64,000 bases of DNA, taken from contig JAUCBJ010006667.1 of the NCBI GenBank assembly GCA_032718475.1, forward strand, positions 3,912 to 67,911, read 5' to 3'. Numbering within the stretch: the first letter of the stretch is position 1; every line of letters begins with the position of its first letter. Positions 1 through 64,000 of this stretch are shown in pieces. A model generated the notes under the pieces. It worked only from the letters and a program-made list of their open reading frames with translations, did not search any database and had not been told where the DNA came from. Both the position numbers and the translations under genes were made by a program. The stretch comes from Nemertoderma westbladi. Its lineage: Eukaryota > Animalia > Xenacoelomorpha.

Positions 1-788
1 GTAATAAAGAGTAAAGAGAATAGATTTTGCTCAAATTACTTACAAAACTTTTCTACTTCAATGCTTTTTCAACACAAGTAGGCCTAATAAAATTTAAGAA
101 ATTCCATTAAAAATACTTTTCATTTTCTTATTTTAATTATTTTGTCTTTTTTCGCCGGGAAAAAGTAAAATTAATGCAACCTTATCTGGGCTAGGGCACT
201 TGTTTTCCCCACTCTGGGATATCAAAAGCAAGCAACGAAAAAGTAACAATTTAAGAAAAATATATATTTCTAAGCAAAAAATAAGAAAAAAATATATTTA
301 TAAGTAAAAAATTGAAAAGTTAATCTCATCCCATAAAAGGGTATATAAATGGGGAAAATTAACTACATGCTTGGTACTTATTGCGCTTATTGGCTGTTAT
401 ATAACTATGAACTGTACCAGTACCAGTACTACCTAGAAGCCAAGTGTGAATGAATCCATGACAATCGCGGCTGTGGGATCCATTACCGGTACAATCTCTA
501 CAATGGGTTACAACGTTTACTACGGGGGTAAAAAGGGAATTTTGTGTAGTAAAATTATAGATAAGTAAAGTGAAGATATATTTAAACATGTGTTTCACGA
601 TATATGAAAATCCCGGGATTTTGGAGTGTTTTGAATACGAAAATAGTTGGCCACATTCAGCCACCTTATCTATTCTATTTGCATTATCTTATAAAACGTT
701 TAGGGTAGAGATAATACTTCAGTAAAGGCTTATTAATTGGCTATTGTTATCCCCGACTAAATGTTCTCCATTTACTTTCACTTTCCAG

Positions 789-2363
789 GTGTCTGTTCTT
801 CAACAAACCTATCTGACCGGGTCCCAGTCGTCCAGGCAAGCGGACAAAGTGTCCCGATTTACCGGGTCGCAGGATGTCTCCGACGACTTCCATCTGCTGA
901 CCCCGGGGGAACCCAGCCCCCCTCCGGCCCCCCGTAGCTCCGTGGTCCCTCGCCGCCCCTCCAACCTCCACAACCGAGCCAAATCATCTGGATTCCCTAA
1001 ATCCCCAGTCGCCTTGAAGAAAAAGTTATCTGACCCGGAAAACCCGGTTGGGGGTCAAGGCGTCACTAAAAAAGTAGAATTCAAAATAAAAACTAGTAGC
1101 GAGACGGAAAAAAAGAGAAGCGGTAAGAAAGTCGTTTTGGATCGATCGAAATCTCTATCGGCGGAAGCGGAAACTGAAAAGAGTTCCGATAGAATCGTTA
1201 AAATACATTCGGTATCGGAACCTTTCAATGGAAGTTACGACAAAACGGACGTAACGGACAGTAACGTTACGCCGAACACGACCCGACCATTCGTTATCGT
1301 AACTCGGGATTACTACCGGGAGCACCGCGGTTCCGGTATAGTGAACGCGAGGTTCTCCACCGGGGGGAACCTCGTCGCCTCGTCCGACTGCTCCGGGGCG
1401 CTCCGCGTCTGGTCCTGGAGCTTCCCGCCCACCACGCAGCCCTGCGACGCCGCCTCGCGGGGCTCCCCGGTACTCTCCCTCGAGTGGGCCGCCAAACAGG
1501 AGCGACTGCTGCTCCTGGGCGGTCGGGACAGTTCGGTGCGAGTCCTCGACACCGACACCAACCGGACTCTCTGCGATCTGTACACGGACCCGAGTTTCTC
1601 ACGCGTAGTCGCGCTCGCCTCCAGCCCCAACGGGACTCACTTCGCCTCGTCCAGCACGTTGGGACGCACCTCCACCGGCGGTGCGCCCACCGGTATAGGT
1701 CTCACCGGCGTTCCAACAACCTCCTCTCTCTCCTCGATAACCGGGCCCCCCAACGCGAACTACTTCCAACCCGGTAAACTCCAGTACTGGAACCTAAAGC
1801 AGCGCGCTGTGGAGCGCGACCTTCCGCTGTCTGCGACGGCCTCCACGCCGCCCGTCGCCGCCAGCTGTTTGACCTTCAACCACAACGGTTCCATGCTGCT
1901 CTGTGGGACTCACGATGGCTGCGTTAAGATATTCGATATGCGGCGTTTCGACCAGCTTTACTCTTGGGACGTTTCGTCCTCCCAACTAGTTTCGTTGCGT
2001 TTCTCCCCCGACGAAACTTCGGTTTACTCGATGGCCGCCGACGGGGGTTTCTCCCAGTGGAGTATCCGGGGCAACGCAGTCCGACTGCGGGACTTCCCGA
2101 GTGCCGCCGCTGGGGGGCGCTGTTGCTTCGCCCTAGACGCGGAGGCCCAGCACGCGTTGGTGGGCGGACTCCAGGGCGCCCGGATCCACAGGATCGGAGG
2201 CCCTCTAGGGTTCGCTGAGTCCATGTTGCTAGGAGACGAGAGTTCCCCAGTCTCCACTGTAGACTGGATGGTGACTGAGCGGACCAGTGTCTGTCTGACG
2301 GGGGCTGCTGATGGGAGAGTGCAGATCGCGACATTAATCACTAGGGAGGACTTCCTGTCGTAG
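789..2363 (+). CDS. WDR91: WD repeat-containing protein 91, large terminal exon (linker plus WD40 propeller); upstream exons lie outside the window or were not found
   Basis: A pyrimidine tract and acceptor (tttactttcactttccAG, AG at 787-788) lead in phase 0 into the 744-2363 ORF. Motifs PFVIV..DYYREH, ASSD.SG.LRVWS, LSLEWAAKQERLLLLG, FNHNGSMLL.G..DG.VKIFDM and FSPDETSVYS match WDR91 as recalled. Stop TAG at 2361-2363. Confidence 0.85.
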   Translation: MSVLQQTYLTGSQSSRQADKVSRFTGSQDVSDDFHLLTPGEPSPPPAPRSSVVPRRPSNLHNRAKSSGFPKSPVALKKKLSDPENPVGGQGVTKKVEFKIKTSSETEKKRSGKKVVLDRSKSLSAEAETEKSSDRIVKIHSVSEPFNGSYDKTDVTDSNVTPNTTRPFVIVTRDYYREHRGSGIVNARFSTGGNLVASSDCSGALRVWSWSFPPTTQPCDAASRGSPVLSLEWAAKQERLLLLGGRDSSVRVLDTDTNRTLCDLYTDPSFSRVVALASSPNGTHFASSSTLGRTSTGGAPTGIGLTGVPTTSSLSSITGPPNANYFQPGKLQYWNLKQRAVERDLPLSATASTPPVAASCLTFNHNGSMLLCGTHDGCVKIFDMRRFDQLYSWDVSSSQLVSLRFSPDETSVYSMAADGGFSQWSIRGNAVRLRDFPSAAAGGRCCFALDAEAQHALVGGLQGARIHRIGGPLGFAESMLLGDESSPVSTVDWMVTERTSVCLTGAADGRVQIATLITREDFLS

Positions 2364-2481
2364 TATGGGGGGGGGGGGGGGGGGGGGGGGTGTTTTGCTA
2401 CTACCCAGTCAAAAGGTAAAACATAATTATTATCTCATAATATATTATTTCTAGAATGCTTATTGAATTCTAGAATTCTTA

Positions 2482-4167
2482 GAAGTCTGGCACCATATTG
2501 CTGGGTTGGAAGTCTGGCACCATGTTGCTGGGTTGGAAGTCTGGCAGCATGTTGCTGGGTTGGAAGTCTGGCACCATGTTGCTGGGTTGGAAGTCTGGCA
2601 CCATGTTGCTGGGTTGGAAGTCTGGCACCATGTTGCTGGGTTGGAAGTCTGGCAGCATGTTGCTGGGTTGGAAGTCTGGCACCATGTTGCTGGGTTGGAA
2701 GTCTGGCACCATGTTGCTGGGTTGGAAGTCTGGCACCATGTTGCTGGGTTGGAAGTCTGGCAGCATGTTGCTGGGTTGGAAGTCTGGCAGCATGTTGCTG
2801 GGTTGGAAGTCTGGCACCATGTTGCTGGGTTGGAAGTCTGGCAGCATGTTGCTGGGTTGGAAGTCTGGCACCATATTGCTGGGTTGGAAGTCTGGTAGCA
2901 TGTTGCTGGGTTCGAAGTCTGGCACCATATTGCTGGGTTGGAAGTCTGGCCCCATATTGCTGGGTTGGAAGTCTGGCACCATGTTGCTGGGTTGGAAGTC
3001 TGGCACCATGTTGCTGGGTTGGAAGTCTGGCACCATATTGCTAGGTTGGAAGTCTGGCAGCATGTTGCTGGGTTGGAGGTCTGGCACCATATTGCTGGGT
3101 TGGAAGTCTGGCCCCATATTGCTGGGTTGGAAGTCTGGCACCATGTTGCTGGGTTGGAAGTCTGGCCCCATATTGCTGGGTTGGAAGTCTGGCACCATGT
3201 TGCTGGGTTGGAAGTCTGGCACCATGTTGCTGGGTTGGAAGTCTGGCACCATATTGCTGGGTTGGAAGTCTGGCACCATGTTGCTGGGTTGGAAGTCTGG
3301 CACCATGTTGCTGGGTTGGAAGTCTGGCACCATATTGCTGGGTTGGAAGTCTGGTAGCATGTTGCTGGGTTCGAAGTCTGGCACCATATTGCTGGGTTGG
3401 AAGTCTGGCCCCATATTGCTGGGTTGGAAGTCTGGCACCATGTTGCTGGGTTGGAAGTCTGGCACCATGTTGCTGGGTTGGAAGTCTGGCACCATATTGC
3501 TAGGTTGGAAGTCTGGCAGCATGTTGCTGGGTTGGAAGTCTGGCACCATATTGCTGGGTTGGAAGTCTGGCCCCATATTGCTGGGTTGGAAGTCTGGCAC
3601 CATGTTGCTGGGTTGGAAGTCTGGCCCCATATTGCTGGGTTGGAAGTCTGGCACCATGTTGCTGGGTTGGAAGTCTGGCACCATGTTGCTGGGTTGGAAG
3701 TCTGGCCCCATATTGCTGGGTTGGAAGTCTGGCACCATGTTGCTGGGTTGGAAGTCTGGCCCCATATTGCTGGGTTGGAAGTCTGGCACCATGTTGCTGG
3801 GTTGGAAGTCTGGCACCATATTGCTGGGTTGGAAGTCTGGCACCATGTTGCTGGGTTGGAAGTCTGGCACCATATTGCTGGGTTGGAAGTCTGACACCAT
3901 ATTGCTGGGTTGGAAGTCTGGCAGCATGTTGCTGGGTTGGAAGTCTGGCACCATATTGCTGGGTTGGAAGTCTGGCAGCATGTTGCTGGGTTGGAAGTCT
4001 GGCACCATATTGCTGGGTTGGAAGTCTGGCCCCATATTGCTGGGTTGGAAGTCTGGCACCATGTTACTGGGTTGGAAGTCTGGCACCATGTTGCTGGGTT
4101 GGAAGTCTGGCACCATGTTGCTGGGTTGGAAGTCTGGCACCATGTTGCTGGGTTTGAAGTCTGGCAC
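2482..4167. repeat. 27-bp minisatellite, about 62 copies (gaagtctggcaccatgttgctgggttg)
   Basis: Tandem array with few variant units. It produces the spurious periodic ORFs on both strands. Confidence 0.97.
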
Positions 4168-4609
4168 CCCGGGGTTGGGGTGGGTGGTTCCTATTCTAAG
4201 ACAGGGGGTGGGTGTGGTTTATTACAGTTGTTGTTTGGGGTTTTTTATATTCGCCTTCTTTCTTAGCAGAAAGCTTGCCGTGTAAATCTTACACTTTATT
4301 GAAAACACAATCTTGTTGATTAGTAATTATTCTATAATCCTTCCCTAGGCTGTATAAATAAAGTAATGTTTATATTATTTATTCAAAATACCAATTAGTA
4401 TGTTCAATTATGCTAGAAATTAAATAATAAATATATGCCATGCCAAACGGACAAATTGTCGATTTTCATCTGCTTTGCTAATAGTAATAATTATTAATTA
4501 ACAATCCACAGTCAATGAATTCACAAAATTAATTCACAATCCATGTCCCAGCTCGTGTGTTATAAGGTTATCAATTTTCTGTACATGAAAATCACTAGAG
4601 AGCAAATGT

Positions 4610-4772
4610 AAGTTTGTGCTAATTTTGTGTTTGTGAAGTTTGTGCTAATTTTGTGTTTGTAAAGTTTGTGCTAATCTTGTGTTTGTGAAGTTTGTGCTAA
4701 TCTTGTGTTTGTGAAGTTTGTGCTAATCTTGTGTTTGTGAAGTTTGTGCTAATCTTGTGTTTGTGAAGTTTG
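4610..4772. repeat. 26-bp tandem repeat, about 6 copies (aagtttgtgctaatcttgtgtttgtg)
   Basis: Visible 26-bp period. Confidence 0.92.
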
Positions 4773-4940
4773 TCTTTTATAATTTTACTTAATTATAATA
4801 AATTATTTACTTTGAAAATCATCAATTAAAATTGTTACAACTTACAATACTAATAATATACATTGAATATGATATTATTCAGTGAAGCATTTGAAGTAAA
4901 AAAAAACCGGTACCGGTCCGGTAGTCGGCCATGTAACTGC

Positions 4941-5130
4941 TAACTAAAACACAACTGAACCTAGACGTTACATGCAGTCAGTGATCAGCAGGTTTCGCCT
5001 CACAGCGGAAAGACATTTCCATACCAAGGAAGTGGAGGCTAATGAAATGGAGAGGCCCTTGATCTGATCAGCTGACTGACATATGGTGATCATTGATTAT
5101 GCATCCTCTAGGTCAGTTGGTTTTCAGTTA
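4941..5130. mobile_element. Degenerate MITE-like inverted-repeat element
   Basis: taactaaaacacaactgaacctaga at the left end pairs imperfectly with tctaggtcagttggttttcagtta at the right end; the interior cagtcagtgatca pairs with tgatcagctgactg. No TSD found. Confidence 0.45.
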
Positions 5131-5596
5131 CCAGTGTTTATACTAGTTTTGGTGAGGTTTGTTTACTTACTTGACATATTATATTAATATAACCCTTTTA
5201 ATTCAGTTCTTTTACCGGTATTTATTTTTAAGTTGGACATTAACCTAGGATTTGAAATTACCTACATTTCTTTTGGAGGTGTTGTTTGGTTTTATTTGAA
5301 ACTTTCTAATGAACTGAAATAATTATTTTGAGAAGTTAGATACAAGTAGCCCAGTAAATTATAATTAAATTAAGTCACCAGTCTAACGGGTCCAGATTTT
5401 TTATCGTTAAGATATTTCAGCTGGTATATACATTTCTTTATTTGTTCTATGTAGTTTATGCGATGCTTATTTAATTATAAAATAATATGAAAACCTTTCA
5501 TGGCCTAATTGCAGAGATATTTTTTCGAAAAGTTTAAAAATGTCAGTTTCACGAATCTGTTTGGTTATTAATTAATATTAATTTATTTACAAAAAT

Positions 5597-7705
5597 ACCG
5601 CAGGCCAGGCGGTGTGGTTTACTAACAACAAACCCCAAGCTAGAACCGCAGGCCAGGGGGTGTGGTTTACTAACAACAAACCCCAAGCTAGAACCGCAGG
5701 CCAGGGGGTGTGGTTTACTAACAACAAACCCCAAGCTAGAACCGCAGGCCAGGCGGTGTGGTTTACTAACAACAAACCCCAAGCTAGAACCGCAGGCCAG
5801 GGGGTGTGGTTTACTAACAACAAACCCCAAGCTAGAACCGCAGGCCAGGCGGTGTGGTTTACTAACAATAAACCCCAAGCTAGAACCGCAGGCCAGGCGG
5901 TGTGGTTTACTAACAATAAACCCCAAGCTAGAACCGCAGGCCAGACGGTGTGGTTTACTAACAACAAACCCCAAGCTAGAACCGCAGACCAGGCGGTGTG
6001 GTTTACTAACAACAAACCCCAAGCTAGAACCGCAGGCCAGGCGGTGTGGTTTACTAACAACAAACCCCAAGCTAGAACCGCAGGCCAGGCGGTGTGGTTT
6101 ACTAACAATATACCCCAAGTTAGAACCGCAGGCCAGGCGGTGTGGTTTACTAACAACAAACCCCAAGCTAGAACCGCAGGCCAGGCGGTGTGGTTTACTA
6201 ACAACAAACCCCAAGCTAGAACCGCAGGCCAGGCGGTGTGGTTTACTAACAACAAACCCCAAGCTAGAACCGCAGGCCAGGCGGTGTGGTTTACTAACAA
6301 CAAACCCCAAGCTAGAACCGCAGGCCAGGGGGTGTGGTTTACTAACAACAAACCCCAAGCTAGAACCGCAGGCCAGGCGGTGTGGTTTACAAACAACAAA
6401 CCCCAAGCTAGAACCGCAGGCCAGGCGGTGTGGTTTACTAACAACAAACCCCAAGCTAGAACCGCAGGCCAGGCGGTGTGGTTTACTAACAACAAACCCC
6501 AAGCTAGAACCGCAGGCCAGGCGGTGTGGTTTACTAACAACAAACCCCAAGCTAGAACCGCAGGCCAGGCGGTGTGGTTTACTAACAACAAACCCCAAGC
6601 TAGAACCGCAGGCCAGACGGTGTGGTTTACTAACAACAAACCCCAAGCTAGAACCGCAGGCCAGGCGGTGTGGTTTACTAACAACAAACCCCAAGCTAGA
6701 ACCGCAGACCAGGCGGTGTGGTTTACTAACAACAAACCCCAAGCTAGAACCGCAGGCCAGGCGGTGTGGTTTACTAACAACAAACCCCAAGCTAAAACCG
6801 CAGGCCAGGCGGTGTGGTTTACTAACAATAAACCCCAAGTTAGAACCGCAGGCCAGGCGGTGTGGTTTACTAACAACAAACCCCAAGCTAGAACCGCAGG
6901 CCAGGCGGTGTGGTTTACTAACAACAAACCCCAAGCTAGAACCGCAGGCCAGGCGGTGTGGTTTACTAACAACAAACCCCAAGCTAGAACCGCAGGCCAG
7001 GCGGTGTGGTTTACTAACAACAAACCCCAAGCTAGAACCGCAGGCCAGGGGGTGTGGTTTACTAACAACAAACCCCAAGCTAGAACCGCAGACCAGGCGG
7101 TGTGGTTTACTAACAACAAACCCCAAGCTAGAACCGCAGGCCAGGCGGTGTGGTTTACTAACAACAAACCCCAAGCTAGAACCGCAGACCAGGCGGTGTG
7201 GTTTACTAACAACAAACCCCAAGCTAGAACCGCAGGCCAGGCGGTGTGGTTTACTAACAACAAACCCCAAGCTAGAACCGCAGGCCAGGGGGTGTGGTTT
7301 ACTAACAACAAACCCCAAGCTAGAACCGCAGGCCAGGCGGTGTGGTTTACTAACAACAAACCCCAAGCTAGAACCGCAGACCAGGCGGTGTGGTTTACTA
7401 ACAACAAACCCCAAGCTAGAACCGCAGGCCAGGCGGTGTGGTTTACTAACAACAAACCCCAAGCTAGAACCGCAGGCCAGGCGGTGTGGTTTACTAACAA
7501 CAAACCCCAAGCTAGAACCGCAGACCAGGCGGTGTGGTTTACTAACAACAAACCCCAAGCTAAAACCGCAGGCCAGGCGGTGTGGTTTACTAACAACAAA
7601 CCCCAAGCTAGAACCGCAGGTCAGGCGGTGTGGTTTACTAACAATAAACCCCAAGCTAGAACCGCAGGCCAGGCGGTGTGGTTTACTAACAATAAACCCC
7701 AATCT
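5597..7705. repeat. 51-bp minisatellite, about 41 copies
   Basis: Unit accgcaggccaggcggtgtggtttactaacaacaaaccccaagctaga-type, period 51 bp (17 codons), highly homogeneous. Confidence 0.97.
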
Positions 7706-8454
7706 AGATATAGTTAATGCCAAACGCGTACTTTTATAATTAGTAATATGGTAGTGTAATTAATAAATTTATAGAGATGCCACTTTATTCATTTAAATTC
7801 TTACTTCTATTTTGTGCAATAATTATTGAGTGATTTTTTATTAACAATTGAATTATATTATTAATAATTACCCACCTACAACATTCTAATTGATTTCTAT
7901 CATGTTGACAGACATCGATAGTATAGTATAACTTATTTGAGTCTCATTCAGGGGCGGCGCAAAACATGTGGGGAGGTAAATCAATTTGCACCGACTGGAA
8001 ATTGAATTTGCACCGACTTAATTGAAACGGTTCAAATGTGCATGTATTAGTAATAATTTATATTAATTAATAAAAAATAATTATTAATTGGCAAATCCCT
8101 CGAGAATAGTGAAAAATAAGTTCTATTTATATTCCCATGTAATACGTAATTTTATTCTTAAATTTGTACTTTTTTTACTCAATTATTTAATAAAAGATAG
8201 AAAATGGTGTTACTAAATACAATAAATTGAACTGCAGTATTTTACTATATTGCTTCCATAGTTACTGCAATTCTAATTATTGTACTCTTCAATTCTCGAT
8301 GCTGCCTTACTCAATGTTAAATAATTTAGTGTTCTCGAATATTTATTACGTAACTAGAGAGCCGCATAACTACATATAAACCAATATTGGATATTGAGTT
8401 CCGTTGTGTAGTACCGCTTGCAGACACTAAGATTACAACAACTTTTAGTTTGTG

Positions 8455-8685
8455 AATGGATTTTGCTCAATTTACTTGCAAACCTTTTCTACGTCGATGC
8501 TCTCTCACCACATGTAATAAAATTTATATGAAATTCCAATAAGAATATTTTAATTTACTTTTTTCGCCGGGAAAAAAAGTAAAATCAATGCAATCTTTTT
8601 TTTTACTTTTTTCCATAGGGAAAAAGTGAAACTTTTTCTCCCGATTTTGGGATATATTCGAGCGAAAAAGTAACAATTTAATTAA
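8455..8685 (+). repeat. Dispersed repeat homologous to window positions about 20-260
   Basis: Shared blocks gattttgctcaa.ttactt.caaa.cttttctac, ttttttcgccgggaaaaa.gtaaaat.aatgcaa and gaaaagtaacaatttaa. Confidence 0.75.
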
Positions 8686-9734
8686 TAACAATTTAATTTA
8701 ATTAATTTAATATTTTTATGCGGTGGTGGCAATTTTAATAGTATTGTAAATTTTTATTAAATTGTTACAACTAAGTATTAATATTTAAAACGAAGTACTG
8801 TAATAGGCTACACACGCTAGAGTGCTTTATAAAAGTTTACACAACAGTTGCAATCGAACAAATATTATCGTTTTAATTATTTAAATTGAATTCTACGTTT
8901 TTTTTAAAGAAATCCAGTTCTTAATTACTGTACTCAATTCGGTGGTTTCAACAATATCCTTTTCGCGTGCTATCATTAACACTGACTCTAAAGTCTTTAA
9001 TACCTAACAGTCTTTCCATCATGATATTTTTTATTGTGTTATATCCTGTGATCATTGTTAAATATAGCTCCACACCTATCTGCTTTGTATTTTACTTTGC
9101 AGCGTTGACCCCGATGAGATATCGCACTGCTGCCCGTGGGTTTTCCCCGTCTCTTAATTTAGTTAGCAAATTGACAGTTTTGAATTCAGTAAGTAATCAG
9201 TAGTACCCGTATAATAAAATAATATGATATTGAAATTAAAGCAAATATAATACAGAAAGGCCTATTCAAAGCAGTAGTGGCGGATATAGAGGGTATGTCA
9301 CCATGTCATGACATACCCCTTAGAAAGCACTGTAAATATATTTTGCTACTCACGATATCTTTATTCAGCATCACTACATTTCAGCTCTTCTTATAACAGA
9401 ATAACCCTAATCCTAAAACTTTCCGCTCGCTACGCGTTTTCTTTCTTCAATTGGGTTACTTATTGACGTTATTGTCTGATTACCAATCACGTAGCGTTTT
9501 TTTCGCATTATCAATATATTTCCCAACAGACCAATTTTGTAATTTTGATTTGCATTTTTGTTGCAAATTTAGATAATTTTGATGTTGGATGCGAATTATA
9601 AGCTGCGGTAGCGCGATCGCGATGTCCGGCGCGATTTTATAATCGCAATTAATTTTGTACCGGTATCACTTAAATTAATCATTCATAACTATTTTTTATT
9701 GGCATTTGGATTCGAAGTACCGGTACATATTTTG

Positions 9735-9990
9735 TTGGTTATAAACCTCTGTAACATGCTCTTTTCCCTCAATTGGTAACACCAATGTTTATTGTTTTGG
9801 TTATAAAAGCCCACCTCTGTAACCTGCTCCTTTCCCCCAATTGGTAACACATAACATTGTTTATTGTTTTGGTTATAAAAGCCTACCTCTGTAACCAGCT
9901 CGTTTCCCTCAATTGGTAACAACATTGTTTATTGTTTTGGTTAGAAAAACCCACCCTGTAACCTGCTCCTCTCTTTCAATTGGTAACTTC
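9735..9990 (+). repeat. About 4 tandem copies of a roughly 65-bp dispersed module (tgtttattgttttggtta...ctgtaacctgctcctttccc.caatt)
   Basis: Tandem here. Single copies occur at about 12005-12062 (-), 15127-15167, 16755-16810 and 61086-61135 (-). Confidence 0.8.
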
Positions 9991-10085
9991 TATATAATTA
10001 TAGACTATATATCGTAACTATATAAATATAGTTACAAATTTATTTAATTTGGTGGAAAATGAACTAATTTTTGTTATAAAAGTAT

Positions 10086-10215
10086 TTAAATTTAGTGAAA
10101 ATGATTAAATTTAGTGAAAATGATTAAATTTAGTGAAAATGATTAAATTTAGTGAAAATGATTAAATTTAGTGAAAATGATTAAATTTAGTGAAAATGAT
10201 TAAATTTAGTGAAAT
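10086..10215. repeat. 19-bp tandem repeat, about 7 copies (ttaaatttagtgaaaatga)
   Basis: Visible 19-bp period. Confidence 0.92.
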
Positions 10216-12282
10216 AAAAAAGTTCCATTTATTATTTGTACGGCGATCATCCGATAAGGTCTGGGGGGGGGGGGGGGGGGGGGGTGTCCCACACCACCCC
10301 CCCCCCCCCCCCCCATGAAACCGCCCCTGTTCTCATTCATCCGTGAAAATAATAATTATAATGTAATATAAATGGAAATAATACATTCTGGAATAAGGTA
10401 ATTCAAGTTGTTCTCATGTTATTGATTACTTTGCAGCGTTCCGTCCTATAGGCCACAAAGCGTTACGAGTAATTCACCAGAACGCCAGTTGACATAATGT
10501 AACAAAATATATGATGAAATAGAATCCTGAGGCTATATTGATTCAAAAAGCTGATAGTATTGCGAAAAGATAATGTATAAAAAAGCAAGTTTCTGCAGAA
10601 AGGATATCATCAGTTTATTTTATTATAGTGGGTACCAGTCCCTATGCTTTCGACAAATTGGCAACTACCCCTCGAAGGCTCGAATAATCAGCCAGAAGAG
10701 TAGATCTACCACAGTTGAAATTGTGGTGGACCAATAAGGTGCGATCAAGACCTGCCTAAAAATAGGCATATGGCCAGGAGAACAGGTGGTATGCGTACAG
10801 GAGGGCAGTGATTATGAATGAACGAAGCAACAAAACCAGCTTACAAAAGCCATCCAACAGAATTTTTCAGTGGAATCATACAGAAGTAGAGTAATGAAAT
10901 CGGGTAGAAAAACACAAGATGTTTACAAAATGGCTCAAGCAAAGTTTTCAGGAAAATACAATTGAATTAAATAAAACCCGGTACTCAACGGACAGCCTCA
11001 ACCTAAGTATTATAACTAGAAAGCCAGCAAACTGGCTTGAAACGAACCTGGCCCCTCAAACCAGTACCCTGAGTGAGCGAAAGTGAAAACACGAAAATTG
11101 CCATGAACTCAACGATATAAACACCAGCTGCTGGTACTCATGAGGTCCTAGTAAGCTACTACTATTGATTGAATGGATAGGCCCAAACTGCACAGAAGTA
11201 TATTACACTGGAACTGTTGGGTTAACAATCTGACCACTCATCATTCACGCTGTTATAGGTCTACACAGGACTAAACTTAGATATATTTACATTTGGGCGC
11301 AATTTTTTTAAAATCACTGTACTTCATTTTATGAGATGATTATATTGTTTCACGTCATTTCTGTAGTTTGAATATTTTATTAATTATTGTAGCCTTATTA
11401 TTTGTGGTACAACTAATGCTGCAGTTTAAATTAATAAATTTAATTTGTGAATGTAGCGGGTACACTACTGTGTGGTGCTTGTGTCGAGGTGTTTTTGTTT
11501 CGAATATTATTTATTCCAGTACAGTGTTACACTGGAAAGGGAAAGCGCAATAAAGGAATCACCAAGTATCACTAGGAAAAGTGGGTTTAATTGTCAAGTG
11601 TATGATAAGCGACTACAATGCGTGTGAACTTGAGAAGCTGGCACAAAAAACGGAAAAAAATTGGTGATCACCATGGCCATCATCAAAGTAAGTTAATTAT
11701 TTATCCGTATAATTAGTTTAATTAAATTTAATAATTAATTTGTAACTTACTTCATGTTTCCTTTAGGAATACGAAATGCACTAAAAGGAAAATTGAGTTA
11801 CTGAGCTGATTGAGTACAAATCTTATACTGAATGTAATCTACAGTAAGTATATTAAACACGCATTATTTGCGCTTTGAATTGTTTAATGGAGACAGACTA
11901 CAGACGGAATTATATAAATATGAAATCAAGAGAGGGGGGGGGGGGGGGACTGGACGCAAATCCCATCTTGGCGAATTAATATCCCGCCTCAATGTTAAAT
12001 TCTCAATTTAGGGAAAGGAGCAGGTTACAGTGATGCGTTATTTTAACCAGAACAATAAACTAAACACAATAGAGCAGGTTAGTTTTATTTTTGAGAGTAA
12101 TCAGCTGTTATTTGCGTCCAATCCCCCCCCCCCCCCCAATCAGGAAATCAAATAAGACTCTGTATCCACGATGTATTGTATTAATTCCATTTATTATGCA
12201 ACACAGAAGATGACAGAAAGAAGACAGGGGGTGAACAAATACCATCTCGTCGAATTAACAATGATTATTTATACATTTGACG

Positions 12283-12658
12283 AGGGGCCGTCCAAGTACA
12301 GTATGATATCTGCACTTTTCCCCAAAATGTTGACCTAAATCAGATGTCATCAGATAGGCGTTGACCCCCCCCCCCCCCTCCCCTAAATCAGATTTAAAAA
12401 AATTTTCGCGTCCTAATCACTGAAACATGGTGACTGGTAACTGAAACAGAAGGTCGTGCTACGGGCCTTCTGGGGCTTCGAACAATTAAAATAGGCAAGC
12501 TATTTACTCTTCTGCTATATCTCTTCTAGCACCTATAAATGAACATGCTGACGTCAGATTTTGGCTGACCCCCTCCCCTCCCCTCATCAGCACGTCATCA
12601 GATTCCCCCCCCCCCCCCCCCCCCCCTAAAGTGCTGAAGTCATACTTGGACGGCCACT
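12283..12658. mobile_element. PIF/Harbinger-like MITE
   Basis: TIRs aggggccgtccaagta..tgatatctgcacttt / aaagtgctgaagtcatacttggacggccact, with TTA at the right flank and internal poly-C tracts. Confidence 0.65.
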
Positions 12659-14208
12659 TATGTTTATTAATATTATCATTTCTATGTAGTTAATACAGTA
12701 TGTATGTTACATACGGCTTCCCGTTATTGGAATTTTAACAAATATTGTCAATCACTGAGACCTAGTATTCTGAATATTAATTATTTTGTGTATGTTCGTA
12801 TTATAACGGTTCGCCATACATTATTATTGAAATAAACGTTAAGAATAAAGTATTCATTGAAACTAAATCATTATACATATTCAATTAATCACAATAACTG
12901 CTAATCTGGTTATCGACAATCAATGAGCTGCAGAGACATTATTAGTGTAACTCATTGGGGTTATTGTAAAGTAGAAGAAGGTTGAAATGATTCGCCAAAG
13001 GTTCGCCAAACGTTCTGTCTCAGAATAAAAGCCAGACGTTTCTGAGAGGTAGATAGATTGTGTGCCAGACGTTCGCGAGAGGTACAGGGGAGAATGAATT
13101 GTGTGCCTGGCATTCGGTAATCAGCATTCTTCTAACATTCGCCACTATGTTTCATTTCCGAATGCTGGTAGCATGCTGAAGATGTTCGGATCCCGAATGC
13201 GCCACACATTCGCCGTGTTTACTAAATGAATTATAAAAAATTTAATTATAGAGAAATAGGTCAGTGCTATAGTATTTGACTATTATCATCAGTCAACAAT
13301 ACGCAATAAATAGTATGATAACAAAACTGTTACCGCTACAAGGATATAATCCTAATTAAATATTAAAATGTAATCACGTTTTAACTTAGGGTTTATCTTA
13401 ATGCAATTGCAATGTATGCTGTATGCATGTTATATTATGATAAAACACCGCAGTCCGCAAGTCACTTCACTTGGTGAAATTTAAATGTTGAATTTCGCTC
13501 CTTTTCTGCTAATAGTAAAAAACCGCAAGTCAAAAGACACATATTTCGATAAAACCGTATGTGCGTTTTCTTATTATCTATGCAATGACAAAACACCGCA
13601 AGTCTTGTTGACTAACGGTTTTTCTGCTTAAATTTAAGTAGTTGCAATGCAGTCTGTAATACTATACATATGTTGTGACTTACGGCCTTTCTACATTGCA
13701 TATCTCGAGAACTAGAGTAGATACGGTGTTCTCGATTATACAGTACCATTAGATTAGAGCGCATTTTTTAGACCAAGAAAACGTAAAAAAGTGAATTTTG
13801 GAAAAATGCGACTTACGGTCTTTTTACATTGCACAGCAGAGTTAAAGTAGGATGCATTCGTAGTTCGTACCCCAGTACAGTAGGAATAATAGGATACGTT
13901 ACCAGCCACACTGCCAAAACAAACAGTACTGGGACTAACTTTGTAACTTCCGTGCAGTTTATAACTTTTGTTCAAATTCTGTTAACTATTAATTACCGGT
14001 ACTGTATTAATGAAATTGAAATTGTTTTGTTTAATGACATATTCGTTAAAGGTACCGGTAATATAGTTAGTTAAACACATTAAAATTTTCTTTTAAAATC
14101 TCACTCGCCATGCTAGATAAAAAGCACCACAGAGATGTGAGATGTGCTGTGTAAATAATACTTAAATAAAATTACAGTATTACCCTGTTCTGTTACATGT
14201 CTGTGTAC

Positions 14209-17200
14209 ACTGGTGCTTAGATCGGGGTGCATGTAAAGAGCGGACTGCGGACTGCGGACTACGGACTGCGGATTGTCAATTAAAAGCCCAAATATGCGCG
14301 GTCAATTTGAATTATAGCATTATAATGTAAGAATCCGCTCTTTGTTGTCTGGACAAACGGCGGACTGAAGCCAGAAAATTTTAACCTGATTGGCTCAATC
14401 ATTTACATAGAGGCCCAAAGGGAACTTTCTTGAATCCTCTTATTGGCTTAAATGTTTTCATTGTGACACAGAGATGGAAACCTATTATGTAGGCAGTAGG
14501 AAGAACTCTTGAACTTTCAATAAAATCTCTCAGGTTAAGGCCGGTTCACTTTTAAGCATGATTCATTCGTAACTCTACTTTGGATGCAGACTTTGGGACT
14601 ACAACTGTAGTATGTACTTCTGCTGCCGAAGCAGAGTTATGCTTATTGCTTAAAGGTGTGAACCGCGACCTTATAAGATATTCCTTGTTTGCTTGTTACT
14701 TAAATTAAAAGTTTTTACGTTGGGGTCGTCAAAAAAAAGGTGGGGGAGGTTGGCTCGTACTGCCACTATTATGTCTCTGTTAGTTGAAACAAAATTGGAA
14801 CATAATTGAAACATATTAGTCGTACATACTAGTAGTGAAACATTATTTTTCCAAGATTGACCGACTTATTAGCGTTCAAACATTTCCGACGATGACAACG
14901 ACAGACGGGTCCACCACTTATACCCATATGCTAAGGCTCACCTGGACTTACGTTGCTCGCCCCACAGTTAATCGCCCATGTCGCATGTGAAGCATACCAG
15001 GATTTCACTTTTCGGGCGACTTTTTATTGGAATTTTATATATGAAGATTTTTTATTTTTTTTAATTTATCTTTATTAAGTGTTTTATATCGCTAATTTCT
15101 GTCTTATAACCTGTACATATACTAATTTGTTTATTGTTTTGGTTAGATTCAGCCCTTCTGTAACCTGTATTTTTGGTGAAAACCTGGTATTCTTCACATG
15201 GGGGTAACTGCAAAGTGAAATATAACGGCAGAAAGTCTGGTATACTTCACATGGGCCCAGTTAATCGTATGTCAGATATGTAGGATATCATAGCCCACAC
15301 TAAAAAAGCATTTAAAAAAGGACTAGCCGATCAGGTGTTCGTGGTTTTCATTTTAAGGCTGTCATAAAAATTTGGACAGAATTAAATGCCAGTAGTTAGA
15401 TGCGTCCTATTGGATGCTATTTATAGATCCACACCCCTTTTCTTTGCCCCTCTCCCCCCTTTTCTTACGCTCTCTTACCCCCAGCACAGAGAAGATCTTC
15501 CCCCAGCTCCTGCGCTTAGGATGTCCGAATATTCGCTCTTTTATATTTGCGAACAGACAACTGTGACATAAACTCTAAAGGCAGGAAGTATATAAAAATA
15601 TTTATTGAAATAAATAATCTGAAAATCCGTAGAATGTTGATTATATACTGTAGCAGTGTAGTAGGCCCTTAATCAACAGCCCACGTAATTACTGTATAGG
15701 ATAATTATTTCCTGTATTACAGTGTTGCACAATGGTAAAGATTTAAAAGCCAAATGGGATGATTCATTCTTTAAGTTCCCTTTCAGCTTCAGCCTATGTA
15801 AATGATTGAGCCAATCAGGTTACAATTTACCGGCTTCAGTCCGCCATTTGTCCAGACAACAAAGAGCGGATTCTTAGTTTGGAAGTCGATAATTCAAATT
15901 GACCGCGCGGATTTTGGCAATTCCCAGTCCGTAGTCCGCCAGTCCGCAGTCCGCTCTTTACATGCACCCCTTAGATCGTGGCTTTTCCAGTTAACATTAT
16001 TCCATTTTGTATAAAACAAGTAATGCGGTTGGTGAAAGCTTCTATTAAGCAGCCACCAATCACGTTAATCCTGTTTAACACAGAGTCAATGAGAATGGAA
16101 TATTGCTAACATGAAAAAGTTCAGGTTACCATTATTCCATATCTCAGTATCTGTATTCACTATTATCACCCTCCCCTTGCAGCCTTGCAGCCTTGTCTGT
16201 TTCATTATACAAGTTATATCGAAAGGAAAGCAGTCAGTCGTCAGTGCAGAACAGTACAGCAGTAGGTACAGCAAATCAAATTATTAAGAATTGAAGCAAC
16301 AGTAATTATAGCCAAAACCAATACAGGTACATACTGACATGATACTGTAATAGCAGGTTTTGTTAATTCAATACTTTAAGCCTTAAAGTGGCCTTAATCT
16401 TTCTCATGGTAGTTACATGGGGAGCAGTAATGAGACGATTAAAAAAGTGGTGGAATGTAATTTATGCGAGAAGAAGTACATAACAACCTCTACATTATCA
16501 AGACACAAACAAAAAATTGATAAAAGGAGAACCGACAGACAGCGAGACTAAACCATTTCCACGCTGTCCAGCCTGTCAGCACTGTTCTTTTTGCTACTCG
16601 CGTGTCGGGAATGCTACAGACAGACCTTGCTGCATGTAAACCAAATGAATGGATAGGATGTAGCGTTTGCAAGGGTGTAAAACACAACGCCAACAACCGG
16701 AAACCACTGCCGACAACAGCAAATATGAAAATGTAACCTGAGTTCGTAACTCTCGTTTATTGTTTTGGTTAGACTAACCTTCCACTGTAACCTGTTCCTT
16801 TCCCTCAATTATTAAATAACATTAATTAGCTTTAATAATGGTTGTCGGCGTTGGTTGTCGGCGTTACGGGGTAGCATCTCACCCCGTTTGTACGAAGTGG
16901 TTGGTATCATAAAAGTTGTGTGAATAAAACGCAACACGAGTTTCGGGGTGATGAACTGATATGTGAGACCTGTATTTTGCCCACATTGCAGCATTGAATA
17001 TTACTACGTGGCAAGTACTTAAATGAGATGAGATATTGTATAAGTACAGTATGTTTATTACTAAACCAGACTTAACTATAAATATTTCATTTACAGTTTA
17101 CATCATTGTAATTAAACTAATCCACTTATACTACTGTACATACGGTATTTTTTATTTTTCTTGCATATATTATGCCTGGTATTGTACCATATAATAAATA

Positions 17201-17496
17201 TTATATGGCTTACTCGATTTCTAACTGACTACAGACTATGGACTAACACTACTGCACTAGCAGCTTAATTACTGTAATGTCAATGTGTAATCACTTTGGA
17301 ATAATGGTAACCTGAACTTTTTGAAGTTAGCAATATTCCATTCTCATTGACTCTGTGTTAAACAGGATTAACGTGATTGGTTGCTGCTTAGTAGCAGCCC
17401 CTAGCAGGTTTCTCCAACCACATCACTTGTTTTATACAAAATGAATAATGTTAACTGTAAAAGCCACGATCGCACGATCTACTGATCTAAGCCAGT
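14209..17496. mobile_element. Outer non-autonomous element with long TIRs (about 190 bp); its left TIR is split by the nested MULE-like insertion
   Basis: The left arm (actggtgcttagatc at 14209, resuming at 15970-16138) is the reverse complement of 17297-17496 (tggaataatggtaacctgaac...gatctaagccagt). Confidence 0.75.
14225..15969. mobile_element. Non-autonomous Mutator(MULE)-like element
   Basis: TIRs of about 190 bp starting gggtgcatgtaaagagcggactgcggac. Perfect 9-bp TSD cttagatcg (14216-14224 / 15970-15978). Confidence 0.85.
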
Positions 17497-17620
17497 AAGC
17501 ACCCATGTTAGGGTACCACCACCGGTACGGTGTACGGCGGTACCCCAGTACAGCAGTACCTGTTATTGTAACAGTTTTAGGCCTAACACAGTAAGAACTA
17601 GACTAAGGTAATAATATAAA

Positions 17621-19351
17621 ATGTCGCTGTTTACTGAAATCCAGGACGCGTTCTCGTTTTACGACCAAAAACTTCAGGATTCTTCAGAAATCCAAGACAA
17701 ACTGGTCGAAATCGCCGTCGCGAATAAATGGACGGCCGAGGAATTTGTCGACGAGTTTATGGCCTACCTTCAAACCAATAAGGTGTCATCTAAGTCCATC
17801 GACTTGGATACAAGCAAAAAGTTCTCCAAACATCTCGATCTTATGAAACAAAAAGCACAAAGAACGCGAAAAGGTCTGCAAAGTACGGAACAAAAGTTTC
17901 TTTATCGGGAACAGGAGTGGAACGCCGGCGAAGTGGAACCGATGGCTGATATTTATTCATTCGAAACACCGAAGAGATTGAAACAGAACGGAATCGAAGA
18001 CACCTCGATGAAACTCGTTAAACTGGAAGTTATTAATTCCCCGGGTTCCCGAACCTTAAATTCCCCCGTCGCGATGTCTTCCAGTCTGTCACCGGCGGTG
18101 ACCCCCTCTTCCTACTACACGTCACGCGGCGGTAGAGGCCAAATAATCGCGAGTTACGGGAATACCGACGCGAAAGCAAACCGACGAGGAAGTCCGGTCG
18201 ATATCTCCTCCGTGGACGAGGAAAGTAAATCTCGTCGATTCGGTATCAGCGGCGACTACGCGGCGGTGATGAAGGCTGATATGGATGCGGGAATAGATCG
18301 GATTACGTCGCTGTTTACCGAGTTGAATCCGCGGGATTTCTCCGAGTTAAACTCGACGAGTTACGAGGAATCCGCCGTTGTTGGACGGATCTGTTGCGAC
18401 TCCGCGGGGAAACTCAACCCCCAATCGGTGCAACTCGAGGACAGACAGTCCGTCGTGGCTCTCGATCTGTCGCAGTGCCGCGGGTACTCGGTGTTCCCGG
18501 GACAACTAGTCGCGGTTACCGGGATCAACCCAACCGGTAAACGATTCGTCGCCAAGGAGTTCCTCGGACTCCCGTCGCTTCCCGCAGAACCCGCTTCTAC
18601 CGGTGCCGACGCTATCCGGGTAGTATCGGCAGCCGGACCCTACACACCCAACGACAGTCTGGACTACCAACCACTCTCCGATCTAATATCCCTCATAAAC
18701 ACGGACCCCCCAGGTATCCTCATCCTTATGGGGCCATTCCTAGACGAAAAGAACCTTCATATCGCGGCTGGTTGCAAAGACAACACCTTCTCGGAGATCT
18801 TCCAGAACATATTGAACAAACTCAGCGGCACTATCGACCAATCAACGACTATTATTATCATCCCTTCTCCCCGCGACGTCCACCATTGGCCGGTGTTCCC
18901 CCAACCTCCGTTCGATACCTCCACACTCCCCTCCTCCACCCAACCCCGCGTCCTCCCCTTCCCCAACCCAGCCACCCTCCGTCTCGCCTCCCACACTCTC
19001 GGTATCTCCTCCCACGACGTCCTGTTCTCGTTGGGTCGCGAGGAACTTGTCGGGGGATCCGACCCCCTAACATCCGACCGAATATCTCGATTAATCTCCC
19101 ATCTGTTCGACCAGCGATCCTACTCCCCTCTTTACCCTCCGTCCGAAGATCTATCCATGGGTTCGAATCCCGCTCCCATCCCGTTACTCCCACGTGTTAC
19201 TCTCCTGCCCTCCGACTTAAAGCCGTTCGTAAAAACCGTTCAAGGAAGTATTTGCGTTAATCCCGGTAGACTCACTAAGGGATTAACTGGAGGTTCCTAC
19301 GCCGATATAATAATAGCAGACGAAATTAGCGTTAAAATTATTAAAATATAA
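17621..19351 (+). CDS. POLA2: DNA polymerase alpha subunit B (p68), uninterrupted 576-aa ORF
   Basis: Motifs GRICCDS.GKLN, YSVFPGQLV, AAGPYT.NDSLDY, LMGPFLD, PS.RDVHH..VFPQPPF, QRSY.PLYPP, LPSDLK.F and VNPGRLTKG. Full length. Confidence 0.95.
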   Translation: MSLFTEIQDAFSFYDQKLQDSSEIQDKLVEIAVANKWTAEEFVDEFMAYLQTNKVSSKSIDLDTSKKFSKHLDLMKQKAQRTRKGLQSTEQKFLYREQEWNAGEVEPMADIYSFETPKRLKQNGIEDTSMKLVKLEVINSPGSRTLNSPVAMSSSLSPAVTPSSYYTSRGGRGQIIASYGNTDAKANRRGSPVDISSVDEESKSRRFGISGDYAAVMKADMDAGIDRITSLFTELNPRDFSELNSTSYEESAVVGRICCDSAGKLNPQSVQLEDRQSVVALDLSQCRGYSVFPGQLVAVTGINPTGKRFVAKEFLGLPSLPAEPASTGADAIRVVSAAGPYTPNDSLDYQPLSDLISLINTDPPGILILMGPFLDEKNLHIAAGCKDNTFSEIFQNILNKLSGTIDQSTTIIIIPSPRDVHHWPVFPQPPFDTSTLPSSTQPRVLPFPNPATLRLASHTLGISSHDVLFSLGREELVGGSDPLTSDRISRLISHLFDQRSYSPLYPPSEDLSMGSNPAPIPLLPRVTLLPSDLKPFVKTVQGSICVNPGRLTKGLTGGSYADIIIADEISVKIIKI

Positions 19352-19855
19352 TGTTATTGTTGTTATGATTTCAGGAACTTCGTTAACCTCTTTGTGTTTT
19401 ACAATTATGCGCATGCGCAAATTGATGTCATTTTATGCAATATTAACTATGCAATATTTAGTATTAATATAAAATTATTAAAGGAATTAATTTCATTTTA
19501 TTTGTGAAGGATATAGATGTACTGTTGTAAGAAGAAGACCTTAAATCGACAACTTTTTAATTTACATGTTAAAAAATGTATAAAATCAGATAAAGCTTGG
19601 CATTGAAAATTTCCAATAAATCAGAAATCCATTAAATGAAATCATAAATAAAATCAAATCCAATAAATCAATAACGTGTCTCTGGGGATATTGCACCAGT
19701 TACACTGCAGTTATTATTCAAACGTTTAGTGATTTGTTGGTACTAGTGGAAAACTGGCCATGCAAGGATTCCAAATATGTAACACAATCTTCATTTCGTT
19801 GTAAAATAGCTGAGATAAAGGCGTTTGAAAGTTGCATGATTTTGCAAGGCTATTA

Positions 19856-20113
19856 TTTTTTAGGTCCGCGTAGCGAGACCTCTAGTTTTCACTCCGCTGT
19901 TGTTGTTGTTAATTTCTCGTTAGGTTTTGGTATTAAGGATTGATACGGCCCCAGTGGCTCAGTTGGCAGAGCGTGGGACTTGTAATCTCAAGGTACCGAG
20001 TTCAATCCCCCATTCCGGTGAATGTTTTTTTGTTGTAAGATTGGTAGTAAGCCATCCAAGGAGACATGTCATGCGTTTGTAGACGCGGACCTTTGCGCGA
20101 TTTCGCGCTTGTT
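19856..20113 (+). mobile_element. HINE/DINE-1-like (Helentron-associated) element with an embedded tRNA-like segment
   Basis: Subterminal inverted repeats aggtccgcgt (19862-19871) / acgcggacct (20083-20092), 5' partial hairpin aggtc...gacct, (gtt)n microsatellite, 3' hairpin gcgcga-tt-tcgcgc and T-rich flanks. Confidence 0.65.
19948..20020 (+). pseudogene. tRNA-Thr(TGT)-derived sequence (pseudogene or SINE-like head)
   Basis: A box tggctcagttgg, D-arm gctc/gagc, anticodon arm tggga-ctTGTaa-tctca and B box gttcaatcc. The acceptor and T stems do not pair. Confidence 0.65.
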
Positions 20114-20460
20114 ATTTAATAAATAGCCTTGGCAGGTTCAACCCATGCAACTGTTGAACGCCTATTGTCTCATCTCAGCTTCAGCTACCGGTATTTTATG
20201 ACGAAATTCAGATTGTGACTATAGCCCTACAGCTGGAGACACCGGTCTTGCTGAAGTACTTTCACTTTACATTGGAAATTAATTGCCGAGTCGTATTGGA
20301 TTACACTGCAGCACTGCCAGTTAGTTGTCAGTCGTAACTACCGGTAGGCCTACCGGTACCTGAAGAAAAACCAAACAGCAGAACAGCTATAAATAACCGG
20401 TATAATCTCCAACGTTCTGGCGGGATATTTTGTGTTGTACCTGTACCGTGTTATCATAAA

Positions 20461-21960
20461 ATGGCAAACTTTACTAACTCAGAAACGTCGTGCGAGGGGT
20501 TCGAATCGACTTGGAAGAAATCTCGAGATATGAGGGAGGGCTATTCCCAGACGAGCGAAGTTCTGACCGACGAGCAGGAAACGCAATCGCAATCTAAGAT
20601 CGATTCCGGTCTGCAAACAGACGTGTCGAATGAATTGGAAGTCCGACTGGACGCGCCGGACACCCCGGAATTAGCGGAATTCCTCGCTAAACTGGAACCG
20701 CTAGTCTACAAGGAGTTGGAACAGAACGCGAGGAGTCGAGCCTTCGACGGATATTCGGCGGACTGGACGGAATGCGACGCCAATATTAGTTGCCGACACT
20801 CGTTGTGTCAGCAAGGGATGCTGAACGAGAGTCACGTGACCGCTGTTAATTACAACTCCACTGGGTCGGTGGTTGCCGTGGCGTACGGACGGCAGGACCA
20901 TGCTGATTGGTGCGCCCATCGCGGTGTCGTGGCGACCTGGAACACGGAGCGCGGCGGGATGAAGTCGGGACGCGCGGACAACGCGTTGGAGTTGGCGAGT
21001 TGCGTGACGTCGGTCGCCTTCCACCCGGACCTGCCGGGACGACTAGCCGCGGGTTGCTACGCCGGGGAGGTGGTCGTCTGGGACGTCGGGGAGGGTAGCG
21101 AGTACCGTGGCGACCCGCAGGGGGCGTCCCACAGGGAGCCGGTCACCGGCGTCGTCTGGCTGCGGGAACAGCGCGGGAGGAAGCTGCTGTCGGCCAGTTC
21201 CGACGGGAAACTCATCCAGTGGAACCTGAACCTCCGTAAACGGCGACTCGACGCGGAGACGGTGTTCCTGGTGCCCGCGCGCCCGGGCGCCCAGGTACGC
21301 GGGCGTCCGGGCGATCTGGTCGCGTCGTCCCAGCGATCCGGCTCCGAGTCCGGGGTTACTGCGATCGCGTTCTCTTCCGAGGATCCGACGCAGTTCGTTG
21401 TCGGAACCGAATCCGGTTCGGTGTTTAAATGCTCCATCGAGGCGACAGTCCCGGCGGTCTCCAACCTCCCAGACGGCGGCGACTTTATTTCCCCGGTTAC
21501 TTTATCCTACGAGCCGCACCGGGGTCCCGTCTATGGCGCGGATTGGTCCGGTTTCCATAGGAACGCGGTTCTAACCTGCAGTACCGACGGCTCCGTTCGG
21601 CTCTACAACTCGCTGCAGATCGCCCCTGTGTTGGTGGTGGAGCCGGGCGCAGGATACCTCTACGGGGTCCGGTGGTCCCCCACGCGACCCCTAGTTGTCG
21701 CCATAGCGACCGGGGACGGTAGACTGCTGCTCTACGATCTGCTGGCCAATAGGATCGCCCCCTCGGAGACCCTGGAGGTCAGCGAGAGCGGGCGGCCGGT
21801 CTACTGCGTGGTCTACAACCCTAGGAGTCGGTCTAGCGTTGCCACCGGCGACGCTCACGGTATCGCCAAGATCTGGCGACTCGGTGAGGAACTCGTCGGC
21901 CAGCAGCCCAAGGAGTTCGAGGTTCTCGCAAAGATGGTTAACATCGGCGGCACGGAATAA
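20461..21960 (+). CDS. WDR34: Cytoplasmic dynein-2 intermediate chain 2 (WDR34), uninterrupted 499-aa ORF
   Basis: N-terminal QT motifs, then ELEQN.RSRAFDGY, NSTGSVVAVAYGR.DH.DWC.H, FVVGTESG, H.GPVY...WS.FHRN..LTCSTDG, WSPTRPLV and ATGD..G..KIWRL. Confidence 0.92.
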   Translation: MANFTNSETSCEGFESTWKKSRDMREGYSQTSEVLTDEQETQSQSKIDSGLQTDVSNELEVRLDAPDTPELAEFLAKLEPLVYKELEQNARSRAFDGYSADWTECDANISCRHSLCQQGMLNESHVTAVNYNSTGSVVAVAYGRQDHADWCAHRGVVATWNTERGGMKSGRADNALELASCVTSVAFHPDLPGRLAAGCYAGEVVVWDVGEGSEYRGDPQGASHREPVTGVVWLREQRGRKLLSASSDGKLIQWNLNLRKRRLDAETVFLVPARPGAQVRGRPGDLVASSQRSGSESGVTAIAFSSEDPTQFVVGTESGSVFKCSIEATVPAVSNLPDGGDFISPVTLSYEPHRGPVYGADWSGFHRNAVLTCSTDGSVRLYNSLQIAPVLVVEPGAGYLYGVRWSPTRPLVVAIATGDGRLLLYDLLANRIAPSETLEVSESGRPVYCVVYNPRSRSSVATGDAHGIAKIWRLGEELVGQQPKEFEVLAKMVNIGGTE

Positions 21961-22878
21961 TAGCAATGAGTGGCGGCTGGAACTGTTAGCTGAATAGTCG
22001 AGTCGAGATAGTGAGAGACCCGGGGGAATTAGTTTCATTTTACTTTCACACATCCGGTCAGATGTCATCCATATAATCCGGAGTAATCTGGTCCCTAAAA
22101 AATATAGAAATTGTACAGAAATCCGTGTGTTACATGTCGTTTACATCTGGGAATAATAAGAATCGAATTAGTAATGTTCTAGAATAAATAAATTAATGTA
22201 ATATAAACGCCGGTTTACATGGAGCAACATGATCGTCAACCTGAGTTTCTCACCAAGTTGCCACATGTAACGGGTGTAAAGTAAACCCATTATATCTACC
22301 TCTCCGCGGCCTATCTTATTAACTCGACTAAAAGGGTTGTATTTTGTAAATATTCGAGTTTTTACTCCACGTTTTGTACATATTATTTGTATATTATTGT
22401 TGTGTTGCAATTGATTCCATTAAGTGCATCGCACCTTAACCATTTGGGTTTCTGACAAGTAGATTAAGCTGCATAACTAACTGGTTATTCGGTTACTTTC
22501 GATCTAATTCGGCCCATTTCATATACCGGTATCAGTTAACTATTAATTATTGATTACATACGGAAAACGTTAACAATCAGCCGTCTTTGTTTACAGAATG
22601 TAACGCCCCCGTCTCCACCTTTACAGAAACTGTCTCCCATAGCCCACTCTCATATTTCTATACCAGCTATCGCATTGGTATACCAGCTCTAGCTCTCGCA
22701 TTGGTCCATCCATATACACTGTGACCCGTAATATAGTGTCATTTTCTGATTCAGAACATTTTGTTTATGTATGAATAGCTACCTACGCAATAGAGATATT
22801 GCATTCGCGTACAGTTGTTGCCCGCCTATTCATGAGTTAAATAATACGTTCCAGAACGTTGTATATTTATTATAATCA

Positions 22879-22952
22879 GGTCAGATTGTCCAAGTGGTTA
22901 TAGCGTCGGTCTCCCAACCGGAAGGTTGTGAGTTCGAGCCCCGGAGAAGGCA
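22879..22952 (+). mobile_element. tRNA-derived SINE-like head (degenerate)
   Basis: A-box-like tgtccaagtgg and B box gttcgagcc at tRNA spacing; no complete cloverleaf. Confidence 0.5.
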
Positions 22953-24796
22953 CAGCCCAGTTTTCGTTAAGCCGTGGGGCGAGCCACGAAGTAAAGGCGA
23001 CCCTTAGCGCACAATTATAATTAGTAAATAGGCAAACATTTCATGTCCGTCTGTCTGGCGGTAATGAGAAATTCGTTTGTAAATAACTTTTGAATATTTT
23101 AACCATTTTCAACCAAATTTTGTATGGGCATAATAGAGAAAAAGTTCAAACTTGACCTACTATAGATACGACCCGCCAAGCTGCTGCAAAGCCCCAAAAT
23201 TTAGTGGGCCAGTTATTTCCCTTAGATAGAACCCCTGAAACAATATGTCTAGCGCGTCGAAAGTACTTGTCCCTACCTAAAATTATGTCCTCTTTCAGAT
23301 GAGACAAATAAAAATTTAATAGCTCCAGTAGTATTAGAGATATGATGAGTTCCTGGCACCTATACCATATCAACACCTTTCTGGATTGATAAAATTACAC
23401 AAAATACATCACCTTTCAAAGACTTTGGCATAACCATGAAACCATAATATGCTTTTTTGATTTTTTGAATTCATTATAGTAATCGAAAGCAAGATTTGAA
23501 GCAAAATTTTAATTTTTTTATCAATAGATACTAAAAGAGCAACAAAAGTGCAAGTAGCACTTTTCTCAAACGTGGTAAATTGGCCGTAAAGTTTGGATAC
23601 TGAGGTTTTCGAATGTGCTGATTTCATTGGGAAGGTTTATTCCTCTACCTACATCAAACATATCAAAGAGTTGTGTAATATAACAAAATAGGCATGTTGT
23701 TATATTAGTTATTAGTCAGTTATTTGTGCCCCTGGAGCACGAAAAAACAAGTAGTGGAAATATGATAATGAAACTCACCACGAAAACAAATTGATTTTAT
23801 GACCATGTAGGTTTTTTGGGATGCTGATAATGAATATGACACTGAAAAATATCGTATTATCCAACCAAATTTGATTTTTGCCGTTTGAAATTTTATGCTA
23901 ATTGTATTTTTCGTCCCACAAGACAAACGCCAAAACGATAGTTGCGTTACCACGAATTATTTTAACGAGTCGTATCGTTATCAGCGGCTTTGAAAACCAG
24001 TATAGCTTCAGAATTACCAATAACAGTTTTTAACAGTTTGAAATTTTAGCTACTTGTACTTTTCGTTCTGGGGCACCAGACCAGCATGGCACCAAAATTG
24101 GGTTTGCACATACCAGAAATATTTATAACTACAGTACTTTCATCGTGATCAGCGACCTCGAAAACCCATATATACAGTACGTTCAGAGTTATCAAACCAA
24201 ACACAAAATGTTTAATTTGACATTTTTTTACTTGTACTTTTCGTCCTGGGGGCCAAAATAGCACCAAACATGATTGATGCATTGCCAGAAAATTTTTACA
24301 AATTTAACAAATATTTATTAACTAATATTATTATCGTGATCAGCGACCTCGAAATCCCGTATACCATCAAAATTGTAATTTTTGAGCCAAGATCTAAAAA
24401 AATTTCTAAAGTAAACCACCCCAATCAAGTACTATAGTAATATAGCCCGGACCAGATAGCAGATAGGGTTAAACGTGGTAGTAACTGAATATGAATCTCT
24501 TAATTCCGCACCAAACACATAGTAGAGTAGAGTAAAATAAAGTATCAGTTCATCAAATCATTAAACGTCAATATATTCCAGGTCTAATTAAGTGTCTCTG
24601 TAACCCAAGCGCGCGAGCGGCATCTATACACAGACTTTCCAACTACAGTATAACTGCTACGTCCTGCATACAGATTCAGATACTATGTCCAGACCAAGAT
24701 CCAGGCTCCCGACTGCCCGAGGCGCCGTGGCTACCAGACCGTGTAGAGGTGATAATAAATAGCCAAATAAAAACAGGTACGGACGTAATTAGGTAA

Positions 24797-25714
24797 GATT
24801 CCCCGTACTTAGTTCCAATTTAAGCCTCATGCGAATTTAGTTCCAATGGAAACTAATTTAGTTCCAATTTTGGCGAATTTGGTTCCAATTTGGGCGAACT
24901 TAGTTCCAATGCAAGCGAATTTAGTTCCAATGGAAGCGAATTTAGTTTCAATGGAAGCGAATTTAGTTCCAATGGAAGCGAATTTAGTTCTAATGTTTCA
25001 GGTGTGGGGCGAGCCACGTAGTTGGCGAAGAAAGTGTTTAATAACACTATTAGGTGGATGGTTAAATAATAATTGTAAATAACAACCCAAACTACGCCCA
25101 ACCTCCTAACCAAAACAACCTTATCCCAAACAACGCCCAACCTCTTAACCCAAACAATTCAATTAAATTCATTTATATTTAATCATTTAAAATGATACTC
25201 ATTGTAAAAAACAACGCCCAAGCTCTTAACCCAAATTACGCCCAACCTCCTAACCCAAACAACGCTCATCCCCTAAACCGAAACAACTGGTAATAATATT
25301 GTATTATGTGTGAAAATGGCACAATGTGCATGACTTGAGTATATAATACTACAGACTTAGTCACTCAGTATCAGTATGCTCTCCATTAATATATATTTCA
25401 AAGTGTGTAATTATACATTTAATTCATTAACAACTTTTACGTTTACGTTTTACTTTTACAATTATTTGCAATTATTGTTGACCCTGACCCACCCCAAATA
25501 GTGGCAATACGCAATAGGCTTCGCCTATTACGTGGCTATCCCCACGATTGAAACATTGGTACTAAATTCGTACCCATTGGAACTAAATTCGCTTCCATTG
25601 GAACTAAGTTCGTACCCATTGGAACTAAATTCGCATGCATTGGAACTAAATTCGCATCCATTGGAACTAAATTCGCCTTTGAAAATGTGCGATTGGAACT
25701 AAGTTCGTGCTACC
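24797..25714. mobile_element. Foldback/MULE-like element with arms built from 21-bp tandem repeats
   Basis: (gcgaatttagttccaatggaa)n at 24830-24990 and its reverse complement at 25555-25705. Flanked by the 9-bp direct repeat attaggtaa (24788-24796 / 25715-25723). An inner inverted pair gtggggcgagccacgta / tacgtggctatccccac spans about 25004-25546. Confidence 0.75.
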
Positions 25715-26144
25715 ATTAGGTAATATAATAATGATAAGGCATTGATGCCTAACGCAGTAGTCAAGTCAGGTAGTGCAGTGCAATGCACATACTGAATAAT
25801 TCACTACATTACTGGATCAGTACCAGAGTACTGCAGTACTGAAATAGACGAAGTGCACTGGCTGGCACTTAGAATTTTCGGCTGTCAAATTGGCCATTTT
25901 TGTAAATACCACAATTTTATAAACCGGTCGTTAAAAACGGGTCGATTGGGATTTGCGTCGAGTTTCCCCCCCTGTCTCTGAGTTTGATACAAATTAATTA
26001 TGTATTGCATGATAAATAATGTAGAACATTATCTTCACAATACTCGACATATTTTATTTACCGAGCGTAGCGACGTTGCAGTATCAATAATGTAACATAG
26101 ATTGTGTGTAGGCCTGGCCTACTTGTGTAGGCCTACACATTAAT

Positions 26145-26528
26145 TAGTGTTTAAACGGGATCAGACTTTTCGGGATTTCCGGGATCGTCATTATCACTGA
26201 CGGGATCGGGATTGCAATTTTGTATTAAATTTTCTTAAAGTTCATACTATATGTGGCGGGTTTTGGGTAACACTCTCTTTATCTTACACTGCTGCAATAT
26301 TAGTAAGATAAAGTTATATTAAAATTATCTTACAAGTGATTACTGGATGGTTTACTGACATATAAATTCGATATAATCAAAACATTTCCGTTCTGCAGGA
26401 AATATTTATCGCCTATTCATAAAATTTACTTCACTTGTTATACTTCGGGATCCCGGTCCAAAAACCAAGGGGACCGGGATTGCATTTTTCACCGGGATCC
26501 CGGTTTTAAGGGGTCCGTTTAAACACTA
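26145..26528. mobile_element. hAT-like MITE
   Basis: TIRs tagtgtttaaacgg / ccgtttaaacacta with repeated subterminal cgggat motifs. No TSD seen. Confidence 0.6.
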
Positions 26529-26796
26529 ACTGCACATACAAGTAAGTGTTAGAAAAATTACCGTGTTTGTTGCAAAGATTACACTATTGGAGACGGGGCC
26601 AGTTCTTGGGTCTCTCTGCATAAGTAGTAAAGGGCTCATCATACACCATGTTCTGGAATATAGTGTGGTAATTCAGTGACATGCCCCCACCACAAAATCT
26701 TTCCACAAATCTTTATGAAATTACATAAAATTTGGAAGAGTTAATTTGCCCTTCCTCCTCCATAGATGGAATTTTTTTTTCCATCTTTAACTACAG

Positions 26797-26834
26797 CATG
26801 GAATGCTATATAGATCTCTATATAGCATTCCATG
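26797..26834. mobile_element. 38-bp perfect-hairpin mini-element
   Basis: catggaatgctatataga-tc-tctatatagcattccatg, flanked by the 7-bp direct repeat actacag (26790-26796 / 26835-26841). Confidence 0.7.
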
Positions 26835-27238
26835 ACTACAGTCATCTTTATTCAATATAATAAATGGCCTACAGCGGAAGCAAATACATGCAACATTTGA
26901 TTGCCAATTTCTCAGCTATTTCGAAACCAAATTCAAATGTTTGTCGCGGTTAACTAGATTATAGATAATTTTACAACGGTAAAATTTGGACAAAAATTAC
27001 TTGGAGGACGAACTACCCAAACGAAGTGCTGAAACGTGTGAAACTGAGTTTTATGATGTACGTGTTGATAGTGAGTTAATGAAACCCACAAGCGACCGAT
27101 AAAATAAAATCATTAATTTAATTCCAATGTAATGGAAATATATTATTACTTTATATTAATAATTCCACAGGATTATTAAACTACCTGGTACAGATAAACT
27201 GAGTTCAACCCCCAGCAACCCCGCCAGTTCTACCGAGA

Positions 27239-27844
27239 TCACCGTTTCCCCTTCTTCTTCTTTCCCCGGACGGGTTTCCCTCGCGTTGTTTTCTTCTTTG
27301 GGGGCAGAATAATTCCGTCGTATTTCGTCTGGAACCATTTCATTGAGTCGTCTTTCACCACCTTCTGATGCAGACCAACGCGGCTCTTGGTATGCCGTCG
27401 CTTGGCAACCCGGAACCCGGCCCGACCCATTACAACGTAGAAGTCGAGACCGTAAATCCCGATCGAGGGGTCGTACTTCAGTCCGAGATCGATGTGCTCC
27501 TGAACACCAAACCCGAAGTGTCCGGTGTCCGAGAAGTTATCCTTCCGGAGCTCGTACTCACGGACTTTCAACCCTTTCTCGAGAATTTCCTCCGCTTTCG
27601 CGCCCCGTACTGTGCAATGTACGGCGATTTTCTCGTTTCTACGGATACCGAAGGATCGTATCGTGTATCTCGCCTTAGAGAACACCGGCGCTTGTCCCGT
27701 TAGCTGCTCCAACACTTTCGCCGCCCGAGTCAGCCGATCTCCGCTCTCCCCAACACAAATATTTAGACAGAGTTTCTGGATTTTCAGATCGCGCATCGGA
27801 TTTTCTTTTTTAGTTTGTTCCGCAGTTGCGGGTGTGGCGGCCAT
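27239..27844 (-). CDS. RPL11: 60S ribosomal protein L11 (uL5), uninterrupted ORF with a Lys-rich C-terminal extension
   Basis: [36 protein letters not shown]...[23 protein letters not shown]...WFQ.KYDGII. Confidence 0.98.
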
Positions 27845-28289
27845 CTTTATGTACTTCTACAGTACTGCAGTAGTTAGTGCAGCAGTGCTGTTTATTCAGG
27901 TAGCAGGTTAGTAAAGTCGCGTCCTAAATTAATGTAGGCCTATTCAACACTCAACACACTGCTACACTCTGGCTGTTTGGTGTATATGGTATAATTCAGT
28001 AATACAGTAATTAATAGCAGAATATCTCAAATTACTGAATTAACCGAGAACCGGTACAGGGTAAACTAACTAAACTAAACTGTCTGACTGTGCTACTGAA
28101 CACACAAAGTGCAAAGCTGGGGGGGGGCCTCCCATATGCAAATCCATGTACAGTCTGAATCTGTAACTGCAAGTTAGTAGTAAATGTGGCTGGCCACGAG
28201 AAAAGGGACCTTATGTCACCGGAGGTCGATTTTGAGTTATTAGGCCTATGAGATGCAGAATTTTCCATAGATTCTAACAACAAAAAAAC

Positions 28290-29215
28290 GGGTAAATCTT
28301 TTCGAACTACGCGTAGGCCTACGCGTAGCTACGCGTAGCTACGCGTAGTTCGCAACATTGGGTCATATATCACCAGTTTCAGAGTTTTAACATTAACTAC
28401 GCGTAGGTGCTACGCGTAGGTCCTACGCGTAGCTACGCGTAGGTCCTACGCGACCTACGCGTAGGTGCTACGTATAACTACGCGTAAGTGCTACCCATAA
28501 CTATGCGCATACGTCGTTTATCATTAGTAGGCCTAGGCCTACGTATTCCAAGCGAGTCAGTACTAAAATAAGACAATACGGTATGTTCAATAAACAACCC
28601 ACAACCATCAAAATGCTTTCAACAGTAATGTATCCTATACCTGTATACTCGTAGTGGCATACGCTAAGACTACATATTCTTCACTTCATGCGTTGCGGGC
28701 GCTAACATGTGTTAATAATGTTTAGAGTTCAAAAATAGTTTACAAAGGAAATAGGCCGATGGTTCTTATCGATTCTCTATGCTTTTTATTGCCTTTGTTC
28801 ACGATAGGGCAAGGATATAAGAGCCGAATATTATTTATTACCAGTGCTGTATGTAGAGATATGATTTTCCGATTCTGTTATTCCATTTGTCTGATAATCA
28901 GATACCTGACATACCGATACTTGCCTAACAACTCAACCCTACCGGACCTGAAATGAAAAATCATTGTGATCAGGACTGCTACGCGTAGCACCTACGCGTA
29001 GCTACGCGTAGCACCTACGCGTAGTTTCAAAATACCTACGCGTAGTTCCAAAATAACTACGCGTAGTTTTAAAACACCTACGCGTAGTTGATAAAAAGAC
29101 AGTAAGTCTGGCCCTACCGGTAAATGACAGGAATGGAAGTTACAAACTACGCGTAGCTACGCGTAGCTACGCGTAGCTACGCGTAGGCCTACGCGTAGGT
29201 CGAAAAGATTTACCC
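28290..29215. mobile_element. Foldback/MULE-like element rich in the palindromic unit ctacgcgtag
   Basis: TIRs gggtaaatcttttcga / tcgaaaagatttaccc, arms of repeated ctacgcgtag, and a perfect 9-bp TSD caaaaaaac (28281-28289 / 29216-29224). Confidence 0.88.
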
Positions 29216-30259
29216 CAAAAAAACGGTGTCTCAATATCTATTTCCAAAAATAACGTTATCGCGATTTATGTGAAGGTGAATCGGGTAGCTCTTTTCAAAA
29301 TAATTTTGTTACTAAAAAAAATGGAAAATTTGATTATTACAGCTACCTATTTAAAAATAGGTAGCTGTAATAATTTATTAATTCTGTTTACATTCAGTTG
29401 ATTATTGACAATGTGGGCCCTAGCCCTTGAAATATATTTATTTTATTATATTATAACAAGTTTAATAAAACTTAATTCTTATTTATAATTTTTTATGTTT
29501 TTTTTTATAACAATTTTTCACACACAATGCATGCAATACCGGTAACAAGAATAAAGATAACTTTTTTTCAAATTCAATATTTAGTTATTTTTATTATTAT
29601 TATTATTCATATTAATTTATAATATAATTGAATATCGAAGCACAAGCAAGGCGTACTATATACTGTACAAGGCCATGCCATCGAGTTAACTGGGGGCGGT
29701 GACTGGGGGCAAGATTTTATTTACAACAATTTGATGTTTTGATATGGGGAGAGTTCTATAAATTTTCATTTGCTGCAATTTGGTCAATGGACGTAATTGA
29801 AGCATCCTCATTATGTAAGATACAAAATTTTATGGTAGCTAGTGTTTTAGGTAGGTTTAGCTAGTAATTTCGACACCTTTAACATCCTTCTATATAGTAC
29901 GCCTTGAGCACAAGATGATTAGGCCCTACAGTTATGTTGTGTTACATGGGATCCAAGTCGTACTCTACAGTTTCTATGCTGTCTCGTCAGCACTCATCGG
30001 GGAAGAAAAAAGATAACTAAATATTTTTAAGTATAGTTAATGGGTTAAATTATGCGTGAATGGTGGCTGACACAGGAAATCCTATTATTTCAACTATCAT
30101 ACACATACAAACATAAACACACTACGACTACGTTACAACTAATTAGAAATACTGTATATTATTAGGAAAATGTAAGTACTGTACTAAGAAAAAATGTAGG
30201 CTTAATAGTTGATTGGGCAATAAAATAAAACAAAGTATCAGTTTTATTAATTAGGGTTG

Positions 30260-30520
30260 AGAATGTAACTTTTTAACCTACTTTTAAAACTACCTACTGT
30301 ATACTAATTGACTGGCGCACTGTAAGGGGTAAACTGTTCCATATTATTGGCGAGACGGAGTAAATACAGTAGATACAATTATGAAACCGAAAGCAATTTT
30401 GGGATTGGGCGTTTCTGGTTTGATGTTGCTGTATAGATGAAAGCGGTGAGAGGAGGCAGGGAAATAAACCAAAGGGGAAGTAAACCATTGACATACTGTA
30501 CTTGTAGCAGATCAACGAAA
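30260..30520 (-). mobile_element. CR1/L2-type LINE ORF2 3' remnant
   Basis: The translated fragment H.TR...SP.IWNSLPLTVRQS.SI resembles the C-terminal WNSLP motif of CR1/L2 ORF2. Confidence 0.55.
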
Positions 30521-32099
30521 TTTGAAATATAAAGATATTACAGTACCTATCGATAATGGTGCAAATGAAGGGTCACGTCGATTAATAATATTTTTGACTT
30601 TTTTTTGTTGCTTCTATGCAAACTTGTAATTCTTGTAATTTATAATTAAGGGGTATGGTAAACGCTACAGTACGTTCATTGTTTTGGTTCCTTATTTCAA
30701 TCCATCTCTGTAGTGGCGCAGCCAAGGGGGGGGGGGGGGGGGGGGTGGAGGGCTTTTCAGGTAGGGGGGATAGCGGACAGGACATCCACATCATATCATA
30801 TCTCCCCCACCCCCCCCCCCCCCCCCGGCACTTTTTATATTTGACAATTCAGGCATATAATTTTATCTTAGTAATTTCAGGTAACTCCTAACTCAGCTAT
30901 AGGAGCTGAATTACCATAGGGCCTATCATTGTTAATTCGTAATACGAAAATTATGGGGCGCCGTTGGTGCCAAAGGTTAATGAGATCTCGGCCCAGATCT
31001 CGGACCGAGAATTTTCAATGGCTTTTGGCACAAACGGCGTCCCATAGAAAATCCCGATAAGGGATTTTCGTGTCAATAAGTTTCCGTCTCCTTGTCTCAA
31101 ACATTGGGAGTTAGTGTGGCGACCTCACCGCCTTAGATATAATAGCAAAGAGAAAGAGCCTTCTGATACGACATGTCCTGGAATTTAGTATCTTCAGTAA
31201 CCCCCCCCCCCCCCACACACACACACATACACCCCAATTTAGACGTATCTTAATGAAATTTGATGAAATTTGAAACAGGACGTAGTTTTCACCTCCCGCC
31301 CACTTACTGGCTGAAGGAATGGTTACGGAATACGGCAACTGCAATTCTGCACGACTGGCGCAAATATCGACGGAGACACCGTTCTCAAAGGCTATACAGC
31401 GAATATAAATAATTCTGAAATACCTGAATAAAGCAAGGCAATGCATTCAGGAACATGGTGTGTACAGTATTTCGAAGATAATCGATCGCTATGCAGGACT
31501 TATATTTTTTGGTCGTCCCCACACTTTCGGGAACGTGGCTCTGGCCCCCTGCATCTCCGTAACCTGCTACTTTAATAACCACCTTATAAGTAGGTGTAGG
31601 CATAGCGTTACCCCATTATTAATAAAATTGCATTTTATATATCACCGGCGTCCCAGGCATATCTGAATAGAATACATAATAACGAATACCATTAATGCAC
31701 TGGCTGCTCATATAGACACTGTCTTGGTATATGTGCTAGGAAGCGTGCCTGGGGGGTGTGCGCTGAGCACACTGTTAACATTTTTTGGTCTCTCTGTGCT
31801 GTACACGCAGTGGTGTAGCTCGGATGGTGTAGCAGGTAGCTCAGGTAAATTGGCATTCAGTAAGTGCACGTGATTTCATGCTTATCTAATTATATCTAAA
31901 ATATAAAATTTTATACTCCACAATGATTTATTAGAAATGATTATTCCGAATATAAAGTAATAATGGAATATTTTAGTTAAAATAAAATAGGAAAAAAATA
32001 AATATATTATTATAATAGTTGTTATTGAAGAAATCATACAGACTTACTATTATGTATGTAAAGATGGGTTTATAAATGAACATGCATTTAAATGAACGT

Positions 32100-32121
32100 A
32101 AGACCATACTTTTAGGGATCA
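32100..32121 (+). ncRNA. U3: U3 snoRNA gene, 5' part (GAC box, box A' and start of box A), interrupted by LTR element 1
   Basis: aagaccatacttttagggatca matches the conserved U3 5' end (human AAGACTATACTTTCAGGGATCA). It continues with tttctatagt after the element. Confidence 0.88.
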
Positions 32122-32665
32122 TGTGACCGTAGCCCAGCCATCCCGGCCATAAGAACCATTATATGGGTAGGGGCTTCAATTTCCAATATTCCCTCATCTC
32201 TCTTTCGTCCCCATTTAACTACCCACAATACCAATAGTTCTACCATTTCGGCCGCTTCACCTATTACAGCATTGGCACCGGCCCTTACAGTAGGTGTAGC
32301 GTAGCCATGGTATTACTGTGTCATGATTGGGTGCTATTTATAGGTGTATATCATACCGCGCTCTGTGAGTGGCTGTTGTCTCCCATTCGCTAACGGTTCT
32401 ACTGCCAGAACCTATAAGGCAGGGCGTTTCTCAACCTCTGCATTATTCCTTCTGCAGTGTACCTGACAGCGTGCCATTGCTTCTACCGTAGTTTCTGCCT
32501 TTTCAGACATTCAACAACAGTCACTCACAGACCGGCCCATAAAACTCACTTGTGCATAACAACATTATTCTAAGATCTATTCAACTTTATTATCATGGGT
32601 TCGGGAAGGGCGGGAGCTACGCGTTATTAGCGGCTCACAGGTTCATCAGCCAGCAGTGGGGAATA
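32122..32665 (+). repeat. 5' LTR of element 1 (544 bp, TG...TA)
   Basis: Direct repeat of 42989-43529; about 6 substitutions and one 3-bp indel by eye. TATA-like cctataag at about 32411. Confidence 0.95.
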
Positions 32666-32981
32666 AAAGTAGAAGCATTGTCCGGATAGGGCTGCTAAAA
32701 ACTGCTTCTTCAACATCTCTAGGCACCCAGCTAGGTAAAAGTAAAAGGAGCGATCAACGACAGAACTGTAAGTGCGTACCGGTCCGGTCACCAGTAATTA
32801 CGGTAAAAAAAAAACGTTGTCGTTGTAGTAGGGTAGGCCTACGATCTGTTGCCTAGCCCTACGGCAGTACGCGGTCAGCAATTACAACAGCTTACAGCCA
32901 GCATACCGGTCACCGGTGCGGTACCCTGCCCAACGCCTCCGCGCTAAGTACCTACGCTAGCTACGCTGTCCCGCAGCGATA

Positions 32982-35934
32982 ATGAGTACCGGTATCCCAG
33001 GAGAAACCCGGCGGGGCACAGCCAGTACGGTAGGCCCCGAACATTCGTCCCACTTAGACGGGACTCCAACCGGCTCAGCAGACAGCCAGTTCAAGGGATG
33101 GTCAGACTCATCCCACGCGGATCAACCCGGCTCCCAGGGGGCCATTGGAGGAGACCCGCAACCCGAGGTATGTTCTGACTCGGCGGTTTTACCGGAGTCA
33201 GTCAATGTACCTGATACCAACCGAACATCCACGGTTCCAGGGCGCATCGGTTCAGCGGTGAACTCGCGCACTGGACCGGTACTGCCAACTACAACAGGGC
33301 AACACCCAGTTCGGCCGAGGACACCGAGCCCTGATGGGGGGAGCCCGCAGCATTCCGATTCAGACGACAGACGTGCTCCTGCGGGTGCCACCGCGGGGGC
33401 AGCGACGGTCGAGGACGCGGTCGTTCGATTGCAGCCGCGGGGAGCACGGAGCGATACTCGAACTGGATCACCCGTTAAACCCGCCCGCGCCCGACGCCTA
33501 ACGCGATCTACGATCGAGAAGGGGACCCTTCCTTCTAGGGATACAGGTGAGGTCGAGAAACTGGAGCGGAAATACAGACGCGCTAGGGACCGTATGGAGG
33601 ATGGGGTCAAGGCGGGTACGTTAAACTTCAACATTGACGAGGCCGTCGAGCAGGTAAACTTGTACATAGAGCACCTCAATAAATATCAGCAGGAGGTGGC
33701 AAGTGACCAAATAACGGACCATATAGCCAACTTACTTACTGTACTGTATATTACGCATAAACTGGTAGGTATATACAGGGTTGGTAAGGTTGTAGTAGGT
33801 GAAGCCGCGACAGCTGTCGCCAAAAATTGGGATAGTGTACCACTGGGGGGAGAGATGAGGGAGGCGGAAGCAGAGCTCCTACCCAGTGATTCAGTTTCCC
33901 AGGTTGAGTCCAATCGGGGGACTTTTATTTCGAGCCAAGTTCGCTCAAACTACATGTCGGTAGCTTCATCTAGGGGGGTAAGGGAGGAAGAACTACATGC
34001 CCAGTTCCTTATAGAACAACGGGAACTGGAGGGTGAACTCCTAGAACAGGAGTTAGAGAGGGAAGAGAAGGCTAGAAGGGTTAGGGCCCACAGGTTAGCG
34101 AAAAATAGGAAACAACAATTAGAGGCCCGACAGCAAAAACGGTTAGTTAGTCTATGAGCAGCCTCTGAGAATGGTAGTTCAGTGTCCCGCCCTACCCAGG
34201 TTAGTCAAAGTGTCTCAGTGCCGTGCGGTCTGGCGCAGGTTGCCGCAGCCCGCAAGCAAACAAATAATCGGGTTGAATTAAATAAACCCATAGAATTTAA
34301 TAATTTAAATCTATTAAATAAACAAACCCAACTCGTTGACATAGACCAGACAGCAGGCCGTCGGCTGACATACCTTGTACAGCGGCAAGCCGTTCAGACA
34401 TCGGCCAGGTTACCCGCAACACAGGGGTTAGTACAGGGAGTCTCTGAAGGAGACAGTATAAGGCTGATGAGCCGAGATACTGATAATTGTATTAATTTAA
34501 ATGGAAATTTAAATAACAATTTAACACCAAATATTGATTTATTGCAATATAATGCAAATTCTAATAAAAACGCAAATATAATTGCACCAATAATAATACA
34601 AAGTAATGTGGAGGCACCAGTCCTGTCTAATAACATAGACAGTGACTCACACCAACCCACACATAACACAGACGACATTGCAGTGCCGCCAAAGCGGCAG
34701 TAGGTTGTACTGTGGTAATCAAATCGCTTCACACGAAGAGTCGGATCGGGAGGAGCGATTGCGAGACTCGGGAGATCGCACGTCGGTTCGAGTCAGTAGC
34801 AAAGTGGAGGAAGTCTACTACGACGGATGTCCGGGGGCAAGAACTGGCCAACTTACGCAATCTGGCGAGTCTGAGCGGGCGACGAGGGCTCAGGAGGATC
34901 GCTCTTCGGATGAACTCGTCGATCCGTTATGTAGGCTAGGCCAGCCAGCTACTGTAGGCTATCAGTCAGTAGACCAGCAAGAACAAGCTACAGTAGTGCC
35001 GGACATAGATAAACAAACAACCCTAAACCCCAATGCGAGTGATTATAGACCGCCGAGAGTTCCAGAAGGGGGTCGACTTAATTTATCGGACGTTCGACAT
35101 GCAGACTCCACTGCGAATGTACCGGTACCGCGAGTACCCCTATGGAGGCCTAGGGATGATAATGTGTATTACAATAGTAATATAAGAGAATATTTACCAG
35201 TAACAGCAAGCCCTTCATACAACCCAACTTCATCAGGGACATACACCCAAAGGGGGTCTAATGAAACTATTCATAGCCCCGTAGGTCCACATTATGATAC
35301 TTTACCTAGGCTATCTTACCCCAGTAGGGAAACTGATAAACCTGCATATAATAATGTTGGGGGTAAGGACATGGCAAGGGGCCCAGGGGGCCTAGGAATG
35401 TATAGACCAAATATTGGTGAAGGGTCTTCCCATAGGGATGGTGTCCCATCAGGACCTGCCAGTGGCTCTATTGGACAGACTACTTCACTACCAACAATAC
35501 CAGAACATGTCAGCAGCACAGACCCTACAGGGGGAATGAGTGCAGTGGTGGATGCACTCAGGGTGCGTTTAGAATTGCCTCCCATCAAACCCTTTACATT
35601 TGATGTGACAAAGCCTGAAGAGTATGTACAATTCAGGAGCATGTTCAACGAGGAAGTCATGTCTAGGGGTCTAACTACAACTCGATGTCTAACTCATCTT
35701 CAGTCCTATGTAGAGGGAGAAGCTAGCGACATTGTTAGGCCATTTCTGGGCATGGAAGGAGGCTTCGCAGAGGCGTGGGCAGCCCTAGATAGTGAATATG
35801 GGCATCCTGCGCGTATTATTCGAAACACCATACGTACCTTAACTGCAAATACATCCTTGCAAAAGCCTAAAGAATTAAAGGCATTTGCTGCAAAGGTCAA
35901 AAAGGCTCTTATTGTGCTGCGCACATTGGGGTGA
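32982..35934 (+). pseudogene. Element 1 gag N-terminal region, interrupted
   Basis: ORFs 32982-34157 and 34182-34703 share a frame across a TGA. A frameshift leads into 34642-35934, which carries the Pao gag core (F....PEEY..F.SMF...LQSYVEGEA...L.SEYG.P). An in-frame TGA at 35932 precedes the pol ORF. Confidence 0.8.
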
Positions 35935-35961
35935 CCAGCCGAGCTTAGCTCCACGTCCAAT

Positions 35962-38900
35962 ATGACATCCATAGTGGAAACCTTACCAGTATGGATGCGC
36001 AGCCTATGGCGCAAGAAGGCATATGTCCTACGCGAGGAAAAGGACAGGGAACCAGATTTTGCAGACCTGTCCGCCTTCCTTACCTTCCAGGCAGAGATTA
36101 TGACAGACCCCATATATGGGGAAGATAACTTCAACATTCCTAAAACTGGAGGAAAATCTAAAGTACTTCCCGCAACCACAAATAGAGACAAAATGAATAG
36201 CCCTGCTTATCCACTGCCACGCAAAAATGCCACAGGTGTTTTTCATCTGGCAGAAAATGAAAGGTCCAGTAGGGATCCCGTGTCAAGATCGAAGTCACCC
36301 TCGGTGCCAGCAAAAAGGCACCAACCACCAGTGGCACCTCCGGAGGGCACTTCTCGAAATTCGACATATAAACAATCGGAGTGGTTTACTCCATTTACAC
36401 CTTACTGGGACATAGGAACCTTAGATTACAGCGACGAGGTGGACTGCCAGATCCATTTCAGAAACAAAGGTCACCCTACTAGAACTTGCAGGGTGTGGCA
36501 AGCACAAAGCCAACAGGACAAGTGGAATTACCACAAGCGTCATGGTACATGCAAGCATTGTGTGACCACAGGCCACTTTTCAACGAACTGTCCCTATGCG
36601 CCTGCAAAGTCTGGGAAATCTGCTGAATCCGGGTCTACAGGCGTGATAAACACTTTATCTCTCCAGGATCGATATTATGGAGAGACAACGTATCTTAAGA
36701 TACTTCCTGTTAGAGTGACAGGATCGAGGAAACGGTCACTGACAACCCTAGCACTAGTCGATAACGGTGCTGGAATCGACATCCAAGGTGAAGTCGTTCG
36801 GAAGCAGTTGCATATTGCAACACAGCCAGAGACCGTGCATATAAGCACTATTGCATTAAAGAACCAGGAGATAAACATGCCGGTTGGGGAATGTACAGTT
36901 AGTTCTATTATGCCAGGGCCTGAGTTCTCAATTAAGTGCCCAGCAGTACGTGTGATAGACGAGGTAAACGTTCCCGCCGAAAGAGCAACAACGGAGGAGA
37001 TAGCCCAGTACTCATACCTGGACGGCATCGACTTCTCTCTTCCGCCATTGGATCTTCCATATGTCACCATGGTGCTGGGGATGTGCTGTCTCCCGGTACA
37101 TGCAGAGCTGGAGATAGTTCAGGGTCCGGGTAGAAATCAGCCCCAGGCTGTACGAACACCCCTGGGTTGGGTATTACTTGGCAAGGTGGCTAATGTACCG
37201 TCTATATCAAACCCGACAGAGGCTGTTACTGCTAACCACATCATTAAATCAGTAAAACCGGGCCCAGCTAGACCAATCACATCCCATGAACTCACTTATA
37301 CCCCAACTGACACAGCTGGGATCTCAAGTGGCACTACGGTGGCACAAGACCTAGCAACCCTCTTCAACCTGGATAGCGAAGGGTTGTATGAACCGACGCT
37401 TGGCCAATCCCAGGAGGATGTTAGAGCAACCAAGGCACTAACAAATTCAACCATCTTTCGAGATGGCCACTACACAGCAAGAATGCTGTGGAAAGACCCG
37501 AATGGGCAGTTACCTAACAATGAATCCATGGCAGTAGAGCGCCTACGCAAATTCAAGGTAACGCTCAACCGAGATGAGCGAAAGAAACAGTTTGTTCATC
37601 GAACCATTCAGAAGTATCTAGATCGAGGGTGGGCAGTCCAGCTAGCGAACCAGGAACCCAATACTACTCGAACCTATTACTTACCCCTTCATGTCGCCGT
37701 AGATGTGAAGAAGAACAATAAACTCCGGTTGGTTAACGACGCTGCAGCCAAATACCATGGGAAGTCGCTGAACGACTATCTCCATGAGGGGCCCAACATT
37801 TATAATACAGGAGCAGATGTGCTCATGAGGTTCAGAGAGGGAACCAAGGCCTTCACATGCGATGTGGAGGCCATGTTCCACCAAGTTCGGGTCTATCAGG
37901 AGGACAGCGATAGCCTCCGATTCCTCTGGCACGACAGCGATAACCCGAACGAGGTGCCAAAGAAATTCAAGATGTTGGTCCACATCTTTGGCGCCAAGTG
38001 TTCGCCGTTCATCACCACAGATAAACTACGGCAAACCACCTTTGACAAGAATGTTCTCATCGAATTCTCACAAGAGGTAATCCGCATGATTAGGGAGAAC
38101 TTCTATGTAGACGATGGTCTGCAATCAGCCAACTCGACTGAACAAATCCTCAGCCTAGTGAAGGAAGCGGTAGAGATTCTACGGCGGGGAGGATTCTGGC
38201 TGAGGCAGTTCAAGTCGAATTGTCCCGAATTTGACGCCGAGATGGCCCCAGAGGATAAATCCACAGGCCTTCTCAAACAAAGTGAGAACATGGCTCCTAT
38301 AAGCCTACAACCTCTAGCGGAGGGTAGGAGCCAGCCAGACGCAGCCTCAGGGGAAGTCAACCGGATATTGACGGAGGCTTCGGCAGAGCCTGAGGCCAGA
38401 GTGCTTGGGATTTCATGGGATAGGATCAACGATAATCTCGTGTATATCTTCAACGAGACAGCTATGACAAAGCATACATTACGGAATTACCTATCATACA
38501 TCGCGAGGATGTATGACCCCATAGGGTTAGCATCACCTAACCTGGTGGTGGGAAGGCATATCCTTCGCGAAGCATATCTGGGGAAGTTCAGATGGGATGA
38601 GGAACTCCCAGAACAGCTCAAAATCAAGTGGAGAGCTTGGCTCGAAGTTCTCAAGGATAATAGAAGGCTAAGTATACCGCGACCGTACTTCTCGGATGGG
38701 AATATGTCCGAAGTGGTCCTGCATGCCTTCTCAGACGCATCGACTAAGGGATATGGGGCCGTGATATACGTGGTTCAAGGAGGAGAGAACAACCTGCAAC
38801 CACGTCTGATCTTCAGTAAGGCCAGAACTGCTCCACTAAAACTAGTGACAATCCCGCGATTAGAGCTGATGGCTGCACTTCTGGCCACACGCGCAGCTCA

Positions 38901-40758
38901 ACAAGTACAAAAAGGTCTTAAGAATGAGCGAGAAGTAGAGTATTGGACGGATTCCACTGTTGTGCTTCGCTACATTCAAAATGAATCACGAAGATTCAAA
39001 GTTTTCGTTGCTCATAGAGTGGACGAGATACGTGCCACGACCAACCTAAATAAGTGGCACTTCTGCCCGACAGACCAGAACCCAGCCGACCTAGTGTCCC
39101 GGGGAACCCTCAAAGTCCCATCTAAGGAGTTGGAGACGCTCTGGCAGCATGGACCCTCTTTTCTCCATGATGTGGGGAAGTGGCCGGAATTCTCGGACAA
39201 AGGTCAATCTCCCAAGTTAGACCCAGAAGATCCAGAGGTCAAGGTGGAGACCGTGTGCTTCGCTACTACTAGTACACTGATGACACCAACAGATAAACTC
39301 TTGAGTCATAGCTCTTCATGGTATAAGACTGTGAAGCTGGCAGCCAACTTCAGGGCCTGGTTCGCCTATATCAGACAAGGGCGTACTGGAGACAAGCCCA
39401 TTATAGACTGGAAGGGGGCCAAGGTGGCTGTCATTAAGTATGTCCAGCGACTGGCATACACACAGGAGATAGGACGGTTAGCATCTGGGAAACCCATTCC
39501 GATGGATAGCCTAATCAAATCGTTGTCACCAACACTAAACCAGGAAGGAGTCCTGGTCATGGACTCACGAGTACGACGGGCAGGATGTCAGATAATTCCA
39601 AGCAAGCCCGTAATACTACCGCGGCAGAGACCAGTGACGCAGCAGATCATCAACGATAGTCACCAGCGGGTGATGCATGGGGGTACTGACGCAACTCTCG
39701 CTTACGTGAGACGCACGTACTGGATTCCAGCGGTGCGCCGATCAATCAAACAGACTATAAACTCTTGTTCTACCTGCCGTTTAGTGCGGAAAGTACGAGT
39801 AACCCAAGTGATGGCGCCGCTTCCACCCGAACGAACAATAGAGTATGAACCACCATTTACCTATACAGGAACTGATATGTTCGGGCCGATAGTGGTAAAG
39901 GTTTATCGACAGCAGCGGAAATCGTACGGCATCATTTTCGTTTGTTACAATACCCGAGCCATCGCCTTGGAACTTGCAGTCGACGCCTCGGCCAGCGCTT
40001 TCATCAACGCCCTTCGACGCTTCATCAATCGATGTGGAAAGATCAAGCGTATGGCTTCCGATAATGGGGGAAATTTCATCGGTGCAGAGGCGGAGCTCAA
40101 AGAAGCCACGTGTACCTTCAATGCCAAGGAAGTGGCTCTCGCAATGCGCCGGGAAGGTGTGGACTGGGTACACACTACGCCCTATGCACCACACACCGCC
40201 GGAGTTTGGGAACGTCTCATTGGAAGTTCCAAACGCCTGATGCTGGCACTACTCAGAGGGCACATCGTCACGGAGGACGTGCTCCGCACTGTCTTTGCAG
40301 AGGGCGAACAAATTATGAACAGCAGACCACTCTGCGCGCTCAATGACGACCCAATGTCACTCGAGGTTCTCACACCCAACCATCTACTGTTGCGACGACC
40401 AGCTCAGATGATGCGACGGGGGGAGTGGGACCCTAATGAACTCTATTCACGCAAGTCCTGGCGGGTGGTACAAGCTCTCGCGGACGAGTATCAACGTCGG
40501 TGGGTTCAAGAATACATACCCACTCTCCACAAGCGACGAAAATGGAGGACGGAGCAGAGGGACCTCAAACCGGGCGACCTCATACTGGTTACCGATGATA
40601 CCCTACTCAAGAAAGACTGGTGCATGGCCAGGATCGTGCGCTGCTACCCAGGCGCAGACGGCCGAGTGCGTTCCGTCGAGGTCAGCCTTGGCAGCGGAGC
40701 TAAGCGCACCTACAAGCGACCAATAGGCAACTGCTGCCTATTGGAATGCGCGCCCTAA
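35962..40758 (+). CDS. BEL/Pao gag C-terminus plus pol: Zn knuckles, aspartic protease, RT, RNase H, integrase
   Basis: CKHC....H....C, ALVDNGA, DVEAMFHQV, FYVDDGL, HAFSDAS, TIPRLEL, WTDS, NPADLVSRG, H...H/C..C, DMFGP, SDNG, GVWERL and KRPI...CLLE. Confidence 0.96.
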   Translation: MTSIVETLPVWMRSLWRKKAYVLREEKDREPDFADLSAFLTFQAEIMTDPIYGEDNFNIPKTGGKSKVLPATTNRDKMNSPAYPLPRKNATGVFHLAENERSSRDPVSRSKSPSVPAKRHQPPVAPPEGTSRNSTYKQSEWFTPFTPYWDIGTLDYSDEVDCQIHFRNKGHPTRTCRVWQAQSQQDKWNYHKRHGTCKHCVTTGHFSTNCPYAPAKSGKSAESGSTGVINTLSLQDRYYGETTYLKILPVRVTGSRKRSLTTLALVDNGAGIDIQGEVVRKQLHIATQPETVHISTIALKNQEINMPVGECTVSSIMPGPEFSIKCPAVRVIDEVNVPAERATTEEIAQYSYLDGIDFSLPPLDLPYVTMVLGMCCLPVHAELEIVQGPGRNQPQAVRTPLGWVLLGKVANVPSISNPTEAVTANHIIKSVKPGPARPITSHELTYTPTDTAGISSGTTVAQDLATLFNLDSEGLYEPTLGQSQEDVRATKALTNSTIFRDGHYTARMLWKDPNGQLPNNESMAVERLRKFKVTLNRDERKKQFVHRTIQKYLDRGWAVQLANQEPNTTRTYYLPLHVAVDVKKNNKLRLVNDAAAKYHGKSLNDYLHEGPNIYNTGADVLMRFREGTKAFTCDVEAMFHQVRVYQEDSDSLRFLWHDSDNPNEVPKKFKMLVHIFGAKCSPFITTDKLRQTTFDKNVLIEFSQEVIRMIRENFYVDDGLQSANSTEQILSLVKEAVEILRRGGFWLRQFKSNCPEFDAEMAPEDKSTGLLKQSENMAPISLQPLAEGRSQPDAASGEVNRILTEASAEPEARVLGISWDRINDNLVYIFNETAMTKHTLRNYLSYIARMYDPIGLASPNLVVGRHILREAYLGKFRWDEELPEQLKIKWRAWLEVLKDNRRLSIPRPYFSDGNMSEVVLHAFSDASTKGYGAVIYVVQGGENNLQPRLIFSKARTAPLKLVTIPRLELMAALLATRAAQQVQKGLKNEREVEYWTDSTVVLRYIQNESRRFKVFVAHRVDEIRATTNLNKWHFCPTDQNPADLVSRGTLKVPSKELETLWQHGPSFLHDVGKWPEFSDKGQSPKLDPEDPEVKVETVCFATTSTLMTPTDKLLSHSSSWYKTVKLAANFRAWFAYIRQGRTGDKPIIDWKGAKVAVIKYVQRLAYTQEIGRLASGKPIPMDSLIKSLSPTLNQEGVLVMDSRVRRAGCQIIPSKPVILPRQRPVTQQIINDSHQRVMHGGTDATLAYVRRTYWIPAVRRSIKQTINSCSTCRLVRKVRVTQVMAPLPPERTIEYEPPFTYTGTDMFGPIVVKVYRQQRKSYGIIFVCYNTRAIALELAVDASASAFINALRRFINRCGKIKRMASDNGGNFIGAEAELKEATCTFNAKEVALAMRREGVDWVHTTPYAPHTAGVWERLIGSSKRLMLALLRGHIVTEDVLRTVFAEGEQIMNSRPLCALNDDPMSLEVLTPNHLLLRRPAQMMRRGEWDPNELYSRKSWRVVQALADEYQRRWVQEYIPTLHKRRKWRTEQRDLKPGDLILVTDDTLLKKDWCMARIVRCYPGADGRVRSVEVSLGSGAKRTYKRPIGNCCLLECAP

Positions 40759-40871
40759 TTAAAGACGGGGCAAGCCGTCTGGGGGGAGGATGGGTGGCAA
40801 AAAAAAAAAAAAAAACCAAAATCCTCTCAACTTCGCATCGACAGCAGATATCGACAACTGGTGCGAAGGAT

Positions 40872-41280
40872 GATATCCACCAGTGGATTATCATAAACTC
40901 AATGTCTACCCGTAGACTTTAACAAACTCTCCTTTATGTCTATTCAATAGACTTAATAAACTCAACTTTATGTCCTCTCTATGGACAGCTTTATGTGCCT
41001 ATTTAAAGGACAACATAGGTCTACCCCGTAGACTGTGTGGACAGCTTTAGCTTTAGATCTATTCCATAGATCGCTTACTTACATCCACTCCGTGGATAGC
41101 TTTAGGTCTATTCTGTAGACCACTTACTTATGTCCACTTAATGGACAACCTTATGTCTACTCCGTAGACGATGTAGCTAGGCCTGCTTTATAGGCTGCTA
41201 GTACTATAATGTCCAATCCGGGACAGCTCAACTATGTCTATTCCATAGACAGCTAATGTTACTAGGATTACTCCGTAGTC
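40872..41280 (+). repeat. Array of about 13 short stem-loop units in the 3' non-coding region of element 1
   Basis: Units such as gtctac-tcc-gtagac, gtctat-tcc-atagac, atccac-tcc-gtggat and gatctat-tcc-atagatc, spaced about 25-35 bp apart. Confidence 0.8.
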
Positions 41281-42988
41281 TTCAGTAACTAAAAACTGAC
41301 TGGGTCTCTAGGACGCGTGGTAAACCCTGTAAAGGGCAAACCCACCACTGGAGGCACGGCTGTCAGTGTGCACTTGAATATTCCACCGCAGGGATATGCC
41401 TATCCGATTGTGCCGCAATCGGTGAGCGAGGCTACCCCTAAAAGCTATGTTTGTAGAGGGCTCCGCGCTCTACGGCATAGCGCCACTCTAATTAACAATG
41501 TCATTTGTTAATTAGCCCTAACTCTTCTATTTCTAATTAATTATGTACCTAGCACTATGTATAATTATAGCAAACTTCTATAGTGTAATATAGGTCTGTG
41601 CCTCTTACTTATAGGCACATTACGCGCAACGAATGTAGGCTATTACTAGGATAGCATTCTTCTTAGACTAAGTGAAACCTATATTAGCACCACCAACCAC
41701 CATTATTATTCATTGTGACAAGGAATTGGATTAATATTGCGCCACGCTATTTAGCATCTGAGTCTCATCAAGACACTGCCTTGTCACATACAAACCATAG
41801 CTAGCACAATCTGAGTTATTGCGAGTTAAGCCTTGTTGGCTTAGATTATAGCTATGGTTCCCAATGCCAATCAACTGAAGGATATGACACGCGGGTTCTA
41901 CTTTCTACGCGCATCTGGTTGAAGATTATCCCACCGCAATGTCCAAAATGTATGTTATAAAGTGTGAAACCGTGTTTACATGACAACTTATGTAATTACC
42001 GTTCTAGAACGTGAAGGATCGGCTATCAGTGTTATATAGCTTAGAGCGCTCGACCTAAAGAGAAAGATATGCCCTATTAAATTCAAAATTGGTGCATAGT
42101 TAAATTTAGTCATACCATCCACCAATAGTTTATTGTAAATTAATAAAGTGCTCCATGTTCTTAAAATTTTCTTACTTTATTAAACCTAATACGGTAGGGG
42201 CAAATTTGATGGACATGAGACCACTGACAACCCATTTTAACAATGGGATCATTCTAAGGCGGCAAACCACCATGTTGGCTCCGTCAACATGGGTCATAGT
42301 TAGCGACTTAGCAGTTCCACTGCTTGGCGCTAATACTGGGGATGTACATACAGTGAAGTATGTACATTTCTCTGTGTGGGCTAAAAAGCGCATTTAGTTC
42401 TCACAGGCAGTCTGGGGTACATGAATACATGAATTCACGCCTGTTCATGTACCAAGGAGCGACGATCCGTCGTTTAGCTCTCAGACACGCTAGTGCTTGC
42501 CAAAGATACGCGGTAAGTTGCTTGATGTGTCTCCTCTGGCGAAGATCAAGAGACACTGACTCAGCAAGGTAAGGTCATAGGTATCGGCTCCGTCGTAGTA
42601 CCTGTTCTTGCCTGCTCCACAGCTGGCAAAAATGGTTAGTGTAACCTAGGGTGTACTGCTCCGCAGTTACACCCGCGCGCCCGGCTGCAGTTTCGTTACC
42701 TGGCAATCGAGGTAAAGTTAGCGCCTCTAGCACCACAGGTAAGGAAACAAGAATGTAATCGCCTAGTCCCCGACGAAGCGAGAACATGTACCCATCTGCC
42801 CCTTGGGACTACAGTAGGGATTCTCCCAAAGTCTAGTCAGTGTTAACCAAGGGTAAGTACTATCAGCAGTATGTCCAAGGGAGGGAATAGTCCATTCAAC
42901 TGCAAATGTCAACCAGCAGGCTAAGTCTTTTGGGTATAAGGAAATTTGCGAGGTTGTTCCGCAACCTCTCAAATTCCTTAGGGGGGAG

Positions 42989-43529
42989 TGTGACCGTAGC
43001 CCAGCCATCCCGGCCATAAGAACCATTATATGGGTAGGGGCTTCAATTTCAAATATTCCCTCATCTCTCTTTCCCCATTTAACTACCCACAATACCAATA
43101 GTTCTACCATTTCGGCCGCTTCACCTATTACAGCATTGCCACCGGCCCTTACAGTAGGTGTAGCGTAGCCATGGTATTACTGTGTCATGATCGGGTGCTA
43201 TTTATAGGTGTATATCATACCGCGCTCTGTGAGTGGCTGTTGTCTCCCATTCGCTAACGGTTCTACCGCCAGAACCTATAAGGCAGGGCGTTTCTCAACC
43301 TCTGCATTATTCCTTCTGCAGTGTACCTGACAGCGTGCCATTGCTTCTACCGTAGTTTCTGCCTTTTCAGACATTCAACATCAGTCACTCACAGACCGGC
43401 CCATAAAACTCACTTATGCATAACAACATTATTCTAAGATCTATTCAACTTTATTATCATGGGTTCGGGAAGGGCGGGAGCTACGCGTTATTAGCGGCTC
43501 ACAGGTTCATCAGCCAGCAGTGGGGAATA
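42989..43529 (+). repeat. 3' LTR of element 1 (541 bp)
   Basis: Direct repeat of the 5' LTR, preceded by the PPT and followed by the TSD. Confidence 0.95.
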
Positions 43530-43721
43530 GATCATTTCTATAGTATGGTTTGCTCATACCCATCTCCTCCGTTGAGAGCGAGTGCTTGGGGATGAGTTAG
43601 AGTGGCCTTTCTTGACCGTGAGGAAAGTCTCTAGGTCGGCCTCTCCGAGGTCCTTGGTGTGACTGTCTGTGATCGCTCCCACTCCCTCGGGAGTGGGATG
43701 GACTGGCCGCGTTCTGAGAGT
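43530..43721 (+). ncRNA. U3: U3 snoRNA gene, 3' part
   Basis: Box A remainder (gatca)tttctatag, box C' ggatga, box B gaccgtga, box C-like tgtgatcg, hairpin tcccactccc/gggagtggga, stem gtggcc/ggccgc and box D ctga (43714-43717). The rejoined length is about 209 nt. Confidence 0.85.
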
Positions 43722-44409
43722 GATGGATTAACAATAACATGGGGCAAAACACGATAATAAATTGCTTAAATTTAAAACATGAAATTGAACTTTATTTATT
43801 TTATTGTAATGATTTAATTTCAATTATAATTTTATAAAATATCAATAAATATACTATATTTATACCTTAACATTTCAATAATTCATTACTTTTGCTATAG
43901 TTAGTAAAGCAAACAGTGTAACCTACCATAATAATGTAACGGAACGGTATAAAGTTACCATAAGTAGCCCAAACCAACAAACACTATGAATTAATTATAC
44001 GATTATACATGGAAATAAATGTAATATCGTCGTGGTAATTAGGGCCTAATTAAGCTAAGCCGGTTAGAGTATGACAAAAATCAAGCCGATATTTATAACG
44101 AAACTGCCTCTTTATAGAGGTTGGTAGTTGTTGCAGTAAAGATGGACCCTCAATAAAGCGCAAGACTTAAGATGTGAAAGTAGCGGGTTCGATACCGAAT
44201 CAGTTCCTTTTGTGTTTTTTGTTGTTAAAGTTTAGGAGTTTTGTATAGCTCCAGCTTTCTGGCTTTTCTGGTTAGATACGGAACTGTCGATTACACAGAA
44301 AATGTACGATAATTGTAAAGTGCGGTTGGACCAGAGAGTTATTATTTCTTCCCGAACATTATTCAACCAACGGTATTGTATATAAACTTGAACGGCATAA
44401 TCAGTTCAC

Positions 44410-45511
44410 TTATGTTTCTGACTCCTGAGTGACTAATCCCGTCCTATCATTAGTATCACATCCTATCTTGACATTGCTACGACTGTAAGCGTGTTTAAGA
44501 ATATCCCAAAGGCATACACTGGAATGAAACCGGAAGTATATCGCCATGGGTGTAACAGTGTGAAGTATCATGTGCCAGGTGTTTGCACCATAGAAACTGA
44601 CTTGAACTGTGTTTGTATCGAATTTCGTTTCAAAAATACTATCCACCCACAAAGCGATATTAGAAAGAAGGGCGAATACAACTAAACCTTTACTCCAAGT
44701 CTCGCCATTCGCAATTGGTCTTCGATGTAATCCATCAAGTATAACAGCTGCTTGAACTGTGACCTCTATGAAGTGGAATGTGTATGTAGAGGCGGATATT
44801 CCTTTGTCATAAATTGATGATTCATCATCAAATATGGCGGCTACCAAATTGAAGGCGCTTTCAAAATACATACCGATCAGCGAGATTACTATAAGCGCGT
44901 TGTCCAAATAAGTTTTTTCGTTTTTCTCAAATTGATGTTGAAGTTTAAGAATGATCCCAATCGTAATCATAGACAGTGTCAGGGCTATCATCATCCCCAT
45001 AATGTAGGCATAATACCAAACCAGAGCCTTGCTTGAAATGCTGTCTTCTCTGCCGGGTTTGGATATAACAGTGGCCACCATAGCTAAAACAACAGCACAG
45101 ATTACCAGAACAATAGCTCCGAGAATCAGACCAATAGTCATGGAAATAGCGCCGACACTACTCGAAGTAACGCTGACGGTGGTGTCACTATCAGGAACAG
45201 CTGACGTGATATCCGCCTTTGAGGTCTGCTCCTTCAATGTTGAATCTTTCGACGTTGAACTAACGTCTTCATTGGCAGATTTTATGTTTTTGAACATGAA
45301 AAAGGAAATAGTTGCCCCTATCAAACAATATTCGATACGACACGGAAGTAAAAACGGTCTACTCTTATAGGGAACTTTGAGGAGATCGATGGTTGAGTTT
45401 GGTATTTCGCAACTGTTATTTTGGTGTTCGTAGGTTTGATTGTTGTCGAGGTTTCCTCCTTGAAACTCCATTGTTATCGGTAGATTTCCCACTAAATCAA
45501 CCATTGTAATG
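44410..45511 (-). CDS. OTOP: Otopetrin proton channel paralog A, exon 2
   Basis: Motifs LLPCRIEYCLI, FALLSNIALW, FYG..TW..I.....PMAIYFRFHSSVCL. Acceptor is a poly-C tract plus tcgcAG ending at 45512. Confidence 0.88.
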
Positions 45512-45719
45512 CTGCGAGGGGGGGGGGGGGGGGGGGGTCGGTTATTTATAAAGTGATATAAAAAAAAGTATAATTATACAATAATTATATAATGTGTATA
45601 ACGTGTAATAATGTGTTAATAATAATGTATAACGTGTATAATTATACAGATACCGGATTAAAAAATTAATTCACATACTAAATACATATTCGGCGTACAG
45701 CTGCACTGTTAAATTTTAC

Positions 45720-46327
45720 GTAGGTCCCGGCAGTCTGTCGACACTCAACACAACACCTTTGTGCTCCCACAATGGCTACAATAAGCTCCATGGTCCCACA
45801 ACCATTATGGAACCCATGTGACAGACACTTTACAGGATCCCTGGTGCGATTTAATATAATTCTGTTAGCTTTGCAGCAATCGATAGATTCCACGAAAAGT
45901 TCCATAGGTTGTTAGGTTGCCCTTCTTTGGGACCAACTTATTTGTTTTCATTTCTCGAGGGACTATCTTTGTCCTATACATGTCCACAATAATGGGGTGA
46001 ATGAGCTCCAAACACTCAGGAATAGTAAAGACCTCAGAGGCCACGCCATCTACTCCACTGGCACGATTGGTCTTGATGCTCCTTGCTGCAGTCTTGATTT
46101 CAGCAAAGGAGATTTCACCAATGGGGATATCTGTGAGCAGAGAGAACAGACTCAGATACACGATGTTCCTCAAAGTTATCAGGCAATGCCCTGTCATTGT
46201 TTAGAAGCTTCTCAAAGTGGGCTTTCCAACCTTTGAGGCGCTCAGCTGGAGATTCAGCCTTAACCTTGGTACAGTAGTTGGTTGGCTTTTCCTCCCGGTG
46301 AGCAGGTTTATTGATTGCCATGCCTGG
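45720..46327 (-). mobile_element. RTE-like LINE remnant, RT-proximal part (downstream of the LTR insertion)
   Basis: Frameshifted W..HFEKLLN, EI..A...IK..RASGVDGV..EVF, PKKGNL....FRGI and NRIILNR.R. Confidence 0.85.
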
Positions 46328-47545
46328 TGTAAAAGCTTTTGCGGAATTGCCCGGTTATTTTCCCCGTAAAGTACTCTGTAGTTGGTTTAGCAGGCATAAA
46401 AGGCCGTGTCATTGCTGTACCGGTGTTTTTAGGGGACATAAAAGCTATTTCTTCTGTATGTGTACTTTAGAGGACATAATTAGCAATTCTATGACGCAAC
46501 GCCCTAGATCCTCTTGAAACAGTGTCGTTACTATGACGACAGCTAACGGCTGAGCTTTACATGTGTAGCTTGCCCGGAGCCTTGCCTTGGTTCTTTGTTC
46601 TGCTCAGCTCAAAATGACGACATCTATCAGCTGTGTCCACGTGGAGCTCTTTGCCATTCGACCAATCAGAGATTCCCTCTTTGTGTAAAAGCTGTACAGC
46701 AGAATTACAGGGTTCAGTACTGACGTTTCCCCCACGCCTAGAACACCGTCCGGGGAATGTTTTCTGACATTAGAGCGTCTTTAATTATAAGATCATCAAA
46801 CGGTTATCACGGTTTTGCACCTCGGCATCTGATTAAGCACCCTGACGTAAACTGCTTTTCGCCGCATTATTTACTGCTATTTACTGTGTTGTTAATTGTA
46901 TCGTTCGTTTACAAATTATTATTGGGAAGAATATTGATAACGATCCGAAAACCCAATCTTCTTGATACACTAAGGTTAGAGAGACCGGTTACATATAACA
47001 ATTTGCGACATACATTATAGTGGTTTGTAGTGAGTTCAATGCTACTTAATAGGCCCTACAAATGTCGGTTGTTATTCTCTTTATATATGATTAAAATCAG
47101 TGAATGTCGGCAATTCAGTGTGCAGTTGTGTGCAATAGTCTGTGTGCTTGACCGAGTAACAAAGCATTTCCTAAAGAATGCACTTTGGTGATCTATAAGA
47201 CATACTGTTGTGTATAGTGTAAGTCATAGCTCTGTTTAAATAGATAGAGCGCCACGTCCTAAAGGAACTGCTAATATTTCCCTAAAGTGAATAATATTCG
47301 TCAGAGATTATATATTAACGATCAATCGAATAGTACGGTAGGCCTGCACCGCAATCAAATTAAAGCATCCAAATCCAGTCTCCCGGGTATATCCAACGGG
47401 TGAATGGTCGCGCACAGACTGGCTTTGGCTAATGTTAGAATTATTATAGGTGTTCAATACTTGTCATAGGCTGGAGTAGATTTATAACCTAGAAGACATA
47501 TAGATTTGGCAGGTTAAACTGCCAAAGGTCTTAAAAGCGCGAACA
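46328..47545 (+). repeat. 5' LTR of element 2
   Basis: About 6 substitutions versus the 3' LTR by eye; CCAAT at about 46662. Confidence 0.96.
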
Positions 47546-47907
47546 ATAACCGTTTGTAAAATTCTTGATTGCAGTGTAGGCAATAAATACAGTTTAATAT
47601 TGTTCTGGTAAGAACAATAACCGTTTGCAGGATCTTGATTGCGGCGTAAGCGATCAAGACTAAATTACCGGTCTACCGGTAACCAGTAGGCCTGACTGCC
47701 TGATCACCCGGACCGGTACTTACAACAGTACAGGTATATCAGTACTATTTCGATTGTGATATTGTATACTGGTAGGCTGTTTAAGAGATTAGGGACGGTA
47801 CACCCCTTGTTTCTTATGGAGCTTACTTATTTCTGTCAGTTTTATTTATTTGTAGGCTAGTATTGAGCAGAAGGCGTGTAAGCCTGCTCAGTCTGTACAG
47901 ACAATTT

Positions 47908-48478
47908 GTAGGCTGGATTGTTGTCTGGCTGTTATTAGGTCTGAAGGGATTGCTGTGTGTGTAGAGTGTCTGTCCGATAAAGTGCCAGTTAGTAAGTTGG
48001 GGCATCTTGAGTCGTAAGGTCAACCCCCTCCTAAAGAATAAGTCGTACTACCGTGTTAGAACGCATACTAACTAACCATTTTGGAATCTGCATATACCGT
48101 AGTTTATTTAGGCTTGATAGTAGTCTGCCAGCGTTTTAGCCTGTGTTTGTTTGTGTGGTCTGTTCAGGTACCGTAATAGTTATTACTCAGATATTTTGTA
48201 GGCCGGATTGTTGTCTGGCTATTGTTGGGTCTGGAGAGATTGCTGCGTGTGTAGAGTCTGTCCGATAAAGTGCCAGTTAGTAAGTTGGGGCATCTTGAGT
48301 TGTAAGGTCAACCCCCTCCTAAAGAATAAGTCGTACTACCGTGTTAGAACGCATACTAACTAACCATTTTGGAATCTGCACATACTGTAGTTTATTTAGG
48401 CTTGATAGTAGTCTGCCAGCGTTTGGTTTGTATTTTGTTTGAGTATTCTGTACGGGTAGCGTAATATTTATTATTCAG
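47908..48478 (+). repeat. Tandem duplication of about 290 bp in the element 2 leader
   Basis: gtaggc.ggattgttgtctggct... begins at about 47908 and about 48198, with a near-identical core. Confidence 0.88.
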
Positions 48479-49797
48479 AGTTTATGCGATTATTCGCAAC
48501 ATTCATGTCCCCAAGTTTATTCCTACAGTAATTGTGCTTGTTATACATACTGTTATAGTTAAATTAACCCCGGTACTACACGGGCTGCTTGGCGTAGGTA
48601 AAGACCGGAGATTTTGTGCTTTGGTCACTCCAGCAGATGCCGTGGTTCTTTTAGCTGTTCAAGTATTTTAACTACTGATTATTTGTTGTACAAGTACTTG
48701 TACCTAATTTAGGGTTTAGTGTACAGTGCTTTCCGAAGGTAATTAGTGTGTAGGCAGTATATTTGTGTTGTAAAGTGGTTAATAGGCACGTTGGTTCTGG
48801 TAGACCGCGGTAATTAACTTCTAGGTAGGGACACTCCGTGATACATAACGTAGTACCTATAGCGATACGGCTATAGGTCGTCAGACGGTGGTATTTTTTC
48901 TATCTGGACAATGCAGTATATTGACTACTGCTTTATTATTCTCAAATACCATAGTATCCTGTCTGTTGTAATAACCAGAAGTTCTAACCCTTTGTTAGAC
49001 TGGTTTGTAGTTTCCCTGTAAAATTACCCTAAAATTTCGTACGTAATATTTTTGTTGTGTTTAGTTAGAGAATTAATCTCACCCGTATCGTAAGTAATTT
49101 GTAGATAAGTAACTTAGGAAGTAGAATTATCTGTTTTAGTGTCCAATAAGTAGCACTTCACTGAGAGCGCACAGCTTCTGTGTAGTGATTATTTCCCAGA
49201 AATAGTAACATCTATTTCAATATTGTAACAAAACCCCTCATACGGGTACACATAAATCCACTAAATCTATTAATAAAATAGTAGGCCTGTTATACAACAC
49301 TTAGGTCTTAATATCAGTTGGACTGCTGCTCAAATAACGGTAATAGAGTGAGTAAAGTAACCAAGTAACCCCTAACATTCAGAAATTCAATTATTTTAAA
49401 ATAATTGACATACCGGTATTTACAATAGGCTTATTATATTTATTTCTATAAATTTAGGCTGAAATCATACCGGTATTCTGTAATTAATTCTAGTCTGTAA
49501 TAATTATACTTATATATAATATAAGTGTAGGCTGTATACCGGTATTCACGATAGGCCTATTATATATTTATATATATTTGTGCTAAAATTATATACCGGT
49601 ATTCTGTGATAAATCTAGTCTGAAATAATACTTATATATACTATAAGCATACCGGTATTCTAGTATATTTTATATATATACCACGTTACACTGAGTAGCA
49701 GTATCGGTAATTAATTATTAGGCTAACAGTGATACTGAATTACTAGACTTACTTTAACTGTATTTATAGCCGTAGGCATTCAACTGTGTAAACAAAC

Positions 49798-52089
49798 ATG
49801 TCAGACGCAACCCAATCACTGTCAGATAGTCTCTTAGAAAGTGTTAGAATGAGTATTAGACTTAGACAGCGTATTAAAAGGATCTGTGACCAAGATCAAA
49901 GTATAGAACATCCTAGATCCAAGTCTAAGTCACCTATTATTGTAAGAAAGGCCATCCCTACAGTAGTAGTGTCAGACCCTAGGCTAGTAGAACAGCGTAG
50001 GTCTATCATAGGCACTCGGGCCCAAGTCAAGCGGGATCAAGAAGCAGCTATCAAACAGCAGCAACCTCCTAACCAAGAACCTAGTTCTCAACGGCCCGAT
50101 AGCTCCAGTAGTTCGGATACTGTTGAGCGGACGCCCGAACGCGGAGCGAAGATGGCGGATACGGTTTATGATGAGCGGCCAACCTATGAAGAATCAACCG
50201 ACGCCACTTCTTCTCAAGTGGAAAGCGAAGTGGAAAGCGAAGTAGAAAGCGAATTAACAGCAGCAGAGAAGCCGCGAACTAGAGACGCCATTGACATCTA
50301 TCTGTCAGACTATCAGCGATTCCTAGGAGACAAAGAGTTGAGGAGACGACTGTCTGGACTTCGCCCTAATAGTGAAGGAACCAAGCTTGTGTTGGACTCA
50401 ATCGATGCGGAAATGTTAGCTGCAAACCAAGCTAAATTTGATGAAAAACTCCGCCTCGCTAGAGTCCAGGAAGAACAAGTAAAGAAAAGACGGATAGAGG
50501 ACCGAAAGGCAGCAGCAGTAGCAGAGGCAAGGGCAGTGGCAGAAGCAGAACGGAGAGCGTCTGAGGAGACTACCCAACTGGAGTTGGAAAATCTGCAAGA
50601 GACGCAAGACAACATAAATAAACAATTAACTGCTAGTCAAATGCAGATGATGAGTCGATCTACTCCCAAACGCCAAGAATACACATCATCGGAAGAAGGC
50701 GAGACCACCGATCCTGAAGGCGGAGGAAATAGATCTCGTCTAAGCAGGCGTAGAAAAACATCTCATTGTCACAAATTGCCTGATTTGCCCCCAGCGGTTA
50801 GAAGACAACTAGCTAGCACAGACTTAGGTAGTTCAGAACCCACAGACCAAATTATTAAGGTCAAAAGACTCCCTACGATAGTCGATGAGCCTGAAATAAT
50901 TAGGCCTGTCGTTCCCGAAGCCACTCCTGTGCTAGAGACCCCTGTACTTCCAGAGCTTAACTCTAAATTCCCTTTACACAGTACTACACTGCCTGTACCC
51001 GGTAGAACAGTCCATGAGAAAATCCCTGTCCTGGACGCTGAGAGAGAAATCAAGGATTTGTCTCCCGTCAGCCCGCGTCAGCCCGCTACAATGTTGGCGA
51101 CTCCCGCTTCGGCGGTCGAGTGGGTAGAGGAGGGACGGCGGGGGATGAATCTCCTGCTCGGACAGATGCAGGAGACTGTCCACCAACTCAAGGGAACAGT
51201 AAGGGAAAGTATGTTAGAATTGCAAGAAGTGCAGCAAAGTATCGCGCTAGAACGCGACAAATTAGTCAATATACAAAAGGGTATACCAATACCCCCTGTA
51301 ACATTGTGTCAACCTGTTAGGTCTGAAGTATTACATGCGCAAGGTGTGGAGCCTACACGCATCTATACTGCTAGTGAAGTAGAAACTCCTATAGCAAACC
51401 CTATTAAGGGTGATTATAAACCTGTTGTTGATGATATTCCCTATAGACCTGATAATAATCCGGGAAATTTATATACCGATAATTCGATATTAAATAATAC
51501 GATGACCCAAGAAAGCTTTACGCGTCAGATGGCTAGAACAGAAGCCCGCCAAGCGGTCAAAGTGGGAGAAATCGTCAAATTCAATGGAGATGAGATGAAA
51601 TGGTTACCTTTCAATGAATATTACAAAGATAGCATACAGAACTCTGTACTATCTAACGGAGAGAAACTTAGATTTCTCATCAAGTGCTTGGAAGGACCTC
51701 CCAAGTTAATGGCGTTAAGGTTTATTGGACATCCAGATGGATTAAGACAAGTTTGGGATACATTAAACATCAGGTATGGTAACAAGGATAACATAGCTAA
51801 GTATTTGTATGCAAAATTAGTAGCCCCCCGAAAGTTCCTTAGTAGCGGGATTATAGAGTTTTCCGATGAGATTCAGGAGATCTGTAGACAATTGGATTGG
51901 TTAGGTAAGTCTCATGAATATCAGAGTTCCATGGTTATTGGAGCCGTAGTCTCTACTTTACCAAAGGGTGGAGTATGTATACGCTGGGACAAGAAGGTGT
52001 TGTATATGAATGAGCAGCAACGACGAGGCCCTACCATGGCTGAGGGCATGGCTGACCATGACAAAAGGGTATACCAATACCCCCTGTAA
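49798..52089 (+). CDS. Element 2 gag, N-terminal part, ending in a frameshift caused by an internal duplication
   Basis: Coiled-coil and low-complexity N-terminus followed by the Pao gag core KFNGD..KW..F...Y...I....LSNGEKLRFL...LEG.P.....F......W..L..RYG. Confidence 0.88.
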   Translation: MSDATQSLSDSLLESVRMSIRLRQRIKRICDQDQSIEHPRSKSKSPIIVRKAIPTVVVSDPRLVEQRRSIIGTRAQVKRDQEAAIKQQQPPNQEPSSQRPDSSSSSDTVERTPERGAKMADTVYDERPTYEESTDATSSQVESEVESEVESELTAAEKPRTRDAIDIYLSDYQRFLGDKELRRRLSGLRPNSEGTKLVLDSIDAEMLAANQAKFDEKLRLARVQEEQVKKRRIEDRKAAAVAEARAVAEAERRASEETTQLELENLQETQDNINKQLTASQMQMMSRSTPKRQEYTSSEEGETTDPEGGGNRSRLSRRRKTSHCHKLPDLPPAVRRQLASTDLGSSEPTDQIIKVKRLPTIVDEPEIIRPVVPEATPVLETPVLPELNSKFPLHSTTLPVPGRTVHEKIPVLDAEREIKDLSPVSPRQPATMLATPASAVEWVEEGRRGMNLLLGQMQETVHQLKGTVRESMLELQEVQQSIALERDKLVNIQKGIPIPPVTLCQPVRSEVLHAQGVEPTRIYTASEVETPIANPIKGDYKPVVDDIPYRPDNNPGNLYTDNSILNNTMTQESFTRQMARTEARQAVKVGEIVKFNGDEMKWLPFNEYYKDSIQNSVLSNGEKLRFLIKCLEGPPKLMALRFIGHPDGLRQVWDTLNIRYGNKDNIAKYLYAKLVAPRKFLSSGIIEFSDEIQEICRQLDWLGKSHEYQSSMVIGAVVSTLPKGGVCIRWDKKVLYMNEQQRRGPTMAEGMADHDKRVYQYPL

Positions 52090-52831
52090 CATTGTGTCAA
52101 CCTGTTAGGTCTGAAGTATTACATGCGCAAGGTGTGGAGCCTACACGCATCTATACTGCTAGTGAAGTAGAAACTCCTATAGCAAACCCTATTAAGGGTG
52201 ATTATAAACCTGTTGTTGATGATATTCCCTATAGACCTGATAATAATCCGGGAAATTTATATACCGATAATTCGATATTAAATAATACGATGACCCAAGA
52301 AAGCTTTACGCGTCAGATGGCTAGAACAGAAGCCCGCCAAGCGGTCAAAGTGGGAGAAATCGTCAAATTCAATGGAGATGAGATGAAATGGTTACCTTTC
52401 AATGAATATTACAAAGATAGCATACAGAACTCTGTACTATCTAACGGAGAGAAACTTAGATTCCTCATCAAGTGCTTGGAAGGACCTCCCAAGTTAATGG
52501 CGTTAAGGTTTATTGGACATCCAGATGGATTAAGACAAGTTTGGGATACATTAAACATCAGGTATGGTAACAAGGATAACATAGCTAAGTATTTGTATGC
52601 AAAATTAGTAGCCCCCCGAAAGTTCCTTAGTAGCGGGATTATAGAGTTTTCCGATGAGATTCAGGAGATCTGTAGACAATTGGATTGGTTAGGTAAGTCT
52701 CATGAATATCAGAGTTCCATGGTTATTGGAGCCGTAGTCTCTACTTTACCAAAGGGTGGAGTATGTATACGCTGGGACAAGAAGGTGTTGTATATGAATG
52801 AGCAGCAACGACGAGGCCCTACCATGGCTGA
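51273..52831 (+). repeat. 771-bp tandem duplication within gag with a 17-nt filler
   Basis: Copies at 51273-52043 and 52061-52831; filler gggcatggctgaccatg at 52044-52060. Confidence 0.92.
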
Positions 52832-54632
52832 TCTCATGTCCTTCTTAGATAGTGAAGTAAAATTACAACTCATAAAGCAGTCCAGAGAGAAAACATCGGA
52901 AAATAAGGTAAGTGAGAAACCCGTTTCTAGGAGAAGGGTAACACCAGTGTGTTATACTGACGACGGCGAAAGCCAAGCTTCTCAAGAAGAGGACAGCGGG
53001 AAAGACACAGCAAAATCTTACTATGACAACAAGACCTATAAAGACGTAAGTAAATATAAGTCTCGAACCAGTGACAGGAGAGAACAGGTAACAACAACTC
53101 CTCCTACGTCTCCTAAGAGAATTCACGGAAGAAAGCCCGAAGAAAGAACGAGAGTGCATAACGTTGCCCAAGGTAAAGTGAGTAACATCAAACCAAAATG
53201 TGCGCTGTGCGACAGGCCCCACCGTTTGAGTGTGTGTGCTGAATTCCTAAAGAAATCCCTGGTAGACAGACGTGAAGTCATGTGGGATAAGCGGTTATGC
53301 TATAATTGCCTCAGACAAGGACACCAACGGCGAACCTGTTACTCCGACGTAAAGTGTGCAAAGTGCGGTGCGAAACATCACATCTTGTTACACAGTGAAT
53401 TCGAACGAAACAACCCGAGTCAGGTAAGTGCGCCCGAACTACATGTCCAATTCAGTGATGAAAATGACACTGATCAAGAATCTGAGATGGAAGAATTCTA
53501 TACGGACGAATTCTCCGACGCCAACGAATCCTGTTACCTAATAAATACCGCAGTGTATCGAGCACTTACGTATGAAAAGGACACCGACAATGAGTTCCCC
53601 CCAACTACCTTTGACAGACAACCATCTTGGAAACCTCCAACTTCCAACGTAGGAATCAGAGAATTTCCTGTAGTACAGGTAAGAGTTCACGGTCCTAACA
53701 AAAGTTACATAGTGAACGCCCTCCTTGACTCCGGCAGCACAGGAACATTCATCGATCAAGAACTAGCCGAAGACATCTTTGCTGGACAACCCAAATTCCG
53801 AACTAAGTTGAATATGTCAGGAATTATGCAGGTTTGGAAATCTACCATAACGGCAGATTACTATGTAGGTGCGTTGTCCACCCCCCAGGATAAATTAGGA
53901 GAACAAAGTATAAGGTCAGTAAAAATGGTGGCTATAAAGAACTTCGCTACTACCCAAGTAGAACCTTATAACTGGGACGAGGACGAGAGCATCCAGCAGC
54001 TTAAGATACCTCGATTCCACACAGATTATCCTGGAGTGCAAATACTCATCGGCCAAAACGCGCATGAGGCGCTAGAGACATTGGAGAAACGGCCTGCTCA
54101 ACCACAGCCACTACAAACCTATGCGGTAAGAACTAGAGTAGGTTGGTACTTCACTGGCCCTTCCCGTAGAACTCTCAAAGAGAGATTACCTCAAGAACAG
54201 GTATACCAAGTAAAGGAATGGGAAGTGGAGAGCAGTGAGGTGGACGACCCAACTGAGGGAACACCATACTCCTCAGATAATGACGATATTAACTCCACTA
54301 TAGATCAATGGAGACATTGCCTTGGGACGATTAATCCAGCCGACATTGCTTCCAGAGGAGCAACTCCTCAAGAACTGATAGATACTCCAGGCTGGTTAGG
54401 TGGATCCGACTTCTTAAGTAAAGAAGAAGAAGAATGGCCTCCTCATCTTACCACGGTGGAGATTAGACAGGCCAAGGGAGTGGAGAAAGTAACACAACAA
54501 CTCAATCGCCCAGCTGGTCGTCTATGTTTACTGGAAAGAGACCGAAAACTGTCCGGAAACTATGGAAGGCAAGATACTCTTCCTACGACCACTTCCCTAA
54601 TCCGACAAATATCTAGGGACTCCATAACGTAA
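52092..54632 (+). CDS. Element 2 gag core, three Zn knuckles and protease, fused to RNase H-end and integrase-end stubs
   Basis: CALC...H....C, CYNC....H....C, CAKC...HH.LLH, ALLDSGS and RT.VGW, then directly WRHC.G..NPADIASRG...W..G..FL....EWP and RP..RLCLLE. Confidence 0.9.
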   Translation: MCQPVRSEVLHAQGVEPTRIYTASEVETPIANPIKGDYKPVVDDIPYRPDNNPGNLYTDNSILNNTMTQESFTRQMARTEARQAVKVGEIVKFNGDEMKWLPFNEYYKDSIQNSVLSNGEKLRFLIKCLEGPPKLMALRFIGHPDGLRQVWDTLNIRYGNKDNIAKYLYAKLVAPRKFLSSGIIEFSDEIQEICRQLDWLGKSHEYQSSMVIGAVVSTLPKGGVCIRWDKKVLYMNEQQRRGPTMADLMSFLDSEVKLQLIKQSREKTSENKVSEKPVSRRRVTPVCYTDDGESQASQEEDSGKDTAKSYYDNKTYKDVSKYKSRTSDRREQVTTTPPTSPKRIHGRKPEERTRVHNVAQGKVSNIKPKCALCDRPHRLSVCAEFLKKSLVDRREVMWDKRLCYNCLRQGHQRRTCYSDVKCAKCGAKHHILLHSEFERNNPSQVSAPELHVQFSDENDTDQESEMEEFYTDEFSDANESCYLINTAVYRALTYEKDTDNEFPPTTFDRQPSWKPPTSNVGIREFPVVQVRVHGPNKSYIVNALLDSGSTGTFIDQELAEDIFAGQPKFRTKLNMSGIMQVWKSTITADYYVGALSTPQDKLGEQSIRSVKMVAIKNFATTQVEPYNWDEDESIQQLKIPRFHTDYPGVQILIGQNAHEALETLEKRPAQPQPLQTYAVRTRVGWYFTGPSRRTLKERLPQEQVYQVKEWEVESSEVDDPTEGTPYSSDNDDINSTIDQWRHCLGTINPADIASRGATPQELIDTPGWLGGSDFLSKEEEEWPPHLTTVEIRQAKGVEKVTQQLNRPAGRLCLLERDRKLSGNYGRQDTLPTTTSLIRQISRDSIT

Positions 54633-57600
54633 TAACATATGGAGTGGGCGTGTGACTATATCATTTTATATTTGTTTTTATTTTATATTTATGTATGTAT
54701 TATTATGTAATTTTATTATAATCGTTTTCTTTAATGTTATTTAGTAGAATGTTATTTTAGTGATTATTTAGTAGATTAGTGCAATATATTATTGTTTATT
54801 ACGTACGTAATTACTTATAATATATATTTAGTGCGGCGGCGAGAAATAATTATTTTTCTCTTTCCTTACTGTCCGTATCATATTATAAATACGTGACTAC
54901 AGTAAGATGAAATGTCCGTACTTATTAAAGTACAATAAAGCCACTACTATATTCAAGTATTATTGGTAGGCAGAGTATTAGGAATGCAAAGTTCAGATCC
55001 TCGTGTCTCGGCTAAACCAAGCTCTGGGTATACCTTGGAAACGACTTGCCTCTTCACACTGACATTGCTTCGTGCGATATTGCTCTCATACCATATATAA
55101 TAATACATATAGTAGCGTGATGTCCCTCTAACAGTAGCGTGAAACGCAAATAAATCTGTTAAACCTTTTGACCATCTGTAATTCTAGTCGATTAAGATAT
55201 CGCGGCACCCACCAATATACTTGAAAGACAAATTCTAGAATCAGTGGTTAACGTCCCCAGACAAGTTCTGGAATAAATTGGTGCCCATCTCAAATATTAA
55301 TTATTTAATATTTATAAATCTATAAATCAAAATCTGTAAAATTCAGATCCTTTAACAATTCTAGTCGATTAAGATATCGTAGCACTTACCGATACTCTTA
55401 AAAGACAATTTTCATAGAATTAAGGATCCTATGTCCCCAGACCTGTTCTGGAATCAAATTGTGTCAATTGCACTATCAAATAATAAAATTTCAGGGAATA
55501 AATTTGAATTCATATTTTAATGAATTTAATAAATTGTCATTCTGTGCAATTTATAACATTCCCAAAATCCCATTAATTAATAGATCACGGGAGCGGAGAT
55601 TCATCCTATTAAGTGTGTTAGAGTGTGAGAATCTCCCATGTATGAGTCAATAGCCGATAAAATTTATAAAATCATATATAAACGAGATATTGGACCATTA
55701 AAGAATTACTATTAAATAGCATCCCAGATCTGTATGCATTGGAATTACCCTAATTCTACCGCTAGCTTTCCATAATGTCACCATAGTAACACCCACGCTA
55801 GAATTAGAAACAAGTTAAAAGGAACAATAAAAACTTGCCCATTGCATAGAGTAAGAAATAAATAGCGCACTGCTAGTATCCAAGGATACATAATAATAAC
55901 GTGGCATTCTGGAAGGCACTGACTAACGGACAAATGGCCCGAGTGTGTGTAATTTGTGACAGTTGTGTGTGTGGAATTTGTGAGTTTATAGGCGAATGTT
56001 ACTACTAAGGTGTGTTTACAGTAGCGAGTCGCAATTGTGAAAGTAACCCTAACTCTCCAGTAAGAACCTGAAGTGAATCTAAGCCTTTGGGACGGACAGT
56101 GGAGTGACTCGTGCTAGTGTCGTTGTCGTTGTGTAGCTACACGTTGGCGGAAAACACAGCGACGACGATACATTTGCGCTGAGGATCTTACACTGTCCGG
56201 GGGCTGATTGGGGTAGGCAGCGACGCTCGCTAGCCTAATTATAAGCTCATTATAATATTAATAAACTCATATATAGCAGATATAACGGAGTTGATAGAAG
56301 ATGGTCTTGGTATCGGGGAGCGATATACTCTACCTTTACAAGTGTTTGTTGATAGCTTGATACGCGGCGACGCTAGTCCAACTACTACGGAGGACGATGG
56401 TCGTTATATCGAACCGACGATTTCCTAGAAGCAACTTACGCGTGAATTGGACTATGGAAAATTCACCGCTCGCTACACGCATCGTAATAGTACGTATATG
56501 GACTTCTTAACCATTGGCCATTCTATCGATTCACACGATACGGACTATGTCGAACATATATCCTACCCAGCGGAGTCGGAACGATAAACTGAAATTCGAA
56601 TGCGAAAATTCTATTCGAAATCGACTCGAAAGAAAAGACATTAGAGAGACAAATGGACGCAGTAACTCTAACGTATATTTTGGAATTCTTGATAGAAGCA
56701 TTGTAACAACAAATAAATATCATCCGCGTTTCCCCTACCAGACGTGCGTCTTTGGTATTATTATGATAAATGCCCTAGACCCAACTAACAAACGGAAAGA
56801 CATAAACATCCACGGAAACCGAAACTTGTTCGACATATCACCTACGCTCGCTCGACTCAGACGATCCTTGAGTAAACCTACGATCATAGTTCCGGAATAC
56901 TCGGTCAGACCACCTCGTTCCTTGATTAGACCTCAGACTTTCGATTCTGATGGTATCCCGGATCCTCACGAGCTGTATTCACTGTTCAAAGATCTAGTGC
57001 TACCCTAACAATTAATCGGTAACACTCCAGCAGCGAGCTCTAGCTAGCCGCCCATCTTACCTAGCCGTATTGGGACACGGACACCTAATATCACCATTCA
57101 ACCGTATGGTCGTCCCAGTTTAACGCGATACAACCCTTCATCAAGTTGAAGGAGAACGTTGTACGAAACGAGTTAAACGCTATTCTACAAAGATCAGAAA
57201 GGAAACCTGCGTTTGTTCAGATAAACGTAAGTTATAACAGCAAGTCCAAGCGGTAAACGAATTGGCTTTATCTCAGTTCGATTGGGAAATCTTGAATCTC
57301 TAAGAAGATATCGAGCTTAGACAACCCTATTCTCTGCGAGAGTTTTGGACGAGCGTGTCCAACGACAAGCGGAGGAAAATCAGCTCGAGGAGAAGCAGAT
57401 CGAAATGGACGAGACACTGACCGTAACCCTAAACCTTCTGATGCAATTGTATTGCACCCTTCACCCAGGAGTTATAGCCCTCCTAGTAAAGTGGCTCGCT
57501 CCAAAGAGAAAAGGACTCTTGCTAGTCTCAAGAAACTGCGTAAACGCCATCCGCGCAAGAAAAACTAACTGTTTAGAGTATCTTTATATTTTAGAAACTG

Positions 57601-57645
57601 TGATTTTTATATTTTATAGATTAAAATCCCATTTTCTGGGAGCGG

Positions 57646-58863
57646 TGTAAAAGCTTTTGCGGAATTGCCCGGTTATTTTCCCCGTAAAGTACTCTGTAGT
57701 TGGTTTAGCAGGCATAAAAGGCCGTGTCATTGCTGTACCGGTGTTTTTAGGGGACATAAAAGCTATTTCTTCTGTATGTGTACTTTAGAGGACATAATTA
57801 GCAATTCTATGACGCAACGCCCTAGATCCTCTTGAAACAGTATCGTTACTATGACGACAGCTAATGGCTGAGCTTTACATGTGTAGCTTGCCCAGAGCCT
57901 TGCCTTGGTTCTTTGTTCTGCTCAGCTCAAAATGACGACATCTATCAGCTGTGTCCACGTGGAGCTCTTTGCCATTCGACCAATCAGAGATTCCCTCTTT
58001 GTGTAAAAGCTGTACAGCAGAATTACAGGGTTCAGTACTGACGTTTCCCCCACGCCTAGAACACCGGCCGGGGAATGTTTTCTGACATTAGAGCGTCTTT
58101 AATTATAAGATCATCAAACGGTTATCACGGTTTTGCACCTCGGCATCTGATTAAGCACCCTGACGTAAACTGCTTTTCGCCGCATTATTTACTGCTATTT
58201 ACTGTGTTGTTAATTGTATCGTTCGTTTACAAATTATTATTGGGAAGAATATTGATAACGATCCGAAAACCCAATCTTCTTGATACACTAAGGTTAGAGA
58301 GACCGGTTACATATAACAATTTGCGACATACATTATAGTGGTTTGTAGTGAGTTCAATGCTACTTAATAGGCCCTACAAATGTCGGTTGTTATTCTCTTT
58401 ATATATGATTAAAATCAGTGAATGTCGGCAATTCAGTGTGCAGTTGTGTGCAATAGTCTGTGTGCTTGACCGAGTAACAAAGCATTTCCTAAAGAATGCA
58501 CTTTGGTGATCTATAAGACATACTGTTGTGTATAGTGTAAGTCATAGCTCTGTTTAAATAGATAGAGCGCCACGTCCTAAAGGAACTGCTAATATTTCCC
58601 TAAAGTGAATAATATTCGTCAGAGATTATATATTAACGATCAATCGAATAGTACGGTAGGCCTGCACCGCAATCAAATTAAAGCATCCAAATCCAGTCTC
58701 CCGGGTATATCCAGCGGGTGAATGGTCGCGCACAGACTGGCTTTGGCTAATGTTAGAATTATTATAGGTGTTCAATACTTGTCATAGGCTGGAGTAGATT
58801 TATAACCTAGAAGACATATAGATTTGGCGGGTTAAACTGCCAAAGGTCTTAAAAGCGCGAACA
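57646..58863 (+). repeat. 3' LTR of element 2
   Basis: Direct repeat of 46328-47545. Confidence 0.96.
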
Positions 58864-60050
58864 CCTGGGCTGGATTGCCTGCTATCATCAGCATTGTTAA
58901 TGGCATCAACCTGCTTAACACGATACGCTCCTTTAGATTATCATAGTACTGCCTGTTAAGGGACCGAGATGCAGCCTTATATGCATCCTTGGCTGTCCTA
59001 GTGTTCCCGTGTCGGTACTCATTCTACGCCTTAGAGAGGTCATTTCGAGTTTTCCGGTTCGCTTCTTGAACTGGGTTCCAGCCGAAAACAGTCCATTTCC
59101 AGACATGAAATTCTTAAGATGGGCGGAATCTCGGTTTACACTATTGCTATAGATAGCAGGGCGATGTAGATGAATGGTAGACTTGCTTAAAGTTACCCAG
59201 GAAAGTTAAGAATGCATGCTGATCCACTCCATCAGTTAAGTGTTTGTAGATTGTGGTAGCAATTTCCCACCTATTTTACTGGGGCAAGTGGCAACACTAG
59301 TTGGAGAGTAGCACACAATCAGAACTACCTTGGTAAACTTCTTGGATGATGCGGTTGGAGATTTGGTCTATTTTGCCCACTGGTGCATGTGCAGTTGGAT
59401 TCATTAATAGATCAATTCCACCATTGCCACTATCCTCCGCCGATGCGAGGGCGAGTCGCCAACCGCCCCAATGTCCTTAATCAGAACCTCATCAGTCTGT
59501 CCAGTCTGCATTCGGTGCTCTTGAATACGCTCTGCACTAAGGCAAAGCTTATCAGTAAGCAGTAAGCTGTGCAGTTGGGCAGTAAGCTCGCCTTGTCGCA
59601 TTGTCGCACTTCACCAAAGGCTTGGTTGGTCGGGGGGAACGTGAGATTAGCCTCCGACTACAGAATCCCTCTCCACCTCGCAATCTGGCCTCACAGGTGA
59701 CCGAGGGTTTGGTCCAGAAAAGTCACCAGGAAAGGGACTAACAGAATTGTTGGCCGCTCTCTTTCCAGTAGGGGGTGAGACAGGCAGACAGGTGCAGGTC
59801 GCAGTACAATGCGTACAATTTGGAGATGAGAGGACTCACTCTTGACCAGCCATTGGTAGATTACCATCTGCCTGGTCAGGCCATATACCCTTGCAGCCGA
59901 GTACGTGGGTCATTAACACAGGGCCAAGGGCGTTCATATCCCAGAACGAAGGGGGTCCTAGTTACAGGACCAGTGCAGCCACAGGTGTCACCTCCTTTAT
60001 GCGGCATGGAGGTGGCAAGTTTTCTGTATCAATGACCCAGAATCCCTGAC
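58864..60050 (-). mobile_element. RTE-like LINE remnant, 5' UTR and endonuclease region
   Basis: Degenerate APE N-terminus (IQEHR motif in 59404-59601). The reading continues across the cctgg TSD into the 46327 fragment. The 5' boundary is approximate. Confidence 0.65.
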
Positions 60051-60153
60051 CTGACCTGGACAAACTATGGTACAAACTATGCTTCTACTCAAATAGTAAT
60101 AATAATCAATATAATAATATTCACTCGTGATATCAACTCCCCAATTAATTAAC

Positions 60154-60878
60154 CTGTATAATAATGATGGATTGATGACCATGGGTGTCAGATTACTACT
60201 CGGTGTGATGAGGTATGACACCTGTGCCTCCTCAATACTCGTCTTCACCCACATAAATAAGTTAACTAGAACGCACTGAGCGAAAAACAGCCTGGAGAAT
60301 GATCGATGTTTGTATAAACACAGGTCAGAGAACGGAATGATAACAAGAATTTGACCAATCATAAAGAGAGCCCCTATAACTATAGAAACTGGTAGTTGGG
60401 CAGGAACATTACAATGCCTGAGGGCAGCTGTCCACACGACTAGATCTATCCCATCTTGTATCAAACTCGCAACAAGGAATATAAACACTCCCGTTTTGAT
60501 ATATATATTTCCGTTGTGATGGTCTTTAGGGGCGTCAGATTGCGCAACGCAAAAGCGTAGAATGTTGACCAGAGCCAGTAATCCGAGGGAATACACAAAT
60601 ATGGAGAAGTTTTCAACATGATCGTCGCGTACTTGACGTTTGATCTGATTGGTTATTGTCAGGACAACGCCTATAACGAGAAAGCAGATGACATACAAAC
60701 CAGAGAACCACACAGATGCGTTAGCACCCTGTAACAAATGCAAGACATATTGTGGTCTGTTTCCTTTATGCTTCTCCTTATTATTGCTTCTAACTCCATT
60801 GGTGTCGTTGTGGTGATCGTCAACTATATCAATTGATCCATAACCATCGCGGTTATGTACAATAATTGACTCCGCCAT
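60154..60878 (-). CDS. OTOP: Otopetrin paralog A, exon 1
   Basis: SGLY....LV.G, GNIYIKTGVFIF, F..GQ...I and VNLFMWVKT.IEE motifs. Donor cag/GTTAAT at 60153 gives phase 2, matching the exon 2 acceptor; the joined CDS is 1827 nt (608 aa). Confidence 0.8.
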
Positions 60879-61652
60879 TTCGTAATTAAGTTAATTGCGT
60901 AACAGAAACCATGTCAACATAACTAGTAAGTCAGTAAGTAAGAAGATCCTATCTACAGTAGGGCCTACTTGTCATGTACGGTACTACAATTATTGGTGTA
61001 TTTTGTTGAGTCAATGGCGCAAAATGACCACAAACACAAAAATTTTTTAGTGGATTTGAAAGCTTAATTTAATTTAATTAAAAACATTAAGGGAAAAGGG
61101 CAGGTTACAGTGAAGTGGCGGTGTTTTCTAACCAATATTATTTCACTTGCGGTAAATTTGCGCTGCAGACAACTATTTTCACTTGCGGTCAATGTGCGCC
61201 ACTTTCTGATTTAGTTGTATTGAACTTCAGTCACATGGACCCAGACTTTAAATTATTTAAATAGTATAGTGGCTGTAAAATTAACTTTCCCGAGAACTAT
61301 TGACGGGATACTGATGAAAGATATGCATTAGGCTCAACTCATAATTATTGGCAGCACCAGCAACTTATAGACCGCACTGATAATAATATATTATATTGCC
61401 AAATAATAATATAAACTTGTTATCTACGGTACTATCCGCTAGAAACGACGCAAAAAATACCCGTAAAGATTTGGCAAGATAATGCCTTATTCGTATCTTT
61501 AATTCGAATTGTAATAATGATAGTGTATATACCATACAGCAGATAAGAAGGTATATCATTGATTGAGAAGCCAAAGGTCAGTTTACAGAAAGGAGCGAAT
61601 AATAATCCCTTTTTTAATAAAGACGGTTTACGGAACGCCTTAAATATTTCCA

Positions 61653-61722
61653 CCTTGGTGTAGTGGTTGCATTGAATTCACATCTCCCGTAGGTCGTGGG
61701 TTCGATCCTGGCTGGGCCAGGG
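61653..61722 (+). mobile_element. tRNA-derived SINE-like head (degenerate)
   Basis: A box tggtgtagtgg and B box ggttcgatcc; no intact cloverleaf. Confidence 0.5.
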
Positions 61723-62026
61723 TAGTTTTCGTTTCGGTACGAATGCTTTCAAGAAACTAGCCAGGGCGCATCCCTGCGTTGCATCCTTAATGTAGCTAAA
61801 TGAGTGCTGGAGTTTCCTCACTGAAAATATGTCGTCAAACTTGGTTGGAAATTTACTTTTACTTTATTTTAGTAAATCGGAAGCCAGAGATGCGTTCAAA
61901 CCTCCTAGGTCGGGCTCGAGAGAAACTTTCCGGTTCTCAAGTAAAACGATTGGAGCGACTATGTGGTGTGTTTTTAGTTAATTACTAACGTTATTTAATA
62001 TAATGAATTAATACACTGAACTGAAG

Positions 62027-62058
<32 letters not shown>

Positions 62059-63233
62059 ACCGAGAGGCGGAAATAGATCGGTCAACTCATTCTATATTGT
62101 TTATTTATAATCCGTTAAAATTTTGTAGGGTGTGGGGCGAGACACGTATGTAGGGTGTATAGTACTCTATAGGCTGCCTCATTCTCAGGATTTATTAAAA
62201 TGCCTGTAGTTCCCCATTCCATCGCTATAATTCTTATTAATCCGTTAAATGCTGATATCTGACAGATATTTTCTAATAATAGACTTAGTTTTCGTGATTG
62301 CTTGACTCATCTGCAGTTACCCACCCCACCGCAAGGAAGGAAATCTGATTTTCAAGTAGAAATGTATGTCCTGCAGCATGAGGCGGAGGGCCCCGGTAGT
62401 GTTTCTGGTCAAAGGATCGAAACTGTCAAGGGTCGAATGATGTCGAAATGTCCCCCTTATATATGATTTTATTATTACTCCTTTCTCACAATTAGTAACA
62501 GCATCGTTTATTGTTTCGGTTAGAGAGATATTAGCTTTTGACGCGTGGGCGGCCCTGTGATAAGGTGCATTTAATTTTTCGATCCTTTAACTCACATTCC
62601 TTTTGACCCGTTCGACTCTTTGTCATGAAATTGGTAACCGGAAGTCAACAAAGAACAATAACTATTACATGTAAAACAATTGTACTGAAAAAATAATGTC
62701 GCACTCCGATATAAAGTTGGAAATATGTCGCCCCACGATTTAGTAGTACAAAATTTTTTCCACACAAATAAATAAATTATAAATAGGTATTTCGGTTTCT
62801 TGTTGAATATAGTGTCTGATTTGTTTTTGACATTTTAGGTGAGAGATCGCGCAGCAATATTATATTAAAAATTAATTTGTCAATAACGTATTAAAATATT
62901 ATTTATCATACTATTAAAGTTCCAATTTAGACTTTGGATCAATATTCTGTTAACGACACTGTAGTTGCTTAGAAATGGTATCACGGGGTAACTTTCTGCA
63001 ACACTCCCCTCTAAAGATGCTGTAGTACCCATTTCTATTGTTATGACATTCTTATATTATTTCTTTATTTCTTCTTTTCCAGTTGTTACTATCAATTTTT
63101 TGTCTGAGTTGCAAACAATACGTCTTCAACTTTCCACTATGAACAACAGTTGATACCAAACCTACAGTTTGTAAAAAATAATAAACTAAGAAATTATAGA
63201 AGCGGATACAATTTATGTTGATTTTTTTCTAAT

Positions 63234-64000
63234 TTACTCAGTTTGATAGCTATGAAATGTACTTGACCTTGGATTTAGTCGTTGGATGTTAATAAAAATG
63301 CTTGCTCTTGGATTTACTATCCGATGACTGAAAGCATGTTTTAACAAATCCCAGAGACAGACACTGGAATGGAATCGAAAGAATATCGCCATCGGTGCAA
63401 CTGTGTGGAGCATCATGTGCCAAGTTTTTATTCCGTAAAAATTCTTCTGCACCGGGTTGGCATCCACTTTTGTTTCAAAAATGCTGCTACACCACATTGC
63501 CATATTGGAAAGTAGAGCGAACACCATAAAACCTTTACTCCAAGTCTCGCCATTCGGCATTGGTCGTCGTTGTAATCCATCAAGTACAACACCTGCTTGA
63601 ACTGTGATCTCTATGAAGTGAAATGTGTATATGGAGCCGGCCATTGCTTTTTCGTAAGGACTAGATGTATTATCAAATATTGCGGACACCAAACTGAATG
63701 CGTCTATAAAATACATACCAATAAGTGAAATTAATAGAAGCTCATAATCTACACATGTAAGATCTTTCTGCTCATATTGATGTTTCAGTTTAAGAATGGC
63801 CCCAATGATCATCATAGTCAGTGTCATCACTATCATCATGGCTATATTATAAGTCGCATACCACATCATGTATTTATTTGTTTCGTAGCTGCTGCCTTTG
63901 GATGAATTTCGGTCTAATAAAACTAAAAGGGAGATCCGTGTCACTAGTGTAATAGTGCCGAGAACTAGACCAGTAGCCATTGCACGTGCGCCGCTGCCAC
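63234..64000 (-). CDS. OTOP: Otopetrin paralog B, 3' part (continues beyond the window end)
   Basis: Clearly homologous to paralog A: ISLIGMYF, YTFHFIE.TVQA.V.LDGL.RRP..NGETWSKG and PMAIFFRFHSSVCLWD.LKHA. Confidence 0.9.
   Translation of the reverse strand, partial: GSGARAMATGLVLGTITLVTRISLLVLLDRNSSKGSSYETNKYMMWYATYNIAMMIVMTLTMMIIGAILKLKHQYEQKDLTCVDYELLLISLIGMYFIDAFSLVSAIFDNTSSPYEKAMAGSIYTFHFIEITVQAGVVLDGLQRRPMPNGETWSKGFMVFALLSNMAMWCSSIFETKVDANPVQKNFYGIKTWHMMLHTVAPMAIFFRFHSSVCLWDLLKHAFSHRIVNPRASIFINIQRLNPRSSTFHSYQTE

Follow-up and report, generated by a model that had tools for sequence, protein, structure and literature searches.

The window, that is, the whole stretch of 64,000 nucleotides that was analysed, contains several protein-coding genes and two LTR retrotransposons of the BEL/Pao type, called element 1 and element 2. 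Two WD40 proteins, POLA2 and RPL11 are each encoded by a single uninterrupted ORF (726-2363, 17615-19351, 20338-21960 and 27239-27856), and the best POLA2 matches are to animals at 30-42% identity, with ∼34% to the best full-length matches. The single-ORF structure of these conserved genes, together with the divergent POLA2, points to an intron-poor, divergent animal as the host. Element 2 is flanked by minus-strand ORFs of the otopetrin family (44410-45573, 59997-60890 and 63234-63998), the first and last of which are 77% identical over 515 nt. The 5' flank adjoining element 2 (46200-46327) consists of high-copy repeat DNA in each of the four runs compared. The features of element 2 are given here.

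46323-46327 and 58864-58868: TSD CCTGG, 5 bp
46328..47545, plus strand: 5' LTR, 1218 nt, TG...CA, found by self-BLAST, ends and TSD
46660..46668, plus strand: match to the CCAAT-box consensus from a motif scan, 137 nt upstream of the segment, a weak promoter hint of putative function
46797..46807, plus strand: candidate self-primer segment, ending in AT
47505..47526, plus strand: 8-bp hairpin near the U5 end
47546..47556, plus strand: PBS 1, directly after the LTR
47564..47581, plus strand: PBS-flanking leader, predicted to pair to LTR 47342-47358 in two 8-bp helices
47617..47627, plus strand: PBS 2, an 11-mer identical to PBS 1 in the second 71-nt leader unit
49792..54632, plus strand: gag-protease region with two DUF1759 domains, zinc knuckles, a protease motif and a short RNase H tail
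57630..57645, plus strand: polypurine-tract position, purine-rich in the last 8 nt only
57646..58863, plus strand: 3' LTR, found by self-BLAST, with a second copy of the segment at 58115-58125

The LTR boundary of element 2 is real; the two LTR copies, which carry 6 differences over 1218 nt, begin to diverge directly past ...GAACA, and a TSD flanks the element. In the U5 hairpin, the 3' LTR copy has an A>G change at the site matching 47511, which retains a G-U pair. DUF1759 has been doubled via a 771-bp tandem duplication (51273-52043 and 52061-52831), and ∼3 kb of AT-rich DNA with a few ORFs of 90-165 aa lies between the coding region and the 3' LTR (54633-57645). Direct LTRs with TG...CA ends, a short TSD and BEL/Pao-type Gag/Pol domains place element 2 in BEL/Pao, and against other BEL loci it gives weak gag-protease matches and an RNase H tail that is 40-47% identical. 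RT and integrase were not found in it by Pfam, tblastn or ORF listing, leaving it short of the complete PR-RT-RH-IN set. Because its LTRs are nearly identical and RT and integrase were not found, element 2 is a young, non-autonomous BEL/Pao derivative, which, having no RT, cannot self-prime using its own enzymes. Element 1 belongs to an unrelated BEL/Pao family and has the following features.

32122..32665, plus strand: 5' LTR, TG...TA, TSD GATCA
32478..32486, plus strand: candidate self-primer segment, ending in AC
32669..32677, plus strand: PBS, 3 nt (three As) after the LTR, no TGG, a 9-nt complement of 32478-32486
34639..40758, plus strand: gag-pol with DUF1759, Peptidase_A17, integrase H2C2 and DUF5641 (Pfam)
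42989-43529: 3' LTR, 535 of 541 aligned letters identical to the 5' LTR

The gag-pol of element 1 is broken by an in-frame stop at 35932-35934, behind which RT and integrase lie, and the similarity of its Pol-side ORF to element 2 is low, at 24% over 188 residues. Several traits are shared with the ICTV description of Belpaoviridae (PMC8742986), namely the 1.2 kb LTR of element 2, which reaches the upper limit of 0.2-1.2 kb, the DUF1759 in gag and the polypurine-tract position. The Pao peptidase family and, in element 1, the PR-RT-RH-IN order are further points of likeness.

The first-pass annotation of this DNA had claimed that the 11 nt past the 5' LTR of element 2, ATAACCGTTTG (47546-47556), are the exact reverse complement of the LTR-internal segment 46797-46807, that TCAT precedes this segment, and that the PBS lacks TGG. 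All three statements were confirmed by the sequence, and no TGG occurs within the first 8 nt after the LTR, the interval by which a tRNA-type PBS was judged in all 15 elements considered in this work. The orientation suits priming, as the 3' base of the segment pairs with the base adjoining the LTR end. When the LTR was shuffled by dinucleotides, a complement of at least 11 nt arose in 6 of 3000 shuffles, with the PBS start set at 0-4 nt after the LTR; for element 1, 45 of 3000 LTR shuffles reached an equal complement. Each PBS fits its own LTR better than that of the other element (9 vs 6 nt for element 1, 11 vs 7 nt for element 2), and the two PBSs differ. The self-complement is real and not a matter of chance. 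Chance, or a template switch that happened once in a defective copy, would be in keeping with the deleted and internally duplicated state of element 2 and with the hypervariable stretch just 3' of its PBS, but this explanation is extremely unlikely in view of the shuffle rate of 0.002, of a predicted partner change in two runs of different studies, and of comparable self-complements in element 1 and 13 further families.

That partner change was found within the element 2 family. Of seven sequencing runs, none recorded as RNA, six contain part of the stretch, and four of these were compared (X1, X3, X4 and X5, all contigs). Position 46802 is G in element 2 and T in most other family contigs, the depth of T being 6240/7855 in X1 (4 contigs), 9569/11341 in X3 (8 contigs) and 199/199 in X4 (2 contigs). 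Since 46802 pairs with 47551, G>T there predicts C>A at 47551, and this prediction was made before the PBS-side comparison. At 47551, A was present at 7699/9198 in X1 (23 contigs), at 4420/7199 in X3 (10 contigs) and in 1 contig of X5, with X4 having no cover at this position and X5 none over 46524-46847. Among the substitutions listed, C>A at 47551 is the only one between 47542 and 47552, and in the element 2 copy both LTRs carry G and both PBS units carry C. The swap counts as one event and is unphased, coming from short contigs and pooled subfamilies with the two sites 750 nt apart, and X1 may be the source sample of the window. Many contigs have variants or deletions at PBS positions 47553, 47555 and 47556, and wide variation also marks the ten bases that follow. 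Other subfamilies may therefore retain no more than 7-8 bp of the 11-bp duplex, unless their segments carry changes as well; on the segment side, the comparison covered 40 of 372 difference rows.

With T at 46802, the six letters 46801-46806 equal what we take to be the anticodon loop of tRNA-Asn, which was counted in favour of a reading by which the primer is an internal tRNA fragment, a half-tRNA of the kind used by copia, Osser and Bianca, and the match to the LTR is a coincidence. Half-tRNA priming does exist, according to the available part of PMC6317226, but the tRNA-Asn match is just 6 nt long and is broken in the recently mobile element 2 copy, and a separate tRNA fragment, itself matching the family's own LTR or LTR splice junction, would be needed in each of the 15 families, which makes this reading very unlikely. 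ARAGORN found no tRNA genes in the window or in the 77 metagenome loci described below, and Rfam gave 0 matches at E≤1 on 46300-58900, so that a tRNA-like gene encoded by the element itself was not seen. The nematode BEL/Pao element Cer7 reportedly encodes its own tRNA-like primer, which would be a different mechanism.

Distant BEL/Pao families were collected from metagenomes using an alignment of element 1 and 36 relatives as the query. From at least 600 pattern matches, at least 546 of them relatives, the best 80 were kept and gave 77 loci in 56 families, a sample biased to relatives of aquatic-animal elements and holding no insect or nematode references; in viral contigs, none of 27 pattern matches was a relative. 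In RT-RNase H, element 1 shares ∼35% identity with these families, and it sits on a long branch (2.7-2.9) outside all 56 in a quick tree built without labelled clade references, and the self-complement therefore spans a deep divergence. A flanking direct repeat was present in 34 of the 77 loci, and the LTR end was defined by both copies in 14 loci, which represent 13 families. All 13 families have no TGG and a self-complement of 10-15 nt. This complement is contiguous in four (L025, L055, L069 and L071), and in the other nine (L004, L012, L018, L022, L027, L039, L050, L059 and L073) the PBS complements a predicted exon-exon junction over 11-15 nt. Splice junctions were tested because most of the short complements started immediately downstream of a pyrimidine tract and AG. 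The predicted LTR introns of the nine families are of the GT-AG type, 72-186 nt long, with GTAAG or GTACG donors. A segment that exists only across a predicted splice junction in many relatives points to RNA, and not DNA, as the partner of the PBS.

The strict splice rule was fixed after a first, loose junction test, and some steps were done by hand: L035 was dropped as a member of the same family as L039, L038 was replaced by its sister L050, the end of L059 was redefined and that of L012 shifted by one base, both after sequence inspection, and the L071 end is uncertain. In the cross-family control, 9 nt were reached in 10 of 210 pairs and 11 nt in 2 of 210, both of which join L012 and L050, sister families in the tree. 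At other leader positions, 10 nt were reached in 5 of 960 cases, one of them PBS 2. For loci with an undefined LTR end, a loose scan yielded noise and end artefacts and was replaced by a fixed-rule scan, a partly independent check in which 12 loci were tried and L074 was dropped for want of a polypurine tract. The 11 further loci gave at least 11 nt in five, 9-10 nt in three and no site in three, compared with cross pairs at 11 nt in 0/110 and at 9-10 nt in 19/110 under a null limited to the first 650 nt and for that reason slightly lenient. Junction-type matches similar to those of the nine families occur in L009, L010, L054, L001 and L068. For elements 1 and 2 themselves a splice-junction primer was rejected, with loose spliced matches of 7 and 10 nt falling within the null (24/64 and 9/64) and the contiguous match being best under the strict rule. 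The spliced and contiguous labels do not cluster significantly on the quick tree (64 and 55 of 500 shuffles were as low).

The first-pass annotation had proposed that this BEL/Pao lineage self-primes, and had named covariation between the PBS and the segment as a check. The check came out favourably within the element 2 family, in element 1 and in 13/13 readable distant families, and these three lines of evidence support the proposal.

Several properties are common to the 15 segments, those of elements 1 and 2 and of the 13 families. All of them end in AC or AT, for which the background is 0.12, the segment is followed by C in 11 of 15, and the gap between the PBS and the LTR end is 0-4 nt in 15 of 15. 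A long second helix after the segment is found in two (element 1 and L018), and a TATA box ∼30 nt upstream of the segment in one (L004). These data bear on another explanation, by which the pairing is a selected leader RNA structure (for packaging, dimerisation or a translation switch) and an unrecognised host RNA primes at or near the site. A compensatory change shows selection or copying and not priming itself, and both the further long-range leader-LTR helices that are predicted and a pairing that can be extended 5' of 46797 would suit such a structure. However, the duplex lies 0-4 nt from the LTR end and ends in AC or AT without exception, and the PBSs differ between families, which have no host-primer site in common. 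We consider a leader structure of this kind unlikely.

Predicted folding was examined for both elements. In element 1 the duplex is part of the minimum-energy fold in 3 of 4 windows and is lost if the RNA starts at 32440. A helix of 17-18 bp (32487-32504 with 32604-32621) is predicted to start at the base after the segment, so that the duplex would stack on it, and a third predicted helix of 10 bp, between the 3' flank of the PBS (32689-32698) and U5 (32627-32636), would cross the central duplex. The three predicted helices, one of them crossing, recall the Tf1 pretzel as presented in the available text of PMC10085805. In element 2, which is without the long second helix after the segment, the predicted duplex depends on the folding window and PBS 1 is favoured in the shortest of three. 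The fold of 46795-47570 gives PBS 1 a predicted pairing of ∼1.0, and the folds of 46795-47610 and 46795-47700 give 0, with forcing costs of 2.8 and 2.3 kcal/mol; in the longest window the segment is predicted to be taken by PBS 2 instead of PBS 1. The pairing can be extended 5' of 46797 by 46788-46794 with the flank of PBS 2 (-20.3 vs -12.7 kcal/mol), so the RNA may start upstream of 46794-46797, the start expected in the first-pass annotation, and the primer need not begin at the cap.

The duplicated leader of element 2 (47540-47681) consists of 71-nt units that each open with the LTR-end-like GAACA followed by a PBS, and both carry the rarer C despite diverged flanks. Counted by eye on the printed alignment, 16 of 16 columns are identical over GAACA and the PBS, and 35 of 55 elsewhere. 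The C at PBS 2 is unaccounted for by copying of a primer at PBS 1, and it counts against that mechanism. Two further features of element 2 count against self-priming: 738 nt of LTR lie downstream of its segment, compared with 62-203 nt in the other 14 elements, and TATAAG (46786-46791) stands only 11 nt upstream of the segment, so that transcription would begin past the segment if this were a true TATA box.

The length of this loop, and the sensitivity of the fold to the choice of window, would also fit a further explanation, that the primer is the element's own RNA from the 3' LTR copy of the segment, or a second RNA in trans, and not the 5' end in cis; the segment is indeed present in both LTRs (58115-58125 being the second copy). 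Against it, AATAAA or ATTAAA does not stand just upstream of the element 2 segment (the sites are at 47090 and 47359), neither motif occurs anywhere in the element 1 LTR, and in nine families the segment ends 6-7 nt past a predicted splice acceptor, which would be an improbable place for a poly(A) site. We give this explanation little credence.

Taken together, the sequence data suggest that element 2 RNA probably folds its own LTR segment onto the PBS and primes the minus strand in cis without a tRNA, as in Tf1. The transcript would carry the LTR segment near its 5' end, and the segment would fold onto the PBS to form the duplex. The RNase H of a helper element, with enzymes supplied in trans, would then cut just after the final AT of the segment, and minus-strand DNA would be extended from the new 3' end of the cut RNA, beginning at the LTR edge. 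During synthesis of the plus strand the primer would be copied back and the PBS rewritten, and since the primer is copied into it, the PBS would by itself follow any change in the segment. Junction-type relatives would retain their intron, since the unspliced 3' LTR would serve as template for the DNA upstream of the cut. On balance, we lean towards the broader view that a large, old part of Belpaoviridae uses no tRNA and takes its primers from its own RNA, with a shared AC/AT cut rule as at the Tf1 site. The ready-made primers of elements 1 and 2 and the primers spliced from LTR introns would then be two states of one system, in which splicing would gate reverse transcription.

Self-priming has been demonstrated for Tf1 and proposed for Tj1 and the Tf1/sushi group (PMC4600332 and PMC10085805, in the parts available). 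The available text of PMC11042837 states that about half of Tf1 cDNA carries a PBS copied from the primer. As in Tf1 and Tf2 of Schizosaccharomyces pombe, Tj1, Tosmo1-3 and the Tf1/sushi group (Ty3/gypsy, Metaviridae), the PBS described here directly follows the 5' LTR and complements a segment of the element's own LTR, and the complementarity is kept through change, both between families and, unphased, within one. In contrast to that group, the Ty3/gypsy-type Pol is absent here, and Pfam gives Pao-type families only. The Tf1 primer is the mRNA 5' end and its cleavage has been demonstrated, whereas in elements 1 and 2 both are putative. Further differences from Tf1 are the 0-4 nt gap to the LTR, the need of 9 of 13 relatives to remove an intron before the segment forms, and, in element 2, a 738-nt loop without a long second helix. 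ATAAC forms the first five PBS letters of both element 2 and Tf1 (as given in the available part of PMC11042837), which may be convergence or chance. By analogy, the elements resemble Tf1-type self-priming in a different superfamily, with variants of their own.

In lineages beyond the Tf1 group or on its margin, self-priming has been predicted from PBS-LTR complementarity, as here, for Tcn1 chromoviruses and for the TAR lineage of plant Ty1/copia (Houba, Osr-1); these belong to other superfamilies and hosts, and splice-junction primers are not mentioned in the available text (PMC6317226). The fungal copia elements of the GalEa type likewise have no tRNA PBS, yet the available part of PMC5445492 describes a conserved hairpin and no LTR complement for them, whereas the complement is present here and is family-specific. 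For Belpaoviridae, the ICTV describes replication as poorly understood and the PBS as 18 nt complementary to the 3' end of host tRNA-Arg or tRNA-Gly (PMC8742986), in contrast to TGG after the LTR in 0 of the 15 elements here. The first-pass annotation had taken self-priming to be undescribed for this family, and the titles and abstracts covered by a literature search agree with it, showing none (subscription papers, Repbase notes and supplements lay outside the search). By term search of the text available, the BEL/Pao surveys PMC3118150 and PMC6238403 contain no mention of PBS or tRNA, and the survey PMC554778 mentions only PCR primers. In the parts available, self-priming in PMC5443660 and PMC5445492 concerns Tf1, and PMC8220671 contains nothing on BEL priming.

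Among the LTR retrotransposons of animals, Belpaoviridae form the second large group, and the tRNA-primed definition of the ICTV needs revision if self-priming holds for many members. Self-priming would in that case be a trait acquired or retained in all three LTR superfamilies, and silencing by tRNA fragments directed at the PBS would presumably fail to reach such elements. Their number would be underestimated by programs that detect LTR elements through a tRNA PBS. Given exact ends for the primer, the AC/AT rule and a natural G-C vs T-A pair, self-priming can be tested directly.

Among the 15 elements, LTRs ending in TA instead of CA in both copies were seen in element 1, L059 and L069. Elsewhere in the window, long tandem arrays with periods of 27 nt and 48 nt occur at 2344-4300 and 5453-7760, and pairs of inverted repeats resembling non-autonomous DNA transposons at 14224-17471, 24804-25708 and 28288-29215.
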